Part shown: positions 1 to 64,000 of the stretch, in pieces | Layout of the letters: every line of letters begins with the position of its first letter | Position numbering within the stretch: the stretch's first letter is position 1 | Source of the DNA: Candidatus Omnitrophota bacterium | GTDB lineage: Bacteria; Omnitrophota; Gorgyraeia; 2-01-FULL-45-10 | NCBI GenBank assembly: GCA_041663425.1 | Contig: JBAYMS010000002.1 | Coordinates: forward strand, 2,076-66,075 | Direction of reading: 5' to 3' | Length of the DNA: 64,000 nucleotides | Notes under the pieces: model-generated | What the model saw: the letters and a program-made list of their open reading frames with translations, nothing else | Database searches by the model: none | What the model was told of the DNA's origin: nothing | Position numbers and translations under genes: made by a program

Positions 1-188
1 ACAGGATGGAACTGCTCCCAAAAATGAAAGTCGACATAGTAGTGAACGATAAAGATGTGGATTCAATAATAAAAACTATAATAAAAGCCGCGAAAACCGG
101 AGAGGTAGGCGACGGGAAGATATTTATTTCGGATATACAGGATGCCGTACGCATACGGACAGGAGAGAAGGGCGAAACGGCTGTTTAA
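1..188 (+). CDS. Nitrogen regulatory protein P-II (GlnB/GlnK family), 5'-truncated by the window edge
   Basis: C-terminal 60 aa ...GDGKIFISDIQDAVRIRTGEKGETAV matches the canonical PII C-terminus (GDGKIFV...RIRTGE); the reading frame is open to the window start. Confidence 0.8.
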   Translation, partial: RMELLPKMKVDIVVNDKDVDSIIKTIIKAAKTGEVGDGKIFISDIQDAVRIRTGEKGETAV

Positions 189-197
189 AAAAAATAA

Positions 198-1640
198 GTG
201 GAGGTGTCCGTCGGTGGAGATAGCACCGGCGGACACAGCTTAATTTATATGCTCAATATAATATATTATGTGATTGGCATTATCATTACGGTATGGGCGT
301 CGTCTTTTCTGGGCCTTACAGCAAAGCAGCTAATAGCGATAGGCGGTTTTTCTTCCATATTTTTCGGCGCGATTTTTTTCTGGCGTCAGCGTCTCGTATT
401 TGCGTTTTTTGGCGTGGCTATGCTTTTAATGCTGGGCTTGCTTGACGTGCCACATGTGATTGAGTTCGCCGGCATTGATATCGTGCTTTTTCTGATAGCT
501 ATGATGATAGTGGTTGGGTTTTTAGAGGAAAAAGGATTTTTTGAGCATCTTGTAAATAAACTTATCAAGCTTGTGGGTATGAATGGGCATCTGCTCTTCA
601 TACTTTTAATGACATTGTCTTTTTTATCTGCAGCTCTGGTGGATGAAGTAACATCTATATTATTTATGTCCGCCGCAGTTCTGAATCTTACATCACGTTA
701 TAAGTTAAACCCTGTGCCTTTTATTATAATGATAGTGTTCGCGACGAACGTAGGTTCCAGTGCGACTGTGATAGGTAATCCTGTCGGGGTGATTATAGCA
801 CTTCGGAGCGGGCTTGGGTTTATGGAATTTTTGCGATGGGCGGCACCTGTTTCTCTCGTGGCTTTTGCCGTTACAGTAGGACTTTTCTACATATACTATT
901 CCAAATATATCAGTCAGTTTAATAAAGCTTTCCGTTCTCATAAAGAAGAAGTTGCTGCTAGAAATATTGTGCCGGAAAATACGGCTATGCCAAAAGATGC
1001 TGTTTTGGCCGGACTTCTTTTTGGTTGCATAATACTGGGGCTCGTTTTTCATGCCGGCATTGAACATTTTTTCAACCTCGAAAAAAATACAATGCTGCTT
1101 GGCAGTGCACTCTTGGGCGCGACTGGCGCTCTTGCTCTCAGTAAAGAAGAGGCGCGTAATTTAGTGGAAAAACGTATTGACTGGTGGACGCTTGCCTTTT
1201 TCCTGTTCCTTTTCGCGTCTGTAGGTACATTGAGTTACCAGGGCATAACAGGAGTGGTAGCTGACAAGATAATGAAAATTTCCGGGAACAATTTACCTAT
1301 GTTAGTAGGTATATTTGTATGGGCATCAGGAGCGCTCACTTCGGTTATAGATAATGTTCTTGCTGTATCTACTTTTGTTCCTATCGTTAAGGATATCGCG
1401 TCTGCCGGCGTTCCGGTATTTCCTCTATGGTGGGCGATATTATTCGGCTCCACAATACTCGGTAATCTAACAATAATAGGCAGTACTGCCAATATGGTGG
1501 CTGTAGGCGTTATGGAGAGGCGTAAATTGGGGCATATAAATTTTATGGAATGGTTAAAGGCCGGGGTAGTTGTGGCCATACCATCCCTTGTTGTTGCGCA
1601 CCTTTTAATTCTTGCACAGGTAAAATGGATGATCAAATAA
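198..1640 (+). CDS. ArsB/NhaD/CitMHS-superfamily ion permease (polytopic membrane protein)
   Basis: 480 aa, about 12 predicted TM helices with a central hydrophilic loop, typical of ArsB/NhaD-type anion/cation permeases; GTG start 10 nt after the PII stop, with an alternative in-frame ATG at 249. Confidence 0.55.
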   Translation: MEVSVGGDSTGGHSLIYMLNIIYYVIGIIITVWASSFLGLTAKQLIAIGGFSSIFFGAIFFWRQRLVFAFFGVAMLLMLGLLDVPHVIEFAGIDIVLFLIAMMIVVGFLEEKGFFEHLVNKLIKLVGMNGHLLFILLMTLSFLSAALVDEVTSILFMSAAVLNLTSRYKLNPVPFIIMIVFATNVGSSATVIGNPVGVIIALRSGLGFMEFLRWAAPVSLVAFAVTVGLFYIYYSKYISQFNKAFRSHKEEVAARNIVPENTAMPKDAVLAGLLFGCIILGLVFHAGIEHFFNLEKNTMLLGSALLGATGALALSKEEARNLVEKRIDWWTLAFFLFLFASVGTLSYQGITGVVADKIMKISGNNLPMLVGIFVWASGALTSVIDNVLAVSTFVPIVKDIASAGVPVFPLWWAILFGSTILGNLTIIGSTANMVAVGVMERRKLGHINFMEWLKAGVVVAIPSLVVAHLLILAQVKWMIK

Positions 1641-1643
1641 ATT

Positions 1644-2372
1644 ATGCCGGGGAATATATTAATCATAAAACATATGGAAATTGAGGGCGCAGGCACTATC
1701 GAGCGTTTTTTTCAGAATAGTAAGTGGCAGCTTGCGGTGCTCGATTTCACTGCTGGAGGTTTTCCGCCTGATGATTTGAGTGATATTAAAGCTATAATAT
1801 CTATGGGAGGCCCTATGAATGTTTACGAAGAAGCCGATTATCCTTTTTTGAGAGACGAAGACATATTTCTGAAAAAAGCTATTCAGGAAGAGGTCCCCAT
1901 CCTCGGAATCTGCTTAGGTGCTCAATTACTGGCAAAGGCCTGTGGTGCGAAAGTGAGAAAAGCTCCGAAGAAAGAGATGGGGTGGAGTAAAATAAATTTA
2001 ACGTATGATGGAGAAAGGGATCAGTTTTTTGCCGGCTTGCCCACAGAGTTAGAAGTGTTTCAATGGCATGAAGATACTTTCGATATTCCGAAAGGCGCGG
2101 TGAGCCTGGCTAATTCTGAATACTGTTGTAATCAGGCGTTCAGGTTCGGTAAAAATGCTTATGGATTGCAATTTCATATAGAAGTTACACCGGATATAAT
2201 TGGATCATGGATAAATGAATATGTTAAAGAAGAAAAAGAGCGCCATAGTATGAAGGACGTGTTGATAGAGGCATATAAAAAAAGAGAGGTATTTGAAAAA
2301 CAAGCTAATATGGTATATTTAAATTTTGCAAAGATCATTACAGGCTATGCGTGTGCCTTTTCAGGAAAGTAA
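1644..2372 (+). CDS. Class I glutamine amidotransferase-like protein (GATase1 domain)
   Basis: GICLGAQLLAKACGAKV nucleophile-elbow cysteine motif plus a downstream His/Glu-like segment (GLQFHIE); 242 aa. Confidence 0.7.
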   Translation: MPGNILIIKHMEIEGAGTIERFFQNSKWQLAVLDFTAGGFPPDDLSDIKAIISMGGPMNVYEEADYPFLRDEDIFLKKAIQEEVPILGICLGAQLLAKACGAKVRKAPKKEMGWSKINLTYDGERDQFFAGLPTELEVFQWHEDTFDIPKGAVSLANSEYCCNQAFRFGKNAYGLQFHIEVTPDIIGSWINEYVKEEKERHSMKDVLIEAYKKREVFEKQANMVYLNFAKIITGYACAFSGK

Positions 2373-2401
2373 TTGACAGGCATAATCGTGAATGGTATAT
2401 G
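2373..2401 (+). promoter_or_regulatory. Putative sigma70 promoter (TTGACA-17-TATATG) driving the riboswitch leader
   Basis: TTGACA at 2373-2378, 17-nt spacer, TATATG at 2396-2401. Confidence 0.3.
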
Positions 2402-2411
2402 TAATATATAA

Positions 2412-2520
2412 CTTTGGCAGGGAATTCGGTGAGAACCCGAAACTGTACCCGCAACTGTATGCAGGCATGTAATGTGACCTGTGAGTCAGAACGCGAAGTC
2501 CTCCGGGAATAGAGGTGCTA
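2412..2520 (+). promoter_or_regulatory. Cobalamin (B12) riboswitch-like leader
   Basis: GGGAAttcGGTGagAAcCCgaaaCtGtaCCCGCAACTGTA matches the conserved Cbl-riboswitch core (GGGAA..GGUG.AA..CC...CCCGCAACUGUA); a downstream GAGTCAGAA...CCTCC is a B12-box-like element; it sits 5' of nrdDG, a known Cbl-riboswitch regulon. Confidence 0.6.
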
Positions 2521-2548
2521 AAATAGTCTTAACAAGAAAGATTATTTG

Positions 2549-2584
2549 ACCCAATCTCTATAGAAGAGGTTGGGTTTTTTTATT
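2549..2584 (+). terminator. Intrinsic terminator hairpin (probable riboswitch expression platform)
   Basis: ACCCAATCTC-tatagaa-GAGGTTGGGT followed by TTTTTTTATTTT. Confidence 0.5.
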
Positions 2585-2642
2585 TTATGCGGCCTTAAAC
2601 AGCGTATGCGTATATGGGAGTAAATAAAAAGGAGGTTGATAA

Positions 2643-3395
2643 ATGTCACAAGTAAAGTTACATGTAAAGTTATTGGATTTTTCACAAAACGCTTTGTCTA
2701 TAATCTATGCAGCCTGCCGGCAATGTTATTCATCGGCTTTTGCCGGGCAGATATTTACTGAAGGTTTTAAAGACTCAGCTAAACAGGAAGAATTTGTCAG
2801 GCAGGTTGTTTCCTCGGGGCATGAAAGCCCGCTTGAGCATGTAAAATTTACCTTTGCTATCGAAGGAGTATCGAGAGCTCTTACGCATCAGCTTGTAAGG
2901 CATAGGGTAGCTTCGTATTCTCAGCAGAGCCAGAGGTATGTAAAAGAGACCGCTTTCGATTATATTATTCCGCCTTCTATAGAATCCGACGAAGAGATGA
3001 GACAGGAGTATGTTGGCGCTATGCGGAAAATCCAGGATAGTTATAACAACCTGCTGAAAATGTTTGAGAAAAAAGGAAGGAAGGGTGAGGCCGCAAACCA
3101 GGATACTCGGTTTGTCTTGCCGCAAGCGGTAGAGACAAAGATAGTCGTGACTATGAACTGCAGGGAATTAAAACATTTCTTTGAGGAACGCTGCTGCACC
3201 CGTGCGCAATGGGAGATTAGATCTCTGGCGGAGGAGATGCTCACGATATGCAAGAAGGAGCTGCCCGCTGTGTTTGATAATTCGGGCGCAAAATGCGTCG
3301 GATTGGGTTATTGTCCGGAAGGCGCAAAATTTACATGTAAAAAATATCCATTAAAAGAAGAAGCTCTTGGAGGTAAGTATGCCGATACTCGCTGA
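2643..3395 (+). CDS. thyX: Flavin-dependent thymidylate synthase ThyX
   Basis: ThyX signature RHRxxSxxxxSxRY (HQLVRHRVASYSQQSQRYV); 250 aa; AAAGGAGG RBS 7 nt upstream. Confidence 0.85.
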   Translation: MSQVKLHVKLLDFSQNALSIIYAACRQCYSSAFAGQIFTEGFKDSAKQEEFVRQVVSSGHESPLEHVKFTFAIEGVSRALTHQLVRHRVASYSQQSQRYVKETAFDYIIPPSIESDEEMRQEYVGAMRKIQDSYNNLLKMFEKKGRKGEAANQDTRFVLPQAVETKIVVTMNCRELKHFFEERCCTRAQWEIRSLAEEMLTICKKELPAVFDNSGAKCVGLGYCPEGAKFTCKKYPLKEEALGGKYADTR

Positions 3396-5487
3396 AAATA
3401 TGTTTAAGAAAATAGTAAAAAGGGACGGCTCTGAAGAAGAATTTGATTCCGGGAAGATTGTAAATGCTATAAATAAAGCAGGAATTGCAGCGGGTGAGTT
3501 TGGCATTGAGACTGCTGAAAAGCTGGCGGACAAGGTTTTAAATACAGCTTTTCAGTTTGCCGTTAACGATAATCCGTCGGTCGAGGTAATACAGGATATT
3601 GTGGAAGAAGTGCTTATAGCTTCACCATATAAAAAAGCCGCTAAGGCGTTTATTTTATACAGGGATGAACATGCCCGGATACGGGAAATTACATCGAAGT
3701 TTAATGTTAATCTTGTAGATCAATATATCAATAATATGGATTGGCAGGTAAAAGAGAACAGTAATATGGGATTTTCCCTACAGGGGCTTAATAATTATCT
3801 TTCTTCGGAAGTGAGTAAGATATACTGGCTTAACAAAATTTATACCAGCAATATTAAGGAAGCCCATTTAAGCGGAGATTTTCATATTCACGATCTCGGT
3901 ATTTTAAGTGCATATTGCGTAGGTTGGGATCTCCAGGATTTGCTTGTTACCGGATTTAAAGGTGTGAGGGGTAAGTCGGAAGCGAAACCGGCAAAACATC
4001 TGCGGACTGCGTTAGGGCAGATAGTGAATTTTTTCTATACGCTTCAGGGGGAGGCAGCAGGCGCTCAGGCCTTTTCGAATTTTGATACATTATTGGCTCC
4101 GTTCATATATTACGATAATTTAGATTACAAAGCCGTAAAGCAGGCGCTTCAGGAATTTCTCTTTAACGTGAATGTTCCTACGCGCGTAGGGTTTCAGACG
4201 CCTTTTACGAATATTACATTAGACCTGACAGTTCCTTCGTATTTTAAAGATCAGGGTGTGATAATAGGCGGTGAAGCGCAGTCCCGGACATATAAAGAGT
4301 TTGCGAAAGAAATGGATATGTTTAACAGGGCGTTTCTTGAAGTGATGTTGGCCGGTGACGCGAAAGGCCGGGTATTTACTTTTCCAATCCCTACCTACAA
4401 CATATCGAAAGATTTTGATTGGGACAATCCTAACCTGTCTCTCTTGTGGGAAGTGACCGCTAAGTACGGCATACCTTATTTTGCGAACTTTGTTAACTCT
4501 GATATGAATCCCGAAGACGCCCGCAGTATGTGCTGTCGTTTGCGTATAGATAACCGTGAGTTGCGCAAGCGCGGAGGGGGATTGTTCGGTTCTTCACCGT
4601 TAACAGGTTCGATAGGTGTGGTGACAATAAATATGCCCCGCCTCGGTTATCTGTCCAAAAGCGAAGATGAATTTTTCGCCCGGCTGGATCGGCTTATGCG
4701 CATGGCGAAAGCAAGCCTAAGGATTAAAAGGAAAGTGCTGGAGCAATTGACGGCGAACGACCTTTATCCGTACGTTAAATTCTACCTTAGAAATGTCCAC
4801 CAGCGTTTTGGCGAATATTGGAAAAATCATTTTTCAACAATAGGCCTTACGGGTATGAATGAGGCCTGCCTCAATTTTTTAGGTGAAGATATAGGCTCGC
4901 GCCGTGGTAAAGAGTTTGCCTTAAAAGTTATGGATTTTATGAGGGATAAACTTGTTGAATTTCAAAAAGAAACGGGGGACAATTACAATCTTGAAGCTAC
5001 ACCTGCCGAAGGCACGTCGTATAGGCTTGCCAAACTCGATAAAGAAAGATATCCGGGCATCATAGACGCTAATAATCTTAAAACGGATATTAAGAAAACG
5101 TCATTTTACACGAACTCAACCCAGCTTCCGGTAAACTATACAGACGATCTTTTTAAATTACTAGATCTGCAGGATGAGCTTCAGACAAAATATACCGGCG
5201 GAACAGTCCAGCATCTTTTTATCGGCGAAAGGATAAGCGATACGGATGCGCTTAAAAGCCTGATTAAGAAAATATGTACAAAATTTCATCTGCCGTATTT
5301 TTCGATTACACCGACCTTCAGCGTTTGCCCATCCTGCGGCTATATGGCCGGCGAAGTGCAGATATGCCCTACCTGCAAAAGTGTGTGCGAAGTGTATTCG
5401 AGGGTCGTGGGGTATCTACGCCCGGTAGTCCAATGGAACGACGGTAAACAGGCAGAATTCAGTATGAGGAAGACGTTGAAAATATGA
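3367..5487 (+). CDS. nrdD: Anaerobic ribonucleoside-triphosphate reductase (class III RNR)
   Basis: 706 aa; C-terminal glycyl-radical region and CPSCG...CPTC zinc ribbon; overlaps thyX by 29 nt and is followed by its activase. Confidence 0.9.
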   Translation: MEVSMPILAENMFKKIVKRDGSEEEFDSGKIVNAINKAGIAAGEFGIETAEKLADKVLNTAFQFAVNDNPSVEVIQDIVEEVLIASPYKKAAKAFILYRDEHARIREITSKFNVNLVDQYINNMDWQVKENSNMGFSLQGLNNYLSSEVSKIYWLNKIYTSNIKEAHLSGDFHIHDLGILSAYCVGWDLQDLLVTGFKGVRGKSEAKPAKHLRTALGQIVNFFYTLQGEAAGAQAFSNFDTLLAPFIYYDNLDYKAVKQALQEFLFNVNVPTRVGFQTPFTNITLDLTVPSYFKDQGVIIGGEAQSRTYKEFAKEMDMFNRAFLEVMLAGDAKGRVFTFPIPTYNISKDFDWDNPNLSLLWEVTAKYGIPYFANFVNSDMNPEDARSMCCRLRIDNRELRKRGGGLFGSSPLTGSIGVVTINMPRLGYLSKSEDEFFARLDRLMRMAKASLRIKRKVLEQLTANDLYPYVKFYLRNVHQRFGEYWKNHFSTIGLTGMNEACLNFLGEDIGSRRGKEFALKVMDFMRDKLVEFQKETGDNYNLEATPAEGTSYRLAKLDKERYPGIIDANNLKTDIKKTSFYTNSTQLPVNYTDDLFKLLDLQDELQTKYTGGTVQHLFIGERISDTDALKSLIKKICTKFHLPYFSITPTFSVCPSCGYMAGEVQICPTCKSVCEVYSRVVGYLRPVVQWNDGKQAEFSMRKTLKI

Positions 5488-6086
5488 AAATAGGAGGTTT
5501 GCAGAAACTTTCGCTTATAGACTATCCGGGAAAGACGTGCGCGGTGATATTCACTCAAGGATGTAATTTCCGGTGTAGTTATTGCCATAATCCAGAACTT
5601 GTCTATCCGGAACTTTTTGCCGAGCCGATTTCCTTTGAACATACGTATGAATTCCTTAAAGCGAAATCTGGGTTATTGGATGGAGTCGTTTTTTCCGGAG
5701 GAGAGCCGACTCTGCACGGAGATCTTATTGAAAGAATCAGAGATATCCGTTCTTTAGGATATGCCGTTAAACTTGATACAAATGGAAGCAACCCTGACGT
5801 TTTGTCTGAGGTATTGCCTTGTCTTGATTATGTTGCTATGGATATTAAGGCTCCTATGGGGAATAAATATACGAGTATTTGCGGTATGTCTGTCGATGAT
5901 TATGATATACGTGTGAGCATGCTTTTAATAAAGGCATCAGGAATTCAGCATGAGTTCAGGACGACGTTTGACAGAAAATTATTGGAAAATACAGATATTG
6001 CAAAGATTAAGAGTTTGGCAGGCGGCTCAAAATTTAATTTGCAAGAATGTTTAAGTCTAAAAAAATATCCGGGCCATACGACCTGA
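5484..6086 (+). CDS. nrdG: Anaerobic RNR activating protein (radical SAM)
   Basis: CNFRCSYCHNPE radical-SAM CxxxCxxC motif; 200 aa; start overlaps the nrdD stop by 4 nt. Confidence 0.85.
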   Translation: MKIGGLQKLSLIDYPGKTCAVIFTQGCNFRCSYCHNPELVYPELFAEPISFEHTYEFLKAKSGLLDGVVFSGGEPTLHGDLIERIRDIRSLGYAVKLDTNGSNPDVLSEVLPCLDYVAMDIKAPMGNKYTSICGMSVDDYDIRVSMLLIKASGIQHEFRTTFDRKLLENTDIAKIKSLAGGSKFNLQECLSLKKYPGHTT

Positions 6087-6202
6087 AATTTTATGCCAAT
6101 AGTTCCCTGTAAGTATTTCAAAAAGTCAGTTAATTCTATATTGTCTTTATTTTATTTATGCTAGACTAAATTATATCTCAAAGTTTCAGTATAAAATTTT
6201 TA

Positions 6203-6233
6203 TGCTTGGCACTAAAAAGCCGAGCATTTTTTA
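6203..6233 (+). terminator. Putative intrinsic terminator after nrdG
   Basis: TGCTTGGC-actaaaaa-GCCGAGCA hairpin (one G-U pair) followed by TTTTTTATT. Confidence 0.4.
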
Positions 6234-6262
6234 TTAATAAGCAAATTTAAAAAGGATGAAAT

Positions 6263-9200
6263 GTGTCAAAAAGAAAAGTATTTTTAAGCATTACCGCATG
6301 CATACTTGTTTCGGTTTTTTCTTTTAATACCTGTTGCTATGGGTTGGCGACAGCGCCTGCTTCACAAAACTCTATTGTTAGAAGAGAAGTTCTCGCTGCT
6401 CTTGAACGAACTAATATAAGGATCGCCAAGTCGGCTGAGGAGCTGAGGCTTCTGTCGGCAAATGACGATGCAGCGGCGCTTTTGCTGTCGTCCGGTAAAA
6501 AGCTTATATCCGGTAATATTTTCGATAACGATTTAAAGCTTCTGCGGGCCATATGGCACGAAGAGATTGAAGCGATACTGCAGATCATGGCTAAAGAAGA
6601 CAGAAGTAAATACCAGGGCATGAAAGAACTGGTTTTAAATTATTTCCCTCCGGTAAAAAATAATAAGCTACCCGTAGAATTATATGTAAATCATAACATT
6701 GCTCTCGCTTTCGAATGGATGTTAATGGAGTATGCCGGGATACCAATAGATAATGAAATATCTCCCGAGGAAGAAGGATTCCTTAAGGCAATAAGGCCGA
6801 TAATAATGTCTAATAAGACCAGCTATTTCACATCCGAATTCTGGGATCCGGGTTTACGACGCGAGAAAATAAGAAGAGCAATCAATGACGGGATGGTGTT
6901 TTATCAGACGGCTGACAGCAGGGGTGATGAAAAACAGATAAAGCATTTTTTTACTCTCAGAGATGCTTTATTGGGCCAACTTTCGGCTGCGGCAGGGATA
7001 GCCTTTGATGCTGGTATAAATATGGATCCTGCCAAGCGCACAGATTGGATAAAAAGGGTTATAAAATGTTCTGCCTCAGTGCCTGCGGATAGTTATCTCA
7101 GGGGGCAATTTCTGTTCTATTTAGCATCAGGTATTGTAAAGCACGCCGATATTTTGCAAAACCCGGAAGAGCTGCTGCGCGAAACAATAAAAGCCGCAGG
7201 CGCTTCGACAAGTTACTACAGCAGGGATGACGTGTTATACAGAATAGCGCTATATGCATGCGAACAAAAAAGATTTGTCGAGGAAGCCCTGATGGCAGTA
7301 GGTCTGACTGGTAACGAGCATGACATATCTTTATACGAAAAGAGCAAGGTGCCGGTAAAAATTTTCATACAGCCGTATTGTTATGGTGATCTGGAAAACC
7401 GTATAAAGAAAATATTAACAGATACTTTGCATGAAGCCGATGAATCTGAATATACAGCTTATGCTGTATACGCTATAAGTTCTATTGGGTCGGTTATGGC
7501 TGAGAGAAAAGAGCTTGTAGAAGAAGCGCAGGGTGCTTTTAAACTAGCTGTCAAGAAAGCAAACTTGTCGAAGGGCTCTGAAAGAGTTATGCTGCTTGGT
7601 CATATTGCGTCTATTATGTATAGCTATGAGGAATTAAGGAGATCAGGGCGGGGGTTGTTTGATTTTGCAGTATCTGAAGCGCACAAAATTAAAGACGCGA
7701 ATGAAAGAGAGGTAGGCCTCTCCTACTTAGCCTATTATATGGCTAAGCATAAAGATCTTATAGGTGAGGCCGAGTCAATAGCGGTGTCGCTTAAGAGCAA
7801 AACGTGGCATGACAGTGCGTTGGAAAAAATTATCTTAGAAATGGTTGAAAATAAGGATTTGATAGATCGGGCTATTGCGCTGGCGAATTCTATCGAGGAT
7901 ATTGATAGTAGGGAATCTAAATTGGCTATTATTGCATCAAGGATAGCTGAGGATGCAGAATTTATAAATAAAGCTATAGCCATAGTCAAATCGATAAACA
8001 GGGGAATTTTCAGCCGGAACGGTGCAGTAAGTAAAATTATACCGAATGCGCTACAAGATAGAAGTTCGATTTTTGAAGTAATGGAGTTGATAAAATTAAT
8101 TAGAGATGATGATGCTAAGAAAGTTGAGGCGTTAAGGCATTTCGCAACTGCGGTAGCCGGGTATTCAGATTTAATAGCAGAAGAGAAGGCATTGCTCAGA
8201 GCTGCTGCAGAAATAGCTGATTCAATGAGTGATAACATCTCAAGCGCTAAAGCTATTACCTATATTGCCTCAGGCATGGCGCAACAAAAAAACCTTGAGA
8301 ATGAGGCTAAGGTGTTATTTGATAAAGCATTTAGCAAGGCGCAGTTAATAGAAGGTCCGTGGTTTAAGGCTCCAGTCCTGCGTGTAATTGCTTCGGAAAT
8401 GGTTAAGCATGCTTATCTCCGGGATCAGGCAGAGGCAGTGCTTATGATGGCAATAGACAGCGCCGATTCGGGCAGGGAAATAGATGGTCGTGAGGATTTG
8501 GGTGAAAATGCGGAATCGAGGAGCGTCGCTCTATATGAAATTGGTTTTAAAATGGCAGATTTTTTAAAAGATGAAGGAGCGGATCGTATACAGGGATTTT
8601 TAGAAGATGCAACCCAAGGCGCAATAAGCACAAATGGCGGGGTCCGCGCTGCGGACAAATTTAAACGAAGAATAAGAAAGAAGATGGATGAGCTGAATGG
8701 TGAGCCCGGATATCTTGCGACCGAAATAGCGGGGATTGCCTCAAAGATGGCTAAGGCAGGATTGGTTTCTGAGGCGCGTGTTGAGTTTGAGCATGCAATA
8801 GATATAGTCAGGAAGAATGCGGAAGATCTTGAGCGAAGCTATAGAAGTGAAGGTAGAAAGATAGATTGGCTGGATACGGGCGATGATGAATTCCTGGAAG
8901 AGAATAATCCATGGAGGTTGTTGAATGAAATCGCTGTAAAAATGGGAAGGTGCGAGGCTTTCAAAGAAGAAGCGATTGAGCTGGCAAGAACTATCGACGA
9001 TCCTTTCCAAAGGAAAATTGCATTAAAAATGTTGGGCGAAAGAGGTCTTGTTGAAGCAGATAAGCTGGACATAGCGTATGATACGAACTTTACTACTATT
9101 CTCACAATGGATCTTGCCTATGCTCAGTTTCAGGACGACAGGGTTTACGAAATAAAATATGATAAATCAAGGCTGTCTCTTTCTCAGGTTGCAATCATTG

Positions 9201-9661
9201 AGGCATATGTAAAATTGCTGCAGGCTAGAACCTCGGGCCAGGACAATGTGAGGCTGAGGCCTTTTTCAAGCGAACAGGGCTCCGCGGAGTCTCTTATAGC
9301 TGTTTATTGTACCGGTAAGAATTTTAAAGGAGAAGGTCATGTTGACGTATCAATACCGGATGGCGATTTAAAAGATTACTTATTAAGAATTACAGGCATG
9401 GTGAATATCGCCGTCGCATCATCCAATATACCAGATGATTTATCAAGAGAAGATATCGATAAATACAGGCCCATACTTAGCTACATAAACAATCAGTATA
9501 AAGCAATACTGGGTGAATCTCTAGCTATCCCTGAGTCTCCTGAGGATATTTTAAAAGTTATAAGAAGGATCGTGCTAGGGTTGCCTAAATCATTGCGTTC
9601 CGATTTCAGCCATATAGAGGAATATAATAGGCTTGCCAAACAAGCCCTCGCCGCAGCATAA
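6263..9661 (+). CDS. Large secreted alpha-helical repeat protein (HEAT/TPR-like degenerate repeats), function unknown
   Basis: 1132 aa; N-terminal signal peptide (MSKRKVFLSITACILVSVFSF); a repeated unit of about 35-40 aa rich in A/I/K/E (e.g. SKLAIIASRIAEDAEFINKAIAIVKSI, PGYLATEIAGIASKMAKAGLVSEARVEF); no catalytic motif recognised. Confidence 0.6.
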   Translation: MSKRKVFLSITACILVSVFSFNTCCYGLATAPASQNSIVRREVLAALERTNIRIAKSAEELRLLSANDDAAALLLSSGKKLISGNIFDNDLKLLRAIWHEEIEAILQIMAKEDRSKYQGMKELVLNYFPPVKNNKLPVELYVNHNIALAFEWMLMEYAGIPIDNEISPEEEGFLKAIRPIIMSNKTSYFTSEFWDPGLRREKIRRAINDGMVFYQTADSRGDEKQIKHFFTLRDALLGQLSAAAGIAFDAGINMDPAKRTDWIKRVIKCSASVPADSYLRGQFLFYLASGIVKHADILQNPEELLRETIKAAGASTSYYSRDDVLYRIALYACEQKRFVEEALMAVGLTGNEHDISLYEKSKVPVKIFIQPYCYGDLENRIKKILTDTLHEADESEYTAYAVYAISSIGSVMAERKELVEEAQGAFKLAVKKANLSKGSERVMLLGHIASIMYSYEELRRSGRGLFDFAVSEAHKIKDANEREVGLSYLAYYMAKHKDLIGEAESIAVSLKSKTWHDSALEKIILEMVENKDLIDRAIALANSIEDIDSRESKLAIIASRIAEDAEFINKAIAIVKSINRGIFSRNGAVSKIIPNALQDRSSIFEVMELIKLIRDDDAKKVEALRHFATAVAGYSDLIAEEKALLRAAAEIADSMSDNISSAKAITYIASGMAQQKNLENEAKVLFDKAFSKAQLIEGPWFKAPVLRVIASEMVKHAYLRDQAEAVLMMAIDSADSGREIDGREDLGENAESRSVALYEIGFKMADFLKDEGADRIQGFLEDATQGAISTNGGVRAADKFKRRIRKKMDELNGEPGYLATEIAGIASKMAKAGLVSEARVEFEHAIDIVRKNAEDLERSYRSEGRKIDWLDTGDDEFLEENNPWRLLNEIAVKMGRCEAFKEEAIELARTIDDPFQRKIALKMLGERGLVEADKLDIAYDTNFTTILTMDLAYAQFQDDRVYEIKYDKSRLSLSQVAIIEAYVKLLQARTSGQDNVRLRPFSSEQGSAESLIAVYCTGKNFKGEGHVDVSIPDGDLKDYLLRITGMVNIAVASSNIPDDLSREDIDKYRPILSYINNQYKAILGESLAIPESPEDILKVIRRIVLGLPKSLRSDFSHIEEYNRLAKQALAAA

Positions 9662-9690
9662 TAGGCTATTTTTAAAAAGCCCGAATTTTC

Positions 9691-9719
9691 TTGATAATCC
9701 ATATATTCAGACCTATAAT
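9691..9719 (+). promoter_or_regulatory. Near-consensus sigma70 promoter upstream of guaB
   Basis: TTGATA (9691-9696), 17-nt spacer, TATAAT (9714-9719). Confidence 0.4.
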
Positions 9720-9796
9720 ATCTACTTATAGGAACATATAGGTTTCCAGTAGTGGCATATTAGACGGGTCCTTAGTTTCTAAAATTTGGAAGGCTT

Positions 9797-11314
9797 ATGA
9801 GACAAGAAAAAAGAAAATTTGTTGCTAAACGTGATGCTTTTTTTAAAAAGATCAGTGATCAGGGCATTGCCCTTACTTATGACGATGTGCGGTTGACGAC
9901 CGGATATTCTGCAACTTTACCGGATAGCGTTAATGTCGAATCGAAGTTCTCGAGAAATGTAGGGCTAAAGATCCCTGTCGTCAGTGCAGCCATGGATACT
10001 GTAACTGAGGCCGAAATGGCGATCGAGATCGCTAAGCTCGGCGGTATTGGGGTTATCCATAAGAACTTCAGTGCGCAGGAGCAGGCTTCCCAAGTTGCTA
10101 AAGTTAAATTTCATCTCAATGGACTGATAGAAAAGCCGATATGTTTTGATGAGAATGTTTTAATCGGCGAGATACTTGCATATAAAAAAGAACGGGATTT
10201 TACTTTTCATTCCTTCCTGATCACCGACAGCAAAAATCGTCTGGTTGGAATATTAACCAAGAACGATTTTGATTTCTGCGAAGATCACTCCCTGAGCGCA
10301 AAACAGATAATGACAAAGAAAGTTATTGCCGGTAACCCGGGTATTGGTTTGCGTGAAGCATACCGGGTCATGAAAGAAAGTAAGAAGAAAGTGCTTCCGC
10401 TGATAGATAAGGATGGGAAGATCGTCGGCTTGTATACCTTCAGCGATGTTAAACGAATTCTGTTCGGCGATTCTAAGTCTTTCAATGTTGATAAAAGCGG
10501 CCGTTTAAGGGTAGCCGCCGCTGTTGGGGTGTATGACGATGCTCTGGAGCGCGTGGAAAAACTTATCAGTGAAAAAATTGATCTGGTGGTAATTGATACT
10601 GCACACGGTGATTCCAAAGGCGTCATTGATACCCTTAAACTGCTTAAGAAACAATATGATATCGATGTCTTGGTAGGGAATATTTCTGAACCTGAATCCG
10701 CCCAGCGGCTATGCAGGGCAGGTGCCGATGGGCTGAAAGTCGGGCAGGGCCCGGGATCTATCTGCACTACCCGCGTTATCGCAGGTATTGGCAAACCGCA
10801 GGTCAGTGCGATTTATGAATGTGCTAAAGTGGCCTCGAAATTTGGCGTTCCTGTTTGCGCAGACGGGGGGCTGAAGTTTTCAGGCGATATTCCTATCGCC
10901 ATTGGCGCAGGGGCGCACTCAGTAATGATGGGCAATATGCTTGCTGGTACTAAAGAAAGCCCAGGCGAATTCAGATTTCATCAGGGAGTGCAGTATAAGG
11001 TGTATCGCGGCATGGGATCATTGGGTGCTATGGAAAGCAATAAAGGTTCCCGCGAACGGTATAATCAGGGTAAAAGTGACCTGGTGCCCGAAGGCATGGA
11101 AGGTATGGTGCCATATAAAGGACCCCTTAAAGAAGTTATCTCTCAATATGTTGGCGGCTTAAGGCGCGGGATGGGCTACGTAGGCGCAAAGAATATTGAA
11201 GAATTGCGGACTATTGCGCAGTTCGTGAGGATTACGGAATCGGGCAAAGCAGAGTCGCATCCGCACGATATAATTATAACGCGAGAAGCGCCGAACTATC
11301 AGGAACGGCCATAA
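9797..11314 (+). CDS. guaB: Inosine-5'-monophosphate dehydrogenase with CBS pair
   Basis: Catalytic loop [27 protein letters not shown] region; 505 aa. Confidence 0.9.
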
Positions 11315-11347
11315 TAAATATCTATATAAACAGGGTAATTGCTACTA

Positions 11348-14035
11348 CTATTCATTTGTCGGATGGGTTTTAATCTGGAAAACTAAAGTATCTTTCGGTT
11401 TGACAGAAACGGAAAGAATCGCGCGAGATTTGTAGATAGTAAGATAACGGTTAGTGTTAGTTGTACGCTCTAAAGCATTTAGGATATCCGCAGTAATTCC
11501 TAACCTCGGTAAATCAAACGTAATAAGGCCTTTCTGAGTAACGTCAGTATCATTTCTTAAAGTATAGTAAAGGCTTGTGTCGGCATAGCCATAGCGTTCT
11601 AGTTTTATAGAAGGGTTTGAAATTGTGGCATACGGGATTGGCTCCCAGCCGGCCTTTGCAATATCTTTTATAATCGGAATATATTTTTTGAAAAGATTGC
11701 GGTCGCGCTCATAAAGTAGCTGGCCATTCTCATCGACACAGGACCAGTATTGAGTAGGTATAATTGTGTCTGTTGAATCGACAGCTGTTGATGCAGCGCT
11801 GGAAATGGCAGGGAAAATTCCGTAGAACATCGAAGTTTTCATATAGGATTCTATTTCTTCTGAAGGGATTATTGACGAACGCCATCTGCAAGTCAATAGC
11901 GTGGAATTAGGTTTTTGATAGCTTAGAGTCCGCCTTAAAGACAGCTTCCAGTCAGATTCAGCCTCCGGCACCTCACTTCCCAGGACGTCAAGACGATGTG
12001 CGTAAAATATATAGGCAAAAGGGGTGATGTTGCCCATCAAAAGTTTTGGCTCAGCCAAACTATGGAAATCATCAGAAACCTTTTTTATATATTCATATTG
12101 AGAGAAAATTCCCAAAATGACAGGTTTTTTATCGGAGTAATTAAAAACTAAGGGATATTCAGCGAATTCCCAATGTTCCTGCCTGCGATTTTCAAGCTGC
12201 CCCCACAGATAATCCGTGACCGAATCGAGAAAAATCCCATCCAGGTGAGGCTTCGTTTGTTCACCGCGATCGCCATTAGTTTCAAAACCGGGATTTTGTA
12301 TGAGATTATCTGATGAGCCTTTTTCAATAAGGCTGACGTCATCAAACCACACTGTCCCGTTTCCGTTATATATTCTCCCATAGATAAGAACTTTAGTTGT
12401 GGAAGGATTTGTGGTGAATGTTTTGCTGCACAAAGTCCATTCCGAATTTATAGTTGCAGGATATATAATATAGTGACACTTGTTTTCTCCGTTTGCATCT
12501 AATTCAAATAAGTGTAATGCCAGAGTGTCTGGCTTTGATGAGCTTCCCTGTGTTTTTATATATCCGGAAAAAGTATATTCTTTGTCAGCCGATACATTGA
12601 TATAGGCGCTTTTCCATGAACCGGATATTGCCGTTGCGCCGCTGGGTATGCCGATCTTTGCGGAATACGAACCAGAGTGCGACGCAGTATTATCCCTGGA
12701 GCATTCTTCTGAATCGAACTTCCAGTTATCTATAAAACCTCCCGCTGCATTGTCGCGATACAAGTATTCTTGCTGACTTATATCGTATCTATTTGGTCCG
12801 GGGATATGCGGACTAGGGTTTGTGGGAAAATTCTGGTAATATCCGTTCCAATAATGCCAGAAATAATCAGGTAGGGTATTTAGGTGCATATCCCCATCCG
12901 TATTGTAAGGAGCAGACTTATCAACAGCCCGTGCCACATCGCCGATAGTGATTCCAGGTATTTTTTTCCAAAAAGTTTCTTCATTCCCCATATCGTTGGT
13001 TAAATCGTCCTTTTTTGTAGCATAAGATGGCTCTTCACTTTCACCATACCATCTCCACCAGCCCCACGGTTCGTTATAAGCAAAAGAATATATGTCATGT
13101 AGGCTATTAAACTGAAGATCTGTTCCTGCCGGATCAAACGCAAATCCGAATTCTTCAACGTGCGGGATGTTAATAACTTTGTTGTCCTGAACCATCCATA
13201 AGCCTTCGTTTGTTACCCGTTTTTTGAAATAGTCGGGGTATATTTTGTAGTATTTTTTAACAGCGCCTCTAAATCCCCAGCTTGGTTCATCATTTTTGTA
13301 GATAATAAATTTAAAAGATGCGTGCCCCGCTTTTAATAGCTTAGTAGTTTGGCTAGATAAAGCAAGATCGTATTGAATAGCATAACCGGTGGAGGTGCTA
13401 TAACTGGTCCTGTAAATTCTTGGCTCATCCATTGGTACGGCGATGGCAATACCCCTGTCCTCAGTGCTTATAGAAGAAAAGGGGTATATGTTTTGGGCTG
13501 CCGTCGAGCCTATTTTATGATTATATTTATAAGTATTGTTATCGTTAATATTTATAGAAGATCTTATATAATATCCCCACTTCCAGCCTTTGGCATTTAT
13601 TGGCAGGGAAAATGTTAACTGTAAAGCCCTGTCGTCATTTCTTAAATTCTGGATGTCGCCGGTTATTTCTATATAATTATTGTGAGGTATATAGTTAAAA
13701 ACAAAACTTAGGTCGGATTTCCAGGCTTTCTGGGTTATAGAGTTATCTTGATTTTGATATACATTGCCATAAAGAGGGGTGGAATAACTGCTGTCGTCAG
13801 ACATGTCTTTAACGGAGAATATGCCTGTTAAGTCTTTTATTTTTAATGTGGGAAGGGGAGATGCGTTAAGCCTTACCTCGGAAATTTTAGAACCGTTAAA
13901 GTGAAGGGATAATCCATCGGCGGAAGATACTTCATATTCGGGGGGTTCCTCTGCAAGAAGTAGAATACCCCAGCCCTGGACAACTGATAAGAAAAGAGTT
14001 AAGATAAAAATTGCTATTATTCGCATGGATTTCAC
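11348..14035 (-). CDS. Large secreted protein with CBM4/9-like carbohydrate-binding modules (putative glycan-active enzyme/binding protein)
   Basis: 895 aa; signal peptide MKSMRIIAIFILTLFLSVVQG; W/Y-rich; the segment from NWKFDSEE... to ...GTVWFDDVSLIE resembles the CBM4/9 (NGGFE...W.DD.S) beta-sandwich pattern; a second NPGFETNGD start follows. Confidence 0.55.
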   Translation of the reverse strand: MKSMRIIAIFILTLFLSVVQGWGILLLAEEPPEYEVSSADGLSLHFNGSKISEVRLNASPLPTLKIKDLTGIFSVKDMSDDSSYSTPLYGNVYQNQDNSITQKAWKSDLSFVFNYIPHNNYIEITGDIQNLRNDDRALQLTFSLPINAKGWKWGYYIRSSININDNNTYKYNHKIGSTAAQNIYPFSSISTEDRGIAIAVPMDEPRIYRTSYSTSTGYAIQYDLALSSQTTKLLKAGHASFKFIIYKNDEPSWGFRGAVKKYYKIYPDYFKKRVTNEGLWMVQDNKVINIPHVEEFGFAFDPAGTDLQFNSLHDIYSFAYNEPWGWWRWYGESEEPSYATKKDDLTNDMGNEETFWKKIPGITIGDVARAVDKSAPYNTDGDMHLNTLPDYFWHYWNGYYQNFPTNPSPHIPGPNRYDISQQEYLYRDNAAGGFIDNWKFDSEECSRDNTASHSGSYSAKIGIPSGATAISGSWKSAYINVSADKEYTFSGYIKTQGSSSKPDTLALHLFELDANGENKCHYIIYPATINSEWTLCSKTFTTNPSTTKVLIYGRIYNGNGTVWFDDVSLIEKGSSDNLIQNPGFETNGDRGEQTKPHLDGIFLDSVTDYLWGQLENRRQEHWEFAEYPLVFNYSDKKPVILGIFSQYEYIKKVSDDFHSLAEPKLLMGNITPFAYIFYAHRLDVLGSEVPEAESDWKLSLRRTLSYQKPNSTLLTCRWRSSIIPSEEIESYMKTSMFYGIFPAISSAASTAVDSTDTIIPTQYWSCVDENGQLLYERDRNLFKKYIPIIKDIAKAGWEPIPYATISNPSIKLERYGYADTSLYYTLRNDTDVTQKGLITFDLPRLGITADILNALERTTNTNRYLTIYKSRAILSVSVKPKDTLVFQIKTHPTNE

Positions 14036-14355
14036 TCGCTTCTTTTATCATAGCTGTTTTTAGCAGGTTAATAGAAACTCGATAAAAGGTATAAAAAGTG
14101 AAGAAAACAATATATATAATAGCAAACTTTATCATTATCTAACATTATACCATACAATAGTTAGATTGTCAATGCCTTGAAAAAATAACCATTGTAATAG
14201 AATATATATAAGTGCAATAAAAAAAGTTGATAGTTTAAAAAAATGTGTTAAACTTATATTATATGACAAATAAAAGGAGGTCATTGGTTAGAGTCTTACT
14301 CTCTTCATAGGAGCATCTAGTTCGCAAAGGACGAAGTGCCGGTCATTTTACAACT

Positions 14356-15822
14356 ATGATAAAGGAGGGTAATATGTTATTTAAGAATAAAGTTCTGATA
14401 ATAGGATACGGATCAGTTGCGCGCTGCGTTCTACCCATTCTTCTTAAACATGTTTCAATACCTTGCAAAAATATCACAGTAATTGATTTTACGGATAAGC
14501 GAAAAGAGCTTTCATGCTGGATCAGGCGTGGCGTGAATTTTTCGCAGGCAAAGATCACCCCCATCAATATCTCCCAGATTCTCTCGGAGCATGTCTCTCC
14601 CGGCGGCATGATAATCGACTTGTCGTGGAATATAGATTGTATTGAAATACTTAACTGGTGCCATGATAATAAAGTTTTATATATCAATACATCGGTCGAG
14701 CAGTGGGATCCTTATGCAGATATTCATAGTAAAAACCCTTTTCAGAAGTCCCTTTACTACCGTCAGAAAGAGATACAGAAGATGACGTCCCGGTGGAAAA
14801 GCCCTGCCACAACGGCGGTATTGGATCATGGGGCTAATCCCGGGCTTATTTCGCATTTTACAAAGAAGGGTCTGGCTGATATAGCGCAAAAATTACTTAA
14901 CGAGAATAATCTTTTACCTAAAATGAAGCGTAAGATCAGAGAATGCCTTAAAGCGAAAATATTTTCCCATTTAGCAAGAGAACTGGGCGTTAAGGTTATA
15001 CATATAAGTGAGCACGATACGCAGATCACAGATAGACCCAAAAAATATAATGAGTTTGTAGGAACGTGGAGCATCGAAGGTTTGCGCGAGGAGGGGATAG
15101 CCCCTGCAGAAATGGGGTGGGGGACTCATGAAACAGAGATCCCATTGTTCTCGACATTCCCACCTTCAAATAGTAAGAGCCAGATATTTTTATCGCAGAT
15201 GGGAATGAACACGTGGGTCCGGTCATGGGTTCCCAATGAAGAAATAATCGGGATGGTGATACGCCATGCGGAAGCTATAAGTATCTCCGATCATCTGACG
15301 GTCAGGGAAAAAGGGAAAGTAGTTTATTGCCCTACGGTGCATTATGCGTATATGCCCTGCAATGAAACGATAGCATCTCTTTATGAGCTTAGATGCAGGA
15401 ATTATGATCTTCAGAAGAAGCTTAGGATCATGAACGACGAGATTACTGAAGGCGATGATATCCTGGGAGCCCTGATCATGGGGCATAGGTATAGCTCCTG
15501 GTGGACGGGTAGTGTGCTCAACATACATGAGTCGCGCAAACTTGTCCCGCATCAGAATGCGACGACTATACAGGTAGCTATAGGTGCGGTATCGGCAATC
15601 GTATGGATGCTGGAAAACCCGCAAAAAGGGGTATGTATGCCGGACGATCTTCCGTATGAATATATCCTGGACATAGCGAAACCATATCTGGGGCAGCTCG
15701 TATCAGTGCCGTCGGACTGGACGCCGCTTAAAAATTATCAGATATTTTTTAAGGAGAATCCTAATCTGTGCCTTGATAAGAAGAACGTCTGGTCATTTAA
15801 TAATTTCTTGTTCTGTGATTAG
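14356..15822 (+). CDS. Saccharopine-dehydrogenase-family NAD-binding protein, homospermidine-synthase-like
   Basis: N-terminal Rossmann KVLIIGYGSVARCVLPILLKH; 488 aa, matching the HSS size class; no closer assignment is possible from sequence alone. Confidence 0.5.
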   Translation: MIKEGNMLFKNKVLIIGYGSVARCVLPILLKHVSIPCKNITVIDFTDKRKELSCWIRRGVNFSQAKITPINISQILSEHVSPGGMIIDLSWNIDCIEILNWCHDNKVLYINTSVEQWDPYADIHSKNPFQKSLYYRQKEIQKMTSRWKSPATTAVLDHGANPGLISHFTKKGLADIAQKLLNENNLLPKMKRKIRECLKAKIFSHLARELGVKVIHISEHDTQITDRPKKYNEFVGTWSIEGLREEGIAPAEMGWGTHETEIPLFSTFPPSNSKSQIFLSQMGMNTWVRSWVPNEEIIGMVIRHAEAISISDHLTVREKGKVVYCPTVHYAYMPCNETIASLYELRCRNYDLQKKLRIMNDEITEGDDILGALIMGHRYSSWWTGSVLNIHESRKLVPHQNATTIQVAIGAVSAIVWMLENPQKGVCMPDDLPYEYILDIAKPYLGQLVSVPSDWTPLKNYQIFFKENPNLCLDKKNVWSFNNFLFCD

Positions 15823-15868
15823 TGAAGAGCTCTTGCAAAATTAAAAAATGAATGATATAGTTGTGATA

Positions 15869-15882
15869 TGAATATAAATTCA
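15869..15882. promoter_or_regulatory. Palindromic operator-like site TGAAT-N4-ATTCA upstream of the tetR-family gene
   Basis: TGAATATAAATTCA; the same TGAAT-N4-ATTCA architecture recurs at 16629-16642. Confidence 0.35.
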
Positions 15883-15914
15883 TATACTGAAAAAAATTCA
15901 GACGGAGGAGCTAT

Positions 15915-16532
15915 ATGGTTATGATGGATAGGAAGGAAAGGGATAAACAGTTGCGCAAGGCAGATATTCTGAGAGCGGCCGAGAACGTATTTGCATCCAA
16001 AGGGTATCACGAAGCTACAATACAGGATATTGCCAAACAAGCCCAGTATGGCACCGGCACAGTTTATCTTTATTTTAAAGATAAGAATGCTCTTTATTTT
16101 TCCCTTCTCGAAGAAAAAATTCAAAGTCTTATAAATAACGCAAAAGAGAAGACGGAGCAGGCAAAGGATGCTAAAAAGAAGCTTGAGATCTTTATCCGGG
16201 AAAGCCTGGTTTTCTTTGAGCAGAATCAGAGTTTCTTCCGTATATATATGCTGGAAAAAAATAGCATTCAGCTAATAGTCAGTAAAAAAGTTACAGAATC
16301 CTTCAGTGTGCTAGAACATGCCACGGAATATGTTGAAAAGCTTATCAAGCATGCGCAGGAGGAGAACGTTATTAAGAAAAATTACAGCCCTTCAGAATTG
16401 GCCGACATACTGGCTTCTATCATGGGCTCTATGATCTTAAACTGGACGAAATCGGATCTGAGAAAAGTAGGCAGCCTGAAAGATAAGACCGGTTTTATTT
16501 TTGATATGTTTTTGAATGGCGCAGGGAAGTAG
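15915..16532 (+). CDS. TetR/AcrR family transcriptional regulator
   Basis: N-terminal HTH ILRAAENVFASKGYHEATIQDIAKQAQYGTGTVYLYFKDK; 205 aa. Confidence 0.85.
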   Translation: MVMMDRKERDKQLRKADILRAAENVFASKGYHEATIQDIAKQAQYGTGTVYLYFKDKNALYFSLLEEKIQSLINNAKEKTEQAKDAKKKLEIFIRESLVFFEQNQSFFRIYMLEKNSIQLIVSKKVTESFSVLEHATEYVEKLIKHAQEENVIKKNYSPSELADILASIMGSMILNWTKSDLRKVGSLKDKTGFIFDMFLNGAGK

Positions 16533-16592
16533 AGCCTTAAAACTATCATTTACCTCGCGTTATAATCCCGCAAAAATAAAGTCAAAATAATA

Positions 16593-16642
16593 TTGACAAC
16601 ACTCTAAGTGAATGGTATGATTTATTTATGAATTACAATTCA
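16593..16642 (+). promoter_or_regulatory. Sigma70 promoter (TTGACA-17-TATGAT) with an overlapping TGAATTACAATTCA palindrome upstream of the efflux operon
   Basis: TTGACA 16593-16598, TATGAT 16616-16621, palindrome 16629-16642 immediately downstream of the -10. Confidence 0.4.
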
Positions 16643-16688
16643 AATAATGATTAAAAATTCAAACAAATTGCGGTAAAGGAGCAGGGCT

Positions 16689-18038
16689 ATGTCGTTTTGG
16701 AAAAAAGTGTTATTAAATTTTATTGTTTTTGTAGTTAGCTTTCCGCTATGTGTTTATGGCGCGGAGGCTGCCGCCAGTGTTGGAGAAAAGGGTGGAAGGC
16801 TGCTTACCATACCGGAGGGAATCTCAATTGTGCTTAAAGACAGCCGTCTGATAAAGATAGAGACATTCGGCAAGGATATGTCATTCGATGACACTCTTAT
16901 CGCACTGTCTCCTCTATTGCCGCATCTGAGCGCTAATATAGGTAAGACATATCAGCGATACACTCCTACGATGATGTTCGGCAGTATGGCTGTACCTATG
17001 GGCGACCAGAATCCGGTATCGGGCGGTATCGATATCTATCAGACCCTTTTTGATTTTGGCAGGAGTATTTCAAATTATAAAGCATCTACTGAAATGCTCA
17101 ATGCCCGCAAAGCGAGCGTAGAAAGTGTAAAGCGGACGGTAACTCTGGAATTCGTGGTTTCTTATTTTGACCTATTAGAGACAGAGAAGATGATAGATGT
17201 CGCAAAGAAAGAAGTGGACAGTCTTACCTCTTATCTTAATGATATGCAGCATCTCTATGAGCAGGGCGTTATAGTAGAGAACGATCTTTTGCCGGCAAAA
17301 GTAAAGCTTGCAGATGCCAGACAGAAACTTATAGCTTCAGGCAACAGGAGGGAAATAGTTGCGGCCGGAATAAATACTATGCTTACCATGCCGCTTACGG
17401 AGGACGTAACTACCAGGGATGTTAACACGCAGATGCCGGCGCTGCCTGAGCTGACTGATGCCTGGAGCTCTGCTGAGGCTAAAAGGCCGGAGATATTATT
17501 TTTTAATAAGCAGATAAAATCTTCCGCTTTAAGGGAACAGGCCAGAACAGTCCAGAATCTTCCGACGGTTTTTGTCGACGGAGGATATGCGTATACACAG
17601 AATCAATACATGGTTCATGAGGACAATGCGTATGTTAAGTTTGGCGCGAAGATGGATCTGTATGACGGCGGCGCGACTGGTGCAGAGATTATGAAAGAGC
17701 GCTCTCTGAATAAGCAGCTTCAGGAGCAGAGAAATAAAATAGTAGAAGATATCCGCTACGAAGTTAAGCGCAGTTTCTTAGGGCTGAAAGATGCTATTGA
17801 AAAATTGGAGGTAGCGAAGGGTGCTCTCCGGCAGGCTGAGGAGAATCTGCGGTTTTATCGTGTTAAATATAATAACGGTGTTGCTACCTCAACAGATGTT
17901 CTTGAAGCCATTAACCTTCAGACAAAAGCCGAGACCAATTATTATAGCGCGGAGTATGAGCTAAAACGTTGTTATGCGAAGCTTGTGTATTCAATGGGGG
18001 ACGATTTAGTGTCAATTTACAATGAAACGGAGAAATAA
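16689..18038 (+). CDS. TolC-like outer membrane efflux protein
   Basis: 449 aa; signal peptide; two-repeat coiled-coil/beta-barrel OEP architecture; first gene of the efflux operon. Confidence 0.8.
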   Translation: MSFWKKVLLNFIVFVVSFPLCVYGAEAAASVGEKGGRLLTIPEGISIVLKDSRLIKIETFGKDMSFDDTLIALSPLLPHLSANIGKTYQRYTPTMMFGSMAVPMGDQNPVSGGIDIYQTLFDFGRSISNYKASTEMLNARKASVESVKRTVTLEFVVSYFDLLETEKMIDVAKKEVDSLTSYLNDMQHLYEQGVIVENDLLPAKVKLADARQKLIASGNRREIVAAGINTMLTMPLTEDVTTRDVNTQMPALPELTDAWSSAEAKRPEILFFNKQIKSSALREQARTVQNLPTVFVDGGYAYTQNQYMVHEDNAYVKFGAKMDLYDGGATGAEIMKERSLNKQLQEQRNKIVEDIRYEVKRSFLGLKDAIEKLEVAKGALRQAEENLRFYRVKYNNGVATSTDVLEAINLQTKAETNYYSAEYELKRCYAKLVYSMGDDLVSIYNETEK

Positions 18039-18040
18039 TC

Positions 18041-18898
18041 ATGGCACATAAAAAAAATAAGAAAATGGTCGGGGTCGCTGCCGTTACAACATTGATCTGC
18101 GGTATATTTTTAGCACGTTACATGATCAGCAATTTTGGATGCGTTAGCACGGATGACGCTTATGTTGAGGGCAGGATACATGCCATAGCTTCAAAGATAC
18201 CCGGGACCGTTAAGCTTGTTAACGTTACGGACAATCAAATTGTTAAAGAGGGCGATGTTCTTATCGAGATTGATCCGGTTGATTACGAGCTGAAAGCCGC
18301 AGAAGCTAAAGCCGGTTTGGAAATAAGAAAGGCGGCGCTTGAACAGGCGGGACGCGATAAAGACCGTGCGGAAGTTCTTTATAACGAAAAAGTGTTTCCA
18401 AAAGAACGTTATGAGAACGCACTCACTGCATTTAATCTGGCAAAGGCCCAGACCGATACTGCCGAGGCACAGTTTAATATTGCCCAAAAAAATCTGGAGT
18501 ATACGAAGATATATGCTCCCTCAGACGGGCACATAACCAAGAAATCGGTTGAGACAGGCAACCAGATACAGCCGACACAGGCTCTTATGGCTGTTGTTCC
18601 GAATGATATGTGGGTAGTGGCTAATTTTAAAGAGACGGAATTGGCCGATATGCGTCCCGGGCAGATTGTGGAAATCAAGATAGATAGTTATCCGGGAAAA
18701 ATATTTGAGGGTCACGTGGATAGCGTCCAGCGTGGAACCGGAGCTAAGTTCAGCATGTTTCCTCCCGAGAACGCTTCGGGCAATTTTGTGAAAGTCGTCC
18801 AGCGCATACCTGTTAAGATCATGTTTGATAAAGGCCAGGATGAAAAATATCCGCTGAGCATAGGGATGTCTGCCGTTCCAAAAGTTAAGGTGCGTTAA
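18041..18898 (+). CDS. HlyD/EmrA-type membrane fusion protein
   Basis: N-terminal TM anchor, lipoyl/beta-barrel motifs (VEGRIHAIASKIPGTVKLVNV, DGHITKK); 285 aa. Confidence 0.8.
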   Translation: MAHKKNKKMVGVAAVTTLICGIFLARYMISNFGCVSTDDAYVEGRIHAIASKIPGTVKLVNVTDNQIVKEGDVLIEIDPVDYELKAAEAKAGLEIRKAALEQAGRDKDRAEVLYNEKVFPKERYENALTAFNLAKAQTDTAEAQFNIAQKNLEYTKIYAPSDGHITKKSVETGNQIQPTQALMAVVPNDMWVVANFKETELADMRPGQIVEIKIDSYPGKIFEGHVDSVQRGTGAKFSMFPPENASGNFVKVVQRIPVKIMFDKGQDEKYPLSIGMSAVPKVKVR

Positions 18899-20439
18899 TG
18901 CAAAAAGAAGCAGTTGCCGGCAGTGTTGAAACTCACTGGCGTCCTTCGCATAATCCGTGGTTAATTTGCGCTGCGGTTATGCTGGCGACTACCATAGAAG
19001 TTTTGGATACCACTATTACAAACGTTGCCATGCCTAATATCGCGGGGAACCTGGCGGTAACTACTCATGAAGCGACCTGGGTATTAACAAGCTACCTTGT
19101 CGCGAACGCGATAATTTTACCTGCCGCAGCATGGTTTAGCGGATTTTTCGGGAGAAAACGTTTTCTTATCAGCTGTATTGTTTTATTTACCATCGCATCT
19201 TTGCTGTGCGGCTTTGCAAACAGTCTTGGCTTTTTGCTTTTGGCCAGAGTATTTCAGGGGTTGGGCGGCGGAGCGCTGATGCCTATATCGCAGGCGATAC
19301 TTTTCGAAAGTTTTCCTAAAGAAAAACACGGTGTCGCGATGGCAGTTTTTGCGGTAGGTGTTATTGTAGCTCCTATATTGGGCCCTATCATAGGAGGATG
19401 GCTTACTGATAATTATTCCTGGCGATGGGTATTTTTTATTAATCTACCTATAGGGATAATAGCTGTCCTGATGGCAAAGGCATTTATAGAGGATCCGCCA
19501 TATATTAAGAAAGAAAAGTCCATGATCGATTACATCGGATTTGGGCTTATGGCAGTAGGCTTGGGCTCGCTGCAGATCGTGTTGGATAAAGGGCAGGAAG
19601 TGGATTGGTTTCAATCTGCCTGGCTTTGCAAGATGGCCATTCTTACCTGCATTTCTCTTATAGCGTTTATTTTTTGGGAATTGCGGGTAAAGCATCCCGT
19701 GGTTAACCTCCGTATATTAAAAGATAGAAATTTTTGTGCTGGATTGATAGCGGCAATGCTTATAGGTGCGTCTATGTATGGCATTATGACTTTGATGCCG
19801 TTATTTTATCAGACACTTCTTGGCTATTCCGCTTACTTGAGCGGGATAGCATCCGCTTCTCTTGGAATAGGAGCGTTCGCTTCAGCTATAGCTGTTGGTA
19901 TACTAACCAAGCGTATTGATAGCCGGATTTTCTTTGTTCTGGGGTTATTAATATTAGGTGCGGCATGTTTCTATATGGCCGGTATTAATTTGCAGATCGC
20001 AATTTTTAGCATGTTAATACCTCTTATTGCCATAGGGTTTGGAATAAGTACGGCTTTCGTTCCGTTGTCGTTGCTCGCCGTCGGGCACCTTGCAAATAAA
20101 GATATGGGTAATGGTTCGGGACTTTTTAATCTCATGAGAAATATAGGAGGAAGTATAGGCATCGCTATGACGACGACGATGCTTTCGCGTATGTCGCAGG
20201 TGCATCAGACATTTCTGGTCGGGCATCTTACGCCATACGATCAGGTATATAGGCAGACATCCCAGTCTATGGGCAAAGGAATAGGGGACGGTTTAGTATA
20301 TAGGGGGTTATTGCAGCAGTCTGCCTTGCTCGCATATGTAGATAGTTTCTATCTATTCAGTATTATGGCCATTTTATGCATACTTACAGTATTTCTTTTC
20401 CGAAAAGTAAAAGTCGATGGAGCGATCGCGGTTCATTAA
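18898..20439 (+). CDS. MFS drug:H+ antiporter, DHA2 (EmrB/QacA) family, 14 TMS
   Basis: 513 aa; MFS motif GRKRFLI, 14 predicted TM helices; translationally coupled to the MFP gene. Confidence 0.85.
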   Translation: MQKEAVAGSVETHWRPSHNPWLICAAVMLATTIEVLDTTITNVAMPNIAGNLAVTTHEATWVLTSYLVANAIILPAAAWFSGFFGRKRFLISCIVLFTIASLLCGFANSLGFLLLARVFQGLGGGALMPISQAILFESFPKEKHGVAMAVFAVGVIVAPILGPIIGGWLTDNYSWRWVFFINLPIGIIAVLMAKAFIEDPPYIKKEKSMIDYIGFGLMAVGLGSLQIVLDKGQEVDWFQSAWLCKMAILTCISLIAFIFWELRVKHPVVNLRILKDRNFCAGLIAAMLIGASMYGIMTLMPLFYQTLLGYSAYLSGIASASLGIGAFASAIAVGILTKRIDSRIFFVLGLLILGAACFYMAGINLQIAIFSMLIPLIAIGFGISTAFVPLSLLAVGHLANKDMGNGSGLFNLMRNIGGSIGIAMTTTMLSRMSQVHQTFLVGHLTPYDQVYRQTSQSMGKGIGDGLVYRGLLQQSALLAYVDSFYLFSIMAILCILTVFLFRKVKVDGAIAVH

Positions 20440-20475
20440 TACAAGAAAGTATTTCGCGGTGGCAGTAAAAAATAG

Positions 20476-21678
20476 ATGAATATGCCGAAAAAAATATTTT
20501 GTCTGATAGTTTTTATGCTCCTTATTTCCGGATGCGCGATCGCGCGCCATGCAGTTCCGCCTGATTTATTAAACAATACCTGTGTTTTAGGCATGCGGGA
20601 TATCCGGGCATTTGGAGGCGTTCCGAGCGATTCTTTTAAGAGTGATGTTCTGAGTTTGCTGGAGTATGAAAAGAAGGAGGGGCTTTCGTTTTTTGATACC
20701 GGCCTCAGGCGCGTCTATCCTGTGCTCGCTATCTCCGGCGGATCGGCCAATGGAGCATATGGTGCCGGCTTGCTTAGCGGATGGTCAAAAGAAGGCTCCC
20801 GGCCTGAATTTAAAATTGTTACCGGTATAAGTACCGGAGCTATAATAGCGCCATATGCTTTCTTGGGAAGTAATTATGATGACAAATTAAAAGAGTTTTA
20901 TTCGAAGTATTCAACAAAAGATCTTGTGGAGTTAAGTCTATCTAATAATTCACTTGGAAGCGTTAAGCCGCTAAAACGGTTGATAGAGAAATATGCCGAC
21001 AAACAGTTGCTAGTAAAAATAGCCGCAGAATATAAAAAGGGGCGCAGGCTTTATGTAGGCACTACCAACTTGGATGCCCAGAGGCTGGTGATATGGGACA
21101 TGGGCAAGATCGCTTCCATAGGAGATGATAAAGCGCTGGATCTATTCCGAAAGATAATACTTGCGTCTGCGTCTATTCCCGTAGCTTTTCCTCCTGTTTA
21201 TTTTAATGTGGAAGTTGACGGCAAGGTTTATGACGAAATGCATGTTGATGGAGGAACGACAAAACAGGTATTTTTTATTTACGATGTTCTTCAGGGAGTT
21301 GATAATGCTTTTAAGGGAAACGGCATTGATGTTTCAAAAATAAAATATAGTATTTATATTATCAGGAACGGTTATGTAGACCCGATATGGAAAGAAGTGC
21401 CGGATAGTTTATCAGCGATTGCCGAACGCAGTATCGATACAATGACAAATGCCCAAGGGGCCGGAGATCTGTATCAATTGTATGTATTCGCCAAGGCTAG
21501 TAAAGGTGATTTTAATTTGGCAAGTATTCCGACCGCTAATGTTTATAGTTCCAAAGAAATATTTGATGCTTCCATGATGTGCAAGCTTTTTGATCTTGGT
21601 TTTGAACAGGCTAGTCGCGGCTACCCATGGAAAAAAATACCACCCGGAATGGGGAAAGATTTGATTAATAATAAATGA
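20476..21678 (+). CDS. Patatin-like phospholipase lipoprotein
   Basis: Lipobox LLISGCA; oxyanion GGSANGAYGAG; nucleophile elbow GISTGA (GxSxG); 400 aa. Confidence 0.75.
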   Translation: MNMPKKIFCLIVFMLLISGCAIARHAVPPDLLNNTCVLGMRDIRAFGGVPSDSFKSDVLSLLEYEKKEGLSFFDTGLRRVYPVLAISGGSANGAYGAGLLSGWSKEGSRPEFKIVTGISTGAIIAPYAFLGSNYDDKLKEFYSKYSTKDLVELSLSNNSLGSVKPLKRLIEKYADKQLLVKIAAEYKKGRRLYVGTTNLDAQRLVIWDMGKIASIGDDKALDLFRKIILASASIPVAFPPVYFNVEVDGKVYDEMHVDGGTTKQVFFIYDVLQGVDNAFKGNGIDVSKIKYSIYIIRNGYVDPIWKEVPDSLSAIAERSIDTMTNAQGAGDLYQLYVFAKASKGDFNLASIPTANVYSSKEIFDASMMCKLFDLGFEQASRGYPWKKIPPGMGKDLINNK

Positions 21679-21717
21679 TTCATTAGTTCCAGTGAAGTTC
21701 GATATGGAGGGATGATT

Positions 21718-21810
21718 ATGGCGAGTAAGAAAACATGGACAATCTGGATATCGATAATTTTATTTTATGTAATATCTGTCGTTATAGCGTTTTTCAGCCA
21801 TAAAAAATAG
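21718..21810 (+). CDS. Possible 30-aa single-TM peptide ([30 protein letters not shown])
   Basis: GGAGGG RBS 6 nt upstream; hydrophobic core; sits between the patatin gene and lpxD; not in the ORF track because it is under 60 aa. Confidence 0.25.
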
Positions 21811-21820
21811 AGGGCAACTT

Positions 21821-22807
21821 ATGAATATAAGAGAACTGGCAAGGTTAGTAGGCGGGGCTATAGAAGGTGATAGCGATATTGACATAATAGGGGTAAGCGG
21901 CATAGAAACCGCTAAGTCGGGCGATATGGCGTTCGCGCTTAGCGAAGAAAGGCTGGCAGGCGCCGAGAAAAGCAAGGCCTCCTGTATATTGACAGATAAA
22001 ACCATAAGAAAATCTACAAAAACTCTTATACGGGTAAAAAACCCTAAACTATCTTTTCTTATTAGCAGCAATATATTAAATGTCCCACAGGTCCGGGAAT
22101 CATTTGTGCACTCGGCAGCTACGGTATCTGATAAAGCATGTCTCGGGGAAAACGTCTGGATCGACTCTGGCGTTAGAATAGAAGAGGGCGTGGTGATCGG
22201 AGATCATGTGATCGTAGAGTCTAACTCCGTGATAAAGAAAAATTGTGAGCTGGGTTCGTATTGTCATATCTATCCAAACGTTACATTATACGAAAATACA
22301 AAGCTACAAAAAAATGTGATCTTACATAGCGGCGTTGTGATCGGCTCAGACGGATTTGGTTATGTAAAAGATAATGGTAAGATATATAAATTTCCACAGC
22401 TTGGCAAAGTTATAATAGAAGACGACGTTGAGATCGGAGCTAATACAACCATAGATAGGGGATCCTTGAGCGATACTGTGATCGGCTCAGGCACGAAGAT
22501 TGACAACTTATGCCAAATCGCCCATAATGTAAAAATAGGGAATAATATGCTGATGGCTGCGCAATGCGGTATTTCCGGCAGCACAACTATAGGAAGCGAT
22601 GTGACGATGGGCGGGCAGGCAGGTGTAGTCGATAATGTTACGATAGGCGACAATGTAATTATAGGTGCTAAAAGCGCGGTTATAGGCAATGTAAAAAGTG
22701 ATTCAGTCCTCTGGGGCATCCCAGCCAGACCGATCGCTCAAACGAAAAGGCAGATGGCTGTTTTGTCATGGTTAGCTAAAAATTTTAAAAAAATTAAAAC
22801 GCATTAA
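21821..22807 (+). CDS. lpxD: UDP-3-O-acylglucosamine N-acyltransferase
   Basis: 328 aa; left-handed beta-helix hexapeptide repeats; N-terminal IRELA...IIGVSGIE LpxD domain. Confidence 0.85.
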
Positions 22808-22820
22808 GAAAGAAGGGTAT

Positions 22821-22958
22821 ATGAAAAACGCAATATTACTTATATTATTGTTTGTAATCTGTGCAGCGTTTGCCGGCTGCGGAGAAACAGTCTCCGGCGT
22901 CGGAAAAGACGTTAACAGAATGGGTAAAGGTGTAAATACATTTTTCTTCCGCGAATAG
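22821..22958 (+). CDS. Entericidin EcnA/B-family small lipoprotein (45 aa)
   Basis: MKNAILLILLFVICAAFAGCGETVSGVGKDVNRMGKGVNTFFFRE; lipobox plus C-G-x-T-V-S-G-V-G-K-D-V as in EcnB (CNTTRGVGEDI); RBS GAAGGG; absent from the ORF track (under 60 aa). Confidence 0.55.
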   Translation: MKNAILLILLFVICAAFAGCGETVSGVGKDVNRMGKGVNTFFFRE

Positions 22959-23098
22959 TAATTACCGCTAATGGTTAGAATTTGTTTGTTTACTCAGGTT
23001 ATTTCGCTATAATAGAAGCATGTGTAAATAGAGAATCTCTCTTTATGCGGCATGAGAGATATTTTAACCATAATAAATCTAAAACAGAAGAGAATCGT

Positions 23099-24055
23099 AT
23101 GAACATGAAAAACTTTTTACGGCAGTTTGTGCCGTTGGTTACTCTGGCGTTATTCTTATCGACTTCTTCACTCGCAATAGCCAGCGAAGAAAGTAAGCAA
23201 AAGCAGAGAGAGGAATTACAGAAGAGTTTTGAATGGTGGCCTACCGATGCTCAGCCTGCTCCGGTGAAAGACGAGAAGCGCGGAGGGTACTGGTGGTGGC
23301 CTACAACGCCCGGCAAGATTAAGCCCTGGGGAAACCGGGGATATGTCTATGTGTACAAGATTATTTATGACTATAAAGCAGAAGAACTTCCTCCGCCAAA
23401 ACCGCAGGAGTTAAGGCAGTCTTTGCTTATCAGGAAAATAATTAAAAATGTTAAGATCTATTTCGATTACAATAAATCCGATCTGCGTGATGACGCTGCC
23501 AGTATTTTAGAGAACGCGGTAAGCATGCTGAACAAAAATCCGGAAACATCTATTTTAATAACCGGCAATTGTGATATCCGCGGTTCTGAGACATATAACG
23601 ATAAGCTCGGTAAGCAGCGCGCCGCATCTGTGAAAAATTTCATGTCCAATAATGGTATACCCGAAGAGAGGATCAAGATCATAAGCCGCGGCAAGCTGGA
23701 CGCAGTGGCTCCGGTTGCCGATCTCGTAGGTATGCAGAAAGACAGAAATGCCCAGTTTGTTATAGCCGTGGTAGAAGAGGCAATGCTTCCTGCTCCTGAG
23801 GCAGAGAAAATAGAACAGGCGAAGCCGATAGAGGAAGGTAAATACCTGGTCGAAGAGCAGCAGCAGGTTGTCTCCGAGGTAAAGGTATCTCAGAAAGAAT
23901 ATATTATCCAGAAAGACGACTCACTCTGGAAGATAGCTAAAAAAGAGATGGGCAGCGGAAATCGCTGGAAATATCTGTATGAATTAAATAAAGACAGGAT
24001 CAAGGATCCTAATAAACTAAAAGCAGGCCAGAAGATCATTATACCTGTTGAATAG
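23099..24055 (+). CDS. OmpA-family peptidoglycan-binding protein with C-terminal LysM domain
   Basis: Start chosen at MNMKNFLRQFVPLVTLALF (signal peptide); OmpA_C motif (TGNCDIRGSETYNDKLGKQRAASV); LysM (YIIQKDDSLWKIAKKEMGSGNRWKYLYELN...AGQKIIIPV). Confidence 0.8.
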   Translation: MNMKNFLRQFVPLVTLALFLSTSSLAIASEESKQKQREELQKSFEWWPTDAQPAPVKDEKRGGYWWWPTTPGKIKPWGNRGYVYVYKIIYDYKAEELPPPKPQELRQSLLIRKIIKNVKIYFDYNKSDLRDDAASILENAVSMLNKNPETSILITGNCDIRGSETYNDKLGKQRAASVKNFMSNNGIPEERIKIISRGKLDAVAPVADLVGMQKDRNAQFVIAVVEEAMLPAPEAEKIEQAKPIEEGKYLVEEQQQVVSEVKVSQKEYIIQKDDSLWKIAKKEMGSGNRWKYLYELNKDRIKDPNKLKAGQKIIIPVE

Positions 24056-24070
24056 TGCGGCTGATCTAAT

Positions 24071-24110
24071 AAAAAAACGAAGCGCCAAATAATGGCGCTT
24101 CGTTTTTTTA
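24071..24110. terminator. Bidirectional intrinsic terminator
   Basis: AAAAAAA-ACGAAGCGCC-aaataat-GGCGCTTCGT-TTTTTTTA: a perfect 10-bp stem flanked by A and T tracts, located between convergent genes. Confidence 0.6.
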
Positions 24111-24123
24111 TTTCCGTTATATT

Positions 24124-24282
24124 TTAACGGCCGCTATCTTTGCGCTTAGAGAAACAATCCTTACAATATACCGGACGATCTTCTCTGGGCTTGAAAGGGA
24201 CTTCGCATTCTTTCTTACATTCTGCGCAAGTCGCTTTGTGCATTTCCCGCGGGCCACTGCTGAATCCGCCTTGATAACCCAT
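24124..24282 (-). CDS. Small CxxC...CxxC zinc-ribbon protein (52 aa)
   Basis: MGYQGGFSSGPREMHKATCAECKKECEVPFKPREDRPVYCKDCFSKRKDSGR; two CxxC pairs 17 residues apart; ends at the bidirectional terminator. Confidence 0.45.
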   Translation of the reverse strand: MGYQGGFSSGPREMHKATCAECKKECEVPFKPREDRPVYCKDCFSKRKDSGR

Positions 24283-24283
24283 G

Positions 24284-24466
24284 CTACTCCTCCTTTGTTG
24301 CTTCTACGACCGGCGAAACTGCCGTATCGTTATTCACCGCTTGAACAGGGACCTCCCCTGCAAGCGCGTTCTTCTTATCTAATTTACGCTGCATCTTTTC
24401 TTCTTTTTTCTTTTTCTTTGCCTGTTCTCTTTTGAATTTTTGATATGAATAATTATCTCTGGCCAT
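24284..24466 (-). CDS. Small lysine-rich basic protein (60 aa), unknown function
   Basis: AAAGGAGG RBS 7 nt upstream of the ATG ([32 protein letters not shown]...); its stop lies 1 nt before the zinc-ribbon ATG in a different frame. Confidence 0.4.
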
Positions 24467-25457
24467 TAGAGCCTCCTTTTTTGGACTTCTTGGCAAGCCT
24501 TGACAGGACGGCCATCTGCCTTTTGGCGTGAGCTATAGGCCTTGCAGGAATACCCCAGATTACTGATCCGCTTTTTACATTGCCTATAACCGCGCTTTTA
24601 GCACCTATGGTTACATTGTCACCGATCGTTACGTTGTCGACTATGCCCGCTTGCCCTCCCATTGTGACATTATTGCCTACAGTAGTGCTGCCTGATATGC
24701 CGCACTGCGCCGCCATCAGGAAATTTTTTCCTATCTTGACGTTGTGGGCGATCTGGCATAAGTTGTCGATCTTCGTGCCCGAGCCGATGATGGTATCTCC
24801 TAAAGACCCCCTGTCTATGGTGGTGTTTGATCCGATTTCTACATCATCTTCGACAATAACTCTGCCAAGCTGTGGGAATTTATATATCTTACCATTGTCT
24901 TTTACATAACCAAATCCGTCTGAGCCGATCACAACGCCGCTATGTAAGATCACATTTTTTTGTAGTTTTGTATTTTCATAAAGCGTTACATTGGGGTAGA
25001 TATGGCAGAAGGAGCCTATGGAGCAGTTCTTCTTTACCACGGAATTGGATTCTATTATCACATGGTCTCCCAGCTCTGCGCCTTCCTCTATAGTGACATT
25101 TGGCCCTATCCATACGTTTTTTCCTATATTAGCAGAATCTGAAACCGTAGCCATGGGGTGTATGAACGATTCCCTGTCTTTCGGTGCATTAAACGTGTTG
25201 TATATAATAAGGAAGGAGAGTTTCGGGTTGGTTACTCTTATGAGAGTTTTGGATGATTTCCTTATGGTTTTATTCGTCAATACGCATGAAGCGCTGCTTC
25301 TTTCGGCTCCTGCAAGCTTGTCTTCATCCATCGCAAATGTGAGATCGCCTGATTTAGCTTTTTCTATGCCGCTTAATCCGATGATGTCGATATTATCGTT
25401 GCCTTCTACAAAACCTTCTATAAGCTGTGCCAGTTCTCGTATTTTCATAATCTCCAC
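24453..25457 (-). CDS. lpxD: UDP-3-O-acylglucosamine N-acyltransferase, second inverted paralog
   Basis: 334 aa, about 80% aa identity to the + strand lpxD; the central part is nearly identical at nucleotide level; basic C-terminal tail [12 protein letters not shown]. Confidence 0.85.
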
Positions 25458-25741
25458 AACACCTTTCTTGCGCTGATAGATTATCTATGGAGAATTTGCC
25501 GGATCCTTCACAGGGGGTTTCGGAATTATTTTACGCAGGTGACGCAGCAGTGGCCGGCTTGTTTAAGGCGAGGTGCCGGTGAACGTTACAGTATGTCGAG
25601 AAATTATATATACTGAGTTGACGTTTACAGCTGGTGAGCCTGCAGAATCTGCGTTTTTTGTTGGATTTAACCACTTTTGCCATATATCAGTATATCACGT
25701 ATGGGCGTATTAAGATACATATTTAAAATCTTATTTTTTTC

Positions 25742-25769
25742 TTGATTTTTTGCAGGTAAGTGGTATAAT
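25742..25769 (+). promoter_or_regulatory. Putative sigma70 promoter (TTGATT-16-TATAAT) for the Ehr-type operon
   Basis: TTGATT followed by a 16-nt spacer and TATAAT; it is followed at about 25838-25890 by a stem-loop (AACCTTTATTGG...CCAAGAAAGGTT) and a T tract before the RBS. Confidence 0.35.
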
Positions 25770-25904
25770 AACATCTCAACAATGTTATACTGGTGCCGAG
25801 TTTGAAGGTGGGTCTGGAATTAAAGAAAAGAGAAACCTTTATTGGACTGATAATGTCAGCCAAGAAAGGTTTTTTTATTTTTTTATAGGAGCTCTTAGAT
25901 CTAA

Positions 25905-27701
25905 ATGCTGAACTTTTTACCGAAACAACTTTTCATGATCGATCCGCTTGCGATATTTTTTCTTATCGTTATAGGCCTCGTGTGCATTCCATCGGCAATA
26001 TTTTCGATAGGGTATATGCAGGGCGAGAGTGCTAAGAAAAAAGTGATCGGATGGTCACTTCTCGTGATATTTACCATGTCCATGTGTATGGTAGTGACTT
26101 CAGGCAATCTTCTCTCGTTCCTTATATTCTGGGAAATTATGTCCCTAGCCTCTTATTTCCTGGTAGTTTTCGATTTTAAGCATGAAAAAGCTGTGCGCGC
26201 CGGCACCATCTACCTTATCATGACGCATATAGGAACGGCCTGCATCATGGCCGCGTTCTTTATGCTGTATAATTGCGCGGGCTCATTCGATTTTAATGTA
26301 TTAAAACAGGCCGTTACTTCATTGCCTCCCCAGGTTGCAAATATAGTATTTTTACTGTTGTTCGTAGGCTTTGCCACAAAGGCCGGCGTAGTTCCTATGC
26401 ATGTCTGGCTTCCTTACGCTCATCCGGAAGCCCCCAGTCATATTTCAAGTATAATGTCGGGTGTTATGATAAAGATCGCGATATACGGTATGATACGATT
26501 TTTTATAACGCTATTGGGTCCCGGCCCGGCATGGTGGGGTGTCCTTATTATGGGATTCGGGATGATCTCCTGCCTAGTCGGCGTGATATATGCCCTCATG
26601 GATCAGAAGCTTAAAAAATTGCTCGCTTATTCGAGCGTCGAGAATATAGGTATAATACTTCTCGGTGTGGGGGCTGCGATGTTCTTCGGATCTATCGGCA
26701 TAGCTGCCGTTGCCGTGCTAAGTCTATGTGCCGGACTTTACCACATCGTAAATCATGCGCTCTTCAAAGGGCTGCTATTCCTTTGCGCGGGAAGCGTGCT
26801 TAAAACGACCCTTTTGCATGACATGGAGAAGATGGGCGGGCTCATTAAAGCCATGCCCGCAACCGGATTGCTATTTTTAGTCGGCGCTATGGGTATTTCT
26901 GCGCTGCCTCCATTTAATGGCTTTGTCAGTGAATGGCTTACGTTCCAAGCTTTCTTTTCCGGCGTATTGCAGTCTCAGGGTGGTGTGAAATTTTTCATGG
27001 TCCTGTCCGCAGCTGTGCTCGCATTGACGAGCGGGCTTGCGGCTGCATGTTTTGTCAAAGCGTTCGGCATTGCTTTTCTCGCCATGCCGCGAAGTGCACG
27101 CGCTAAGGAAGCTAAGGAAGCCAGCCTGTCTATGAGGGCGGGTATGGCTATACTGGCAGCGGGGGTTGTTTTATTCGGCATAGGTGCAGGTTTTATAGCG
27201 CCGCTTATATTCAATGTCGCGCGCGGTGTATTCAGCGCAGAAAGCATACAGGGATCTTTCTATTTTGTGTCAATCCTGCCTCCGGCCATCGCGATATTAA
27301 TGCTTGCGATGGGAGGCTTGATTTTTCTGTGGTTCAAATTCGGCCTGCGCACAAAACAGACTAGCTATAATACATGGGATTGTGGATATTACAACCTCAA
27401 CAGCCGCAATGAATATACCGGCACTGCTTTTTCAAAACCTTTCAGGATAGCCTTCAGCTTTTTTCTTCTGCCTTACCGTAAAAGTGAAAAGATAAGGGAC
27501 TCATTTTATCATGTGCGCAAATTTACTTATGAGACGCATACCACAATGGTGTTTAAGAACTATTTTTATCAGCCGTTGACACGCTTTGTTTACTCGACGG
27601 CATCAAAGATGAAAAAACTGCAGCCAGGAAGTATTCACCTGTATATTTTTTACATTTTTATTACCCTGGCAATTTTACTGGCAGTCACGGCGGCATTTTA
27701 A
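25905..27701 (+). CDS. Ehr/Hyf-type complex, NuoL/HyfB-like antiporter-like membrane subunit
   Basis: 598 aa; Mrp-antiporter-like motif WLPYAHPEAPSHISSIMSGVMIKIAIYGMIRF. Confidence 0.8.
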   Translation: MLNFLPKQLFMIDPLAIFFLIVIGLVCIPSAIFSIGYMQGESAKKKVIGWSLLVIFTMSMCMVVTSGNLLSFLIFWEIMSLASYFLVVFDFKHEKAVRAGTIYLIMTHIGTACIMAAFFMLYNCAGSFDFNVLKQAVTSLPPQVANIVFLLLFVGFATKAGVVPMHVWLPYAHPEAPSHISSIMSGVMIKIAIYGMIRFFITLLGPGPAWWGVLIMGFGMISCLVGVIYALMDQKLKKLLAYSSVENIGIILLGVGAAMFFGSIGIAAVAVLSLCAGLYHIVNHALFKGLLFLCAGSVLKTTLLHDMEKMGGLIKAMPATGLLFLVGAMGISALPPFNGFVSEWLTFQAFFSGVLQSQGGVKFFMVLSAAVLALTSGLAAACFVKAFGIAFLAMPRSARAKEAKEASLSMRAGMAILAAGVVLFGIGAGFIAPLIFNVARGVFSAESIQGSFYFVSILPPAIAILMLAMGGLIFLWFKFGLRTKQTSYNTWDCGYYNLNSRNEYTGTAFSKPFRIAFSFFLLPYRKSEKIRDSFYHVRKFTYETHTTMVFKNYFYQPLTRFVYSTASKMKKLQPGSIHLYIFYIFITLAILLAVTAAF

Positions 27702-27704
27702 ATT

Positions 27705-28589
27705 ATGATAAAATTAAACGATATGATAATGGTAGTGGTGGAAGGGCTGCTGCTTATACTCATAGCCCCTCTTATAAGCGGGGTCATAAGGAAAATAAAG
27801 AATGTATTTCGTATGCGTAAAGGGCAGAGCGTGCTGCAGCCTTACTATAATATCCGGAAGCTTTTTTTAAAGGATGAGGTTATCTCAAAGAATGTTTCAT
27901 GGATATTTTACGCAGCGCCAGTTATAGTTTTTGCCGGAAGCGTAACAGCTCTTCTCATGGTCGTCGCGATAAATCCGAGGGCCATCACAGAAAATACAGC
28001 AGCTTTATTCATAGCCGTATTTTTCGTTCTGGGGATCGGCCGTTTCTTTTTAGCGCTTGCCGGGCTCGACGCCGGCTCTTCGTTTGGAGGCATGGGCTCG
28101 TCGCGGGAAATGTTCATCTCAAGTTTTGTCGAACCTGCTATTTTTATAACGGTATTTGTTTTGTGTATGGGCGGGGGAGGGGTTTACAGGGTCTCTGCGC
28201 TTCTGGCGGGAGCCGCTCTTTTTATGGCAGTGATCGCTGAGACTTCACGTGTCCCGGTGGACAACCAGGAGACGCATCTCGAATTGACCATGATACACGA
28301 AGCAATGGTCCTTGAATATTCCGGGAGATCTCTGGCGCTCATAGAATTGGCTTCTCATATAAAGCAGATAGCGCTTTTTACAGTACTTTCATGGTACCTC
28401 TTTCCATATACGATAATGGGAATGAGTGGATATCTGTCGTTCCCTGTAAAGATAGCAGCTATTTGTCTGGCGGTCGCAGTGGTCGAGATATCGGTAGCCA
28501 AAATGAGGTTATTCAGGGCGGTAGATTTTTTAAGCTTTTCTTTTTTCATAGCGATTGTTGCTTCGATCGCAGCTATATTGGGGTTATAA
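27705..28589 (+). CDS. NuoH/HycD-like membrane subunit
   Basis: 294 aa; conserved EAMVLEYSGRSLAL (E..EYSG) NuoH/HycD signature. Confidence 0.8.
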   Translation: MIKLNDMIMVVVEGLLLILIAPLISGVIRKIKNVFRMRKGQSVLQPYYNIRKLFLKDEVISKNVSWIFYAAPVIVFAGSVTALLMVVAINPRAITENTAALFIAVFFVLGIGRFFLALAGLDAGSSFGGMGSSREMFISSFVEPAIFITVFVLCMGGGGVYRVSALLAGAALFMAVIAETSRVPVDNQETHLELTMIHEAMVLEYSGRSLALIELASHIKQIALFTVLSWYLFPYTIMGMSGYLSFPVKIAAICLAVAVVEISVAKMRLFRAVDFLSFSFFIAIVASIAAILGL

Positions 28590-28592
28590 ATT

Positions 28593-29231
28593 ATGATACT
28601 CAGTTTCTTATTAAGCGGTTTTCTTATCGTAACATTTCTTCTGGTGGTAGCCAAAAGAATTACCGCGCTTGTCCGCGCCTTCAGGATGCAGTCGGTATTC
28701 CTTTTTCTGTATACGCTTTATATGGCGCTCAATCAGCGTCATTTTGAGTTATTTATTGTATGCGGACTGGTCTTTGTTCTTAAAGCTGTGATCATACCAT
28801 TTGTCCTTCTGCGTATTACGCGCCGGATAAACGTGGAAGAAGATCTGGGGCTTCTGATAAATCCGCAGGTATCGCTCGTTATAGCGCTTGCCTTCGTATA
28901 TCTTTCATATCTATTTGCGCATAATGCCATGGGGCTTAAAAATCTAGCGGAATCCGCGGCCTTCATAGCCTCGATCACTACCGTGTGCATAGGTTTCTTC
29001 ATTATGGCCAGCCGGATGAAAGCGCTCAGCCAGATAGTGGGGCTTCTAGTTATGGAAAACGGTATATTTCTTGCAGCTGCATCGATAGCGGGAGGGATGC
29101 CGTTTTTCGTAGAAATAGCGTTATTCTTCGACGTCTTTGTATTTGTTATCATTGTCGAGGTTTTTGTGTATAAGGTAAACAGGCTTTTTACGCATATCGA
29201 TACATCTAAGATGCAGTCACTTAAAGGATAA
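28593..29231 (+). CDS. HyfE-like (NuoK-related) small membrane subunit
   Basis: 212 aa, about 6 TM helices; position and size match HyfE/MbhG-type subunits. Confidence 0.6.
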   Translation: MILSFLLSGFLIVTFLLVVAKRITALVRAFRMQSVFLFLYTLYMALNQRHFELFIVCGLVFVLKAVIIPFVLLRITRRINVEEDLGLLINPQVSLVIALAFVYLSYLFAHNAMGLKNLAESAAFIASITTVCIGFFIMASRMKALSQIVGLLVMENGIFLAAASIAGGMPFFVEIALFFDVFVFVIIVEVFVYKVNRLFTHIDTSKMQSLKG

Positions 29232-29233
29232 TA

Positions 29234-30697
29234 ATGTTAATAGCGCTGATAATTTTAATACCGGTTTTTTTGACGATAGCTTCACTATTCATCAGGAAGG
29301 TGAAGCCGGCCGGGATGGTCAACGTATTCGGTTACGCGGCGGTTCTGGCAGTATCTGTTCTGCTATTAAGGGATTTCGTCGCCAAAGGAAATGCGCCCAT
29401 AAATTTGTGGGGATGGTTTTATGTTGATGCGCTCAGCGTATTTTTCCTGCTGACCACCGCTGTGGTTAGTTTTGCGGCGAGCGTGTATTCGATAGGGTAT
29501 ATAAACTTCGAGGTAGAAGAGGGGAAAATATCTGTCCGCAAAGCATGCGCTTATTTCCAATTATTTAATTTATTTTCTCTCGCAATGGTTATGGTGCCCC
29601 TTCTTAGCAACCTGCCGCTGGTCTGGATAGCTATCGAAATGACGACGCTCATCTCAGCTTTCCTTGTGGGATTCCACAATGTAAAGGAATCGATCGAGGC
29701 GGCCTGGAAATATATAATTATTTGTTCAGTTGGCATAACCTTTGCGCTTTTAGGAATAATATTTTTCTATTACACTTCATCGAAAGATGCGGGCGTGAGC
29801 AGCATGGAATGGCTTAGTATGTTCTCCGGCTCCGGCGCGTTTAATCCAAAAGTTGTGAGGCTTGCTCTTGTCTTCATATTTGTAGGATACGGAACAAAAG
29901 CAGGGCTTGCGCCGATGCATAACTGGCTTCCCGATGCGCACAGCCAGGCACTTTCTCCTATAAGCGGACTCTTATCCGGCGTGCTTATAAAAATATCTTT
30001 GTATGCCATATTACGTTTTGTGATGCTGGCAAATCTCTCAGTCGGTTACGCATACAGCGCGAAACTTTTTATACTTTTTGGTTTGGTCTCGATCGCTATC
30101 GCCGGAGCCTTTATACTTGTCCAGAAGGACCTTAAAAGATTATTTGCTTATTCAAGCGTTGAGAACATAGGGCTTATATCTTTAGGTTTTGGGTTCGGGC
30201 CTTTCGGTGGTATAGTCGCCGGACTTCTTCAGGCGTTTAACCACGCTGTAACCAAGGCGCTTATGTTCTTCTGCGCCGGAGAAGCTGTGAGAGTTTATAA
30301 AACCAACAATATGAACCAGATGCAGGGCATGATAAAGGTGATGCCGTTTACAGGTACGGCGATGTTTCTCGGGCTCTTTGCGCTCGTCGGGATGCCGCCT
30401 TTCTCTATATTTATAAGTAAGGTGGCGATATTCATAGCCGCATTCCAGGGAAAACACTATTTTGCCGCTTCGGTCATGTTCATCTTTATAGCGCTTGCTT
30501 TTGCGGGGCTGCTCTATCATATAAGCAGAATAATTTTAAGGAATAAGCCTCAGGCTATGCCCGTCCAGAAAGAACCTTTAAGTGCAAAAATAGCTTTTAT
30601 ATTTTTAGGAGTTTTCATATTAGGATTCGGGTTAGCGATACCTCGGGTGTTTTTTGAATTGCTTTTAAATTGTCAGCAGCTTATTTTGGGTAAATAG
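29234..30697 (+). CDS. NuoN/HyfF-like antiporter-like membrane subunit
   Basis: 487 aa; WLPDAHSQALSPISGLLSGVLIKISLYAILRF motif. Confidence 0.8.
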   Translation: MLIALIILIPVFLTIASLFIRKVKPAGMVNVFGYAAVLAVSVLLLRDFVAKGNAPINLWGWFYVDALSVFFLLTTAVVSFAASVYSIGYINFEVEEGKISVRKACAYFQLFNLFSLAMVMVPLLSNLPLVWIAIEMTTLISAFLVGFHNVKESIEAAWKYIIICSVGITFALLGIIFFYYTSSKDAGVSSMEWLSMFSGSGAFNPKVVRLALVFIFVGYGTKAGLAPMHNWLPDAHSQALSPISGLLSGVLIKISLYAILRFVMLANLSVGYAYSAKLFILFGLVSIAIAGAFILVQKDLKRLFAYSSVENIGLISLGFGFGPFGGIVAGLLQAFNHAVTKALMFFCAGEAVRVYKTNNMNQMQGMIKVMPFTGTAMFLGLFALVGMPPFSIFISKVAIFIAAFQGKHYFAASVMFIFIALAFAGLLYHISRIILRNKPQAMPVQKEPLSAKIAFIFLGVFILGFGLAIPRVFFELLLNCQQLILGK

Positions 30698-32281
30698 ATG
30701 AATAATTCTGAGTATATAAAAAACATTTTAAATTCTGAAAATATCGAAGCGCTTAATTTGTCCATGGCGTATGAGGATGAGTTATATATAAAAGCATCCG
30801 GAGCGGATTTTGGCAGAATATGTAAGGCGCTGCACAAACGCCTTGATTCTCCGGTAATGACATTTTTCGCTGAGGATATGCGCCTGACATCAGGCGTATT
30901 CGTATTGACATGTGTTTTTCTAAGCATTCAGAGCCGTTCCTGGATATTTATCCAGCAGGATATTCCGCAGGACGATCCTAAATTTACTTCGCTCGCAAAA
31001 GATATTTATTCCGCCAGTCTTTTCGAGCGGGAGATGCGGGAAATGTTCGGCATAAAGCCCGAAGGCAATCCTGATGCCAGAAGCCTCAGACTTCATGATG
31101 AGGTATGGCCGAAAGGATACTATCCGCTGCGTAAAGATTTTGTTCCCCCGAAGGAGAAACCTGACGGGAGCGCGCAATATCAGTTTAAACGCGTAGACGG
31201 CGAAGGGATATTTGAAGTTCCGGTCGGGCCAGTCCACGCGGGCATTATCGGCCCTGGCCATTTCAGGTTCAGTGTGGCAGGTGAGCCCATTGTAAATTTA
31301 GAGACACGTCTTGGCTGGACACACAGAGGTGTGGAGAAAATTCTCGAAGGCAAAGGGCTTGATGAAGCCGTAAATATAGCAGAATGCATAAGCGGTGATA
31401 CCGCGTTTGGCTACAGCCTTGCCTTTTGCAAAAGTGCGGAAAAGATACTCAGTATAGAAGTCCCCGTCAGGGCACAGCTCCTACGCGTCATGTTTTTAGA
31501 AATGGAACGGCTATATAATCATGCAAATGACATGGGCGGTATCGCCCTGGATGTCGGTTTCAGCTTTCCGGCGCAGTTTGCGAGCCTGATCAAGGAAGCT
31601 ATCCTGCGGCTTAATGAGGATCTGACCGCCTCGCGATATCTTAAAGGTGTAAATGCAGTCGGCGGGGTGAAGAAAAATATAAGCAGGGAGAAACTTAAAA
31701 TCGTTCCCGAGCTTCTTGAAAAAATAGAAAAAGATCTTCTCGCTATGGAGGATATGCTATTTTCGAGCATATCTTTTATGGACCGTTCTGATGCCACGGG
31801 AATTTTACGGACAAAGACGGCGCGCGACCTTGGCATAACCGGAGTTGCGGCACGCGCGAGCGGCATAGGGCTGGACGTGAGAAAAGTTTTTGCGGATATT
31901 TATAATAAATTTTCTTTTACGATGCCGAAAGAACATGCAGGCGATGTAACCGCCCGCCTTAAGATCCGGTGTTCTGAAGTTAAGGAATCGATATCGATAA
32001 TAAAACAATGTCTGGGCAGGTTAGATAACTGTGATTCACGAATCAGGGATATAGTTCCGGAAAGAGAAGGCGCGGCGCTGGGCTGTGTTGAAGCATGGCG
32101 TGGAGCGGTGCTTGTCTGGACCAGGCTGGATGTCAAAGGAAAGATCGTCAGATGTAAAATAACGGATCCTTCTTTCCATAACTGGGATGGGCTTTCTTTT
32201 GCGGTGCTGGGAAATATTATTCCAGATTTTCCGTTATGCAATAAAAGTTTCGACTTGTCATATTCGGGTAACGACCTATGA
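30698..32281 (+). CDS. Fused NuoC-NuoD / HycE-like 'large subunit' homologue lacking the NiFe-ligand cysteines
   Basis: 527 aa; GPVHAGIIGPGHFRF...WTHRGVEK core is present; the N-terminal RxCGxC position reads AECISGDTAFGY (both Cys replaced) and the C-terminal DPCxxC position reads DPSFHNWDG (no Cys). Confidence 0.8.
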   Translation: MNNSEYIKNILNSENIEALNLSMAYEDELYIKASGADFGRICKALHKRLDSPVMTFFAEDMRLTSGVFVLTCVFLSIQSRSWIFIQQDIPQDDPKFTSLAKDIYSASLFEREMREMFGIKPEGNPDARSLRLHDEVWPKGYYPLRKDFVPPKEKPDGSAQYQFKRVDGEGIFEVPVGPVHAGIIGPGHFRFSVAGEPIVNLETRLGWTHRGVEKILEGKGLDEAVNIAECISGDTAFGYSLAFCKSAEKILSIEVPVRAQLLRVMFLEMERLYNHANDMGGIALDVGFSFPAQFASLIKEAILRLNEDLTASRYLKGVNAVGGVKKNISREKLKIVPELLEKIEKDLLAMEDMLFSSISFMDRSDATGILRTKTARDLGITGVAARASGIGLDVRKVFADIYNKFSFTMPKEHAGDVTARLKIRCSEVKESISIIKQCLGRLDNCDSRIRDIVPEREGAALGCVEAWRGAVLVWTRLDVKGKIVRCKITDPSFHNWDGLSFAVLGNIIPDFPLCNKSFDLSYSGNDL

Positions 32282-32802
32282 GCTTTAATATAATTAAAAA
32301 CGGTATTAAAAAAGGCAGAGTTACTATAAAACTTGATCCGGCAGACGTTTTAGTGCCGCCGGAGATAGAAAAAATAGGGCATCAGCTCAGGAAAGCGGTC
32401 CATGCGAAGTTCGGCAGATCGTTCCATATCCGCGAAGTGGATACAGGCTCCTGCGGTGCCTGTGAGTCTGAAATAATTGCGTGTTCAAATCCATTGTATG
32501 ATATCCAGCGTTTCGGAATAGATTTCGTCGCTTCGCCGCGCCACGCGGACGCTCTTCTGGTTACGGGACCTGTTTCCAAAAATATGGAACTCGCGCTTAA
32601 AAAAACTTACGAAGCTATGCCCGAGCCTAAGCTTGTAATTACCCTCGGAGATTGCGCCAAAGGCGGCGGTTTATTCAAAAACTCTTATTATGCATGCTCC
32701 GGCGTGGAAAATGTCCTGCCTGTTATTCTGCACATCCCCGGTTGCCCTCCAAGCCCGCTGGCTATTATGAAAGCACTGCTGGCATTTCTGAAATCAGCAT
32801 AA
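32278..32802 (+). CDS. NuoB/HycG-like [4Fe-4S] small subunit
   Basis: 174 aa; four Cys (GSCGACESE, GDCAKGGG, IPGCPP) consistent with a proximal cluster site. Confidence 0.8.
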   Translation: MSFNIIKNGIKKGRVTIKLDPADVLVPPEIEKIGHQLRKAVHAKFGRSFHIREVDTGSCGACESEIIACSNPLYDIQRFGIDFVASPRHADALLVTGPVSKNMELALKKTYEAMPEPKLVITLGDCAKGGGLFKNSYYACSGVENVLPVILHIPGCPPSPLAIMKALLAFLKSA

Positions 32803-32854
32803 TCTGACAAAAATAGTTTGTTTCTGCATGCAATTCCTATATAATGAATGACAA

Positions 32855-33634
32855 ATGCCTATTTCACATGCGTTAATATTAGGAATTATTCAGGGGCTGA
32901 CCGAAGTTTTCCCTATATCGAGCTCAGCACACCTTACTCTTATTCCATGGTTTTTGAAATGGAATTATCAGGGGTTGTCTTTTGATGTGGCGCTTCATGT
33001 GGGAACGGCGCTGGCATTAGTCGTGTATTTTTTTAAGGACTGGATAAAAATAATCTCATCCGCTTTTACAAAAGACAAAACCAAAAAAAATAACATACTC
33101 TGGTATATGGTCCTGGCGACAATACCCGGCGCATTGATCGGTCTGATCTTTGAGGATGCGGCGGAAACCTATTTTCGCGCCCCTCTCTTAATGGCAGCTA
33201 CTTTGATCGTCTTTGCGATAATCCTCTGGCTTGCCGATCATTTAGGCAGAAAAGATAAAGAGATGGATGCGATGGATCTTAAGACGGCGGTTATCATAGG
33301 TTTTGCGCAGGCTCTGGCGATAATTCCGGGGGTGTCGCGTTCGGGTATAACAATTACAGCAGGGCTGGCCAAGGGATTTTCCCGCCGTTCCGCTGCCAGA
33401 TTTTCGTTTTTACTGGCGACACCGATCATTGTTGCGGCCGGTGTATTAAAGCTTCCCAAACTTCATGCTTCAGATCTGACCGCAGCATTCTGGATAGGTG
33501 TGTTAGCGTCGGCAGTAAGCGGATATCTGGGAGTAAAGTTTTTGCTTAATTTTGTAAGAAAATCCAGCCTCAATATATTTGTATGGTATCGCATAGCGGT
33601 GGCATTTATTATTATAGCTGTGTTTTTTAAATAA
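32855..33634 (+). CDS. uppP: Undecaprenyl-diphosphate phosphatase
   Basis: BacA/UppP motifs ILGIIQGLTEVFPISSSAHL and PGVSRSG; 259 aa. Confidence 0.85.
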   Translation: MPISHALILGIIQGLTEVFPISSSAHLTLIPWFLKWNYQGLSFDVALHVGTALALVVYFFKDWIKIISSAFTKDKTKKNNILWYMVLATIPGALIGLIFEDAAETYFRAPLLMAATLIVFAIILWLADHLGRKDKEMDAMDLKTAVIIGFAQALAIIPGVSRSGITITAGLAKGFSRRSAARFSFLLATPIIVAAGVLKLPKLHASDLTAAFWIGVLASAVSGYLGVKFLLNFVRKSSLNIFVWYRIAVAFIIIAVFFK

Positions 33635-33652
33635 ATTAAAGGAGTTCTGCGC

Positions 33653-34294
33653 GTGGAATTTATTAAAAGTTTACTCGATCTCGCAATCCATTTTGATAAG
33701 CACCTGAATGCGATGATCCAGAGCTTCGGGGGCTGGTCCTATCTGGTGCTTTTCGTGATCATTTTCGCAGAAACGGGCCTGGTCGTTACGCCGTTCCTCC
33801 CGGGAGATTCGATGATATTTGCCGTAGGGACATTCGCCGCAATGGGATCGCTGGACGTAGCGTGGCTTTTTGCAGTGCTTGTGAGCGCCGCGATCATCGG
33901 AGACAGCGTAAATTATGCGATCGGAAAATTTATCGGCGAAAAGGCTTTTCACATGAAGAATTCCAAAATATTTAAAAAAGAATACCTCGACAAGACCCAT
34001 AAATTTTATGAAAAATACGGCGGCAAAACTATAATACTGGCGAGATTCGTCCCGATAGTGCGGACGTTTGCGCCGTTCGTCGCCGGCGTAGGCATTATGA
34101 GTTATAGAAAATTCTTTGCCTATAATATTATCGGCGGTATTTTGTGGGTAGCAGTATTCCTCTACGGCGGATATTTTTTCGGTAACATGCCAGTCATAAA
34201 AAATAATTTTTCGATAGCGATATTCGCGGTAATAATACTCTCTATATTACCCATAGGGGTCGAATATTGGAAACACAAAAGAACGAAAAAATAG
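33653..34294 (+). CDS. DedA/SNARE-associated family membrane protein
   Basis: VTPFLPGDSMIFAVG and IARFVPIVRTFAPFVAG DedA signatures; 213 aa. Confidence 0.8.
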   Translation: MEFIKSLLDLAIHFDKHLNAMIQSFGGWSYLVLFVIIFAETGLVVTPFLPGDSMIFAVGTFAAMGSLDVAWLFAVLVSAAIIGDSVNYAIGKFIGEKAFHMKNSKIFKKEYLDKTHKFYEKYGGKTIILARFVPIVRTFAPFVAGVGIMSYRKFFAYNIIGGILWVAVFLYGGYFFGNMPVIKNNFSIAIFAVIILSILPIGVEYWKHKRTKK

Positions 34295-35757
34295 TTTTTC
34301 CGGAAGATCTTAAAGAGCAATTTAAAGATCTTGTGAATTCGCGCTGCGGATTATATTTTAAAGACTACGACCTGAAAGACCTCGAGTTCGCCCTGACAAA
34401 CCGCATAAAAGAACTCGGCCTTGATTCAGCGCATGCTTATTACAACATACTGACATTATCCGAAAAGAAAGAGGATGAATTCAGGGAACTTCTCAATCTT
34501 CTCACCGTAAAGCATACCTACTTTTTCAGGAATGAGCCGCAGTTCAAAGTCCTGAAAGAAAAAATACTCCCTGATCTGATGTCTCGCAAGAAGACTATTC
34601 GTATATGGAGCGCTGGCTGCGCTACCGGCGAAGAGCCGTATTCCATTGCCATGATAATAAAAGATATGTTATCCGCCTATGAAGGATGCAGCGTCGAGAT
34701 AGTTGCTACCGATGTGTCTACGAAAGCCATTGAGAATGCGCAGCGCGGTATTTATGGTGCAAATTCTATGAGGCTCGTTGATGATGAGCATAGAAAAAAG
34801 TATTTTACCGAAGAACACAATCCGTCGCTTGGCCTAAGATATGCGATAAAAGACGCGATAAAAAATATGGTAAATTTCGCATATTTCAATCTGATGGAAA
34901 ATACGTATCCCGGAGATTTCGATATAATCTTCTGCCGTAACGTCGTTATATATTTCGAACTTAGCACTACCATTTCCGTAATGAATAAATTTGCTGATAG
35001 TCTTAAGGAGGATGGGTATCTGTTTATAGGTTATTCAGAGAGCCTTCAGTTCATATCCGACAAATTTAAGATGGAAAGCCGGGAGGATGCTATTTTTTAT
35101 ACGAAGGCCGGGGATGTCAGGATCTCGTCGTGTGTCGCAGGCTACAAAGGGCCGAAGCCGCGGAAAATGGAAAGCATTATCGAGGAAATCTCCGAAGCTG
35201 AGGTTGAGGCCGGTTCGCAGGAAAAATGGGCTAAAGTAATAACATCGGCTAAGCTTAAAGATATCCTTGTGCAGGCGATCGAAGCTATGTTTTTAAAGAA
35301 ATATCAGGAAGTGCTGAGCCTCGCAGAAGCCGGCCGCCTTATTGATGGGGATGCCGTAGAGTTTTATTATCTGGCCGCCGAGGTCAATTTAAATCAGGGT
35401 CATTTCGCCGATGCTAAAAAGAATCTCGATATAATCCTGGAAAAGAATGCTCTCTTCGCTCCCGCTTACTATCTTTTCGGGTCGCTATTCATAGAAGAGG
35501 GCAGGGCTGAGGATGCGGAAAAGAGTTTCAGGAAGGCTTTATACCTTGATGGCAAGTTCTTGCTGGCACATTTTGGGATAGCCAATATTTACAGGGATTT
35601 AGGCAGGATACACGATGCTATACGCGCATACAGAAATACCCTTAATATTTTGTCAAAATGTAAATCATATGATATAATTGCATACAGTGGCGGTTTTAAC
35701 GCAACGACTCTTGCAAGTGTCTGTAGGAATAACTTGGAGCGTTTAAAAACGGCGTAG
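34267..35757 (+). CDS. cheR: CheR-type chemoreceptor methyltransferase with C-terminal TPR repeats
   Basis: CheR SAM-binding IRIWSAGCATGEEPYSIAMI...CRNVVIYF; TPR-like repeats in the last 150 aa; 496 aa. Confidence 0.8.
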   Translation: METQKNEKIVFPEDLKEQFKDLVNSRCGLYFKDYDLKDLEFALTNRIKELGLDSAHAYYNILTLSEKKEDEFRELLNLLTVKHTYFFRNEPQFKVLKEKILPDLMSRKKTIRIWSAGCATGEEPYSIAMIIKDMLSAYEGCSVEIVATDVSTKAIENAQRGIYGANSMRLVDDEHRKKYFTEEHNPSLGLRYAIKDAIKNMVNFAYFNLMENTYPGDFDIIFCRNVVIYFELSTTISVMNKFADSLKEDGYLFIGYSESLQFISDKFKMESREDAIFYTKAGDVRISSCVAGYKGPKPRKMESIIEEISEAEVEAGSQEKWAKVITSAKLKDILVQAIEAMFLKKYQEVLSLAEAGRLIDGDAVEFYYLAAEVNLNQGHFADAKKNLDIILEKNALFAPAYYLFGSLFIEEGRAEDAEKSFRKALYLDGKFLLAHFGIANIYRDLGRIHDAIRAYRNTLNILSKCKSYDIIAYSGGFNATTLASVCRNNLERLKTA

Positions 35758-35779
35758 CATCCTTAAATCAAGGAGCCTA

Positions 35780-36244
35780 GTGCACTTACTGACATTCCTT
35801 TTGGCGGAGAAGGAATACGCTGTTGACGTTGACAGCGTCCGCGAAGTAAGGCGTATAAAAACTATCATACCCATACCGAAGACTTTAGACTTCGTTGAAG
35901 GTGTCGTAAGTCTTCGCGGCAATGTCATTCCCATAATAAATTTACGCAAAAAGCTCGGCCTTCCCGGCCTGCAAAAATCAAATCTCAACAGAGTCCTGAT
36001 GGTGGAATTGAATGACCATATTATCGGCATTGCTGTCGATAATGTTATTGGGGTTGTGTCTGTTGATGGATTAAATATCGAATCTCCCGACGAACTTCTT
36101 AAAGATGCCGCATATCTTAAAGGTGTTGCTAAATCCGGTCACCGTCTTATCCTGATAATAGATATTATGAGCTTATTGTCGGGCGAAGAGACTCTGGGGA
36201 TTTCTGATATACACAAAAAGGTTGAGATCCGAAAGAAGGCCTGA
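35780..36244 (+). CDS. cheW: CheW coupling protein
   Basis: 154 aa CheW-like domain (EYAVDVDSVREV...LRGNVIPIINL). Confidence 0.8.
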   Translation: MHLLTFLLAEKEYAVDVDSVREVRRIKTIIPIPKTLDFVEGVVSLRGNVIPIINLRKKLGLPGLQKSNLNRVLMVELNDHIIGIAVDNVIGVVSVDGLNIESPDELLKDAAYLKGVAKSGHRLILIIDIMSLLSGEETLGISDIHKKVEIRKKA

Positions 36245-36249
36245 AATTT

Positions 36250-36768
36250 ATGGATGAGCAGGATAAAGTAATAATAGAGGTCAGCGAAGAAGAATTTGAG
36301 GCCATGAGAGAGGTGAAGAAGACCGTCAGAGTGCTTTCTTTCTCTCTGGGCAGTGAGCATTATTGTATTGATATAACTGATGCCAAGGAGGTTTTCCGGC
36401 CTTCCGCCATTACCAAGGTGCCGAATGCCCCGGCTTTCATTTTCGGGATCACCAATATTCACGGTGAAATAATACCTTTGATAGATATACGGTATTTTCT
36501 GGGCTTAGCCTCAAAGGAAGGGCTTGGCTCAACAAAGGTTATAGTTACTGATGTTATGGCAAGCCATGTAGGTGTTGTTGTCGATGAAGTTAATGAGGCC
36601 ATTGACATCGAGGAGGATTCGATACAGCCGCCGCTTGCTACTATCAAAGGCTCGCTTGCTGTTTTTACAAAAGGCCAGGTCCAGATCGGGAACGATATAA
36701 TAGTTTTGTTGGATCTGAAAAAAATACTGAATTGCAAAGAAATGGAGAACTTAAAAAAAGGAGTATGA
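36250..36768 (+). CDS. cheW: CheW-like coupling protein (second copy)
   Basis: 172 aa; acidic N-terminal tail plus CheW domain ([12 protein letters not shown]...[11 protein letters not shown]). Confidence 0.75.
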
Positions 36769-36769
36769 G

Positions 36770-38650
36770 ATGGAGACCGCAGGACAAGTCAGGATTAGCA
36801 TAAAGACTAAGTTGATTGTTATCTTTTTAGCCATAGCGCTTATACCGCTTGCGATTACAGGCTACATAGGGTATTCATCGGCTAAGGCGGCCCTGGAGAA
36901 AAGTTCCTTTGAAAGCCTGAAAGCTATATCGGCCGCTAAGGAAGAATCTCTTATAAGATATATCAGGACTAAAGTAAAGGTCACAAAAGGTTTTGCGAGT
37001 GATATTTATATACGCGAAACGCTTGAAAAGATAGAGCAAGGTGGTCCAGACGCTTTAAGACTTGCGGGTGAACTCACAAAATATCTTGCCGAAGAAAAAG
37101 AACCTGTTGATGGCGATATAGACGTAACGCATGTAATCAATACGGATGGCAAAATAATAGCGTCCACAATAGCTGCGCGCATAGGCGAAGATGCTTCCCA
37201 GACAGATTATTTTACTGAAGGTAAAAAGGGGCTGTATATCAAAGATGCGTATCTTTCTACCGATAACGGTAAAGAGTCTTTCTCTGTTGCCATTCCCCTG
37301 AAAAAGAGAGATGGTGGCCAGATTGTGGGCGTGCTGGTCAACCGTTATCAAACAACGGAACTTAACAAAATACTTTCCGACAGGGAGGGTATGGGCGAGA
37401 CGGGAGAGACTTATATAGTTAATAAAGATAGTTATATGATCACCGCTTCAAAATTTATAAAAGATGCATTTCTTAAACAGAAGGTTGACACCGATCCTGT
37501 CAAATTATACCAATCCGACAAACAGACTATGTCGGGTGTTTATAAAGATTATCGTGGCCATGTAACCTTAGGTGCTTCACATGGAGCTATTTTTGACAAA
37601 GAGTTTGGTCTTGGATGGGTGGTCTTGGCAGAGATAGATGTAAATGAGGCGTTTGGCCCGGTAGCGAAGCTGCGAAGCATGATACTTTTAATGATACTGC
37701 TTGTTGCAATCACTATTACTTTTGTGGCTATCGTTATATCAGAGACTATGGTCAGACCAATAATTACATTGACTCAAGCAGCTAATAAAGCGGCTGGAGG
37801 CGATCTTACGGTAGCTATGTCGATAAAAAGTAATGATGAGATAGGGGTGCTGGCGAATAGCTTCAACATGATGGTCAGGAATTTAAGCGAAATATTATCA
37901 AAAGCTAAAGAAGCTGTCGGCCAGGTGACTTCCGGTTCAACCGAGATACTGTCTGCGAGCCAACAGCAGGCTTCCAGCGCACGCGAACAGTCGTCGGCTA
38001 TAAATGAAACCACTTCTGCGGCTGCAGAGTTGTCAAAATCAGCTGAGCAGATAGGTGATAGTATAAAACAGGTTTCTCAGTCCGCTATTCATGCTTTGGC
38101 GGGCATGAGCAAGATTAAAGATGCTATAGGCAAGACGAGCGACAAGATAACCTCCTTGAGTGAAAAATCTCAGCAGATAGGCAAGATCACGGAGCTTATA
38201 AATGATGTTGCCGATCAGACAAATCTTCTTGCCGTTAACGCTGCTATAGAAGCGGCAAGGGCAGGTGAACACGGGCGGGGATTTACAGTGGTTGCGGATG
38301 AGATACGCAAACTCGCCGACTCGACTTCTAAATCGACCAAAGACATTACTGCTCTGATCGAGATCATCCAGCACGAGATGTCAAATGCGATAATGGCAAT
38401 GGAGCAAAGCATAATAAGTGTGAATGAGGAAGTTGCGTTATCCCAGGAATCGGCGGATAGCGCTAAAGAGATAGCGATGGGGGCCGCGCAGCAGGTGGCT
38501 GGTTCAAGACAGATCGCAGAGGCCATGACGAGCATAAACGAGGCTATGAAACAGATCTCTGAGGGTGCCAGCCAGGCTCAGGCAGCCGCCAAGCAGCTGA
38601 ATCTTTTAGCCAGCGAGGTCAGAGCGATCACCATTAAATTTAAGGTATAA
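36770..38650 (+). CDS. Methyl-accepting chemotaxis protein with periplasmic Cache-like sensor and HAMP
   Basis: 626 aa; TM1, periplasmic domain of about 270 aa, TM2, HAMP, MCP signalling domain ([31 protein letters not shown]). Confidence 0.85.
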
Positions 38651-38657
38651 AACTTAG

Positions 38658-40757
38658 ATGGTATTTGATAGGTCAAAATTTATCGGGCAATTTAAAGCGG
38701 AAACGCATGAGCATCTCCAGAACCTGACGAACGGACTTCTGAAGCTTGAAAAAATCCCTTCTGATCAGAAGCTGCTGGAAGCCATGATGCGCGAAGCTCA
38801 TACCATTAAAGGTTCGGCGACTATGATGGGGTATAACCGCATTGCTGACATAGCGCATGGCATGGAAGACGGCCTGGAGAAAGCGCTTAAAGGAAAGGCT
38901 GCGTTAAAGAAGAAGCATTTTGATATTCTGCTTAAATGCGTGGACGCGATAGCGCCTCTTCTTGAGGATAAGATAACCTGGGAAGATAAGGGTGTGGCTA
39001 AACCGTATCCTGATAGTCTTTGTGAGGACATGGCGGCCGCGTTTTCTGAAAAAGACGACGCTGCTGAAAAAGCCGTAGACAAGCAAAAGACCGAGCAGGC
39101 AACGCCTCCAATATTTAAGCTTAGCGAAGAAAGCATGCGGGTAGACATAAATAAGCTCGACAACCTTATGAACCTTGCCGGTGAGCTGACTGTCTCGAAG
39201 GTTCGGCTCAATGAACTTATCAGGAACCTTACAAATAAAGTTGAATCCTGCGTTTCGGATGCAGGCGTGAATACCCTTATTAAGGAATTAAATAAGGCAG
39301 ATGATAATATATCGCTGGTAGCATCCAATATCCAGGACGAGGTAATGAAGGTCAGGATGGTGCCGGTCTCTTATCTGTTTAATCTTTTTCCACGCGCTAT
39401 GAGGGAGTTGTCCAATGAGTCGGGTAAGGATGTTGATATAAGTATAGAGGGTGAAGATACGCATATAGATAAAGCGATCATAGATGAGATGAAAGATCCT
39501 ATTATGCATATACTGAGAAACTCCATCGACCATGGGATAGAATCCTCGGATGAGCGGGTGAATAAAAATAAACCGCGCGAAGGTAAGATAGGGCTTAAAG
39601 CTTATCAGGTGGGTGGCCAGGTAGTGATTGAAGTGTCGGATGACGGTAGGGGTATTGATCCTGCTAAGGTGAAAGAAATAATCGCAGCAAATAAACTTAT
39701 CGATAAAGATAAACTGGACAATATGACAGATGATCAAATATGCCAGCTTATATTTTTACCCGGTTTTACAACTAAGGGTTATGCGACCGAAATATCCGGA
39801 CGGGGGGTCGGACTAGATGTTGTCCGTGATAGGGTGATAAAACTTAAGGGGTCTGTAGAGGTAGCATCATGCCGCGATATCGGAACTAAAGTCATGATGA
39901 AGCTGCCGCTTACGCTCGCTATCACTGAATGTCTTCTTGTCGGCTCCGGAAGCGATAGATTTGCCATGCCTATAGATTCTGTCGTCGAGACGATACGTAT
40001 TGAGCTTGGACAGATAAAAAGCGTAGAGACTCGGGAAGCTATTACGGTCAGGGGCCAGATAATGCCCCTTGTAAGGCTGTCCGATATATTTAATCTTCCT
40101 GCAAAAGGTATTGTGGAGCGTAAATATTCCTCTGTTGTGGTAGTGCAGGTCCTGGAAAAGAGAGCAGCTCTTATGGTGGATGCCCTGTTAGGGCGTCTTG
40201 ATATAGTACGTAAGGCCTTAGGCGACCCTCTTAAAAATATAAAATATATCTCAGGCGCAACTGTTCTTGGAGATGGTAAAGTCGTCCTCATACTTGATAT
40301 TCCATCGATCATCGATTCGTTCGAGTCGGGTGCTGCTGTAAAGCGGCCTTTCGCGCCTCAAAAGAAATCCGAACAGTCTGAAAAGAAGAGACGGAAGACG
40401 ATACTTCTGGCGGAGGATGCTATGACTACAGCGATGCTTGAGAAGAGTATTCTGGAATCATCAGGATTTTCTGTGGTTATAGCAAAGGATGGACAGGAGG
40501 CTATAGAAAAAGCCATGCAGGAAAAATTTGACCTTATAATTACCGACGTGTTAATGCCGCGAATGGACGGGTTTGAGCTAACAGCCGCGCTTCGAAAGGA
40601 GAAAGTTTATAAAGATGCGCCTATTATAATAGTAACTACGCGGGAGAGCGATGCGGATAAGAGGCGCGGACTTGAAGCTGGGGCCGATGCTTATATATTA
40701 AAGAGCGAATTTACTTCAGAAGGTTTGCTGGATACTATCGAAAGACTGATAGGCTGA
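38658..40757 (+). CDS. cheA: CheA histidine kinase with C-terminal receiver domain (CheA-REC hybrid)
   Basis: Hpt (HTIKGSATMMG), dimerisation, HATPase (GRGVGLDVV), CheW-like domain, then REC (TILLAEDAMTTAM...ITDVLMPRMDG); 699 aa. Confidence 0.9.
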   Translation: MVFDRSKFIGQFKAETHEHLQNLTNGLLKLEKIPSDQKLLEAMMREAHTIKGSATMMGYNRIADIAHGMEDGLEKALKGKAALKKKHFDILLKCVDAIAPLLEDKITWEDKGVAKPYPDSLCEDMAAAFSEKDDAAEKAVDKQKTEQATPPIFKLSEESMRVDINKLDNLMNLAGELTVSKVRLNELIRNLTNKVESCVSDAGVNTLIKELNKADDNISLVASNIQDEVMKVRMVPVSYLFNLFPRAMRELSNESGKDVDISIEGEDTHIDKAIIDEMKDPIMHILRNSIDHGIESSDERVNKNKPREGKIGLKAYQVGGQVVIEVSDDGRGIDPAKVKEIIAANKLIDKDKLDNMTDDQICQLIFLPGFTTKGYATEISGRGVGLDVVRDRVIKLKGSVEVASCRDIGTKVMMKLPLTLAITECLLVGSGSDRFAMPIDSVVETIRIELGQIKSVETREAITVRGQIMPLVRLSDIFNLPAKGIVERKYSSVVVVQVLEKRAALMVDALLGRLDIVRKALGDPLKNIKYISGATVLGDGKVVLILDIPSIIDSFESGAAVKRPFAPQKKSEQSEKKRRKTILLAEDAMTTAMLEKSILESSGFSVVIAKDGQEAIEKAMQEKFDLIITDVLMPRMDGFELTAALRKEKVYKDAPIIIVTTRESDADKRRGLEAGADAYILKSEFTSEGLLDTIERLIG

Positions 40758-40779
40758 AAACTTACGAGAGGGGTAGTCT

Positions 40780-41151
40780 ATGGCAAAAAAAGTGCTTTTA
40801 GTAGAGGATAGTCCGTTAGACGCGGCCATGATAAAAGATATGATGTCAGAAGACGGGTTTGAGATGTATGTAGCTAACACAGTAAAAGAAGGATACGAAA
40901 AGGCTGTTCAGGTAAAGCCCGATCTGATATTGTTGGACCTGCTTTTGCCCGATGGTAATGGATTTGACCTGTGCGCGCGCATAAGAAAAGAAAGCGGTCT
41001 TGGCAATAATGTCCTGATAGTTATTGTAAGTATAAAAAGCGACAGGCAGGATATTGAAAAGGCATTTGAGTCTGGTGCTGACGATTATGTAATAAAGCCG
41101 CCCGCGCCCGAATTCCTTCTAAAAAAAATAAGACTATACATGCATCCGTAA
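40780..41151 (+). CDS. cheY: CheY-like single-domain response regulator
   Basis: 123 aa REC (KVLLVEDSP...LILLDLLLPDGNG). Confidence 0.8.
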   Translation: MAKKVLLVEDSPLDAAMIKDMMSEDGFEMYVANTVKEGYEKAVQVKPDLILLDLLLPDGNGFDLCARIRKESGLGNNVLIVIVSIKSDRQDIEKAFESGADDYVIKPPAPEFLLKKIRLYMHP

Positions 41152-41160
41152 CGGAGAGAA

Positions 41161-42168
41161 ATGGGATCAGAAAAGATACGTGTTTTGATAGTTGATGATT
41201 CAGCTCTTATGAGGGAGGCCCTTCGTGTCATACTTGAAGAAGATCCTTCTGTAGAAGTTATAGGCATAGCAAAAGATGGGCGGGAAGGCGTAGAGAAAGC
41301 ACTCGCCCTAAAACCAAACGTTATTACCATGGATCTTAAAATGCCGGTAATGACGGGTCTTGAGGCTATTGAGAAGATAATGGAAGAGATGCCTATTCCT
41401 ATTGTAGTAGTGAGCAGCATGGATACGAGCGTTGTTGTGAAAGCACTTTCTATAGGTGCGATGGATTTTGTAGCTGTAAGCAATGATATAGATACTATTG
41501 CTAAAGAGCTTATAGATAAAGTAAAAATAGCGTCGAGAGTTAAGGCTATCAGGCGTTTTAAAGTTAAGCCGTATCGCGCAACATCAGAGCGTATTACGCG
41601 GGGTAAAGTGTCGAAGATAATAGTTGTGGGAGTGTCGACAGGCGGTCCGCAGGCGCTTCAGGAGATGCTTTCTAAGATTCCGGAAGATTTCTGTGCCGGG
41701 ATCCTGATAGTCCAGCATATGTCCAAAGGGTTCATAGAGGGTCTTGCCGAATGGCTCAACGCATCTTCCTCTCTGGATGTGAGAGTAGCGAAAGCAGGTG
41801 ACGAACTGAAACAGGGTTTAGCGCTCCTGGCTCCGGATGATTATAATATGTGCATAGGCAGAGATGGCGTAATAGTATTGAAAGAAAATATGCTGAAAAC
41901 GGCGACGCATATTCCTTCAATAGATGCTACCATGAAGTCTGCGGCAGAAAGTTATAGAGAAAATGCTGTCGGTGTTATCATGACGGGCATGGGCCGTGAT
42001 GGAGTAGATGGGATCAGGGCCATTAAAGGAGCTGGAGGCACGACTATAGCGCAGGATCAAAATTCATCAGTGATATTCGGCATGAATAAAATGGCTATAG
42101 AAACAGGATGTGTGGACCGCATTGTCTCTATTTCCGAGATGGCAAAGGTGATAGCGGGGGTTGTGTGA
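41161..42168 (+). CDS. cheB: Chemotaxis methylesterase CheB (REC + CheB_methylest)
   Basis: 335 aa; IRVLIVDDSALMR REC; catalytic domain GVSTGGPQAL...ILIVQHM...GMGRDG. Confidence 0.9.
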   Translation: MGSEKIRVLIVDDSALMREALRVILEEDPSVEVIGIAKDGREGVEKALALKPNVITMDLKMPVMTGLEAIEKIMEEMPIPIVVVSSMDTSVVVKALSIGAMDFVAVSNDIDTIAKELIDKVKIASRVKAIRRFKVKPYRATSERITRGKVSKIIVVGVSTGGPQALQEMLSKIPEDFCAGILIVQHMSKGFIEGLAEWLNASSSLDVRVAKAGDELKQGLALLAPDDYNMCIGRDGVIVLKENMLKTATHIPSIDATMKSAAESYRENAVGVIMTGMGRDGVDGIRAIKGAGGTTIAQDQNSSVIFGMNKMAIETGCVDRIVSISEMAKVIAGVV

Positions 42169-42193
42169 AAGGCCGCAAAAATAAAGGTATAAT

Positions 42194-45100
42194 ATGATAG
42201 CTGTTTATTTCGCTTATGGTTTAGCTTTTATATTGATGGGCATAATAATAGCGTTTATGCCGAAGCGAAGCGATTTCCTCGATCTCGGTGATCATCTTTG
42301 GCTCGTCGCAGCCTTTGGTTTTATCCATGGCACGAACGAATGGATAGAGATGTTCATTTTAATGGGCATGCCTTTTGATATAAACACCCTTAAGCTTTTA
42401 AATAATGTTTCCCTGCCGATATCGTATCTCTTCTTAGTATTGTTTGGAAGCATAATCCTATGCCGTGAAAAATCCAAATTTTGTATCTTGCGGTATGCCT
42501 GGGCCGTTTCTATCTTATGCTGGTCTCTAACCTATGTTTTCAGCAAGGATTTTCTGATAGCAGGAATAGCCGCGCGATATTTTATATGCGTTCCAGGCAC
42601 CTTAATGAGTGCGATAGCTATATTTGTGTGTGCCAGAAGAATCGAAAAAGATAACGATGCTCCCAATACAGTATTCTATGGCGCTGTTTTAGCTGTCATG
42701 GGTTTCGTTTTGTACGGTATCTTGAGCGGTATGGTTGTTCCGGACGCGAAGTTTTTACCCGCCTGCTATATTAATTACTCAAATTTTTTACGTGTTTTCG
42801 GGCTTCCGGTTCAGGTTCTCAGGATGTTTGTAGCCATGATAATATCTATCGGCGTTTTCGGGATGGCGGGCCTGTTTTCCAGAAGCGGCAAAATCATTAA
42901 ATTCAGGGGAGGTATAAGGCGGAAGATATCTCTGATGGTTTCCGGCACAGCCTTGTTTTTAATGACAATAGGTATTGCGGTCGGGTATTCAGGCAGTATC
43001 GGGCTATTTCGTGAAACGGTAGTACGGACGCAGGGGGATATAGCTGGCCTTGCGGCTATTGCGACATCTGAACTTCTAAATAAGGAAATAAAACAGGTAG
43101 AAGGGGCCAATACCCGGCCATTATGGATACGCGCCATCGCTAAAGAAAATGAAAAATATTCCGGTATTAAGAGTGAAGCGATTGAAAGCTACATGATGGA
43201 CATGGACAAAAAATGGATTCCGGCGGCGAAAGACGATTCCCTGATAACGAAATATACGGATAATGAAGTTGGAAATGCTATGAAGTCCGTTGTATCTGAA
43301 AGTACTAATACAAAAGAGGTTTTTATTACAGATATGTTCGGAGGTCTTGTTGCCGCCTCTGATAAAACCTCTGATTTTTATCAGGCAGATGAGACCTGGT
43401 GGCAAAAAACATTTAATAATGGTATCGGGCAGTTCTATATAAGTAGTCCAGAACTTGACGAATCCACCGGTAGTTTGTCTGTAAGTTTTAATACGCCAAT
43501 GAGGAATGCTTCCGGAGAGGTGATAGGTGTATGTAAATTTGTAGAGGACTTAAGCGCGTTCTTTTCCCCTATAGGTAGTTTTAAAATAGGGCGTACCGGC
43601 CAGATTGCGCTGGTCGATGATAAAGGCAGGATAATTTTTTATGCTGATGCAAAACCGCTCAGCTTAATGATATGTTCTGAGGCTGATGTGAAGAAATTAT
43701 TTTTGGCCGGGAAGCGCCACATTGTCTCGAGCACAACGCCGTTTGTTAAAGGCAGCGCATTCCTTGTCTACGCCAATGTTACACATCCCCTTCTTTCAAA
43801 GATAGGGATCGACTGGAAGCTGGTAGTCGTGCAGGATGCTGAAGAGGTCTTTGCGCCTGTCTTTGTCCTTGTTTTTCAAGCCATCGTGGTATTACTGGTT
43901 TTGTTGTGTTTGATATTTCCATTGGGCTATATTCTGGGTAAAAGGTTTGTCCGTCCAATAGCAGAGCTTCGTAAGGGGACAGAGATTATAGCTAAAGGTA
44001 ACCTTGACTATCGGGCAGATGTAAAGAGTAGTGATGAGATAGGTGAACTTGCTGACTCATTTAATTTCATGGCGGCAAATCTTAAAAAGATCACAGCTTC
44101 GCGCGATGAGCTTAACAGGGAAATTGCTGAGAGGCAGAGGGTTGAAGAAGAAGTAGAAAAACTGGCTATGATAGTAAAGACTGCCGAGGATGCTATATAT
44201 AGCACAGTTGACGGAATAGTGGTTGCGTGGAACCGCGGAGCTGAAAAAATATATGGTTATTCAGAATCCGAGATCAAGGGTAAGCACGTTTCTATACTTG
44301 CCCCCGCCGGTAGAAAATATGAGGTTTCTGACGCTCTAGAAAGGATTAAAAGGGGAGAGCGAGTTGAGCGTTTCGAGACGATTCGTATAAGAAAAGACGG
44401 ACGTCCTATATATGTATCTCTCAGCGTTTCTCCATTTTATGATAAAAATGGTAAGGTAGTAGGCGCTTCATCTATCGCAAGCGATATTACCCGCCAGAAA
44501 AAGATCGAAGAAGCGCTGAAGGCGAGCGAGGTAAAATATAAAGTTATCTATGATTCATCCGCCGATGCTATTATGACGCTTACTAAAAATGGACGGTTTT
44601 TTTCTGCAAATCCTTCCGCGGTTAAGATGTTCGGATGCAGGGATGAAGCAGAGCTGGTTAATAATGACGTCTCCGGGTTTTCGCCGGAATACCAACCTGA
44701 CGGCACAAGGTCGGATCAAAAGTCCGAGGAGATGGTAAGGGCTGCTATTGACAAAGGGTCTAATTCTTTTGAGTGGACGCACCGACGTATGGACGGGACT
44801 ATTTTTTACGCCACGGTGCTATTGACCAAGATGGAATTGCAGGGCGCTGAAATGCTGCAGGCCACCGTCAGGGATATTACGGAAAAGAAAAAGATAGAAG
44901 AGGCTTTGCGGACAAGCGAGGAAAATTACCGTACTCTTGTGGAAAATGTCAATCTCGGAGTTTTCAGGGCCACCGGTGGTGCCCATGGACGTTTTATCAG
45001 AGCAAATTTTGCCGTGGCCAAATTGCTTGGTTATGATTCACTGGAGGAGCTTTCTACAATACCGGTATCTTCCCATTATGCCAATCCGGTGGAAAGGGCG

Positions 45101-46345
45101 CTTTTTGTAAAAGACCTGTCTGTAGAAAAATCTATAAAGGGCCGGGAAATTGTTCTTAAACGAAAAGATGGGTCAACTTTCTGGGTGTCTGTGAATGCCG
45201 TTGCTCATTTTGACGCAAATGGCAATATTGAATGGATAGACACTATCGTCGAAGACATTACTGAGCGCAAACATGCTCAGGAGCAGCTTAAGGATGCAGC
45301 TGAAGAATGGCAGAGAACGTTTGACTCTATGTCGGATGTTATTTTTATCATGGATACGAATTCTACGATAATAAAGGTGAATAAGACCTTCACTGAGAAG
45401 TTTGGTGAAAAGCTCGGCAATGTTATCGGTAAGAAATGTTATGAAGTTATGCATAAGGGATCTGCTCATTGGCCTTCATGTCCTTTGGCGGCGACGCAAA
45501 GTACCGGAAAATCGAAAACAGAAGAGGTTGATGATCCGAATATCGGCATACCTCTTTTAGTTACAACATCACCTCTTCTTGACGCAAAAGGTAAGATGAC
45601 AGGAGTCGTGCATGTGGCCAAGGACATAACAGAACTCAAGAAGGCCGAAAAAGAAATAGCTGCGGCGATGGACATGAAAGAGCAGTTTATCTCAATAGCT
45701 TCTCACGAATTACGCGCACCGATGGCTATTATAAAAGAGAGTGTAGAGATTATAAATGATGAGTTGGCGGGTAAAGTCGCCGCACCCATAAGGAAGATAA
45801 TCGATGTTGCGAAGCGGAATGTTGAAAGGCTGGTGCGACTTAGCAATGATATACTTGATCTTCAGAAATTAGAAGCAGGCAAAGTTGACTTCGATATGCA
45901 GGTGCAGGATATCAACGAAGTTATAAAGGAAGTCGCGGCAGGCGTGTCAGTATTGATCAAAGATAAAGGGCTGGAATTTTCCTTATCTCTTTCTGATGAT
46001 ATCCCGGCTATCAAATTTGACAAAGATAAGATCGTGCAGGTGCTTACGAATCTTATTAACAATGCATTGAAATTTACTGATAGAGGCGGGATTAAAATTA
46101 CCAGTGCCAGAGAAGCAGGCGGTGTCGTAGTAAGTATAATTGATACAGGTCCCGGTATAAAAAAAGAGGACATGGCTAAGCTTTTCCAGAAATTTCAGCA
46201 GGTGGGCTCAGCAAGCGAGAGGAAGGGTGGAACGGGCTTGGGGCTCGCTATCTGTAAAGAAATAATTGAGCGTCATAATGGAAGGATTTGGACCGAATCT
46301 GAGCTAGGGGCATGGACAAAGTTCAGCTTTTTCCTACCATCCTAA
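42194..46345 (+). CDS. Large membrane-anchored multi-PAS sensor histidine kinase (polytopic N-domain, Cache-like, HAMP, 4-5 PAS, HisKA, HATPase)
   Basis: 1383 aa; about 6 N-terminal TM helices; periplasmic Cache-like module; HAMP; repeated PAS modules; HisKA H-box SIASHELRAPM; HATPase GGTGLGLAICKEI. Confidence 0.85.
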   Translation: MIAVYFAYGLAFILMGIIIAFMPKRSDFLDLGDHLWLVAAFGFIHGTNEWIEMFILMGMPFDINTLKLLNNVSLPISYLFLVLFGSIILCREKSKFCILRYAWAVSILCWSLTYVFSKDFLIAGIAARYFICVPGTLMSAIAIFVCARRIEKDNDAPNTVFYGAVLAVMGFVLYGILSGMVVPDAKFLPACYINYSNFLRVFGLPVQVLRMFVAMIISIGVFGMAGLFSRSGKIIKFRGGIRRKISLMVSGTALFLMTIGIAVGYSGSIGLFRETVVRTQGDIAGLAAIATSELLNKEIKQVEGANTRPLWIRAIAKENEKYSGIKSEAIESYMMDMDKKWIPAAKDDSLITKYTDNEVGNAMKSVVSESTNTKEVFITDMFGGLVAASDKTSDFYQADETWWQKTFNNGIGQFYISSPELDESTGSLSVSFNTPMRNASGEVIGVCKFVEDLSAFFSPIGSFKIGRTGQIALVDDKGRIIFYADAKPLSLMICSEADVKKLFLAGKRHIVSSTTPFVKGSAFLVYANVTHPLLSKIGIDWKLVVVQDAEEVFAPVFVLVFQAIVVLLVLLCLIFPLGYILGKRFVRPIAELRKGTEIIAKGNLDYRADVKSSDEIGELADSFNFMAANLKKITASRDELNREIAERQRVEEEVEKLAMIVKTAEDAIYSTVDGIVVAWNRGAEKIYGYSESEIKGKHVSILAPAGRKYEVSDALERIKRGERVERFETIRIRKDGRPIYVSLSVSPFYDKNGKVVGASSIASDITRQKKIEEALKASEVKYKVIYDSSADAIMTLTKNGRFFSANPSAVKMFGCRDEAELVNNDVSGFSPEYQPDGTRSDQKSEEMVRAAIDKGSNSFEWTHRRMDGTIFYATVLLTKMELQGAEMLQATVRDITEKKKIEEALRTSEENYRTLVENVNLGVFRATGGAHGRFIRANFAVAKLLGYDSLEELSTIPVSSHYANPVERALFVKDLSVEKSIKGREIVLKRKDGSTFWVSVNAVAHFDANGNIEWIDTIVEDITERKHAQEQLKDAAEEWQRTFDSMSDVIFIMDTNSTIIKVNKTFTEKFGEKLGNVIGKKCYEVMHKGSAHWPSCPLAATQSTGKSKTEEVDDPNIGIPLLVTTSPLLDAKGKMTGVVHVAKDITELKKAEKEIAAAMDMKEQFISIASHELRAPMAIIKESVEIINDELAGKVAAPIRKIIDVAKRNVERLVRLSNDILDLQKLEAGKVDFDMQVQDINEVIKEVAAGVSVLIKDKGLEFSLSLSDDIPAIKFDKDKIVQVLTNLINNALKFTDRGGIKITSAREAGGVVVSIIDTGPGIKKEDMAKLFQKFQQVGSASERKGGTGLGLAICKEIIERHNGRIWTESELGAWTKFSFFLPS

Positions 46346-46373
46346 TATACATATATATATTATATGTAATATT

Positions 46374-46402
46374 TTGACTAACTATATGTTATAGGGTATA
46401 CT
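46374..46402 (+). promoter_or_regulatory. Putative sigma70 promoter (TTGACT-17-TATACT) for the orphan HK core
   Basis: TTGACT 46374-46379, TATACT 46397-46402, ATG at 46411. Confidence 0.35.
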
Positions 46403-46410
46403 TAACACTA

Positions 46411-47181
46411 ATGGTCTTATTAAAAAAACTTTTTATGAGCCTATGGGCAAAAGGAAACACTAAAAGCTGTAAGCCTGAAGAAGTCGACAGGCTTAAGAAG
46501 GAATTTTTGTCTTTGGCCTCTCACGAGCTTAGGACCCCCCTGGCGACTATAAAGAACGCTGTATCGCTCATCTCCGACGAGTCCAGCGGTCCTCTGAATG
46601 AAACTCAGCGTAAATTCCTGACTATAACCAACCGCAATGTTGATAAGTTAGCTATTATTATAAATGATTTCTTTCTATTGTCAGACCTTGAATCCGGCTG
46701 TGTGGAATTATTGAGATCCGAAATAGACCTTAACGAAACGATAGAAAATGCTATTGATGTATTCTCAGATCTGGCAAAGTCTAACGATGTAGCTATATAT
46801 TTTGAACCTGACAGGACTATCAAACGTCTCATTGCGGATCGCCAGAAGATAATGCATGTCCTTACAAATCTCATTTCTAACGCTATAAAGTTCAGCCGTA
46901 ATGGCGGAACGGTTACGATTACCATTTCATGGCATAATACAGATAAAAATTTCATTGAGGTAAAGATAAAAGATACAGGTATAGGTATAGATAGAAAAGA
47001 CTTTGATAAGCTTTTCCATAGCTTCCAACAGATCGACAGCACTCTGACTAGAAGATTTACAGGCAGCGGGCTGGGCCTGGCGATATGTAAGCGCATAATA
47101 GAGCTGCACAGAGGCAAGATATGGGTTGAATCTGAGTCGGGCAAAGGGAGTGTGTTTAATTTTATTCTGCCTATAAAATAA
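46411..47181 (+). CDS. Sensor-less histidine kinase core (HisKA + HATPase_c only)
   Basis: 256 aa; H-box SLASHELRTPL; G-boxes GSGLGLAICKRI; no TM or sensor domain. Confidence 0.75.
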   Translation: MVLLKKLFMSLWAKGNTKSCKPEEVDRLKKEFLSLASHELRTPLATIKNAVSLISDESSGPLNETQRKFLTITNRNVDKLAIIINDFFLLSDLESGCVELLRSEIDLNETIENAIDVFSDLAKSNDVAIYFEPDRTIKRLIADRQKIMHVLTNLISNAIKFSRNGGTVTITISWHNTDKNFIEVKIKDTGIGIDRKDFDKLFHSFQQIDSTLTRRFTGSGLGLAICKRIIELHRGKIWVESESGKGSVFNFILPIK

Positions 47182-47585
47182 TGAAAGGTTTTATGGAAAC
47201 TATCACTATTCTGCTTGTGGATGATGAACCGGATTTTCTCGAGATCATGAGCGCTGTTATAAGAGGATGGAGTTATAATGTTATTACAGCTTCGGGAGGG
47301 GCGGAAGCTATCGGAATAATGAAGGTTAAAAAGCCTGATATAGTTATACTCGATTATATAATGCCTGATATGGATGGTATAGCGGTGCTTAAAGAGATGC
47401 GTAAGACGGATAAGAATACGCCCGTTATAATGTTCACTGCGCACCCTAATATGAAGGTAATAAAAGGAACGGAAAAATTGAGCATAAGCGCTTTCATACC
47501 TAAGCTGAGCACTTATTCTGATGTTTCATCGTCGCTGAGATCTACGATAGAAATGATCATTAAAAGCTTGCATAAGAAGGAGTAA
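47181..47585 (+). CDS. Single-domain response regulator (REC only)
   Basis: 134 aa; ILLVDDEPD...IVILDYIMPDMDG. Confidence 0.75.
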   Translation: MKGFMETITILLVDDEPDFLEIMSAVIRGWSYNVITASGGAEAIGIMKVKKPDIVILDYIMPDMDGIAVLKEMRKTDKNTPVIMFTAHPNMKVIKGTEKLSISAFIPKLSTYSDVSSSLRSTIEMIIKSLHKKE

Positions 47586-47591
47586 TTCTTA

Positions 47592-47969
47592 ATGGAAAAG
47601 AAGAAAATACTTTTAGTTGATGACGAGCGGGATCTTGTTGAGACGATGATCTATCAGCTGGAAGCATTCGGATATCAGGTTATCACGGCTTATGATGGGG
47701 CTGAGGGTCTGGAGAAGGCTAAGACGGAAAAGCCGGATCTTATCATTCTCGACCTTATGCTTCCTAAAATGGATGGATATAAAGTCTGCGGCCTTTTAAA
47801 AAAAGACACCAGGTATTCAAGGATCCCGGTGATACTTTTCACTGCCAGGGCTCAGGAATCGGACATGAAATTGGGCGAAGAGGTTGGTGCTGATGCATAT
47901 ATAGTTAAGCCTTTTGAATCTAAAATGCTGCTTAGTAAGATCGAAAGCCTTTTGAAATCAGGGAGTTAA
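47592..47969 (+). CDS. Single-domain response regulator (REC only)
   Basis: 125 aa; ILLVDDERD...LIILDLMLPKMDG...TAR. Confidence 0.8.
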   Translation: MEKKKILLVDDERDLVETMIYQLEAFGYQVITAYDGAEGLEKAKTEKPDLIILDLMLPKMDGYKVCGLLKKDTRYSRIPVILFTARAQESDMKLGEEVGADAYIVKPFESKMLLSKIESLLKSGS

Positions 47970-47975
47970 ATAGCG

Positions 47976-49673
47976 ATGGTAAAGGTAAGGAAATCGCTGG
48001 GCGAGAGCCTTGTGGAAGAAGGGGTTATAACGGCTGAACAGCTTAAGCAGGCGCAGGCCGAAGAGAAAAGTACAGGCCAGCGTCTTCGGAAAGCTTTGGT
48101 TAAGTTGGGGTTCATTGCCGAAGATGACCTCGTATCATTTTTAAGCGATAAACTTAATGTGCCGCGCATAGAGCTTAATAATTATCTGATAGATCAAAAG
48201 GTAATAGAGCTTGTTCCCGAAGAGCTTGCGCGAAAGTATGAGCTGATACCTGTGCTCAAGATCGGCAATAGACTTACCTGCGCAATGGTTGATCCATGGA
48301 ATGTGTTTGCCTTAGACGAGATACGCTCCAAGACGGGGCTTATTATAGAGCCTTCAGTAGCTACTGAAGCAGAAATAAAAAAAGCTATTAACGAAATTTA
48401 TGGTGCAAAGCAGGGAACGATAGAAGAGCTGATAAAGTCGATAGATGAAGAAAAAATCACAGAAGCTACCGGCGGTAAAGAGCTGAATGTTAAGAAATTG
48501 CAGGGCATAGTAGAAGAGCCAACCGTTATAAAGCTGGTCAATCTTCTGATCATGCAGGCGGTAAAAGAGGGTGCGAGCGATATTCATATCGAGCCCGAAG
48601 AAAACACTCTCAGGATCAGGTTCAGGGTAGATGGTATTTTGCATGAAATAAGCGCTCCGCCCAAGCACCTCCAGTCCGCTATAATATCGAGGATCAAGAT
48701 AATGGCGTCTCTCGACATCTCTGAGCGCCGCATTCCGCAGGATGGCAGATTCACGATAAATACAGGAGGCAAACAGATAGATGCGCGTGTGTCGTGTGTC
48801 CCGACCATCTATGGTGAAAATGTGGTGCTTCGTCTGCTGAATACAGCCAGCGCTTTATTAACTCTTGAGGAGCTGGGCTTCTCCACGAATATACTTGAAA
48901 AATATAACCACCTTATCTATAAGCCGCACGGGATCATACTTGTCACAGGGCCTACCGGCAGTGGAAAGACGACGACGCTTTACGCTTCTTTGGATAAGAT
49001 AAACAGTCCGGAAAAAAATATCATAACGATAGAGGATCCCGTAGAATATAAGCTCCCCGGGGTGCGCCAGATACAGGTGGATACTAAGGTGAACCTTACA
49101 TTTGCCAACGGGCTGCGGTCTATTCTTCGCCAGGATCCGGATATTGTAATGGTGGGAGAAATACGTGATATTGAGACCGCTGAAATAGCTATCCAGGCCG
49201 CGCTTACCGGGCACCTTGTTTTTTCGACGCTTCATACAAATGATGCGCCGGGAGCTATCACTCGTCTCATAGATATGGGCATGGAGCCGTTTCTTGTTTC
49301 CTCTTCGGTTATTGCCGTAATAGCCCAAAGACTGGTGCGTAAAATATGTCCCAGATGCAAAGAGCAGTATACGCCTACAAAAACAGAGCTTAAGGATATA
49401 GGATTGGAAAGCTCGGGTAAGGTGAGTTTCTATAAAGGAAAAGGCTGCCCTGATTGTATGAATACCGGATATAAAGGAAGGATAAGTATATACGAAATGA
49501 TGCTTCCGGACGATAAGATCCGCGATGCTATTATATCTAAGACTGCGACAAGCGAAATAAAGAAGCGGGCGATAGAGGGTGGGATGATCACGCTTATGCA
49601 GGATGGTATAGAAAAAGTCGAAGCGGGAATTACCACGATAGAAGAAGTGTTAAGGGTGACTCAGGAGGATTAA
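47976..49673 (+). CDS. Type II secretion / type IV pilus assembly ATPase (GspE/PilB family) with N-terminal T2SSE_N domain
   Basis: 565 aa; Walker A GPTGSGKTTT; tetracysteine CPRC...CPDC; N-terminal GSPII_E_N-like domain. Confidence 0.9.
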   Translation: MVKVRKSLGESLVEEGVITAEQLKQAQAEEKSTGQRLRKALVKLGFIAEDDLVSFLSDKLNVPRIELNNYLIDQKVIELVPEELARKYELIPVLKIGNRLTCAMVDPWNVFALDEIRSKTGLIIEPSVATEAEIKKAINEIYGAKQGTIEELIKSIDEEKITEATGGKELNVKKLQGIVEEPTVIKLVNLLIMQAVKEGASDIHIEPEENTLRIRFRVDGILHEISAPPKHLQSAIISRIKIMASLDISERRIPQDGRFTINTGGKQIDARVSCVPTIYGENVVLRLLNTASALLTLEELGFSTNILEKYNHLIYKPHGIILVTGPTGSGKTTTLYASLDKINSPEKNIITIEDPVEYKLPGVRQIQVDTKVNLTFANGLRSILRQDPDIVMVGEIRDIETAEIAIQAALTGHLVFSTLHTNDAPGAITRLIDMGMEPFLVSSSVIAVIAQRLVRKICPRCKEQYTPTKTELKDIGLESSGKVSFYKGKGCPDCMNTGYKGRISIYEMMLPDDKIRDAIISKTATSEIKKRAIEGGMITLMQDGIEKVEAGITTIEEVLRVTQED

Positions 49674-50884
49674 TGGCGTTATACATGTACAGGGCTCGAG
49701 ATGGTGCCGGCAAGATAGTCAAGGGCACAATGGATGCCGCTACAAAGACTGAGCTTATTGATAAGCTTCAGAAGATGGGCTATATGGCGACCAATGTTAA
49801 AGAGACCTCTAGCGCTGAAATGACGTCAATATTTGATAGATTTCAAAGGATACGATCAGACGATATGCTTATGTTCTATATCCAGTTGTCAAATATGATA
49901 ACTGCAGGCATAACCATATTGATGAGCTTGTCTACGCTTGGGAAGCAGGCTGAGAACAAGGCCCTGAAACAGGCCATAGGCAGTGTTTCAAGGCAAGTTG
50001 AGTCAGGTTCGAGCCTTTCGCAGGCATTTGCTACACAGCCGCGCATCTTCAGCAAATTATTTGTAAATATGATAAAGGCAGGTGAGGCCAGCGGCAATCT
50101 AGACGCCGTTCTCATGAGATATGCTACATTCTTCGAGAATCAGGAAGATCTTAAGCAGAAGATAAGAGGGGCGCTTTTTTATCCCATAATACTCTTGTGT
50201 GCAGGTATTGCCGTAACCCTATTAATAGTTACCTTTGTAATCCCCCAGTTTGCCGAGATATATCTTAAAGCAGGTATAAAGCTGCCTTTGCCGACGCTGA
50301 TAGTGTATAACGCAGGCCTCTTCATTAAAAATTTTTGGTATGTGATCATTATCTGCATAATTGCTGTTTTGGTTGGGTTGAAATTTTATTTCGCCACAGT
50401 TAAGGGGCAGACATTTTACGACAGGATGAAGCTCAGCCTGCCGATAATAGGACCCTTATACCGTAAGGTAGCAATGGCAAGATTCGCACGGACTCTTGCC
50501 ACTCTTTTAGGCAGCGGTGTGCCGATACTGCAGTCGCTTGACATAGTTAAAGATATCGTCGGCAATGTGATCCTGGCCGCTGCTATTACAAATATCAGAG
50601 GATATGTAGAGAAGGGCGAGCGCATGTCCGAGCCTATGAGGATAAGCGGGGAGTTTCCTCCTGACATAGTGCAGATGGTGTCGGTCGGAGAAGAGACGGG
50701 CAATATGGACGGTATGCTTAATAAGACCGCAGATTTTTACGATATGACGGTAGGCTATGCCGTAAAAAAGCTGACGACCGTTATAGAGCCGTTATTTCTT
50801 GTAGTGTTGGGAGTTATGGTAGGATTTATTATGGCATCTATGTTGATGCCGATTTTTGACATGGTGAAGACGTTAAAGCATTAA
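49673..50884 (+). CDS. GspF/PilC platform protein
   Basis: 403 aa; two T2SSF repeats; 3 TM helices. Confidence 0.85.
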   Translation: MALYMYRARDGAGKIVKGTMDAATKTELIDKLQKMGYMATNVKETSSAEMTSIFDRFQRIRSDDMLMFYIQLSNMITAGITILMSLSTLGKQAENKALKQAIGSVSRQVESGSSLSQAFATQPRIFSKLFVNMIKAGEASGNLDAVLMRYATFFENQEDLKQKIRGALFYPIILLCAGIAVTLLIVTFVIPQFAEIYLKAGIKLPLPTLIVYNAGLFIKNFWYVIIICIIAVLVGLKFYFATVKGQTFYDRMKLSLPIIGPLYRKVAMARFARTLATLLGSGVPILQSLDIVKDIVGNVILAAAITNIRGYVEKGERMSEPMRISGEFPPDIVQMVSVGEETGNMDGMLNKTADFYDMTVGYAVKKLTTVIEPLFLVVLGVMVGFIMASMLMPIFDMVKTLKH

Positions 50885-50955
50885 AATCCTTCGGCTTGGC
50901 TCAGGATTTTGTCCCGAACATGGCCGGGGATAAAATGAAGAAAGGGGGATGTAAG

Positions 50956-51390
50956 ATGTTTAAGAAAAAAGGTTTTACGATTATAGAGCTGTTGATAGTA
51001 ATAGCAGTAATAGGCATACTTGTTGGGATAGCGCTTCCGCGGTTTCGAGGTATGCAGGATGAGGGTAACATAGCCAAAGCTAAAGCTGAGCTGAAGACAC
51101 TCCAGACGGCCATAGAGAGCTATTATTCTCATAATAGCAATGTTTATCCGACGGCGCTTGCAAATATGACAACGGCTACTCCGCAAATAATAGCCGTAGT
51201 GCCTAATGACCCGTTTAACGGGACTACCGCTTATGGATACAACCATACCGGTAATTATTACGCAATTTACTCTGTAGGGCCGGCCAATGATGGAACGGCT
51301 ACTGTAGATTCTGACGGAGCTATAACTGAGACCGACGGGGCAAGTTGTATCTATGTTACGAACGGGACGAGCATTGATGCCCAGCCGTAA
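50956..51390 (+). CDS. Major pseudopilin/pilin (GspG/PilA-like, prepilin N-methylation motif)
   Basis: Start at MFKKKGFTIIELLIVIAVIGIL (G-F-T-x-x-E) after an AAAGGGGGATG RBS; 144 aa; one Cys. Confidence 0.75.
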   Translation: MFKKKGFTIIELLIVIAVIGILVGIALPRFRGMQDEGNIAKAKAELKTLQTAIESYYSHNSNVYPTALANMTTATPQIIAVVPNDPFNGTTAYGYNHTGNYYAIYSVGPANDGTATVDSDGAITETDGASCIYVTNGTSIDAQP

Positions 51391-51752
51391 TGATTGAGAA
51401 GAAAGGTTTTACACTGCTCGAAGTTCTTCTGGCGGTTGTTTTTCTGGCAGCCGGCTCGATCTTTCTTTTGCAGGCGATCGGCTCAGGTCTTTTTGCCGGC
51501 AATATTAATGAGACGGAAATAGTCGCTATAAATTTAGCCCAGGAGAAAATGGAGTTTGTGCGGAATACCGCTTATGCCAGCATTGCCAGTGAGGCGAGAG
51601 CTGACGTAAGCGGTTTTCCTGCATATCAGCGTGAAGTAGTGGTCACCGATGCGACTTTGCAGCACAATATTAAAAAAGTAGTTGTGAAGGTCTATTATAC
51701 TATAAAAAATACCGAGCTTAATAAATCCCTGACAACCTATGTTGCGATCTGA
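51390..51752 (+). CDS. Minor pseudopilin (GspI/PilV-like)
   Basis: KKGFTLLEVLLAVVFLAAGS prepilin leader; 120 aa. Confidence 0.65.
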   Translation: MIEKKGFTLLEVLLAVVFLAAGSIFLLQAIGSGLFAGNINETEIVAINLAQEKMEFVRNTAYASIASEARADVSGFPAYQREVVVTDATLQHNIKKVVVKVYYTIKNTELNKSLTTYVAI

Positions 51753-52254
51753 TAAAAATAAAATCGGATTAACATTGATCGAGTTGATAATTGCACTGCT
51801 TCTCGTTTCGTTTGTTCTGGTTGCGGTGTGGTCGGTCTATAGCGCAGGCTCTAAGGTGTTTTATGGACAAGAGACGCGGGGAGGTGTAGTGCCTGAGGTT
51901 GAGCGTGCTCTGTATGAATTTGGAAGCGATTTACGCCGGGCTGCATCTGTTACGGATGCGCAGAAAACATCGCTTACTTTTACGTCGGGTGCCAGTTCCA
52001 GCGGTAAAAATGAAACGATGAAATATGTGTGGGATGACATTTCCAGCCATTCCTTAAACAAGATATCTACGGTGACGAAACCTGTAGTCCATTCTGTTTC
52101 GGACCTTATATTTACTTATTATGATTCAAACAACAACCTTCTTTCTTCTCCCGTGACACCCTCAGATGTGCGGGTGGTTGTTATCACTATGACGGTTACG
52201 ACTAAAAACGAAAGTTTTAAGATCCAAAATGCTGCCCGTATCAGGTGCCTTTGA
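51739..52254 (+). CDS. Minor pseudopilin (GspJ/PilW-like)
   Basis: IGLTLIELIIALLLVSFVLVAVW prepilin-type N-terminus; 171 aa. Confidence 0.6.
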   Translation: MLRSDKNKIGLTLIELIIALLLVSFVLVAVWSVYSAGSKVFYGQETRGGVVPEVERALYEFGSDLRRAASVTDAQKTSLTFTSGASSSGKNETMKYVWDDISSHSLNKISTVTKPVVHSVSDLIFTYYDSNNNLLSSPVTPSDVRVVVITMTVTTKNESFKIQNAARIRCL

Positions 52255-53692
52255 TATGAATAATAAACGCGGATTCATACTGCTTCTTACCTTTGTATTG
52301 ATGGTGGTGCTGACTTTTCTGGTCGGAGCACTGATGTATATGGTCAATGCTTCTACAAAAGATGCGATATATCAAATTGAAGACTATGGGATGCTGAACG
52401 TAGCGGATGCAGGTGTGCAATACGTGAATAAGATGCTAGACGACGGTAATTTTTATCATCAAAACCTGAAGGCAGATTTGAGAGGAGCTACAGCTAGCGG
52501 CACAGCGTCGCATACAAGCAGGATGTGTTATGTGGATGGCAGCTATTCGACAGTGGCTAACAATACAGCGATCCTTCAGGGATTTGATTCTAATTATGCT
52601 GGTATAAGTATTGATGCTGTTTATATTGTTGCGAAGGCAGGCCGGCAGACGGGAGGTTCAGGAGCAACGCTTCAGGTGTCTTACTCTATTAATGGAGTAA
52701 CGGGAGCTACTAAATTGACCCAGGCTTTGCCTAATTCCACTAATTTAGTGGAATATACCAAGTACGTTTCGGGCTTAACGTGGTCTGATATTCTTAATGG
52801 TAATTTTACTCTTACCGCCACTCGCACGGCAGGGAACAGAAATATTTATCTGGACGCTCTTTATCTGCGCGTGCGATATTCTGCGCATAGCCCAGAGGTA
52901 AATTTTTCGGATTCATTTAGTTCTGTAGGATTTTTTACCGGGACAATGTCGTCGGAGGATAGAAAGGTTCATCTTAACACCGCGTCTCAGAGCCTGTTAT
53001 CTTATCTTATGCAAGAGCTGGGGATATCCAGCTCTGCAGCCAATACGCTTGCGGACAATATAATTACTTACAGAACTGTAAAACCTTTTGATTCTGTAGA
53101 GGAATTGCAGCAGGTTGAAGGCATGACTACGACGAATTACAACCTGATGCATGATTATGTCACAGTTTATACATTTATAAATCCATACGTCCAGAGAACA
53201 ACGGGAGCCCGCGCGCCTATAAATATAAATGCAGCCTCTTTACAAGTTCTCAAGGCTGTATTCGATCCTTTGGGGCTCGGCACCGGCGATGCGGCTAGTT
53301 TAGCCAACGATATAGTAAATTCCAGGCCTACTTATTTTACCTGTTTTTATTCGGCGGATTCAACGGTAACGACCGATTTTTATGACTTTGTAAGAGCGAG
53401 AACTTACCTTACTGCAGCGGAGCAGAATAAAGTGCTCGATAATGCGGACGCATCTTTGATTGTGCCTGTGTCGGGAGCTGCCGCTTTTAATTGTGCGACC
53501 ACAGAATTTTCGTATGGGACAAGCGTTTTTGAAATAAATCTCTTGTCTTACGCGCCTTCAAGCCCGCGTATGATTCGTATACAAGAAATGCTGGGGGGCG
53601 ACAAGAACCGTAAGCTTACGACCTACTACGGCGATCCGGCCCCGGCCGGATATAGAAGAGAGACTTTCGAGGTCGAAGAGTTTTTTATGTAA
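52229..53692 (+). CDS. GspK/PilX-like large minor pseudopilin
   Basis: 487 aa; N-terminal KRGFILLLTFVLMVVLTFLV lacks Glu+5 (GspK hallmark); HhH-like segments (SAANTLADNIITYR, GDAASLANDIVNSR). Confidence 0.55.
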   Translation: MLPVSGAFDMNNKRGFILLLTFVLMVVLTFLVGALMYMVNASTKDAIYQIEDYGMLNVADAGVQYVNKMLDDGNFYHQNLKADLRGATASGTASHTSRMCYVDGSYSTVANNTAILQGFDSNYAGISIDAVYIVAKAGRQTGGSGATLQVSYSINGVTGATKLTQALPNSTNLVEYTKYVSGLTWSDILNGNFTLTATRTAGNRNIYLDALYLRVRYSAHSPEVNFSDSFSSVGFFTGTMSSEDRKVHLNTASQSLLSYLMQELGISSSAANTLADNIITYRTVKPFDSVEELQQVEGMTTTNYNLMHDYVTVYTFINPYVQRTTGARAPININAASLQVLKAVFDPLGLGTGDAASLANDIVNSRPTYFTCFYSADSTVTTDFYDFVRARTYLTAAEQNKVLDNADASLIVPVSGAAAFNCATTEFSYGTSVFEINLLSYAPSSPRMIRIQEMLGGDKNRKLTTYYGDPAPAGYRRETFEVEEFFM

Positions 53693-53711
53693 AATATGGT
53701 ATACTACACTT

Positions 53712-55310
53712 ATGGATTTTAAAACTATATTTAAAAAAGAATATGTGGTGGGCCTAGACATAGGATCTTCATCTGTGAAGACGGCTGTATTCATTGAGAA
53801 AGAGGACGGGCCTTTCCTTTTGAGGTCTGAACTTAAAGAGATCAAAAGAACGAATGACCCGGCTTCTGATGAAGCAGGGCTGGCCGTGGCCCTGCGGTTC
53901 CTGTTCAGGGATATCGATACTAAAAAATCGGTCGTAATTGCCAGCGTCAATTGCACCAACACCGCCGTAAAAAAGATAACAACACCTTATATGCCGAAGT
54001 CTGAGCTGCGCGAAGGCATAAGGCTGCAGGCAAAAAGTTACTTTCCTTTTCCTATTGATGAATCCATGCTTGATTTTGAGATCACTGGTGATATTGTGGA
54101 TAAAGGGACCAGGAAGTATGAGATCCTGGTCGCCGCTTGCCCTATAGACACTACGAAAAAATATTTATCCGCTCTGAGCAATGCCGGGATCAAACCTTCG
54201 TCAGTTATCTCATCCTCCTATGCTCTTTGTAAAGTGGCCGAGATGGTGAATAAAGAGGAAGGTTATACTAATTGTCTTATAGATATAGGACAGACGCATA
54301 CTGAGCTTGTAATATTAAAAGGTAAGCAGCTTATGTTTACGCGCAAGATACCGGTTTCAGGAAGCGATTTCACGAGCGCAATGACTGGCGCCGTTATTAC
54401 CGATAAGGGCAAAGCGCAGCTTACATTCGATGAAGCCGAGAAGATAAAATGCAGCGCAGGTATTTTATCCGGTGCGGAAACTGCGGGACCAGATGCTAAA
54501 ATTTCTGTGTCGCAGATATCTGCTATGCTGCGCGCCCCTGAGGAAAATTTTACGAGTGAGGTAGAGAGGTGCATAGATTATTACAGGGAAGATTCGGCCG
54601 GCGGTAAAGTCGATTCTATAATTTTGTTTGGCGGAGGCGCGGCGCTTAATGGGCTGACTAAGATATTGTCGGAAGAGCTTGGTATAGATGTCAGGCTTGG
54701 CGATTCTTTTCACGGTATTAAAGCCTCGAAAGAAGTGCTCGAATCTGGAAGCCGTCTTTCTCACAGACTCAATCTGGCTATTGGGGCAGCTTTCAGTAAA
54801 GCAGAAGGTATAAACCTTCTCCCATCTGAAATAAAAGATGAAAAAAAGATATTGATAAAGAGAAGTACTCTTGAGGCGGCAGGGACAGCTGTTCTGCTGA
54901 TCCTCGTATTGCTTTATGCCGGAATGACCATAAAGCTGACCAACTTCCAGAAGAGGATATCCGCGGCAAGGATGGAATTGTCGACCCTTGAGCCGCAAAT
55001 TAAAAAAGCTAAAACAGTCCTTTTGGGCAACCAAATACTTTCGAACGAACCTCAATGGGAAGACGTATTCGTGGAACTATCCAATCTCATGCCTGACAAT
55101 ATACACCTTACCGGTTTTCATATGAAGGACGATATGATAACGTTGAGAGGCGTTGTCGCGGCGCAGGACGGGGAGCAGGTTCTTTCGGATTTCATACTTA
55201 CTCTTGAGAGCGGCCTATTCGATAGGGTGCGGCTTGTTAATACTAAAAAGATAGGTGAGGACGGCGGGACTGAATTTGAGCTTAACTGCCGGGTAGATTA
55301 TGAAAAATAG
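53712..55310 (+). CDS. GspL-like / PilM-PilN fusion assembly protein
   Basis: 532 aa; N-terminal actin-like PilM fold (VGLDIGSSSVKTAVF), one TM (AAGTAVLLILVLLYAGMTI), PilN-like periplasmic C-terminus. Confidence 0.7.
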   Translation: MDFKTIFKKEYVVGLDIGSSSVKTAVFIEKEDGPFLLRSELKEIKRTNDPASDEAGLAVALRFLFRDIDTKKSVVIASVNCTNTAVKKITTPYMPKSELREGIRLQAKSYFPFPIDESMLDFEITGDIVDKGTRKYEILVAACPIDTTKKYLSALSNAGIKPSSVISSSYALCKVAEMVNKEEGYTNCLIDIGQTHTELVILKGKQLMFTRKIPVSGSDFTSAMTGAVITDKGKAQLTFDEAEKIKCSAGILSGAETAGPDAKISVSQISAMLRAPEENFTSEVERCIDYYREDSAGGKVDSIILFGGGAALNGLTKILSEELGIDVRLGDSFHGIKASKEVLESGSRLSHRLNLAIGAAFSKAEGINLLPSEIKDEKKILIKRSTLEAAGTAVLLILVLLYAGMTIKLTNFQKRISAARMELSTLEPQIKKAKTVLLGNQILSNEPQWEDVFVELSNLMPDNIHLTGFHMKDDMITLRGVVAAQDGEQVLSDFILTLESGLFDRVRLVNTKKIGEDGGTEFELNCRVDYEK

Positions 55311-55809
55311 AAATATTATAATTGCGGCTATGGTAGTTTTTTCTTTGTTTTTAATATACATAATTCTCTATAGGCCGTTAATAAAGAAGCTAAAGATGAA
55401 ATCTGCTGAATATGCCGCGATCGAAAATAAAATCAATTCAGCGCAGCGCCTTATCAATTCTTCAAAGGCGATGAAGAGCGATATTGTAATGATCACTGAA
55501 AAAGAGGTTTCGCTGGCTATTGATGAATTGACTAAACACGGCAAGAGTCTTGGCGTAGAATTCCGTGCTATCAAACCCAGAGAGATTATAAAATCGGATC
55601 CTGTAAATCAGTATAAGATGCTGCCTGTTGATATAGAGATAGAGGCTTCGGACAAGCAATTGGCCGATTTTTTAGGATCTTTAGATGAGCTGAAGAAGAG
55701 CTTAATAAAAATATATAGTCTTGATATAAAAGCGGATGACATGAACAAGGCAATGTTAAAAGCGAAAGTAGTTATAGGTATATATTTTTCATCGGAAAGC
55801 GGTGCTTAA
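55300..55809 (+). CDS. GspM/PilO-like inner-membrane assembly protein
   Basis: 169 aa; N-terminal TM plus coiled-coil; position after the PilMN-like gene. Confidence 0.5.
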   Translation: MKNRNIIIAAMVVFSLFLIYIILYRPLIKKLKMKSAEYAAIENKINSAQRLINSSKAMKSDIVMITEKEVSLAIDELTKHGKSLGVEFRAIKPREIIKSDPVNQYKMLPVDIEIEASDKQLADFLGSLDELKKSLIKIYSLDIKADDMNKAMLKAKVVIGIYFSSESGA

Positions 55810-56262
55810 ATGGATCTGCGGCAAATAGCTCAAAATAAAAAGGCTGTTATTCTTATAGCGCTGGTTAGTCTGGCGCTATTAAGCCTTCTTTATGGTATTT
55901 TCTCCAGGCCTGGCCGCCGGAATACCGCTCCGGTAAGAAGCATTGTAACTGCTTTTAATAAAAATAAAGTTTCTGCATTGCCGGAATCTTCAACTCCGGC
56001 ATTTAGGCGTGCTAAGCGGACGCAGTTCCGGTCGTGGAAGAGGAGCCCGTTCGTTCCTAAGGGTGTGCCCGGAACTCCGTACTCTAAATTTGCCCTTAAT
56101 GGCATACTGGCGAGCGGTAAAGAATTGAAGGCTATGATCGGTGATGCGATAGTCGGGAAGGGTGATAAAATAAATGCGAATACAACGGTGGTTGAAGTAA
56201 TGAAAGACAAAGTCATCCTTAACGATGGGACTAAAAATTTTGAATTGAAGCTAGAGCAGTGA
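55810..56262 (+). CDS. GspC/PilP-like protein
   Basis: 150 aa; N-terminal TM; C-terminal beta-domain pattern (GDAIVGKGDKINANTTVVEVMKDKVILNDGTKNFELKL). Confidence 0.4.
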   Translation: MDLRQIAQNKKAVILIALVSLALLSLLYGIFSRPGRRNTAPVRSIVTAFNKNKVSALPESSTPAFRRAKRTQFRSWKRSPFVPKGVPGTPYSKFALNGILASGKELKAMIGDAIVGKGDKINANTTVVEVMKDKVILNDGTKNFELKLEQ

Positions 56263-56271
56263 CCTTCAGCT

Positions 56272-56676
56272 CTATTCGATAGTAAAGGTAAGTGATTTTA
56301 TAGGATAATTTTCCGCAGTCAGTTCTACCTTATATTGGCCTACAGGTAATGTTTTTCCTTCCGGAGCAGATAATGTTACGCTTCCTGCGCCTGATTTTTT
56401 CGGGATAGTGAAGGCATAGTCCAGAATATGGATATCGTCGGTAACGTAATGCCACTTTGCGACTAACTTAGTATTTACCGTGGCTTTCTTCCACTGGAAC
56501 CAGCAGACTACCCTGGATGTATCTTTTGGGAATTTATCTGTTACCTGAACCGGCATGAGTTTTTCGTCCACAGCGGTTACTATCTTAGCATCGGTTATTT
56601 GTATATATCTTGTGCCGGGTAAAGAACATGCGGATAGCGTAAATATGAGGGTAATACATACGACGAAATTTTTCAT
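56272..56676 (-). CDS. Hypothetical lipoprotein
   Basis: Lipobox LIFTLSACS; 134 aa; no recognised domain. Confidence 0.5.
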   Translation of the reverse strand: MKNFVVCITLIFTLSACSLPGTRYIQITDAKIVTAVDEKLMPVQVTDKFPKDTSRVVCWFQWKKATVNTKLVAKWHYVTDDIHILDYAFTIPKKSGAGSVTLSAPEGKTLPVGQYKVELTAENYPIKSLTFTIE

Positions 56677-56790
56677 AGAAGATCTCCTAACGTCATTAAA
56701 TATATATTACATTCTAAAATATGTCAATAGATAAGGCGAAAAAACAATTTAGTATGCAAAAACGGAGCCTGTGGTATAATCAGGTTAATC

Positions 56791-57261
56791 ATGGACGCTT
56801 TAAAAAAGAAAGTATATTTTTCCTCTGGTGTTTTGATCGCGATAGCAGGTATTATATTTATAGAAGGCTCATTTGCCGTTACTGTGAAGCTTTTTGGTGT
56901 TGTCAAAGCAACCTTTATAAGAATGTTATTCACAATACCTTTGTCATGGTTTGCTATTTTTTTATTTGCAAATGCCAATGTGAGTATCAGGGTACGAAAG
57001 TGGATTACGAAGAAACAGGAGTCTCTTTCCCGTCGAGCACAGCTGGCTATTGAAGGCGGGAAATTTTTCATAATAGTCAACACTGCTATATTTTTAGGTC
57101 CTATTCTTGCATCTATTCTTATGCTTATGGTGGGCATTCAGGGTAGAAGAGTCTATTTTTATGCGGTTTTGTGCGCCTTGCTATCCGCCTGGATCTGGAG
57201 CTGCTTTTATGGCGGTGTATGCTGGGGATTTACGAAGGTATTAGCTTTTTGGGCTAAATAA
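56791..57261 (+). CDS. Hypothetical membrane protein (4 TM helices)
   Basis: 156 aa hydrophobic ORF; a TGGTATAAT extended -10 ends 5 nt upstream of the ATG (possible leaderless mRNA); an alternative overlapping frame (56721..57053) is less plausible. Confidence 0.4.
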   Translation: MDALKKKVYFSSGVLIAIAGIIFIEGSFAVTVKLFGVVKATFIRMLFTIPLSWFAIFLFANANVSIRVRKWITKKQESLSRRAQLAIEGGKFFIIVNTAIFLGPILASILMLMVGIQGRRVYFYAVLCALLSAWIWSCFYGGVCWGFTKVLAFWAK

Positions 57262-57275
57262 GATCATTTTTATAC

Positions 57276-57352
57276 GCGCCTGTAGCTCAACTGGATAGAG
57301 TGAGTGGCTTCGAACCACTAGGTCGCAGGTTCGACTCCTGCCAGGCGCGCCA
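57276..57352 (+). tRNA. tRNA-Arg (anticodon TCG)
   Basis: 77 nt; acceptor GCGCCTG/CAGGCGC; anticodon stem AGTGG/CCACT; loop CTTCGAA; T-loop TTCGACT; encoded CCA. Confidence 0.85.
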
Positions 57353-57471
57353 TTTTTAGTCAGTGACGTTTGGGAGTCGAAGACAAATTTGCGCTGACGA
57401 ATAGGAAGAAAAGGCCTCCGGCCGACAGCAAATTTGGCTGGTCCGAAGTTCCGCTATGCGGAACGAAGGAC

Positions 57472-57500
57472 CGACTCCTGCCAGGCGCGCCATTTTTAGT
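57472..57500 (+). repeat. Exact 29-nt direct repeat of the tRNA-Arg 3' end (CGACTCCTGCCAGGCGCGCCATTTTTAGT)
   Basis: Identical to 57332-57360; it lacks the rest of the tRNA, so it resembles an attL/attR-type partial tRNA duplication. Confidence 0.6.
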
Positions 57501-57629
57501 TTTAAGCGTTGAATGAATAAACGGCATATAATATAATGTTTTTGGGTAAGGTGGTAGAAGTCCCTCGTTGCTGGGATAATGCTACAGCACTCGGCACAAA
57601 ATATTTAAACTCTGACGATATAGGCTGAA

Positions 57630-57714
57630 ATAAACTTTTGCGGGCGTGGCGGAATTGGCAGACGCGCACGGCTTAGGACCGTGTGCCGTAAGGCTTGGGG
57701 GTTCAAGTCCCTCC
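57630..57714 (+). tRNA. tRNA-Leu (anticodon TAG)
   Basis: 85 nt; long variable arm; anticodon loop CTTAGGA; acceptor GCGGGCG/CGCCCGC; encoded CCA. Confidence 0.85.
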
Positions 57715-57844
57715 GCCCGCACCAACTATATTGGCACAAGCTAATAATGATAATTCGTCTTGCGCTTCTCAAGCGTTTGATAAGGCATGTTCTCAATCCA
57801 GTTGTTTTATCAATGATTTATTAAATCAGATAACTAACTATTTT

Positions 57845-57896
57845 AAAATTTACAAGGCAATATTTCATATTGTTTAAAGCTTGTAAATTTAATTAA
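57845..57896. promoter_or_regulatory. Perfect 10-11-bp inverted repeat AAATTTACAAG...CTTGTAAATTT with a 30-nt spacer in an AT-rich upstream region
   Basis: Direct reading of the sequence; it sits about 130 bp upstream of the 58025 gene. Confidence 0.3.
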
Positions 57897-58024
57897 GACA
57901 TAAAAAAGCAAGCTTTTTACTATTGACTTTCCTTTTTCCTCAGGTAAACTTGAAATAGCTTCACGAAATGAAGTATTTGTTTTTGGAACTTATTAAACTA
58001 GTGTAAAAAGTAAAAAGGGAGGAG

Positions 58025-58534
58025 GTGAAAATAATGAAAACAAAAAGCTTAGTTATTTTTTTAGTAGTAGTATTTATGTGTGCAGGACCAGCGTTGGCGG
58101 CGGTGTCTCAATTCGAGCTGGATGTATTGCCTGCTAGTACCGTTTTCGAGAGTGGAAGTCCGATAGTGATTGATGTCGGAGTGAGAAATTTAACAGATGC
58201 CGATACATCCTATTTAGTGCGCTCCCAAAGCGGAACGTATCCTACTAAGTATACTTCTTCCTATGCAGTTCAGGTTGAATATAGTTTGTATGATACCGAT
58301 CTGAAGCGTTACGTGATAGCTACTACGAGAGTAAATGCTGAAGGACTTTGCGTATACGGGAAATCCAGAGTTTCGCTGCAAAGTCTGGAGCTGGATAGTC
58401 TTGCCAACGGCTTGGCGCGTGGTCACTACAAACTTACCATTGCGCTTAGGTTAAAAAGCACTGGCTTGAGTATTCCCTCGGATATTAAGCTGTTAGCAGG
58501 TATGGTTTACACGAAGAGTATCACAGTTATTTAA
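58025..58534 (+). CDS. Secreted hypothetical protein
   Basis: AAGGGAGGAGG RBS; signal peptide SLVIFLVVVFMCAGPALA; 169 aa; beta-rich; no known motif. Confidence 0.55.
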   Translation: MKIMKTKSLVIFLVVVFMCAGPALAAVSQFELDVLPASTVFESGSPIVIDVGVRNLTDADTSYLVRSQSGTYPTKYTSSYAVQVEYSLYDTDLKRYVIATTRVNAEGLCVYGKSRVSLQSLELDSLANGLARGHYKLTIALRLKSTGLSIPSDIKLLAGMVYTKSITVI

Positions 58535-58601
58535 TGGCGATGGCAGAATACGCAACATGGCGATCAAAGTTCCGTGATAAAAATTTTGATCGTTTTGTAA
58601 A

Positions 58602-58637
58602 AGAAACTTCCTTATAAAAAAGGAAGTTTCTTTTTAT
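58602..58637 (+). terminator. Intrinsic terminator
   Basis: AGAAACTTCCTT-ataaaaa-AGGAAGTTTCT followed by TTTTATTT. Confidence 0.55.
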
Positions 58638-58711
58638 TTGCAAAAATTCACAAACCATGGTATAAAATTACCACATACTAAAATGCAATATAGCAATAAA
58701 GTATTTATGAC

Positions 58712-58787
58712 GCCCGCATAGCTCAATTGGCAGAGCAGGACACTCTTAATGTCAAGGTTCCAAGTTCGATTCTTGGTGCGGGCACCA
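58712..58787 (+). tRNA. tRNA-Lys (anticodon CTT)
   Basis: 76 nt; acceptor GCCCGCA/TGCGGGC; anticodon loop CTCTTAA; T-loop TTCGATT; CCA encoded. Confidence 0.85.
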
Positions 58788-58800
58788 GTAAAAAAATAAC

Positions 58801-58875
58801 GCGGCGGTAATTCAGTGGTAGAATGCGACCTTGCCAAGGTCGATGTCGTGGGTTCGAACCCCATCCGCCGCTCCA
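58801..58875 (+). tRNA. tRNA-Gly (anticodon GCC)
   Basis: 75 nt; acceptor GCGGCGG/CCGCCGC; anticodon loop TTGCCAA; T-loop TTCGAAC; CCA encoded. Confidence 0.85.
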
Positions 58876-58976
58876 TTTTATTTGAATTAGAGTAGTCAGA
58901 TGGTCTACGTGTCATACTGGCACGATCAATCCATCCGCCGTTTCATTGTTGACGCTAGCACCAAAAGGAGACTCGT

Positions 58977-59441
58977 ATGAAGATCATGGATTTTCTAAAC
59001 AAGAAGGCGATAACAGCCAACTTAAAAGCTTCAGATAAAGAAGGCGTGATAAGAGAGATGGTCGATCTTCTTGCTAAAGCCGACGAAATTAAGAACAAAG
59101 AAGAACTTACCAAAGCGTTGCTTACCAGAGAATCTTTAGGCTCGACCGGTATAGGCCAGGGGATAGGTATACCTCATGCTAAATCATCTAATTCCAAAAA
59201 TCTTGTGGCCGCATTCGGATTGTCCCAGAAGGGCGTAAATTTTGATTCTCTCGATGGAGAACCAGTTTACATATTCTTCCTTCTTATAGCACCGGAAGAA
59301 TCAGCCGGACCCCACCTGAAAGCGCTCGCCAGAATATCCCGTATGTTGAAAGATAAATACTTCAGAGAAATGCTGAAAAAATCTAAAGACGAAAAAGAGA
59401 TACTTCACATAATTCAGGAAGAAGATTCTAAGAAGTATTAA
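58977..59441 (+). CDS. ptsN: PTS IIA-Ntr-type regulatory protein (EIIA fructose/mannitol family)
   Basis: 154 aa; phosphorylation-site motif GIGIPHAKS. Confidence 0.8.
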   Translation: MKIMDFLNKKAITANLKASDKEGVIREMVDLLAKADEIKNKEELTKALLTRESLGSTGIGQGIGIPHAKSSNSKNLVAAFGLSQKGVNFDSLDGEPVYIFFLLIAPEESAGPHLKALARISRMLKDKYFREMLKKSKDEKEILHIIQEEDSKKY

Positions 59442-59457
59442 ACAAGGCGAGTTTAAA

Positions 59458-60699
59458 GTGAAAATTTTAAAAGCTTTTAAGTGGCTTTACCCTGGCATGT
59501 GGGTAAAGCGCTGGATATTGCTTACGGTATTTGGTGTTATCCTTATATCTATGGGATTCGTGATGGTGCTTTTGGAGCAGCACACGAAGAATAAAACTTT
59601 TGCCGGCATTATAATAATTCTGGGCGTACTTGCGGTAATAACCGGTATAAAACGTATAATTAAATCGCTCGTTGCGGTATTTTTACCGCAAAGTGAAGAC
59701 GAGCTTGTAGATAAAGTTTATAAGAAGAGGGTGCTTGAAAAAGGGCCTAAGATAGTAGTAGTAGGCGGCGGCACCGGACTTTCAACTCTTCTGAGAGGTT
59801 TAAAAGAATATACTAGCAATATAACGGCCATTGTTACTGTGGCCGATGACGGAGGATCTTCTGGACGGCTAAGAAAAGAGTTTGACGTTCTGCCTCCAGG
59901 CGATATACGTAACTGTCTTGTAGCGCTTGCTGATGCCGAACCTCTCGTAGGGAAACTGTTCCAGTACAGATTCGATGAAGGCACTGAGCTGGCGGGCCAC
60001 AATTTCGGCAACCTTTTTATCACTGCTCTTTCGCAGGTTACAGGCGACTTCGACGCTGCCATAAAAGAATCCAGCAAAGTTCTCGCTATCAGAGGCAGGG
60101 TCCTGCCGTCAACACTTGACAAGGTCAATCTGGTGGCGGAGCATCCGGACGGCTCGGAGACTATAGGTGAAAGTTTAATACCGAAATCATCAAAGACCAT
60201 AAAGCGTATACATCTGCGTCCGGTAAATTGCAGGCCTACTGATGAGGCGCTGGATGCTATAAAGAAGGCCGATGTTATAGTTCTGGGCCCCGGTAGTTTG
60301 TATACCAGTATTATGCCGAACCTTATGGTCGGTAAGATATATCAGGAAGTGATCAATTCTAAGGCTATAAAAATTTATGTGTGTAATGTTATGACGCAGA
60401 AGGGCGAGACGGAAGATTATAAAGCAAGTGATCACCTTAAAGCTATAATAGACCACACAGCGCCGGGGATAGTGGATTATTGTGTTATAAATACGGCTAA
60501 GATAAGGCCGGATATGCTGGAAAAATATAAAGCCGAAGAAGCATATCCAGTCATCCCGGATGTGGAAAATCTTAAAAAATTAAAATGTAAAGTGATCGAA
60601 GCGCATATAGCTAAATCTGAAGGTTATGTAAGGCACGATCATGATAAAGTTTCGAAGATAATAGTTGACCTGGCCACAAGCCTTAAAAATACAAAGTAA
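59458..60699 (+). CDS. YvcK/CofD-like gluconeogenesis factor family protein (UPF0052) with N-terminal TM segment
   Basis: VVVGGGTGLSTLLRGLK...VADDGGSSGRLR signature; 413 aa. Confidence 0.8.
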   Translation: MKILKAFKWLYPGMWVKRWILLTVFGVILISMGFVMVLLEQHTKNKTFAGIIIILGVLAVITGIKRIIKSLVAVFLPQSEDELVDKVYKKRVLEKGPKIVVVGGGTGLSTLLRGLKEYTSNITAIVTVADDGGSSGRLRKEFDVLPPGDIRNCLVALADAEPLVGKLFQYRFDEGTELAGHNFGNLFITALSQVTGDFDAAIKESSKVLAIRGRVLPSTLDKVNLVAEHPDGSETIGESLIPKSSKTIKRIHLRPVNCRPTDEALDAIKKADVIVLGPGSLYTSIMPNLMVGKIYQEVINSKAIKIYVCNVMTQKGETEDYKASDHLKAIIDHTAPGIVDYCVINTAKIRPDMLEKYKAEEAYPVIPDVENLKKLKCKVIEAHIAKSEGYVRHDHDKVSKIIVDLATSLKNTK

Positions 60700-60702
60700 A
60701 TT

Positions 60703-60981
60703 ATGACAGTTGAAAAAGTAGTTACTATAAAAAATAAGCAAGGGTTGCATGCCAGGCCTGCCGCGCTGTTTGTGCAGATCGCGAATAAGTTTACCAGCGA
60801 GATCACTATCGTTAAGGGCAAGCAGAAGATAAACGGCAAATCTATAATGGGCATAATGATGCTGGCAGCCGCTGCGGGTTCCAAGATAACTATTATCGCG
60901 AATGGCGATGATGCAGATAAGGCTATGGCAGAGCTTGAAAAGTTGCTGCTCATCGACGACATCGATGAATTTGTAATATAA
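60703..60981 (+). CDS. ptsH: Phosphocarrier protein HPr
   Basis: 92 aa; active-site GLHARPA (His15) and SIMGIM. Confidence 0.85.
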   Translation: MTVEKVVTIKNKQGLHARPAALFVQIANKFTSEITIVKGKQKINGKSIMGIMMLAAAAGSKITIIANGDDADKAMAELEKLLLIDDIDEFVI

Positions 60982-61001
60982 AGAAGAAAGAGCTTCGTTA
61001 T

Positions 61002-62768
61002 ATGACAAAGAAAAAAGAGATAGTGCTTAAGGGTATTCCGGCCTCTCCGGGCATTACTACCGGTAAGGCCTTTTTGTATGGCCGGGAACAATATACGATC
61101 CCTCGCCGTACGATAACGGATCTGCAGATACAGACAGAGATCAAGCGTTTTAAAGACGCCCTCATCCAGACTAAAAACGAAATACAGGACATAAAAAAAC
61201 ATATCTCTGACGAGATGGGGGCAGAGCACGGCCAGATATTCAGCGCCCATCTGCTTGTAATCGATGACAGCATGCTTATCGAAGAGGTTATATCGAGACT
61301 TAAGAGAGAGCGGTTGTCGATAGAGTACATTTTCCAGGACGTTCTCAGGAGATATATAAAAGTATTTTCTGAGATGGATGATGAATATTTAAAAGAACGT
61401 ATCAGCGATGTTAACGATGTCGGCCGCAGGGTACTAAAAAATCTCATAGGCGCTAAGGAAGATGTACTAGCCAATCTTAAAGAGAAAGTCGTTGTTATTG
61501 CTTACGACCTTTCACCCTCCGATACAGCTACGATGCACAAGAAAAACGTTATCGCCTTCGCTACGGATATAGGAGGCAGGACGTCTCACACAGCCATCAT
61601 GGCAAAATCTCTCGAGATCCCGGCGGTAGTAGGACTTGAGAGCGCTACTAAAAGAGTTGAATCCGGCGACAGTATCATAATAGACGGCACTCACGGTGTT
61701 GTAATAATAAACCCCTCTCCTAACACTGCGAAAAAGTACGAAAAAGATAAAGTAAAGTTTGCCGAAGTAGAGAAGCATCTCCTTGAGCTGAAGAATCTGC
61801 CGTGCGTTACTCTAGACGGTAAAAATATAGAATTATCCGCGAATATCGAAGTTCCTGAAGATGTGCCTTCGGTAATAGCCCACGGAGCCTCGGGTATAGG
61901 ATTATACAGGACAGAGTATTTCTATATGAATAGAAAAGACCTGCCGCCCGAAGAAGACCAGTTCAAGGCATACTCCGCCGTGGTAAAGAAGATGAAGCCT
62001 CATCCGGTTATAGTAAGGACGCTCGATATAGGCGGAGATAAGTTTTTGTCGCAGCTTGAAGTCCCTCAGCAGATGAACCCGTTCCTTGGGTGGAGGGCTA
62101 TAAGATTTTGTCTGGCGAGACCTGACATATTTAAATCTCAGTTGAGAGCCATCCTTCGCGCTTCGGCTCATGGAAAACTTAAGGTCATGTATCCTATGAT
62201 ATCGGGCCTTGAAGAATTAAAACAGGCCAATGCCTTATTAAAGGAAGCCCAGGACGAGCTTAAGAATGAGGGTATTCCTTTCGATGAGGGAATGGAAGTA
62301 GGTGCTATGATAGAGGTGCCATCTGCTGCCATCACCAGTGATATACTTGCAAAAGAAGTGGACTTCTTTTCTATAGGGACAAACGATCTTATCCAGTATT
62401 CGCTGGCCGTTGACAGGGTTAATGAGAAGATAGCATATCTTTATGAACCTGCTCATCCGGCCGTGCTCCGCCTTATCAAAAGTGTTATTGAGAACGGTCA
62501 CAATGCCGGTGTGTGGGTAGGCATGTGCGGTGAAATGGCCGGAGACATAGTTATGACCATAATACTTCTCGGTCTGGGCCTGGATGAATTCAGCACCTCT
62601 CCGATAGCTATTCCGGAGATAAAGCGCATAATAAGATCTGTGACGCTTCGTCAGGCTAAAGAGATAGCCCAGGAGGCTATCAGTCTTCCCACAGGGAAAG
62701 AAGTTGAGAAGTTTGCGAAGAAAAAATTGATGGAAATAGTACCGGACCTTGCGATAGAAGTGGAATAG
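61002..62768 (+). CDS. ptsI: Phosphoenolpyruvate-protein phosphotransferase (Enzyme I)
   Basis: 588 aa; phospho-His domain GGRTSHTAIMAKSLEIPAVVG; PEP-utilising TIM barrel with catalytic Cys (GMCGEMAGD). Confidence 0.9.
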   Translation: MTKKKEIVLKGIPASPGITTGKAFLYGREQYTIPRRTITDLQIQTEIKRFKDALIQTKNEIQDIKKHISDEMGAEHGQIFSAHLLVIDDSMLIEEVISRLKRERLSIEYIFQDVLRRYIKVFSEMDDEYLKERISDVNDVGRRVLKNLIGAKEDVLANLKEKVVVIAYDLSPSDTATMHKKNVIAFATDIGGRTSHTAIMAKSLEIPAVVGLESATKRVESGDSIIIDGTHGVVIINPSPNTAKKYEKDKVKFAEVEKHLLELKNLPCVTLDGKNIELSANIEVPEDVPSVIAHGASGIGLYRTEYFYMNRKDLPPEEDQFKAYSAVVKKMKPHPVIVRTLDIGGDKFLSQLEVPQQMNPFLGWRAIRFCLARPDIFKSQLRAILRASAHGKLKVMYPMISGLEELKQANALLKEAQDELKNEGIPFDEGMEVGAMIEVPSAAITSDILAKEVDFFSIGTNDLIQYSLAVDRVNEKIAYLYEPAHPAVLRLIKSVIENGHNAGVWVGMCGEMAGDIVMTIILLGLGLDEFSTSPIAIPEIKRIIRSVTLRQAKEIAQEAISLPTGKEVEKFAKKKLMEIVPDLAIEVE

Positions 62769-62770
62769 AT

Positions 62771-63838
62771 ATGGCGTCGCTCGATGACCTGAAACTGGTA
62801 GAAAAGTACGACAAGTCAGACATGCTAGGAACGATCGAATTATTTCCGAGGCAATGCCTGGAAGCTAAGAGTATAGGATTGTCGTTCAACCTCCCTGAAG
62901 CCTACAGAATCCCTTATCGCAATATAATCTGTACCGGCCTTGGCGGCTCAGCTATCGGAGCCGATATTTTACGTTCCTATCTATGGAATAAGATAAAAAT
63001 ACCGTTATTTGTAAACAGGAATTACGTTCTACCCGCATTTGCAGATCAGGATACGTTGGTGGTCGTATGCAGTTATTCCGGTAATACGGAAGAAACTATA
63101 AATGCTTATCGTGACGCAAAGAAAAAAGGCGCCAAGGCGGTTATTGCAACGACAGGCGGTATTCTGCGAAAATTGGCGGAGAAAGACGGCGTTCCGGTTA
63201 TTCCTATACCAAAGGGGCTGCAGCCCAGATGCGCAATAGGCTACATGGCTATAACGGTTCTTATTCTGTTGTCTAAAATAGGCATTCTAAGCAGCAGTTT
63301 GCGGGAAATAGATGAAACGGTTGAAGTTCTCGATAATATCAGGCGTAAAAAGGCAGGGTTTGCCGTCCGCGAGAATAAGAATATTGCCAAAAAGATAGCC
63401 CGTGCGCTTTATGGAAAATATCCGGTTATATATGCAAGCCAGGATTATATGGATTGTGCGGTTACAAGGCTGCGTGGAGAGCTTTCTGAAAATGCCAAGA
63501 TCCTTTCTGCCGGAAATTCGTTTCCGGAGATGAATCACAATGAAATAGAAGGCTGGGATGGCGGCAAAAAAATATTCAGGGATTTTACCGCAGTAATTTT
63601 AAGAGATACTTTTGATCATCCTCAGATATCCAGAAGAATGGATATAACGGAAAAAATAATAAGCAGGGAAGGAGTCAGGGTAATAGAGGTTTATTCTGAA
63701 GGCCGGTCAAGGCTGGCCAGGATCTTTTCCCTCGTATATATCGGGGATTTTATAAGCTTGTATCTGGCAATACTGAACAGGACGGATCCGACGCCCGTAG
63801 AACGTATTTCGGAAATTAAAAAAAATCTAAAAAAATGA
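62771..63838 (+). CDS. Bifunctional phosphoglucose/phosphomannose isomerase-family SIS protein
   Basis: 355 aa; SIS motif IICTGLGGSAIGADIL...VCSYSGNTEET; stop/start coupled to ptsI. Confidence 0.65.
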   Translation: MASLDDLKLVEKYDKSDMLGTIELFPRQCLEAKSIGLSFNLPEAYRIPYRNIICTGLGGSAIGADILRSYLWNKIKIPLFVNRNYVLPAFADQDTLVVVCSYSGNTEETINAYRDAKKKGAKAVIATTGGILRKLAEKDGVPVIPIPKGLQPRCAIGYMAITVLILLSKIGILSSSLREIDETVEVLDNIRRKKAGFAVRENKNIAKKIARALYGKYPVIYASQDYMDCAVTRLRGELSENAKILSAGNSFPEMNHNEIEGWDGGKKIFRDFTAVILRDTFDHPQISRRMDITEKIISREGVRVIEVYSEGRSRLARIFSLVYIGDFISLYLAILNRTDPTPVERISEIKKNLKK

Positions 63839-63848
63839 GAGGTAAATA

Positions 63849-64000
63849 ATGACACTCGTAATCTTAGCAGCAGGTTATGCTGTAAGGCTTCAGCCATTAA
63901 CAACGAATACGTCTAAATCGCTTCTCCCAATAGGTAATAAGAAAATAATAGACAGGATACTTGAGAAGGTGCTGGGTGCGAAAGGCATCGGTTCAATATA
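63849..64000 (+). CDS. Sugar-phosphate nucleotidyltransferase (3'-truncated by the window edge)
   Basis: MTLVILAAGYAVRLQPLTTNTSKSLLPIGNK matches the (G)xGxR-type N-terminus of mannose-1-P guanylyl- and glucose-1-P thymidylyl-transferases. Confidence 0.6.
   Translation, partial: MTLVILAAGYAVRLQPLTTNTSKSLLPIGNKKIIDRILEKVLGAKGIGSI

Follow-up and report, generated by a model that had tools for sequence, protein, structure and literature searches.

The leader of the thyX-nrdD-nrdG operon in the window (the whole stretch of DNA that was analysed, 64,000 nucleotides) contains, judging from its sequence, a real cobalamin riboswitch aptamer of unusually compact build, and this aptamer together with the intrinsic terminator behind it most likely controls the three genes (Table 1). 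We consider it highly probable that this riboswitch responds to B12 (corrinoid) by repressing the operon, that it belongs to a compact, class-II-like family of Candidatus Omnitrophota, and that it descended from a tandem pair. The regulatory logic of such a system is already well known; what is new is the layout of the RNA and its descent from an array of two switches, of which it is the survivor.

Table 1. Features of the thyX-nrdD-nrdG leader and operon (window coordinates).
Feature	Position	Strand	Details
Promoter	2373..2401	+	-35 TTGACA 2373-2378, 17-nt spacer, extended -10 TG 2393-2394, -10 TATATG 2396-2401
Compact cobalamin aptamer, whole domain	2410..2524	+	RF00174, family model R1, covariation
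P1 5' strand UUUGGC	2413..2418	+	pairs with GCUAAA 2517-2522, closing the aptamer
AGG (P3 5' strand) and GAA (J3/4)	2419..2424	+	RF00174 consensus aGGGAA; proposed P3 partner CCU 2500-2502
P4 hairpin UUCGG / CCGAA, L4 UGAGAAC	2425..2441	+	pairing and covariation
P5 UG/CA with L5 UACCCG	2444..2453	+	match to RF00174 L5 consensus
P6	2455..2489	+	base CUG 2455-2457 : CAG 2487-2489, internal loop, stub hairpin 2461-2466 : 2476-2482
B12 box GAGUCAGAA and J6/3 AACGCGAAGU	2483..2499	+	box 2483-2491, J6/3 2490-2499; conservation, RF00174 alignment
Switching segment CCUCC-GGG-AAUA-GAGG-U	2500..2516	+	between J6/3 and P1 3' strand, hence inside P1
Spacer hairpin AUAGUCUU / AAGAUUAU	2523..2545	+	between the two anti-terminator strands
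Intrinsic terminator	2548..2583	+	12-bp stem 2548-2559 / 2565-2576, loop AUAGA, U7
Anti-terminator 3' strand AUCUCUAU	2554..2561	+	pairs with 2509-2516, overlaps terminator 5' arm
Deletion scar (putative)	2575..2635	+	colinear exact matches to L106 4812-4828, 5202-5210, 5223-5236
RBS AGGAGG	2630-2635	+	upstream of thyX ATG at 2643
thyX, flavin-dependent thymidylate synthase, 250 aa	2643..3395	+	Pfam Thy1, E = 1.6e-70
nrdD, class III ribonucleotide reductase with ATP-cone	3367..5487	+	Pfam NRDD, E = 3e-202, plus ATP-cone
nrdG, radical-SAM activase	5484..6086	+	Pfam Radical_SAM and Fer4_12
Operon-end terminator	6202..6237	+	9-bp stem and T-tract

A first-pass annotation had proposed an AdoCbl riboswitch at this place. 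All sequence elements named there are present, including the core GGGAAUUCGGUGAGAACCCGAAACUGUACCCGCAACUGUA at 2420-2459 and the B12 box, followed by CCUCC at 2500-2504, and its choice of the box was better than that of Rfam's first alignment. The cobalamin riboswitch thus stands; it is compact and class-II-like, not of the standard AdoCbl class-I type, so AdoCbl is only a candidate ligand. The match to RF00174 (gathering threshold 31.5 bits), by which the proposal was to be judged, was borderline: the whole-window scan gave no match at gathering score and the full-length alignment on 2300-2700 reached 31.3 bits (E = 2.4e-6), 0.2 bits under the cut-off, but 2404-2490 alone scored 33.9 bits (E = 9e-8) in a 3'-truncated alignment, which uses the register supported by covariation and places GAGUCA-GA on the B12-box consensus. 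RF00174 aligns the box to gAGCCAGGA. The core GGGAA (P3/J3-4), P4 with the GGUG..AA L4, L5 with CCC and the ACUG...AGYCAG B12 box all lie at 2419-2491, align with the RF00174 consensus at posterior probabilities close to 1, and are also conserved in leaders that were found via proteins alone. A family-specific covariance model (R1) had a single match in the window, at 130.2 bits; this is the top score of the family, and the window's leader is itself one of the sequences from which R1 was built.

The same promoter-to-terminator leader was found in 25 other distinct leaders (26 with the window's). The genes behind it encode MetE, NrdDG, a BtuB-like TonB-dependent receptor with ExbBD-TonB, CobD-CbiJ-CobQ-CbiB and CobC-CobU; by sequence this set, made up of functions in B12 uptake or synthesis and of B12-independent isozymes, is the classic B12 regulon, to which the window's nrdDG also belongs. 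Shut-off of nrdDG operons by B12 riboswitches, invoked in the first-pass annotation, is indeed a known pattern (PMC545781). Orthologous leaders scored 31.6-42.4 bits with RF00174. Sixteen of 25 homologous leaders were at or above the gathering score and nine, the window's included, below it, which means that default Rfam searches miss part of the B12 regulons of Omnitrophota and, probably, of other uncultured phyla. For two family members the best model was RF01689 (cut-off 36.5 bits), with 41.7 bits for L104 and 37.6 bits for L095; on the window's leader RF00174 outranks it within their common clan (CL00101). Weaker R1 matches in L039 and L040 proved to be other cobalamin aptamer types, for which the canonical model R2 scored higher (61.9 and 55.2 bits), and a match in L051 (17.6 bits), which seemed to be a divergent member with a covarying kissing loop, was spurious because it lies inside a PurB-like coding sequence.

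Twelve of the 26 leaders carry a tandem pair, with the compact switch in front and a canonical class-I aptamer behind it. The compact switch has its own terminator there and is followed by a second complete cobalamin riboswitch; the common order is compact first, canonical class I second, and sometimes a class-II aptamer third, and L004 has three aptamers in series. With RF00174 the canonical copies in the same loci score 100-115 bits, the compact copies 31-42 bits.

As far as can be read from the aligned leaders, the architecture of the aptamer is unusual: there is no P2, J6/3 is fixed at 10 nt, and both the GGG partner of L5 and one strand of the anti-terminator appear to lie inside P1. Covariation supports P1, P4, the short P6 hairpin, the anti-terminator and the terminator. 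Over 23 leaders 94.7% of cells are paired in the whole structure, compared with 88.2% in shuffles, and the covariation score of 0.242 (0.119 in shuffles) was reached by none of 500 shuffles. In P1 85.5% of cells are paired, with two-sided changes in three of the six pairs. All 15 leaders with a purine at 2416 have U at 2519, and seven of the eight with C at 2416 have a non-U there (Fisher p = 3e-5, a value not corrected for phylogeny); when the P1 strands were swapped between leaders, 151 of 5000 permutations did equally well. Within the four-way junction P3-P6, P4 (98.3% of cells paired, two of five pairs changing on both sides among UA, CG and GC types) and the distal part of P6 covary, whereas P3, P5 and the base of P6 are fully paired but invariant. 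The P6 stub, which stands where class I has an extension of 50-70 nt, is a hairpin in 25 of 25 leaders with at least ten different stem sequences. J6/3, with the family consensus R-NNN-CGAA-NN, is 10 nt long in all 25. AGYCAG is conserved in the protein-found leaders L001, L004, L006, L007 and L106, independently of any RNA pattern. A pairing between the 5' tail and J6/3 (CUUUG:CGAAG) was dropped, as 3659 of 5000 strand-swap permutations did equally well.

The switching segment holds CCU (the proposed P3 3' strand), CGGG (the presumed L13-equivalent) and AUAGAGGU at 2509-2516, the 5' strand of the anti-terminator. With AGG:CCU unchanged in 22-23 of 23 leaders, covariation is silent on P3, which was assigned because AAGN-CCU is homologous to the canonical AAGA-CCU in the neighbouring class-I aptamers. 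CCUC could also pair with GAGG in a 4-bp P13-like hairpin. The two helices, P3 and this hairpin, would use the same nucleotides, and since each is about 100% paired and shows no variation, the pairing data do not tell which of them forms in the bound state. The L5 sequence CCCG (2448-2451) is a putative kissing partner of CGGG at 2504-2507, as the homology of L5 suggests: the two are complementary in 23 of 23 leaders and never vary, the partner abuts the anti-terminator strand, and a kissing loop with three conserved L5 cytidines is a textbook feature of cobalamin riboswitches (PMC11260477, PMC7367189). L5:CGGG, P3 and the base of P6 were fixed by the search pattern in the 20 metagenome-derived leaders, and for these elements the support comes from homology. 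Relatives of NrdD at 74-80% identity (L107, L111-L113) had no additional compact leaders near them, thus no sequence variation was gained at the pattern-fixed positions.

A classical class-II fold would make this architecture unremarkable and leave the regulation unchanged: CCUGUGAGU (2478-2486) would close P3/P1, and CCUC...GAGG would be an ordinary P13 downstream of P1. CCU at 2478-2480 can indeed pair with AGG at 2419-2421 in the window, the first RF00174 alignment chose such a pairing, and the RF01689 matches in L104 and L095 follow the same reading. Across the 23 leaders, however, the closing helices of that fold show no two-sided changes and are paired in no more than 53.6% and 81.6% of cells, whereas the same columns pair with the 5' strand of the stub in 91.2% of cells, five of six pairs changing on both sides. 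The stub stems of L086, L088, L089, L102 and L103 contain no CCU, and RF00174, when given 2404-2490, shifts to the other register with a higher score. We regard the classical fold as improbable and keep to the compact one with its distal P1.

TTGACA is invariant in the aligned leaders and is followed 17-18 nt downstream by a TGn-TAtAaT-like box; a generic scan did not flag this promoter because its -10 lacks the final T. Transcription would start at about 2408-2410. The anti-terminator/terminator platform spans 2509-2583. The spacer hairpin occurs at its position in 17 of 19 terminator-bearing leaders, with some sequence variation, and was present in the MFE fold at all transcript lengths tested. 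The anti-terminator has 8 bp in most leaders, shows compensatory changes in L084, L102 and L096, and is contained in the MFE fold of transcript 2408-2563. Its strands pair better within the same leader than when swapped (-8.67 vs. -7.89 kcal/mol; 12 of 5000 permutations do equally well), and so do the terminator arms (-16.2 vs. -13.0 kcal/mol; 0 of 5000). A terminator scan found one terminator-like site where 0.3 were expected in shuffles. The strong hairpin with T-tract described in the first-pass annotation is therefore there, as a 12-bp hairpin at 2548-2576 followed by the T-tract, only its end lies about 47 nt before the RBS and not 60 nt. The supposition that mutually exclusive anti-terminator and terminator structures would be found was correct as well, both of them covary, and the 5' strand of the anti-terminator sits within the aptamer, as in a transcription-terminating riboswitch. 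A nested structure cannot contain P1 and the anti-terminator at once, and the closed-aptamer (-23.8 kcal/mol) and anti-terminator (-22.0 kcal/mol) folds are within 2 kcal/mol of each other. The terminator hairpin (-16.9 kcal/mol) is far more stable than the anti-terminator (-8 to -11 kcal/mol), hence read-through must be under kinetic control.

From these elements we propose the following mechanism. Transcription would start at about 2408 from the extended -10 promoter, and 2413-2522 would fold into the cobalamin core, with P3, P4, P5 and P6 around GGGAA, L4, L5 and the B12 box. With a corrinoid bound, CCCG of L5 would pair with the CGGG and P1 would close, locking the adjacent AUAGAGGU inside the aptamer; the terminator with its U7 could then form and transcription would end ahead of thyX. 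In the ligand-free RNA neither the weak, A/U-rich P1 nor the tertiary contact would hold, and the freed AUAGAGGU would pair with AUCUCUAU in the terminator 5' arm, letting the polymerase read through into thyX-nrdD-nrdG.

The opposite direction of switching is conceivable, since CCUC is able to pair with either AGG or GAGG and the CCUC:GAGG hairpin appears in MFE folds of short transcripts: ligand would form P3 and free GAGG for the anti-terminator, and in the unliganded RNA CCUC would sequester GAGG so that the terminator forms. We find such an ON switch hardly credible. The metE, nrdDG, btuB and cob genes are all B12-repressed wherever studied (PMC545781, PMC3766115, PMC9481103), a 4-bp hairpin of -3.3 kcal/mol cannot resist an 8-bp anti-terminator without tertiary support, and in the tandem loci, where an OFF canonical switch follows, expression would never be possible if the compact one were an ON switch.

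The closest relative, L106 (GCA_028699255.1), has a second, canonical aptamer at 4566-4755 (R2, 206 bits) and two small ORFs, all of which are missing from the window. The remaining leader is identical to that of L106 at 192 of 209 positions, and the matches at the junction lie in the same order in both: 2575-2591 corresponds in L106 to the tail of the second terminator and the start of a small ORF, 2601-2609 and 2622-2635 to the sequence immediately upstream of thyX. This pattern indicates that the single switch of the window descends by deletion from a compact switch paired in tandem with a canonical class I one, and would make a clean natural example of the remodelling of a riboswitch array.

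It could be argued that what the deletion left is a decaying relic, which no longer senses B12 and whose hairpin is a leaky constitutive terminator or attenuator; the second aptamer is lost and the full-length RF00174 score is under the cut-off. We think this very unlikely. The core positions, the anti-terminator and the terminator are all preserved, the near-identity to L106 extends through the leader, and its R1 score of 130 bits, from a model it helped to build, is the highest in the family. Moreover, at least six other loci have the compact switch as their only one, in front of metE or nrdD (L082, L084, L087, L096, L097 and L104), and a constitutive terminator of -17 kcal/mol at the only visible promoter of the RNR operon would be costly.

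The three genes named in the first-pass annotation were confirmed by Pfam. ThyX carries the RHRxxSxxxxS signature, NrdD has a C-terminal RVVGY glycyl-radical motif and a Zn ribbon, and NrdG has a CNFRCSYC motif. NrdD probably starts at the ATG at 3379, inside the end of thyX (the product used by gene callers has 702 aa), and nrdG overlaps the nrdD stop by 4 nt. Because the genes overlap and the next strong terminator comes after nrdG, thyX lies within the controlled transcript, as had been claimed. The first-pass annotation predicted an NrdJ elsewhere in the genome; among the larger ORFs of the 64-kb window Pfam found no NrdJ, MetH, BtuB or cob genes, and this lack of a B12-dependent isozyme or B12 transporter counts against the riboswitch reading.

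Only a small clade has thyX under B12 control, and synteny offers the simplest explanation. In Omnitrophota metE and thyX are widely found as a pair (adjacent in at least 11 of the 80 loci), and in this clade the conserved pair, together with nrdDG, would have been placed behind the switch. We had expected riboswitches at metE-thyX pairs elsewhere and found none by the Rfam gathering score, R1 or R2. A motif regex within 500 nt upstream of thyX had no match in the 80 loci, a result that is misleading because the leader lies about 3 kb upstream of thyX, beyond metE. A literature search gave no report of a thymidylate synthase or thyX under a cobalamin riboswitch or in a cobalamin regulon.

A cobalamin switch can evidently be very small: this layout fits sensor and anti-terminator strand into about 110 nt, which may be useful for structural work and riboswitch engineering. 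The ultra-small, host-dependent bacteria that carry it appear to tune the synthesis of dNTPs, dTMP and methionine to corrinoid supply, a sign of reliance on environmental B12.

It is instructive to compare the compact leader with the known cobalamin riboswitches. With the class I AdoCbl type of RF00174 (e.g. T. tengcongensis 4GMA, E. coli btuB) it has in common the core sequences of the four-way junction, aGGGAA, L4 GGUGnGAA, L5 CCCGC, ACUGUA...gAGYCAG (B12 box) and AAGN-CCU; the L5-GGG pairing and the terminator-based repression of B12 uptake and synthesis genes and B12-independent isozymes, both known from class I, are likewise proposed here. Class I has a P2 loop-stem-loop that separates P1 from P3, and its P6 bears a long P7-P11 extension; class II lacks P2 and has a small P6 extension (PMC7367189). 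The compact leader, unlike class I, lacks P2, since the promoter allows only about 10 nt ahead of AGG, and instead of the 50-70-nt P7-P11 extension it has a hairpin of about 22 nt, where RF00174 deletes 56-66 model positions. Its J6/3 has 10 nt compared with about 4 in the Rfam consensus, and the GGG partner of L5 would be upstream of the P1 3' strand, whereas in class I it is in the P13 hairpin downstream of P1.

In the absence of P2 and the small extension of P6 the leader agrees with class II (Cbl-IIa env8 4FRN; Cbl-IIb; RF01689 AdoCbl-II), and it resembles the published description of Cbl-IIb, with a short P6 hairpin and no bulged J1/3 (PMC7367189). It differs from class II in its closure: closing of P3/P1 by the strand directly 3' of P6, as in RF01689, is contradicted by the covariation in the compact leaders, and there is no P13/L13 downstream of P1. 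Instead, P1 is formed about 35 nt further downstream and would enclose the L13-equivalent and the anti-terminator strand. With the L5 partner and the anti-terminator strand in a 14-nt segment between P3 and P1, the leader might be a distinct cobalamin riboswitch subclass with fused aptamer and platform, whose tandem members may sense different corrinoid forms and integrate the corrinoid pool rather than sharpen the response, but we offer this only tentatively and consider it rather doubtful.

The compact-canonical pairs match the independent-platform, 'pseudo-cooperative' layout of the tandem AdoCbl doublets (Sudarsan 2006; Sherlock 2022, PMC9481103). Twenty-six such doublets were reported, and the AqCbl/class-II type was listed as never seen in tandem (Sherlock 2022, PMC9481103); in contrast to the known doublets, the Omnitrophota pairs mix architectures (compact class-II-like, then class I), and the window keeps only one of the two. 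Control of nrdDG by B12 elements is known in delta-proteobacteria and others (Rodionov 2003/2004, PMC545781). As in those systems, the riboswitch of the window stands upstream of a B12-independent class III RNR; the difference is that thyX heads the controlled genes here.

All elements that the first-pass annotation had named in the 270-nt gap ahead of thyX-nrdD-nrdG are present; the cobalamin riboswitch with a terminator that it had described is real, and its interpretation was essentially right. At its gathering score the Rfam cobalamin riboswitch model (RF00174) reported nothing in a scan of the whole window. When 2300-2700 was scanned alone, it gave a full-length match at 2376-2500 with 31.3 bits against the cut-off of 31.5 (E = 2.4e-6), in which the P6 extension is cut from 66 nt to 3 nt, P1/P2 are laid over the promoter and the P3 strand is the CCU at 2478-2480. 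The comparative data show that this alignment is in the wrong register. Given 2404-2490 only, the model scored 33.9 bits (E = 9e-8), a short hairpin replaced the P6 extension, and GAGUCA-GA was aligned to the B12-box consensus gAGCCAGGA, thus the B12-box call made from the sequence was right. The outcome that the first-pass annotation had named as counting against it, no significant match to RF00174, is therefore not what was seen.

Upstream of related operons that were reached via their proteins alone (related loci L001, L004, L006, L007 and L106), the leader is conserved throughout, from the TTGACA -35 box and extended -10 through aptamer and spacer hairpin to the terminator. When metagenomes were scanned with a three-part DNA pattern, a further 24 loci came up, so that the set comprises 25 distinct leaders (26 if L106 is included). 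Of the 25 compact leaders, Rfam finds 16 at its gathering score, two of these as AdoCbl-II (RF01689), and misses nine, the window's among them. Behind the leaders we found metE-nrdDG, metE or nrdD alone, metE-thyX-nrdDG, thyX-nrdDG, BtuB-like TonB-dependent receptors with exbB-exbD-tonB, cobD-cbiJ-cobQ-cbiB and cobC-cobU. This gene set is a textbook B12 regulon, and it is the strongest indirect evidence for a corrinoid response of the compact RNA.

All leaders were segmented with fixed anchors, and an alignment of 23 sequences (A2) was built. In the proposed structure 94.7% of the cells are paired vs 88.2% in shuffles, and the covariation score is 0.242 vs 0.119, a value that none of 500 shuffles attained; with the partner strands slid by 1-3 columns, pairing falls to 30-53%. 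In P1, all 15 leaders with a purine at 2416 have U at 2519, and seven of the eight with C at 2416 have a non-U there (Fisher p = 3e-5, uncorrected for relatedness). It must be noted that the invariant elements (see the table) rest on homology, because for 20 leaders, those derived from metagenomes, the search pattern had preset them. J6/3 has the same length, 10 nt, in each of the 25 leaders (consensus R-NNN-CGAA-NN), and its last four bases plus CCU align with the canonical AAGA-CCU of neighbouring class-I aptamers. We rejected the classical class-II fold of the first Rfam alignment: its closing helices are paired in 53.6% and 81.6% of the cells with no compensatory change, and several family members do not have any CCU in the required strand.

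Positions of the features discussed (window coordinates, or those of a related locus after its L handle)
Feature	Position	Remark
P1	2413-2418:2517-2522	3 of 6 pairs changed on both sides
P4	2425-2429:2437-2441	2 pairs changed on both sides
P6 stub hairpin	2461-2466:2476-2482	5 of 6 pairs changed on both sides; at least 10 different stems
P3 (AGG:CCU)	CCU 2500-2502	complementary in all leaders, invariant
P5		complementary in all leaders, invariant
P6 base (CUG:CAG)		complementary in all leaders, invariant
L5 contact (CCCG:CGGG)	2448-2451:2504-2507	complementary in all leaders, invariant
thyX	2643-3395	Pfam Thy1, E = 1.6e-70
nrdD with ATP-cone	3367/3379-5487	Pfam NRDD, E = 3e-202
nrdG	5484-6086	
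Terminator after nrdG	6202-6227	next convincing terminator
1132-aa ORF	6263-9661	directly behind the nrdG terminator; no Pfam match; conserved in L105 (second assembly, same sequence)
Two LpxD-like hexapeptide acyltransferase paralogues	21821-22807 (+); 24453-25457 (-)	OmpA/LysM gene between them
Cluster like a membrane-bound hydrogenase or Mrp/complex-I module	25905-32802	two Proton_antipo_M subunits, NADHdh, fused 30-kDa/49-kDa subunit (weak NiFeSe match), 20-kDa subunit
Four tRNA genes	57276-58872	within 1.6 kb
Small ORFs	L106 4824-5069, 5073-5228; L109 59-463; L001 3550-3789; L007 5673-6026	
360-aa ORF (LRVTGIGSLP)	L081 8478-9560 (-); L006 3798-4880	no Pfam match
Cobalamin aptamers directly 3' of thyX	L037 7109-7298; L039 6757-6968; L040 6906-7115	
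Cobalamin aptamer ahead of ECF-type transporter	L107 2388-2594 (L108 covers the same region)	78 bits with the canonical-type model
Group I intron	L007 2783-2973	RF00028, 55.2 bits; tRNA gene about 150 nt upstream of it

Directly 3' of the GGG lies AUAGAGGU (2509-2516), which can form 8 bp with AUCUCUAU (2554-2561), a part of the 5' arm of the terminator. Since P1 encloses the anti-terminator strand but not the partner of this strand, P1 and the anti-terminator exclude each other as nested structures. Strand pairs taken from one leader were compared with pairs swapped between leaders in 5000 permutations: the anti-terminator had -8.67 kcal/mol in the same leader vs -7.89 when swapped (12 permutations as good), the terminator arms -16.2 vs -13.0 kcal/mol (none as good), and compensatory changes of the anti-terminator occur in three leaders (L084, L102 and L096). 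The mutually exclusive anti-terminator and terminator that the first-pass annotation had suggested looking for are borne out, and both helices covary. In the unconstrained MFE fold of a transcript that stops at 2563, the anti-terminator and the spacer hairpin are both formed, and at this length the closed aptamer (-23.8 kcal/mol) and the anti-terminator (-22.0 kcal/mol) are nearly equal in energy; the full-length MFE fold contains the terminator. Most likely, corrinoid binding would stabilise the L5:CGGG contact and P1, this would trap AUAGAGGU and the terminator could form, while without ligand the anti-terminator would prevail kinetically. What the ligand is, where transcription starts and in which direction the switch works are inferred. 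In the bound state the CCU at 2500-2502 may pair with AGG as P3, which is favoured by homology, or with GAGG in a 4-bp P13-like hairpin, which is favoured by nearest-neighbour energy; both pairings are invariant across the leaders, and the OFF logic is the same under either.

In 12 of the 26 leaders the compact switch and its own terminator are followed, about 10-150 nt on, by a canonical class-I aptamer (100-116 bits); at least eight leaders are single. An ON switch is possible on paper, but this tandem arrangement and the regulon are both in conflict with it. Locus L004 (1667-2389; same contig as L085) carries a row of three cobalamin aptamers ahead of a BtuB-like receptor-exbB-exbD-tonB-thyX unit: the compact switch with terminator, a canonical RF00174 aptamer (105.8 bits) with terminator, and next to the btuB-like start codon a weaker class-II type (21.4 bits), whose P6 insertion holds a 14-nt tandem duplication. 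In L088 (identical to L090) an IS21-type element (Mu-transposase-like IstA, IstB) follows the compact aptamer, at the place of the usual expression platform and target genes.

L106 is the closest relative for which sequence upstream of the operon is available (NrdD 95% identical), with the order promoter, compact switch, canonical switch, two small ORFs and thyX-nrdD-nrdG. The window leader matches it at 192 of 209 positions through the first terminator; then window 2575-2591 equals L106 4812-4828, the tail of the second terminator there, and 2601-2609 and 2622-2635 equal L106 5202-5210 and 5223-5236, just upstream of thyX. Given these jumps, the window most likely lost two segments, about 250 nt with the canonical aptamer and its terminator stem (junction within two T-tracts) and about 370 nt with the small ORFs. 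Several relatives have such ORFs (81 and 51 aa, without Pfam match) conserved in the stretch that separates the riboswitches from the first enzyme gene; they may be regulatory uORFs or small B12-regulon proteins. The platform of the canonical aptamer of L106 (4745-4820) has three mutually complementary segments, AAGGAUU, AAUCCUU and AAGGAUU, with a U-run after each hairpin option.

The thyX, nrdD and nrdG genes overlap mutually, and the catalytic signatures are kept in all three proteins. The window is part of a Candidatus Omnitrophota genome: the best match of ThyX, in a set of contigs with one genome per species, has 83% identity, and the 80 related thyX loci come almost entirely from Omnitrophota MAGs. 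NrdD is identical to a protein encoded on a 78.5-kb contig of an Omnitrophota MAG at NCBI. NrdJ, MetH, BtuB and cob genes were not found within the 64-kb window.

Only in a small clade, comprising the window, L106, L001, L006, L007 and L004, does thyX lie behind a cobalamin riboswitch; L109 and L110, whose contigs stop short of the leader, probably belong to it. Of 80 Omnitrophota species-level loci, at least 11 (L003, L021, L032, L042, L048, L056, L058, L060 and L073 among them) have metE immediately upstream of thyX, and the two seem to form a conserved one-carbon gene pair. Neither a cobalamin nor a SAM riboswitch was detected at the metE-thyX pairs with complete upstream sequence. One MAG, JAFGUY01, has two metE-thyX loci: L006 is riboswitch-controlled, and the contig of L003 ends within metE. 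Elsewhere btuB-exbBD-tonB is upstream (L004, L011), or a riboswitch-controlled btuF-btuC-btuD-cobA-like unit downstream (L037, L039, L040), of thyX. On the simplest reading, a pre-existing pair of two folate-dependent enzymes was put with nrdDG behind the switch, and the lineage of the window and L106 subsequently lost metE at this site. The 360-aa ORF lies between metE or thyX and nrdD in riboswitch-controlled operons, and at L107 the ECF-type transporter (CbiQ, double ATPase, S component) runs straight into nrdD-nrdG.

Shut-off of class III RNR by a B12 riboswitch is regulatory logic known since 2003-2004 (PMC545781). New here are the compact aptamer architecture with internal kissing partner and anti-terminator strand, at the edge of the Rfam models, its place as first element of mixed tandem arrays across the Omnitrophota B12 regulon, the deletion history of the window copy, and the lineage-specific inclusion of thyX; our literature search found no report of a thymidylate synthase in a cobalamin regulon. 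Twenty-six AdoCbl riboswitch doublets have been catalogued, and the class-II/AqCbl type is given as never in tandem (PMC9481103), thus a mixed-architecture doublet appears to be undescribed. Lacking P2 as well as P7-P11, the compact aptamer falls outside class I by published definitions (PMC7367189). It resembles the class II cobalamin riboswitches, above all the IIb description (PMC7367189), but departs from all described classes in where the GGG partner of L5 lies: in those riboswitches the partner is in the P13 hairpin of the downstream expression platform (PMC7367189, PMC11260477, PMC9600662), whereas in the compact aptamer it is internal, 5' of the P1 3' strand.

Follow-up and report, generated by a model that had tools for sequence, protein, structure and literature searches.

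Probable short-patch gene conversion between two anciently diverged, convergent lpxD paralogues in a Candidatus Omnitrophota bacterium

The inverted lpxD pair

The window, a 64-kb stretch of Candidatus Omnitrophota bacterium contig JBAYMS010000002.1 (GCA_041663425.1) to which all coordinates refer, carries two lpxD genes that are transcribed towards each other. lpxD_A (21821-22807, + strand) encodes a 328-aa protein, winA, that is an exact match to P0038 (MFA6320345.1), and lpxD_B (24453-25448, - strand) encodes the 331-aa winB; the lpxD_B start is taken as the ATG at 25448, as in the ENA record, and the open reading frame reaches a GTG at 25457. Both are accessory LpxD paralogues, of an A clade and a B clade respectively, assigned by TIGR01853 and tree placement together with PF04613 and hexapeptide repeats (lpxD_A) or the ENA gene call (lpxD_B). 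They align without gaps at 76% nucleotide and 79% amino acid identity, and their stop codons are separated by 1645 nt. A repeat search recovers the pair as 974-nt arms (21819-22792 and 24477-25450) that are 76% complementary and 1,684 nt apart. The arms are essentially limited to lpxD coding sequence, with homology extending from the start codons to about 15 nt short of the lpxD_A stop codon; the left arm begins only 2 nt before the lpxD_A ATG, and the regions upstream of the two genes are unrelated to each other. A preliminary description of this DNA had proposed two convergent lpxD copies of about 80% amino acid identity, forming an inverted repeat of about 1 kb around a 1.65-kb spacer, and this is what is present, both products being TIGR01853-positive. 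ENA contig k141_1276896 has the identical arrangement and matches the window over 20,987 nt with a single mismatch (at 24409); the two records possibly derive from the same reads and so are not fully independent as evidence against an assembly artefact.

Two convergent operons and their partners

The spacer is the meeting point of two convergent operons, each kept with its own lpxD in other genomes: lpxD_A, a lipoprotein gene and an OmpA/LysM gene on the + strand, and lpxD_B, a lysine-rich protein gene and a zinc-finger gene on the - strand, with a shared hairpin terminator between them. The lipoprotein (22821-22958, + strand; identified by translation) is 45 aa long and carries the lipobox FAGC and a G-x-G-x-D motif, and locus L095 has a homologue with 72% identity downstream of its lpxD_A. 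It had been termed entericidin-like; it is a lipoprotein, but the entericidin label is weak, as the PF08085 match (E = 0.016, 15.7 bits, 11 of 20 profile positions) falls below the 23.3-bit cut-off. Next is a 336-aa protein with an OmpA domain and a LysM peptidoglycan-binding domain (23045-24055, + strand; PF00691, PF01476), which is called in the ENA record (L004) and whose mechanical ORF begins at a TTG at 22982. On the opposite strand, lpxD_B overlaps by 14 nt at its 3' end with the gene for a 60-aa lysine-rich protein (24284-24466, - strand; gene call in L014), which has no Pfam match and belongs to no known family. It is followed by a 52-aa treble-clef zinc-finger protein with a CxxC-x17-CxxC motif (24124-24282, - strand; PF23477, E = 6e-20; TIGR04272). 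The OmpA-LysM protein and the two small proteins are thus present in the spacer as earlier proposed.

Between the operons lies a hairpin (24068-24112), located by inverted-repeat search and folding, with perfect 20-nt arms flanked by an A-run and a T-run; the 81-nt stretch that contains it (24050-24130) folds at -35 kcal/mol (z = -7.7). The bidirectional terminator of the preliminary description is therefore real as a hairpin, and it probably acts as an intrinsic terminator common to both operons. A terminator consensus scan missed it because the A and T runs pair with each other.

Comparison with other loci shows that these partners are conserved. Homologues of the lysine-rich protein are encoded directly after lpxD_B in L007 and L011, zinc-finger homologues that are 87-93% identical adjoin lpxD in L005, L007 and L013, and the two genes travel with lpxD_B in L007, L011 and L013. 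Upstream of lpxD_A is a TetR-OEP-MFP-MFS efflux cluster with a patatin-like phospholipase gene (15915-21678, + strand), the conserved upstream neighbours of A-type lpxD; the block also precedes lpxD_A in L010, L095 and (without patatin) L005. The region immediately upstream of lpxD_A (21718-21820, + strand) is 77% conserved with the orthologous locus L005, where a blastn match joins L005 9898-10974 to window 21718-22794, and is likely to contain the promoter and leader of lpxD_A itself. The spacer had been described as an island bracketed by a duplication, which is misleading, since each half consists of conserved downstream partners of its own lpxD and GC content is uniform (0.43-0.44). In L005 the order is lpxD_A, the zinc-finger gene on the - strand and hyf-like genes, with lpxD_B and the lysine-rich gene missing. 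This arrangement is best read as a putative loss from an ancestral inverted pair, and the inverted arrangement would then be older than the split from the L005 lineage.

LpxD identity and a third, canonical copy

Both products score above the 242.5-bit cut-off of the curated LpxD equivalog TIGR01853 (339.8 bits for lpxD_A, 357.1 bits for lpxD_B). Each has the N-terminal uridine-binding domain PF04613 (38-40 bits, cut-off 30.8) and, after it, hexapeptide repeats that form a left-handed beta-helix (PF00132, 114-118 bits). Residues H235, D228, Q232 and F38 are present in both and are invariant in a 28-sequence alignment; they correspond to E. coli H239, D232, Q236 and F41, of which H239 is catalytic, D232 and Q236 are acyl-hydroxyl ligands and F41 stacks on uracil (PMC6286764). 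Both are predicted UDP-3-O-acylglucosamine N-acyltransferases, which would N-acylate UDP-3-O-acyl-GlcN with R-3-hydroxyacyl-ACP.

Two positions depart from E. coli. His276, which contacts pyrophosphate and whose replacement in H276A cuts kcat 32-fold (PMC6286764), is Asn272 in both A and B, and the Asn is invariant throughout the A/B subfamily, whereas the canonical copy keeps a histidine (His277). The acyl-chain ruler, E. coli Met290, is Ala286 in both copies and Gly291 in the canonical one. M290A and Chlamydia Gly298 (PMC6286764) suggest, by analogy, that Ala286 deepens the pocket, which may then accept acyl chains longer than C14. At the one ruler position mapped, A and B have an identical residue; putative pocket residues that differ between them are M243F, I257V, V269I and I280T. 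A and B may differ in function.

The canonical LpxD (P0143, MFA6321598.1) is encoded on another contig, k141_904368, of the same sample (ERZ27247350), in the context bamA-skp-lpxD-lpxC-fabZ-lpxI / lpxB, and is about 42% (41-43%) identical to A and B, which are accordingly accessory copies. Neither of these is in a lipid A or outer-membrane operon: A comes after the efflux-patatin cluster, and B is the first gene of a small operon of its own. The organism most likely carries three lpxD genes, the same-genome link being made by the shared sample and nearby NCBI accessions rather than by a closed genome.

Age of the paralogues

A neighbour-joining tree of more than 70 LpxD homologues places winA in an A clade with P0047, P0049, P0046, P0048, P0040 and others, and winB in a B clade with P0003, P0026, P0001 and others. 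The A/B split has 99-100% bootstrap support, and winB is 87% identical to P0001 as opposed to 79% to winA. Both clades have orthologues in other Omnitrophota. The split is recovered with 100% support from the N-terminal half and 6% from the C-terminal half; the identity of each paralogue sits in the N-terminal uridine-binding domain and first helix coils, and the clade-diagnostic residues are all at or before residue 117.

Two near-identical tracts

Within this pair are two probable gene-conversion tracts. Tract 1 (lpxD_A 22292-22413, + strand; lpxD_B 24856-24977, - strand) is 122 nt long with 4 mismatches and encodes residues 158-198; the mismatches at 22303, 22372 and 22393 are synonymous and that at 22407 is a K/R difference. 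Its perfect 68-nt core occupies 22304-22371 in lpxD_A and 24898-24965 in lpxD_B, and a 32-mer from it has exactly 2 exact matches in the window. Tract 2 (lpxD_A 22661-22698, + strand; lpxD_B 24571-24608, - strand) is a perfect 38 nt and encodes residues 281-293, including the ruler residue Ala286. Over the 247 nt separating the tracts, identity is 77% and thus at background. A continuous near-identical core of about 350 nt had been reported, but the segments concerned (22330-22720 and 24560-24950) differ at 66 of 391 nt, an identity of only 83%.

The tracts are statistically exceptional. In a Sawyer-type permutation on a codon alignment of 7 sequences, winA and winB share runs of 26 polymorphic sites (P<1e-5) and 14 polymorphic sites (P = 1e-4); the remaining 20 sequence pairs in that alignment give no significant result. 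In a codon-shuffle test the 68-nt run was reached in 0 of 20,000 shuffles (longest run, 53). Codons for the same amino acid are identical at 48 of 51 positions inside the tracts and at 88 of 199 outside (binomial P = 4e-14). Outside the tracts winA and winB are 71.5% identical overall and 43.7% at third codon positions, compared with 70% and 40.6% for unrelated cross-clade pairs. The tract sequence is equidistant from A-clade and B-clade orthologues and lacks clade-diagnostic sites. A linked lpxD pair in L001, in direct orientation and 9 kb apart, has no sign of conversion (longest run 17 nt, P = 0.70).

Origin of the tracts

We put at roughly 80% the probability that the locus holds two anciently diverged accessory LpxD paralogues, in convergent operons on one terminator, that recently underwent short-patch gene conversion. 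That the paralogues are ancient and the conversion recent follows from the two old clades with orthologues in other Omnitrophota, and recent conversion accords with copies that are close, inverted and still share conserved stretches. On this reading the inverted coding sequences, 1.6-3.6 kb apart and with such conserved stretches, would have undergone non-reciprocal homologous exchange, in which the 122-nt and 38-nt patches in the beta-helix part of one copy were overwritten by the sequence of the other; the remainder of each gene retains the saturated divergence of old paralogues. The earlier suggestion of gene conversion thus holds, at about one third of its claimed extent and as two discrete recent patches; the accompanying picture of a conserved core in diverging copies does not, the patches being recent additions to saturated ancient paralogues.

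The molecular route would be either RecA-type heteroduplex or replication template switching. Initiation of recombination between sequences of about 72-80% identity is expected to be very inefficient. This fits the short tracts, but the rarity of such an event counts against the conversion reading. Template switching between nearby inverted copies, by the logic of quasipalindrome correction, would give the same non-reciprocal homogenisation through other enzymology. It finds support in the proximity of the arms (1,684 nt), the shortness of the tracts (38 and 122 nt), a background identity of about 72% that is too low for efficient RecA strand exchange, and a conversion signal that the inverted pair shows but the directly oriented pair of L001 lacks. 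However, template-switch correction is documented mainly for much shorter quasipalindromes, and sequence alone cannot separate the two routes; we view template switching as a tentative and somewhat unlikely alternative to RecA.

Explanations that dispense with conversion fare less well. Metagenome assembly or consensus error is a natural concern with MAG sequence, of which the two available records share one sample. However, a contig assembled at k = 141 runs across both tracts, each of which is shorter than k, so that the graph is unambiguous at the final k. De Bruijn assembly does not create sequence shared between paralogues, and over 21 kb the NCBI-derived window and the ENA contig disagree at one position, 24409; an artefact is therefore highly unlikely. 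Selection on the nucleotides themselves, through an RNA element, internal promoter or antisense gene, might be suspected because tract 1 is overlapped by antisense ORFs that resemble each other (22360-22719 and 24580-24909) and a promoter-like hexamer pair lies nearby (22261-22289). Promoter-like matches are about as frequent as in shuffled controls (11 found, 10.1 expected). All the lpxD genes examined, canonical and single-locus ones among them, have antisense stretches of 81-270 aa without a stop, so the duplication, contrary to what had been thought, did not give rise to the antisense ORFs. Within the tracts, orthologues from the A and B clades are free to vary at synonymous sites, and along the full length of the tracts they show many silent differences from the window; this indicates no nucleotide-level constraint and largely refutes the explanation, leaving it extremely improbable. 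The least credible account is a recent inverted duplication of one lpxD with fast divergence outside a functionally constrained core. In its favour, the copies lie next to each other and tract 1 coincides with the protein segment of highest conservation (residues 148-195), but protein constraint could not preserve silent sites, third-position identity outside the tracts equals the cross-clade background, and the phylogeny refutes it, each copy being closer to relatives in other species than to its neighbour.

Possible inversion of the segment

The preliminary description also raised recombination-driven inversion. A crossover in the 68-nt core would flip 22372-24897, producing chimeric A-N/B-C and B-N/A-C enzymes and swapping the downstream partners between the two promoters. 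The minimum length for RecA recombination is usually given as roughly 25 nt, which the 68 nt of perfect inverted identity exceeds, and an in-register crossover would leave both genes in frame. The incongruence of the N- and C-terminal trees would be expected if 3' parts had been swapped in the past, although the weak C-terminal signal may simply reflect high conservation. Against inversion, a single orientation is on record, shared by the window and the ENA contig that L004/L014 represent, and the Pfam-scanned ORFs of the 64-kb window include no recombinase or invertase. A collection of 15 billion proteins contains none of the four predicted hybrids, a weak look-up since it lacks parental B too, and the tract core is not found in JGI contigs, where the source population itself is absent. 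We consider an invertible segment very unlikely. A broader proposal, that A and B form an undescribed Omnitrophota-specific accessory LpxD subfamily (Asn for the pyrophosphate His, Ala ruler) whose inverted pair serves as a domain-shuffling cassette, is very doubtful. If it were true, the N-terminal sugar-nucleotide domain would set specificity while the beta-helix/ACP-binding part would be exchanged by conversion and occasional inversion, and chimeric acyltransferases would be re-paired with the lipoprotein and OmpA/LysM protein or with the lysine-rich and zinc-finger proteins.

Implications and comparison with known systems

The lpxD patches are ordinary gene conversion, neither a large identical core nor a demonstrated invertible switch. 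They provide a clean natural case of short-patch conversion in paralogues that have diverged strongly (to about 72% identity), a regime seldom seen, since the genes used in laboratory systems are almost identical. Current understanding is not overturned, and the value lies mostly in annotation, where the labels dual LpxD system, island and switch should be avoided. The locus also reveals an uncultured Omnitrophota lineage with, most likely, three LpxD-type acyltransferases, two of them from a lineage-specific accessory subfamily, and conserved yet unexplained partners: an efflux pump and patatin phospholipase with one, small lysine-rich and zinc-finger proteins with the other. This suggests that lipid A or the envelope may be remodelled in a regulated way in a phylum without cultured models.

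The best PDB matches of A and B are E. coli LpxD (3EH0, 4IHF-4IHH) and C. trachomatis LpxD (2IU8), with E of about 1e-56 and 35-37% identity. The three-domain architecture and the equivalents of F41, D232, Q236 and H239 are shared with these enzymes, and the substitutions His276 to Asn272 and Met290 to Ala286 set A and B apart from the E. coli protein.

Francisella uses LpxD1 and LpxD2, which are 34% identical, in temperature-controlled remodelling of lipid A acyl chains (PMC3545938). As there, more than one LpxD is present per genome, with one copy in the canonical lipid A operon and others elsewhere, and the canonical-accessory divergence (41-43% identity) is similar in scale. Whereas the two Francisella copies have apparently distinct origins, here there are most likely three, with 79% identity within the accessory pair; Ala286 at the Met290 ruler position is also common to A and B, which are known from sequence alone. 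The earlier suggestion of dual-LpxD remodelling is thus a fair analogy, qualified by the probable third gene and the identical ruler residue. Leptospira, with lpxD1 and lpxD2, is a further environmental or host-associated diderm that has multiple lpxD homologues; to our knowledge no inverted-pair arrangement has been described there.

For the conversion itself, the closest parallel is tufA/tufB of Salmonella enterica, 1185-nt genes that differ at 12 positions, lie 762 kb apart and show whole-gene concerted evolution (PMC5485169). In both systems inversely oriented paralogues on one chromosome exchange contiguous tracts, by recombination that is presumably non-reciprocal in lpxD as it is in tuf. 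Unlike the tuf genes, lpxD_A and lpxD_B are about 72% identical outside the tracts and only 1.6 kb apart, and patches of just 38-122 nt have been homogenised in genes that otherwise evolve independently.

Two convergent lpxD genes share two near-identical tracts

Two full-length lpxD genes converge on each other in the window, lpxD_A (21821-22807, + strand, 328 aa) and lpxD_B (24453-25448, - strand, 331 aa counted from its ATG, with the open frame extending to a GTG at 25457). A repeat search reports a single inverted repeat with 974 nt arms (21819-22792 and 24477-25450) that are 76% complementary, and the proteins align without gaps at 79% amino acid identity, so the inverted lpxD pair of the preliminary description is structurally correct. 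Both products have a PF04613 uridine-binding domain followed by hexapeptide repeats and score well above the 242.5-bit threshold of the curated LpxD equivalog TIGR01853 (LpxD_A 340 bits, LpxD_B 357 bits); LpxD_A is identical to MFA6320345.1 (P0038). The homology runs from 2 nt 5' of the start codons to about 15 nt 5' of the lpxD_A stop, and because its borders lie at the start and near the stop, the repeat is essentially limited to the coding sequences.

A near-identical core of about 350 nt had also been described, but 22330-22720 is only 83% identical with 66 mismatches, and the size of the core was overstated about threefold. The ungapped codon alignment of the two genes instead contains two sharply bounded tracts. 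Tract 1 (22292-22413, corresponding to 24977-24856) is 122 nt long with four mismatches, of which three are synonymous and one exchanges Lys and Arg, and it includes a perfect core of 68 nt (22304-22371). Tract 2 (22661-22698, corresponding to 24608-24571) is a perfect match of 38 nt. Identity is 77% over the 247 nt separating the tracts and 68% over the 5' 471 nt of the genes.

Three tests agree that this identity exceeds chance. In a Sawyer-type permutation on a codon alignment of both window genes and five orthologues from fetched loci, the lpxD_A-lpxD_B pair is identical over uninterrupted stretches of 26 and 14 polymorphic sites (P<1e-5 and P = 1e-4), and not one of the 20 other pairs reaches significance. 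When codon columns were shuffled, a 68-nt run was never reached in 20,000 trials, the largest being 53. Where the amino acids match, the same codon is used at 48 of 51 positions inside the tracts and 88 of 199 outside (binomial P = 4e-14). Many silent sites inside the tracts differ between the window and orthologues of both clades; selection acting directly on DNA or RNA therefore fails to explain the identity, and we reject it.

The paralogues are old

By the source names of many hits, the lineage is Candidatus Omnitrophota. In a neighbour-joining tree the homologues fall into an A clade and a B clade, each including members from many other contigs, and lpxD_B is 87% identical to the homologue P0001 but only 79% to lpxD_A. 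With the tracts excluded, lpxD_A and lpxD_B are 71.5% identical overall and 43.7% at third positions, indistinguishable from unrelated cross-clade pairs (70% and 40.6%). Divergence outside the tracts is thus near background, which marks the genes as old paralogues, saturated at silent sites, that carry two recent patches; this match to cross-clade pairs also excludes a young duplication with a protected core.

The clade-diagnostic residues (T30K, T66S, I85T, K105S and G117N) all lie within the N-terminal 117 aa. Bootstrap support for the A/B split is 100% from residues 1-147 and only 6% from residues 148-328, from which the A clade is nested within B diversity. An alignment of homologues shows a dimorphism of the C-terminal tail, 'LSRLxKxSKKG...' versus 'LSWLTKNFK...' (22760-22807 and 24453-24510), that crosscuts the B clade, one B subgroup having the A-clade form. 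These patterns hint at a longer history of exchange across the 3' two-thirds, the alternative being that the conserved C-terminal part simply holds less information. The tracts contain no diagnostic sites, and neither orthologue DNA nor clade-diagnostic residues assign donor and recipient.

Each half of the spacer accompanies its own lpxD gene

The 1,645 nt spacer carries, after lpxD_A, genes for a 45-aa lipoprotein (22821-22958, +) and an OmpA+LysM protein (23045-24055, +), and after lpxD_B, genes for a 60-aa lysine-rich protein (24284-24466, -) and a CxxC-x17-CxxC zinc-finger protein (24124-24282, -). We note that position 24409, within the lysine-rich gene, is the sole difference between the window (T) and its ENA contig (G; L004) over 20,987 nt. 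The two halves meet at a hairpin (24068-24112) with perfect 20-nt arms between an A run and a T run; the 81-nt stretch around it (24050-24130) folds at -35 kcal/mol (z = -7.7). The hairpin was assessed by folding and is absent from the output of a consensus terminator scan, which missed it because its A and T runs pair.

Similar neighbours are seen in other fetched loci. A small lipoprotein gene lies downstream of the A-type lpxD in L095, a lysine-rich gene is next in line after the B-type lpxD in L007 and L011, and a zinc-finger gene adjoins it in L007 and L013. A TetR-OEP-MFP-MFS efflux cluster consistently precedes A-type lpxD, and a patatin-like phospholipase gene accompanies it in the window, L010 and L095. 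Judged from these gene orders, each spacer half travels with its own lpxD and the spacer is not cargo. The envelope island said to be bracketed by the repeat therefore lacks support, its halves being conserved partners of their own lpxD genes; a foreign island is likewise rejected, as GC content is flat across the region (0.426-0.443) and no recombinase, transposase or invertase was found among the ORFs of the 64-kb window scanned against Pfam. The entericidin label given to the lipoprotein reflects a sub-threshold resemblance. The two mutually similar antisense ORFs attributed to the duplication are instead shadows of the coding sequence, not real genes: every lpxD examined, single-locus and canonical ones included, has antisense stretches of 81-270 aa free of stops.

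Gene order in the locus L005 (GCA_028699255.1) follows that of the window across the efflux genes, the leader and coding sequence of lpxD_A, a minus-strand zinc-finger gene and the hyf-like complex, and L005 is missing the patatin gene, the lipoprotein/OmpA pair and the segment from the lysine-rich gene to lpxD_B. Because the zinc-finger gene, elsewhere part of the lpxD_B group, stands as an orphan at just this position, the best explanation is an ancestral inverted pair that has since lost lpxD_B. The inverted arrangement would then be older than the split of the window and L005 (about 78% nucleotide identity) and much older than the tracts. The inverted pair is seen in none of the other fetched loci. 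When 80 metagenome loci were surveyed with an A/B-clade profile, most of the LpxD genes came from other lineages, about 40-45% identical, and none of the roughly six close-relative loci has the pair. L001 (CAYHAE010000015.1), from a MAG, has two lpxD genes of the A/B subfamily (933-1904 and 10001-10993) in direct orientation, 9 kb apart and 72% identical in amino acid sequence, with no conversion signal between them; from its best matches, its Planctomycetia label should probably read Omnitrophota.

Among other genes of the window, a 50-aa Cys-rich ORF (25531-25683, -) with a weak CxC6-like match (E = 0.002) lies within the 447 nt that separate lpxD_B from the hyf-like operon, and segment 25458-25739 has no counterpart in L005. 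The operon (25905-32802), kept in L005, encodes a six-gene membrane-bound complex like the Hyf/Mbh-type group 4 [NiFe]-hydrogenase module, with two Mrp/NuoL-like antiporter, NuoH-like, fused 30-kDa/49-kDa and NuoB-like subunits. Further along, 34267-47585 and 47976-56262 carry, in order, a complete chemotaxis cluster (CheR, two CheW, MCP, a CheA-CheY fusion and CheB), a 1383-aa dCache-HAMP-PAS histidine kinase, and a type II secretion/type IV pilus-like cluster (GspE, GspF, pseudopilin, GspK-like, a PilM-PilN fusion and PilO). A 1132-aa ORF (6263-9661, +) between nrdD/nrdG and IMP dehydrogenase matches no Pfam family at E<=1e-5.

A probable third lpxD of the canonical type

L010 contains, 8 kb away from its A-type lpxD, a gene for a 342-aa LpxD (1007-2035) within bamA-skp-lpxD-lpxC-fabZ-lpxI. 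Used as a query, this LpxD retrieves canonical LpxD proteins of Omnitrophota that form a large clade. One member, MFA6321598.1 (P0143, 342 aa), is about 1,250 accession numbers away from LpxD_A and 41-43% identical to LpxD_A and LpxD_B. Its gene lies on contig k141_904368 (L097, 6774-7802) of ENA sample ERZ27247350, also the source of the window's contig, in the same bamA-to-lpxI setting, adjoined by lpxB, a GFO/IDH/MocA oxidoreductase and an MsbA-like ABC transporter. We infer that this contig is from the same genome as the window, and the organism most likely has three lpxD-family genes, with lpxD_A and lpxD_B both accessory. The earlier suggestion of dual LpxD thus holds as to multiple copies, but the pair represents two accessory paralogues in addition to a canonical one.

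No lpxA is visible in the canonical clusters of L097 or L010. In L010, lpxI and lpxB flank the entire TetR-efflux-patatin-lpxD_A block, which in the window's organism lies elsewhere and so was relocated in evolution. The GFO/IDH/MocA-family oxidoreductase gene directly adjoins lpxB (L097 11144-12073, L010 12173-13102), and we take its product to resemble the GnnA of organisms whose lipid A is based on GlcN3N; by this analogy the acyl acceptor may be other than plain GlcN.

Active site and acyl-chain ruler

LpxD_A, LpxD_B and canonical copies were compared with E. coli LpxD (sequence from a PDB alignment), for which residue functions have been reported (PMC6286764). F38, D228, Q232 and H235 are kept in both accessory proteins, corresponding to E. 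coli F41, D232, Q236 and H239. At the position of E. coli H276, which touches the pyrophosphate and whose alteration in H276A lowers kcat 32-fold (PMC6286764), both have Asn272 (22634-22636 in lpxD_A, 24633-24635 in lpxD_B), invariant across the A/B subfamily, and the canonical copy has His. The ruler position, E. coli Met290, is Ala286 in both, with its codon within tract 2, and Gly291 in the canonical copy; E. coli M290A accepts C16-C18 chains, and the C20-specific Chlamydia LpxD has Gly (PMC6286764). Because LpxD_A and LpxD_B share the residue at the sole mapped ruler position, the comparison argues against a simple division of chain length between them; canonical and accessory LpxD may differ.

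Probable gene conversion between inverted paralogues

Gene conversion between the copies, raised in the preliminary description, is borne out by the permutation, codon-shuffle and same-codon tests, and we regard it as a well supported origin of the patches. The best-supported scenario is that old paralogues, kept near each other in inverted orientation, would exchange homologous sequence non-reciprocally, with the tracts staying short because divergence of the flanking sequence aborts heteroduplex extension. The same product would result from replication template switching between these closely spaced inverted copies, which we consider a less likely route. An assembly artefact is unlikely to have made the tracts, because the final k-mer is longer than either tract and the window and ENA record agree except at 24409.

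The suggested inversion switch, in which crossover between the copies flips the intervening segment, is feasible as a mechanism: the copies share 68 nt of perfect identity in inverted orientation, and an in-register crossover would leave both lpxD genes in frame and exchange their downstream partners. However, no positive observation speaks for it. Available records contain a single orientation. The four hybrid LpxD proteins (crossover in either tract) are absent on exact protein look-up, which carries little weight since parental LpxD_B is absent too. A tract-core 32-mer has no matches among JGI metagenome contigs, a collection that does not include this population.

The literature searched contained nothing on lipid A enzymes of Omnitrophota, so the accessory A/B subfamily is apparently undescribed; multi-copy LpxD and conversion between inverted paralogues are phenomena already known. 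The closest characterised analogue of the exchange is tufA/tufB of Salmonella, 1185 nt genes in inverse orientation that differ at 12 positions (PMC5485169), whereas lpxD_A and lpxD_B are far more diverged and are homogenised in patches only.

Follow-up and report, generated by a model that had tools for sequence, protein, structure and literature searches.

Gene content of the locus

Six co-directional, tightly packed genes occupy positions 25905-32802 on the + strand of the Omnitrophota bacterium window (the whole stretch of DNA that we analysed, 64 kb in length). Neighboring genes overlap by 4 nt or lie 0-3 nt apart, and an independent gene call on this sequence in public assemblies returns the same six genes. 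A candidate promoter sits in the 447-nt AT-rich gap 5' of ehrA; the total number of promoter-like sites in the region is not above the shuffled expectation.

25742..25769, + strand: candidate promoter (TTGATT, 16-nt spacer, TG-extended TATAAT; consensus match only)
25905..27701, + strand: ehrA, 598 aa, HyfB/HycC/NuoL-like antiporter-type subunit (NCBIfam PRK06521, 627 bits)
27705..28589, + strand: ehrB, 294 aa, NuoH/HyfC/HycD-like subunit (PF00146, E=3.3e-29)
28593..29231, + strand: ehrC, 212 aa, HyfE-like subunit (NCBIfam PRK11492, E=2e-23, under the model cutoff)
29234..30697, + strand: ehrD, 487 aa, HyfF/MbhH/NuoN-like antiporter-type subunit (PRK06458, 430 bits)
30698..32281, + strand: ehrL, 527 aa, fused NuoC and NuoD/HycE-like large subunit (PF00329 and PF00346)
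32278..32802, + strand: ehrS, 174 aa, NuoB/HycG/MbhJ-like small subunit (PF01058, E=7.3e-29)

These ORFs and their profile matches reproduce exactly the six-gene operon described in the initial annotation, and profile and sequence matches agree with its proposal of homology to group-4 hydrogenases and formate hydrogenlyase in hyf order. By NCBIfam gene names, the order is that of the operon for Hyf (hydrogenase 4), hyfB-C-E-F-G-I. The best sequence and fold matches are to HycE, HycC, HycD and HycG of E. coli FHL-1 (HycBCDEFG, PDB 7Z0S). Unlike FHL-1 and Hyf, the operon has no NiFe ligands, and HycF/HyfH, the HycB/HyfA ferredoxins, FdhF, hyp and hycI are missing nearby. Among the window's ORFs of 150 aa or longer, a profile check finds no genes for a HycF/NuoI-type ferredoxin, for hyp/hyc or NuoE/F proteins, for a molybdopterin protein or for a formate dehydrogenase, consistent with the earlier remark that NuoI/HycF and hyp/hyc genes are not adjacent.

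The operon very probably encodes an Ehr (energy-converting hydrogenase-related) complex, EhrA-B-C-D-L-S. The name was introduced for a complex of Geobacter sulfurreducens (GSU0739-0745; EhrA, B, C, D, L and S), in which a NuoL-like EhrA, a HyfE-like EhrC, a large EhrL and a small EhrS have been described (PMC7894505, PMC8691401), and these published descriptions match the kinds of subunits found here. Ehr complexes are group-4 relatives that lack Ni/Fe ligands (PMC6349859, PMC10284858) and are close to group 4f (PMC10284858). The gene set, the loss of ligands, the retained cluster site and this literature definition all agree with the Ehr-type reading given at first. The class is already named and known in many phyla, with the Omnitrophota operon as a further member, and it was still without a known function in the literature as late as 2025 (PMC12342949).

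The membrane subunits retain an intact charged axis. EhrA matches HycC (7z0s_C, E=1.6e-72) from about HycC residue 72 onward, so that it is some 60 N-terminal residues shorter, and it carries a NuoL-type C-terminal extension. Ligand-less relatives share its TM5 Glu77, TM7 Lys159, TM11 His280/His284/Lys288 and TM12 Glu343 with a conservation of 98% or more, whereas HycC lacks the TM7 Lys. EhrD matches MbhH (E=2.8e-41) and has conserved E135, K222, H337 and K341. EhrB, which matches HycD (7z0s_D, E=4.3e-20) and also MbhM, is by its sequence the predicted membrane anchor of the peripheral arm, with conserved acidic residues E143, E179, D186, E193, E199, E204 and E261. The C-terminal half of EhrC is NuoK-like (with a weak PF00420 match), and E155 and D180 are conserved; a comparison of this subunit with PDB sequences gave no match. 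Taken together, conservation reaches at least 90% at the charged TM5, TM7, TM11 and TM12 positions of EhrA and EhrD (Glu, Lys, His/Lys and Glu or Lys, respectively) and at the acidic positions in EhrB and EhrC, which suggests that Ehr pumps ions.

Remodeled active site of the large subunit

EhrL aligns over its catalytic motifs with the solved E. coli HycE (7z0s_E; phmmer E=4.5e-65), and all four cysteines that ligate NiFe are replaced (C to S, C to T, C to S and C to G). At L1, HycE DRVCGICGFAHS pairs with EhrL ECISGDTAFGYS, giving Ser232 and Thr235; at L2, HycE SLDPCYSCTD pairs with EhrL SFDLSYSGND, giving Ser521 and Gly524.

31226..31270, + strand: beta1-beta2 loop GPVHAGIIGPGHFRF, EhrL residues 177-191, with Gly185 at the MbhL E21 position
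31382..31417, + strand: L1 remnant ECISGDTAFGYS, EhrL residues 229-240, with Ser232/Thr235 at the HycE Cys positions
32249..32275, + strand: L2 remnant FDLSYSGND, EhrL residues 518-526, with Ser521/Gly524 at the HycE Cys positions

Both peptides quoted in the initial annotation are present in the EhrL translation. At L1 it had correctly recognized the loss of cysteines, but its alignment register (AECISGDTAFGY) was off by one residue. It had also placed DPSFHNWDG at the DPCxxC position; this peptide instead corresponds to RAATYANWPTL of HycE and lies some 30 residues upstream of the L2 remnant. Neither correction alters its conclusion that NiFe cannot be bound. The complex is predicted to be able neither to bind Ni-Fe nor to act as a canonical NADH:quinone oxidoreductase.

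The replacement residues are strongly conserved. The ligand-less state and its motifs are near-invariant in 118 EhrL homologues of 55-100% identity, the motifs are likewise near-invariant in about 100 representatives of 33-46% identity, and all four ligand cysteines are also missing in about 170 distant homologues. Asp234 of the L1 remnant is almost invariant across the family, and around L2 the residues N515-K516-S517...S521-Y522...D526 are unchanged in 30 diverse ligand-less members. Such near-invariance points to a site that still works and is under purifying selection, not to decay. The L2 remnant lies within FDLSYSGNDL, the final ten residues of the protein, and EhrL ends at the equivalent of the mature HycE C-terminus without a cleavable extension. 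Second-sphere residues of the old active site are also kept in the alignment (Arg468 for MbhL R320 and D/N519 for D372).

The AF2 model of EhrL (pLDDT 89.5) has a HycE-like fold, with its best match to HycE itself (7z0s_E, TM 0.94) and a TM of 0.90 to E. coli NuoCD. Residues 178-183 of the beta1-beta2 loop are the only segment with pLDDT below 50. In this loop, the Glu that serves as a proton relay in MbhL (E21; PMC7684303, PMC8679088) is replaced by Gly185 in the clade of the Omnitrophota EhrL and also by Gly in the representatives P0213, P0259 and P0235; it is kept by all Cys-bearing loci and by every other ligand-less locus except L077. The complex I quinone ligands Nqo4 His38 and Tyr87 align to Ile184 and Gly233, and the alignment reveals no recognizable acceptor-binding residues in EhrL.

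We refute the reading that the operon is a misread true hydrogenase or complex I, or a decaying pseudo-operon. This reading could draw on the public annotation of EhrL as 'NADH-quinone oxidoreductase subunit C' or 'Ni,Fe-hydrogenase III large subunit' and on matches to NCBIfam NuoD models (E=4.7e-63). However, scores against the NuoD, NuoCD and hydrogenase equivalog models fall far under their cutoffs (213 versus 360, 24 versus 600), as does every score against Nuo equivalog models, and inspection of the ligand columns against HycE confirms that the four cysteines are absent in the correct frame of a full-length protein. Identical sequence in independent assemblies speaks against a sequencing or frame error. 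The intact, translationally coupled ORFs, the cross-phylum conservation of the cassette and the near-invariant replacement motifs argue against a pseudo-operon. Complex I (Nuo/Nqo) and its 11-subunit relatives (NDH-1, Fpo) do have homologous NuoB, C, D, H, K-like and L/M/N-like subunits, and they share with Ehr the lack of a NiFe site, the charged axis in antiporter-like subunits and the fused NuoCD fold. Ehr differs in having six genes only, with no NuoA, I, J, E, F or G, in lacking the two quinone ligands, and in the hydrogenase-type CxxC of EhrS in place of the tandem CC of complex I (PMC7684303).

Small subunit and related cassettes

EhrS is a minimal form (about 170 aa) that has no ferredoxin-like extension and matches MbhJ (E=9.3e-35) and HycG (E=8.6e-34). 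Its C59, C62, C126 and C156 fall in the alignment on the residues that bind the proximal cluster in both proteins, in keeping with the earlier assignment of four cysteines for one [4Fe-4S] cluster to the NuoB-like subunit.

32452..32745, + strand: span of the four [4Fe-4S] ligand Cys of EhrS (hydrogenase-type CxxC, not the complex I tandem CC)

These cysteines are kept in all eight loci of the clade with a complete S ORF (L010, whose S ORF is cut by a contig end, was left out of this count).

The Ehr cassette is found in at least 597 species genomes. Its order, ABCDLS or SABCDL, is kept across about 80 species, and other Omnitrophota (L003-L005) have it amid unrelated flanking genes. In an unbootstrapped NJ tree of EhrL, 171 ligand-less sequences form one clade and all 32 Cys-bearing ones fall outside it. 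The Omnitrophota operon belongs to a distinct Omnitrophota/Saganbacteria/Planctomycetales clade that includes the Saganbacteria locus L011, and it is set apart from nearly all other Ehr by the Gly in place of the loop Glu. The shortened EhrA N-terminus and the minimal EhrS are further peculiarities of this lineage.

The nearest Cys-bearing relatives are probably group 4f [NiFe] hydrogenases (Ehf), a subgroup name taken from the literature. They share with EhrL 36-42% identity, the ABCDLS order, the C-terminal frame NKSF.L.Y...D(R/L), the beta1-beta2 loop and the absence of a C-terminal cleavable extension. Unlike EhrL, they keep all four cysteines (ER.CG.C... and NKSFELCY.C.DR). Of 10 such relatives, 6 carry a small subunit with ferredoxin-type CxxCxxCxxxC motifs, and in 8 the N-terminus is extended by 116-151 aa. 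Ehr has been hypothesized in the literature to be an evolutionary intermediate between hydrogenases and complex I; a single derived ligand-less clade beside Cys-bearing hydrogenases fits independent loss as well as it fits an intermediate.

Possible mechanisms of ion translocation

The best explanation as a whole combines the Ehr identity with redox-linked ion translocation (probability roughly 0.45), and we advance the redox-linked part tentatively; its electron flow, donor, coupling and transported ion are ones that we infer. As HycF/NuoI is missing as a relay, a low-potential electron donor (ferredoxin is the most plausible candidate) might dock straight onto the small peripheral arm and reduce the single [4Fe-4S] cluster of EhrS. 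The resulting change in charge and protonation could reach the remodeled, strongly conserved polar pocket of EhrL (Ser232-Gly-Asp234-Thr235, Arg468, Asn515-Lys-Ser...Ser521-Tyr-Ser-Gly-Asn-Asp526) and be relayed by the mobile beta1-beta2 loop and the acidic EhrB TM5-6 loop into the EhrB/EhrC charged axis. The antiporter-like EhrD and EhrA would then move H+ or Na+. The complex may also run in reverse, with the ion-motive force driving ferredoxin reduction. In favor of electron flow, the small subunit of 13 relatives has gained a ferredoxin-like 2x[4Fe-4S] extension, which is sensible only if electrons flow. Counting against a redox mechanism are Gly185 at the proton-relay position, Ile184 and Gly233 at the quinone-ligand positions, the lack of a relay ferredoxin subunit or partner gene among the window's ORFs of 150 aa or longer, and the finding that no redox partner is enriched among the 150 nearest neighbors of about 80 related cassettes.

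A somewhat unlikely alternative is that Ehr is a redox-independent secondary transporter, an Mrp-type cation/proton antiporter with no net substrate turnover. The former hydrogenase arm would be a structural cap or an ion/proton-binding regulatory plug, and the [4Fe-4S] cluster would have a structural role or, at the most, gate transport by sensing redox state. At least eight related lineages lack the small-subunit FeS ligands as well as the NiFe ligands, yet the cassette, the pocket motifs of EhrL and the charged membrane subunits persist in them, so what the family conserves at its core cannot require electron transfer. The absence of acceptor-binding residues and of an input module nearby or near relatives fits as well, as do the O-donor residues (Ser, Thr, Asp, Tyr) in place of thiolates. 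Of about 80 loci, 14 also have an ArsR/SmtB-type regulator that overlaps the cassette or lies within about 110 nt of it, and 11 of these 14 encode a ligand-less Ehr; in three more loci the distance is 0.3-2.9 kb. Against this alternative stand the strict retention of the four cluster cysteines within the clade, the extended small subunits of the 13 relatives, and the variation of Geobacter Ehr abundance with electron donor (PMC7894505).

Ehr subunits of Geobacter peak in abundance in formate-grown cells (PMC7894505), which would suit a partner-dependent respiratory module in which a separate dehydrogenase feeds Ehr, electrons pass to a membrane carrier and ions are pumped. An FDH-Ehr proposal of this kind, with formate dehydrogenase and NuoE/F-like proteins as the input, exists for Margulisbacteria and Saganbacteria (PMC6349859), and L011 places a Saganbacteria locus in the same clade as the Omnitrophota operon. 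We nevertheless consider such a module improbable. Fdh, molybdopterin and NuoE/F genes neither occur among the window's ORFs of 150 aa or longer nor adjoin the L003-L005 cassettes, none is enriched among the 150 neighbors, and EhrS lacks relay clusters to reach a docked dehydrogenase.

ArsR-family regulators, a family that includes persulfide sensors, often lie beside the cassettes of relatives and could hint at a sulfane-sulfur (polysulfide) reductase with the proximal [4Fe-4S] cluster itself as catalyst. The model for this would be MBS (formerly Mbx) of Pyrococcus furiosus (PDB 6U8Y), likewise hydrogenase-derived with NiFe chemistry lost, whose MbsL resembles EhrL in having no equivalents of MbhL E21 or Nqo4 His38 and Tyr87 (PMC7684303). 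This is very improbable for Ehr. MBS catalysis needs a three-Cys proximal cluster formed through a shortened loop (PMC7684303), whereas EhrS has an MBH-type CxxC with all four cysteines aligned; MbsL retains two of the four NiFe cysteines, and EhrL none. MBS has 13 subunits, including the MbsN relay and an Mrp module, compared with six here and no MbsN/HycF homologue among the window's ORFs of 150 aa or longer. The match of EhrL to MbsL (6u8y_L, E=2.2e-24) is also far weaker than that to HycE.

The six-gene operon and its distribution

The six co-directional genes at 25905-32802 (+ strand) encode an Ehr (energy-converting hydrogenase-related) complex, an already named, widespread and repeatedly reported class. 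Between adjacent open reading frames there is a gap of 0-3 nt or a 4-nt overlap. Two independent public assemblies contain the identical sequence, with the same six gene calls.

Products of the ehr operon and their family matches
ehrA, 598 aa: HyfB/NuoL-like, NCBIfam PRK06521, 627 bits
ehrB, 294 aa: NuoH/HyfC-like, Pfam PF00146
ehrC, 212 aa: HyfE-like, NCBIfam PRK11492, E = 2e-23
ehrD, 487 aa: HyfF/NuoN-like, NCBIfam PRK06458, 430 bits
ehrL, 30698-32281, + strand, 527 aa: fusion of NuoC and NuoD, Pfam PF00329 and PF00346
ehrS, 32278-32802, + strand, 174 aa: NuoB-like, Pfam PF01058

The equivalog scores of the operon proteins all fall under the curated NCBIfam cutoffs, and therefore none of these is a canonical subunit of Hyf or Nuo. 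The large subunit EhrL scores 213 against NuoD (cutoff 360) and 157 against NuoCD (cutoff 840), and the sole Nuo model passed is the broad NuoB subfamily model PRK06411 (126 against a cutoff of 116). The closest solved relatives of the subunits belong to the formate hydrogenlyase of E. coli or the MBH of P. furiosus, with sequence matches to HycE (4.5e-65), HycC (1.6e-72), HycD (4.3e-20) and MbhJ/HycG (about 1e-34); EhrL also matches MbhL (E = 2.1e-33), and the HyfE-like EhrC has no sequence match in the PDB. The N-terminus of EhrA is about 60 residues shorter than that of HycC, a difference placed by local alignments because a global MAFFT alignment was uninformative here. A longer ehrA carrying the missing N-terminal helices was rejected, since no start codon lies between the preceding stop and the present start, and none of the small reading frames in 25458-25904 that might have supplied these helices is membrane-like.

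The Ehr name, its subunit nomenclature and its defining trait of a group-4 relationship without Ni/Fe ligands have been published (PMC7894505, PMC6349859, 10.1101/765248, PMC10284858), with descriptions from Geobacter, Margulis-/Saganbacteria, Elusimicrobia and Nitrospira in the same reports. In the window, the large subunit is homologous in sequence (HycE, MbhL) and fold to the catalytic subunit of group-4 membrane-bound [NiFe] hydrogenases, both of its CxxC motifs lack the Ni/Fe-ligating Cys, as they do in 118 close homologues, and one cluster contains EhrA (NuoL-like), EhrB (NuoH-like), EhrC (HyfE-like), EhrD (NuoM/N-like), EhrL and EhrS, names that were compared with those of Geobacter (PMC7894505).

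A search of 1.84 billion representatives returned 872 proteins at E < 1e-30. Among the best 128 full-length sequences of these 872, about 100 are ligand-less, with an SGD / NKSFNLSYSGNDL signature and 33-46% identity, and about 25 keep four Cys in the same frame (ER.CG.C ... NKSFELCY.C.DR). Scanning one genome per species gave at least 597 species-level genomes with Ehr-type matches, in bacteria and archaea. Carriers among the matches listed are Omnitrophota, Saganbacteria, Nitrospirota, Acidobacteriota, Verrucomicrobiota, Chloroflexota, Methylomirabilota/Rokubacteria, Bacillota, Actinomycetota, Patescibacteria and several archaeal groups. The 80 loci that were retrieved have the cassette order ABCDLS or SABCDL (initials of the ehr genes) with almost no exceptions, and they contain 75 ligand-less large subunits (at 73 loci) and 10 with four Cys.

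In a neighbor-joining tree, which has no bootstrap and is indicative only, 171 ligand-less sequences, Nitrospirota loci among them, form one clade apart from 32 Cys-bearing relatives, and the window's group of Omnitrophota, one Saganbacteria and one Planctomycetales sequence is monophyletic. The tree was rooted on HycE-type sequences, and the G. sulfurreducens EhrL is not part of it. Ehr has been reported to be close to group 4f hydrogenases (PMC10284858); the Cys-bearing relatives found here fit this placement, with the subgroup taken from the literature rather than from a classification of our own. Two loci from Nitrospirota metagenome-assembled genomes (L045:4742-19811 and L076:1-14009) contain two complete ABCDLS cassettes in tandem, whose large subunits come from different sub-clades, of SSSG and STSG types.

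Ehr is thus common, yet it is among the few complex-I-family machines without a known substrate: a 2025 survey found it in about half of Nitrospirales genomes, with its function still unknown (PMC12342949), and our literature search for functional or structural studies gave only genomic and proteomic mentions. The window's operon is a further case, from Omnitrophota, and it illustrates the mislabelling of such genes. NCBI lists the EhrL family as 'NADH-quinone oxidoreductase subunit C' and IMG as 'Ni,Fe-hydrogenase III large subunit/component G', and a cluster look-up of 10 representatives returned only generic NuoC or hydrogenase-3 names, none linking the family to 'Ehr'. A survey of Omnitrophota used PF00346 to score 'respiratory complex I' (PMC10066038). 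Because EhrL matches this model, Ehr may have been counted there as complex I, and some inferred Omnitrophota respiratory chains may rest on it.

Lost Ni-Fe ligands and the EhrL pocket

Alignment with HycE places DRVCGICGFAHS of HycE opposite ECISGDTAFGYS of EhrL at L1 and SLDPCYSCTD opposite SFDLSYSGND at L2, the two CxxC motifs that ligate Ni-Fe in group-4 large subunits. The Ni/Fe Cys positions are therefore Ser232, Thr235, Ser521 and Gly524 in EhrL, which has neither the RxCGxCxxxH pattern at L1 nor DPCxxCxxH/R or an equivalent at L2. The initial annotation had proposed that this hydrogenase-like large subunit lost its NiFe ligands and that the complex is of Ehr type; four of four Cys are replaced, and both the observation and its interpretation are correct. 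Its details need adjustment: the L1 register was shifted by one residue, and DPSFHNWDG, which had been taken for L2, pairs with HycE RAATYANWPTL, so that the real L2 remnant is the extreme C-terminus. EhrL ends where mature HycE ends and consequently has no protease-cleaved extension.

Two further functional sites are altered. The proton-relay Glu of MbhL, E21 in the beta1-beta2 loop, is opposite Gly185, and Gly occupies this position throughout the window's clade. The quinone ligands His38 and Tyr87 of T. thermophilus Nqo4 are opposite Ile184 and Gly233, although the His38 loop was aligned ungapped and its pairing is approximate (for the roles of these residues, see PMC7684303 and PMC8679088). 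EhrL thus differs from group-4 [NiFe] hydrogenases (Hyc/Hyf, Ech, Mbh, 4f) in lacking both the four Cys and an E21 equivalent. It differs from complex I in the missing quinone ligands and the unreached NuoD and NuoCD cutoffs, and the operon has six genes in place of at least 11 core subunits including NuoA, NuoI and NuoJ, with NuoE, NuoF and NuoG for NADH oxidation. Readings of the operon as a hydrogenase, complex I or a pseudogene are excluded. Lineage-specific features of the window's Ehr are the Gly at the relay-Glu position, the minimal form of EhrS and the late-starting EhrA.

The altered site is strongly conserved. EhrL is 100% identical to a protein of a Candidatus Omnitrophota MAG, and the 118 homologues (55-100% identity) carry the near-invariant replacement motifs E(C/R)(I/V)SGD(T/S)AF.. 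and CNKSF(D/N)LSY.GNDL. Across 30 diverse ligand-less members, N515, K516, S517, S521, Y522 and D526 are invariant and S232, G233, D234 and R468 (the equivalent of MbhL R320) are nearly so, which makes the old active-site pocket one of the best-conserved parts of EhrL. The AlphaFold model is confident (pLDDT 89.5, pTM 0.92), its superpositions give TM scores of 0.94 for HycE and 0.90 for E. coli NuoCD, and only its beta1-beta2 loop (residues 178-183) is disordered.

Iron-sulfur variation and possible mechanisms

The small subunit EhrS retains C59, C62, C126 and C156 in hydrogenase-type CxxC spacing, aligned with the residues that ligate the proximal cluster in MbhJ and HycG. The peripheral arm is HycE-like, has neither a NiFe nor a quinone site, and contains one [4Fe-4S] binding site. 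A reading as an MBS-like enzyme is a weaker one: the MBS (Mbx) sulfane-sulfur reductase has a three-Cys proximal cluster with a shortened loop, whereas EhrS has the CxxC spacing of MbhJ with each of its four Cys aligned, and the MbsN relay and Mrp module of MBS contrast with an operon that has no gene for a ferredoxin-like or Mrp subunit.

Small subunits of the related loci occur in three states. The first, to which EhrS belongs, is about 170 aa long with four Cys. The second (13 loci, about 236-354 aa, including L016, L019, L029, L036, L042, L052, L054 and L072) has an N-terminal extension with CxxCxxCxxxC ferredoxin-type motifs, two of them at 8 loci, and judged by sequence it is effectively a HycF/NuoI-like relay domain fused to NuoB. 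Another Cys-rich N-terminal extension, without CxxCxxCxxxC, occurs in Acidobacteriota, Verrucomicrobiota and Thaumarchaeota. In the third state the four cluster Cys are replaced (DTDN, TCDD, SEGD and similar) at no fewer than 8 loci (L037, L043, L049, L063, L065, L070, L078 and L084; for example L065:11610-12122) that still keep the EhrL pocket motifs and the membrane subunits. These cassettes look like cofactor-free complex-I-like machines. Across the family, iron-sulfur content varies around an invariant EhrL pocket, a pattern that constrains hypotheses of Ehr function more than the single locus in the window. The window's Ehr will not surprise a specialist, and this family-wide pattern is the more interesting by-product.

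Charged residues that mark complex I-type ion paths are at least 90% conserved across the ligand-less relatives, and the charged axis is intact through two antiporter-like, one NuoH-like and one NuoK-like subunit.

Conserved charged residues of the membrane subunits
EhrA: E77, K159, H280, H284, K288, E343
EhrD: E135, K222, H337, K341
EhrB: E143, E179, D186, E193, E199, E204, E261
EhrC: E155, D180

From these features we infer redox-driven ion translocation, running from a donor through the cluster and the EhrL pocket to the membrane arm, as a tentative main reading with a probability of about 0.4. A low-potential donor, plausibly ferredoxin, would dock directly and reduce the single EhrS cluster, and this reduction would alter the charge or protonation of the polar EhrL pocket. 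The change could then drive H+ or Na+ movement in the membrane arm by way of the beta1-beta2 loop and an EhrB loop, possibly reversibly. The main rival, somewhat less probable, is a transporter that would work without redox turnover. The cluster-free lineages support it; against it stand the strict retention of the four Cys in the window's clade and the cluster-enriched small subunits elsewhere.

A quite improbable further reading is that the NiFe pocket was rebuilt as a hard-cation or proton site with oxygen ligands from Ser232, Asp234, Thr235, Ser521, Tyr522 and Asp526 and with Lys516 and Arg468 near. The conserved function of the family would then be pocket-controlled ion translocation rather than redox catalysis, and clusters would be an optional add-on, with none in some lineages, one here and three in others, the one in the Omnitrophota clade acting as a redox gate. 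If so, Ehr would be a widespread class of complex-I-like transporters without a chemical substrate.

Genomic neighbourhood

Five Pfam scans of the window's reading frames of at least 150 aa, a length that leaves out proteins such as a small ferredoxin, detected no hyp (maturation) or hyc genes, no NuoE/F, no ferredoxin of HycF/NuoI type, no formate dehydrogenase and no other evident redox partner. The same scans found no nuo-like or Mrp subunit genes beyond the operon's six. Three other Omnitrophota contigs have the same six genes within entirely different flanks, and Pfam analysis of the 150 nearest neighbours of related cassettes revealed no enriched redox partner. A partner-dependent (FDH-Ehr) complex is accordingly a weaker reading.

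Just two families recur among these 150 neighbours, an ArsR/SmtB-type regulator (11) and Usp (4). Of about 80 loci, 14 from several phyla have an ArsR/SmtB-family HTH gene that overlaps the cassette or lies within about 110 nt of it, often 1-5 nt upstream and co-directional, and at three more loci it is 0.3-2.9 kb away. Eleven of the 14 are ligand-less Ehr, and the gene also occurs beside the Cys-bearing relatives L059, L081 and L083. Loci with the regulator near the cassette include L025 (4030-4392), L026, L038, L044, L050 (2272-2622), L051, L073, L077, L079 and L004 (12214-12543), among others; the window's operon has none. This neighbour may hint at an inducer that responds to metals, persulfides or redox conditions.

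Between lpxD and ehrA, which are divergent, lies an AT-rich, non-coding leader (25458-25904) that is unusually long at 447 nt and has a promoter-like site with an extended -10 at 25742-25769. A riboswitch or other RNA element was considered for this leader and rejected, the Rfam matches in the whole window being four tRNAs only. The operon is surrounded by envelope genes that are not kept at other Omnitrophota loci.

Envelope genes next to the operon
21821-22807, + strand: LpxD-like acyltransferase paralogue, upstream of the operon
22982-24055: OmpA-LysM gene, between the two LpxD paralogues
24453-25457, - strand: LpxD-like acyltransferase paralogue, upstream of the operon
32855-33634: UppP, 52 nt after ehrS
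33653-34294: DedA, next after UppP

Beyond these genes, the window contains a chemotaxis cluster at 34267-42168 (CheR-TPR, two CheW, MCP, CheA-CheY and CheB), a 1383-aa Cache/HAMP/multi-PAS histidine kinase with a second kinase at 42194-47181, a type IV pilus or T2SS-like cluster at 47976-56262 (ATPase, platform protein, pseudopilin and PilM/N/O) and the four tRNA genes at 57276-58872. A 1132-aa reading frame at 6263-9661 (+ strand) has no Pfam match at E <= 1e-5. The anaerobic ribonucleotide reductase NrdD with its radical-SAM activase NrdG, and ThyX, are encoded at 3367-6086 and 2643-3395, and these genes are consistent with an anaerobic host.
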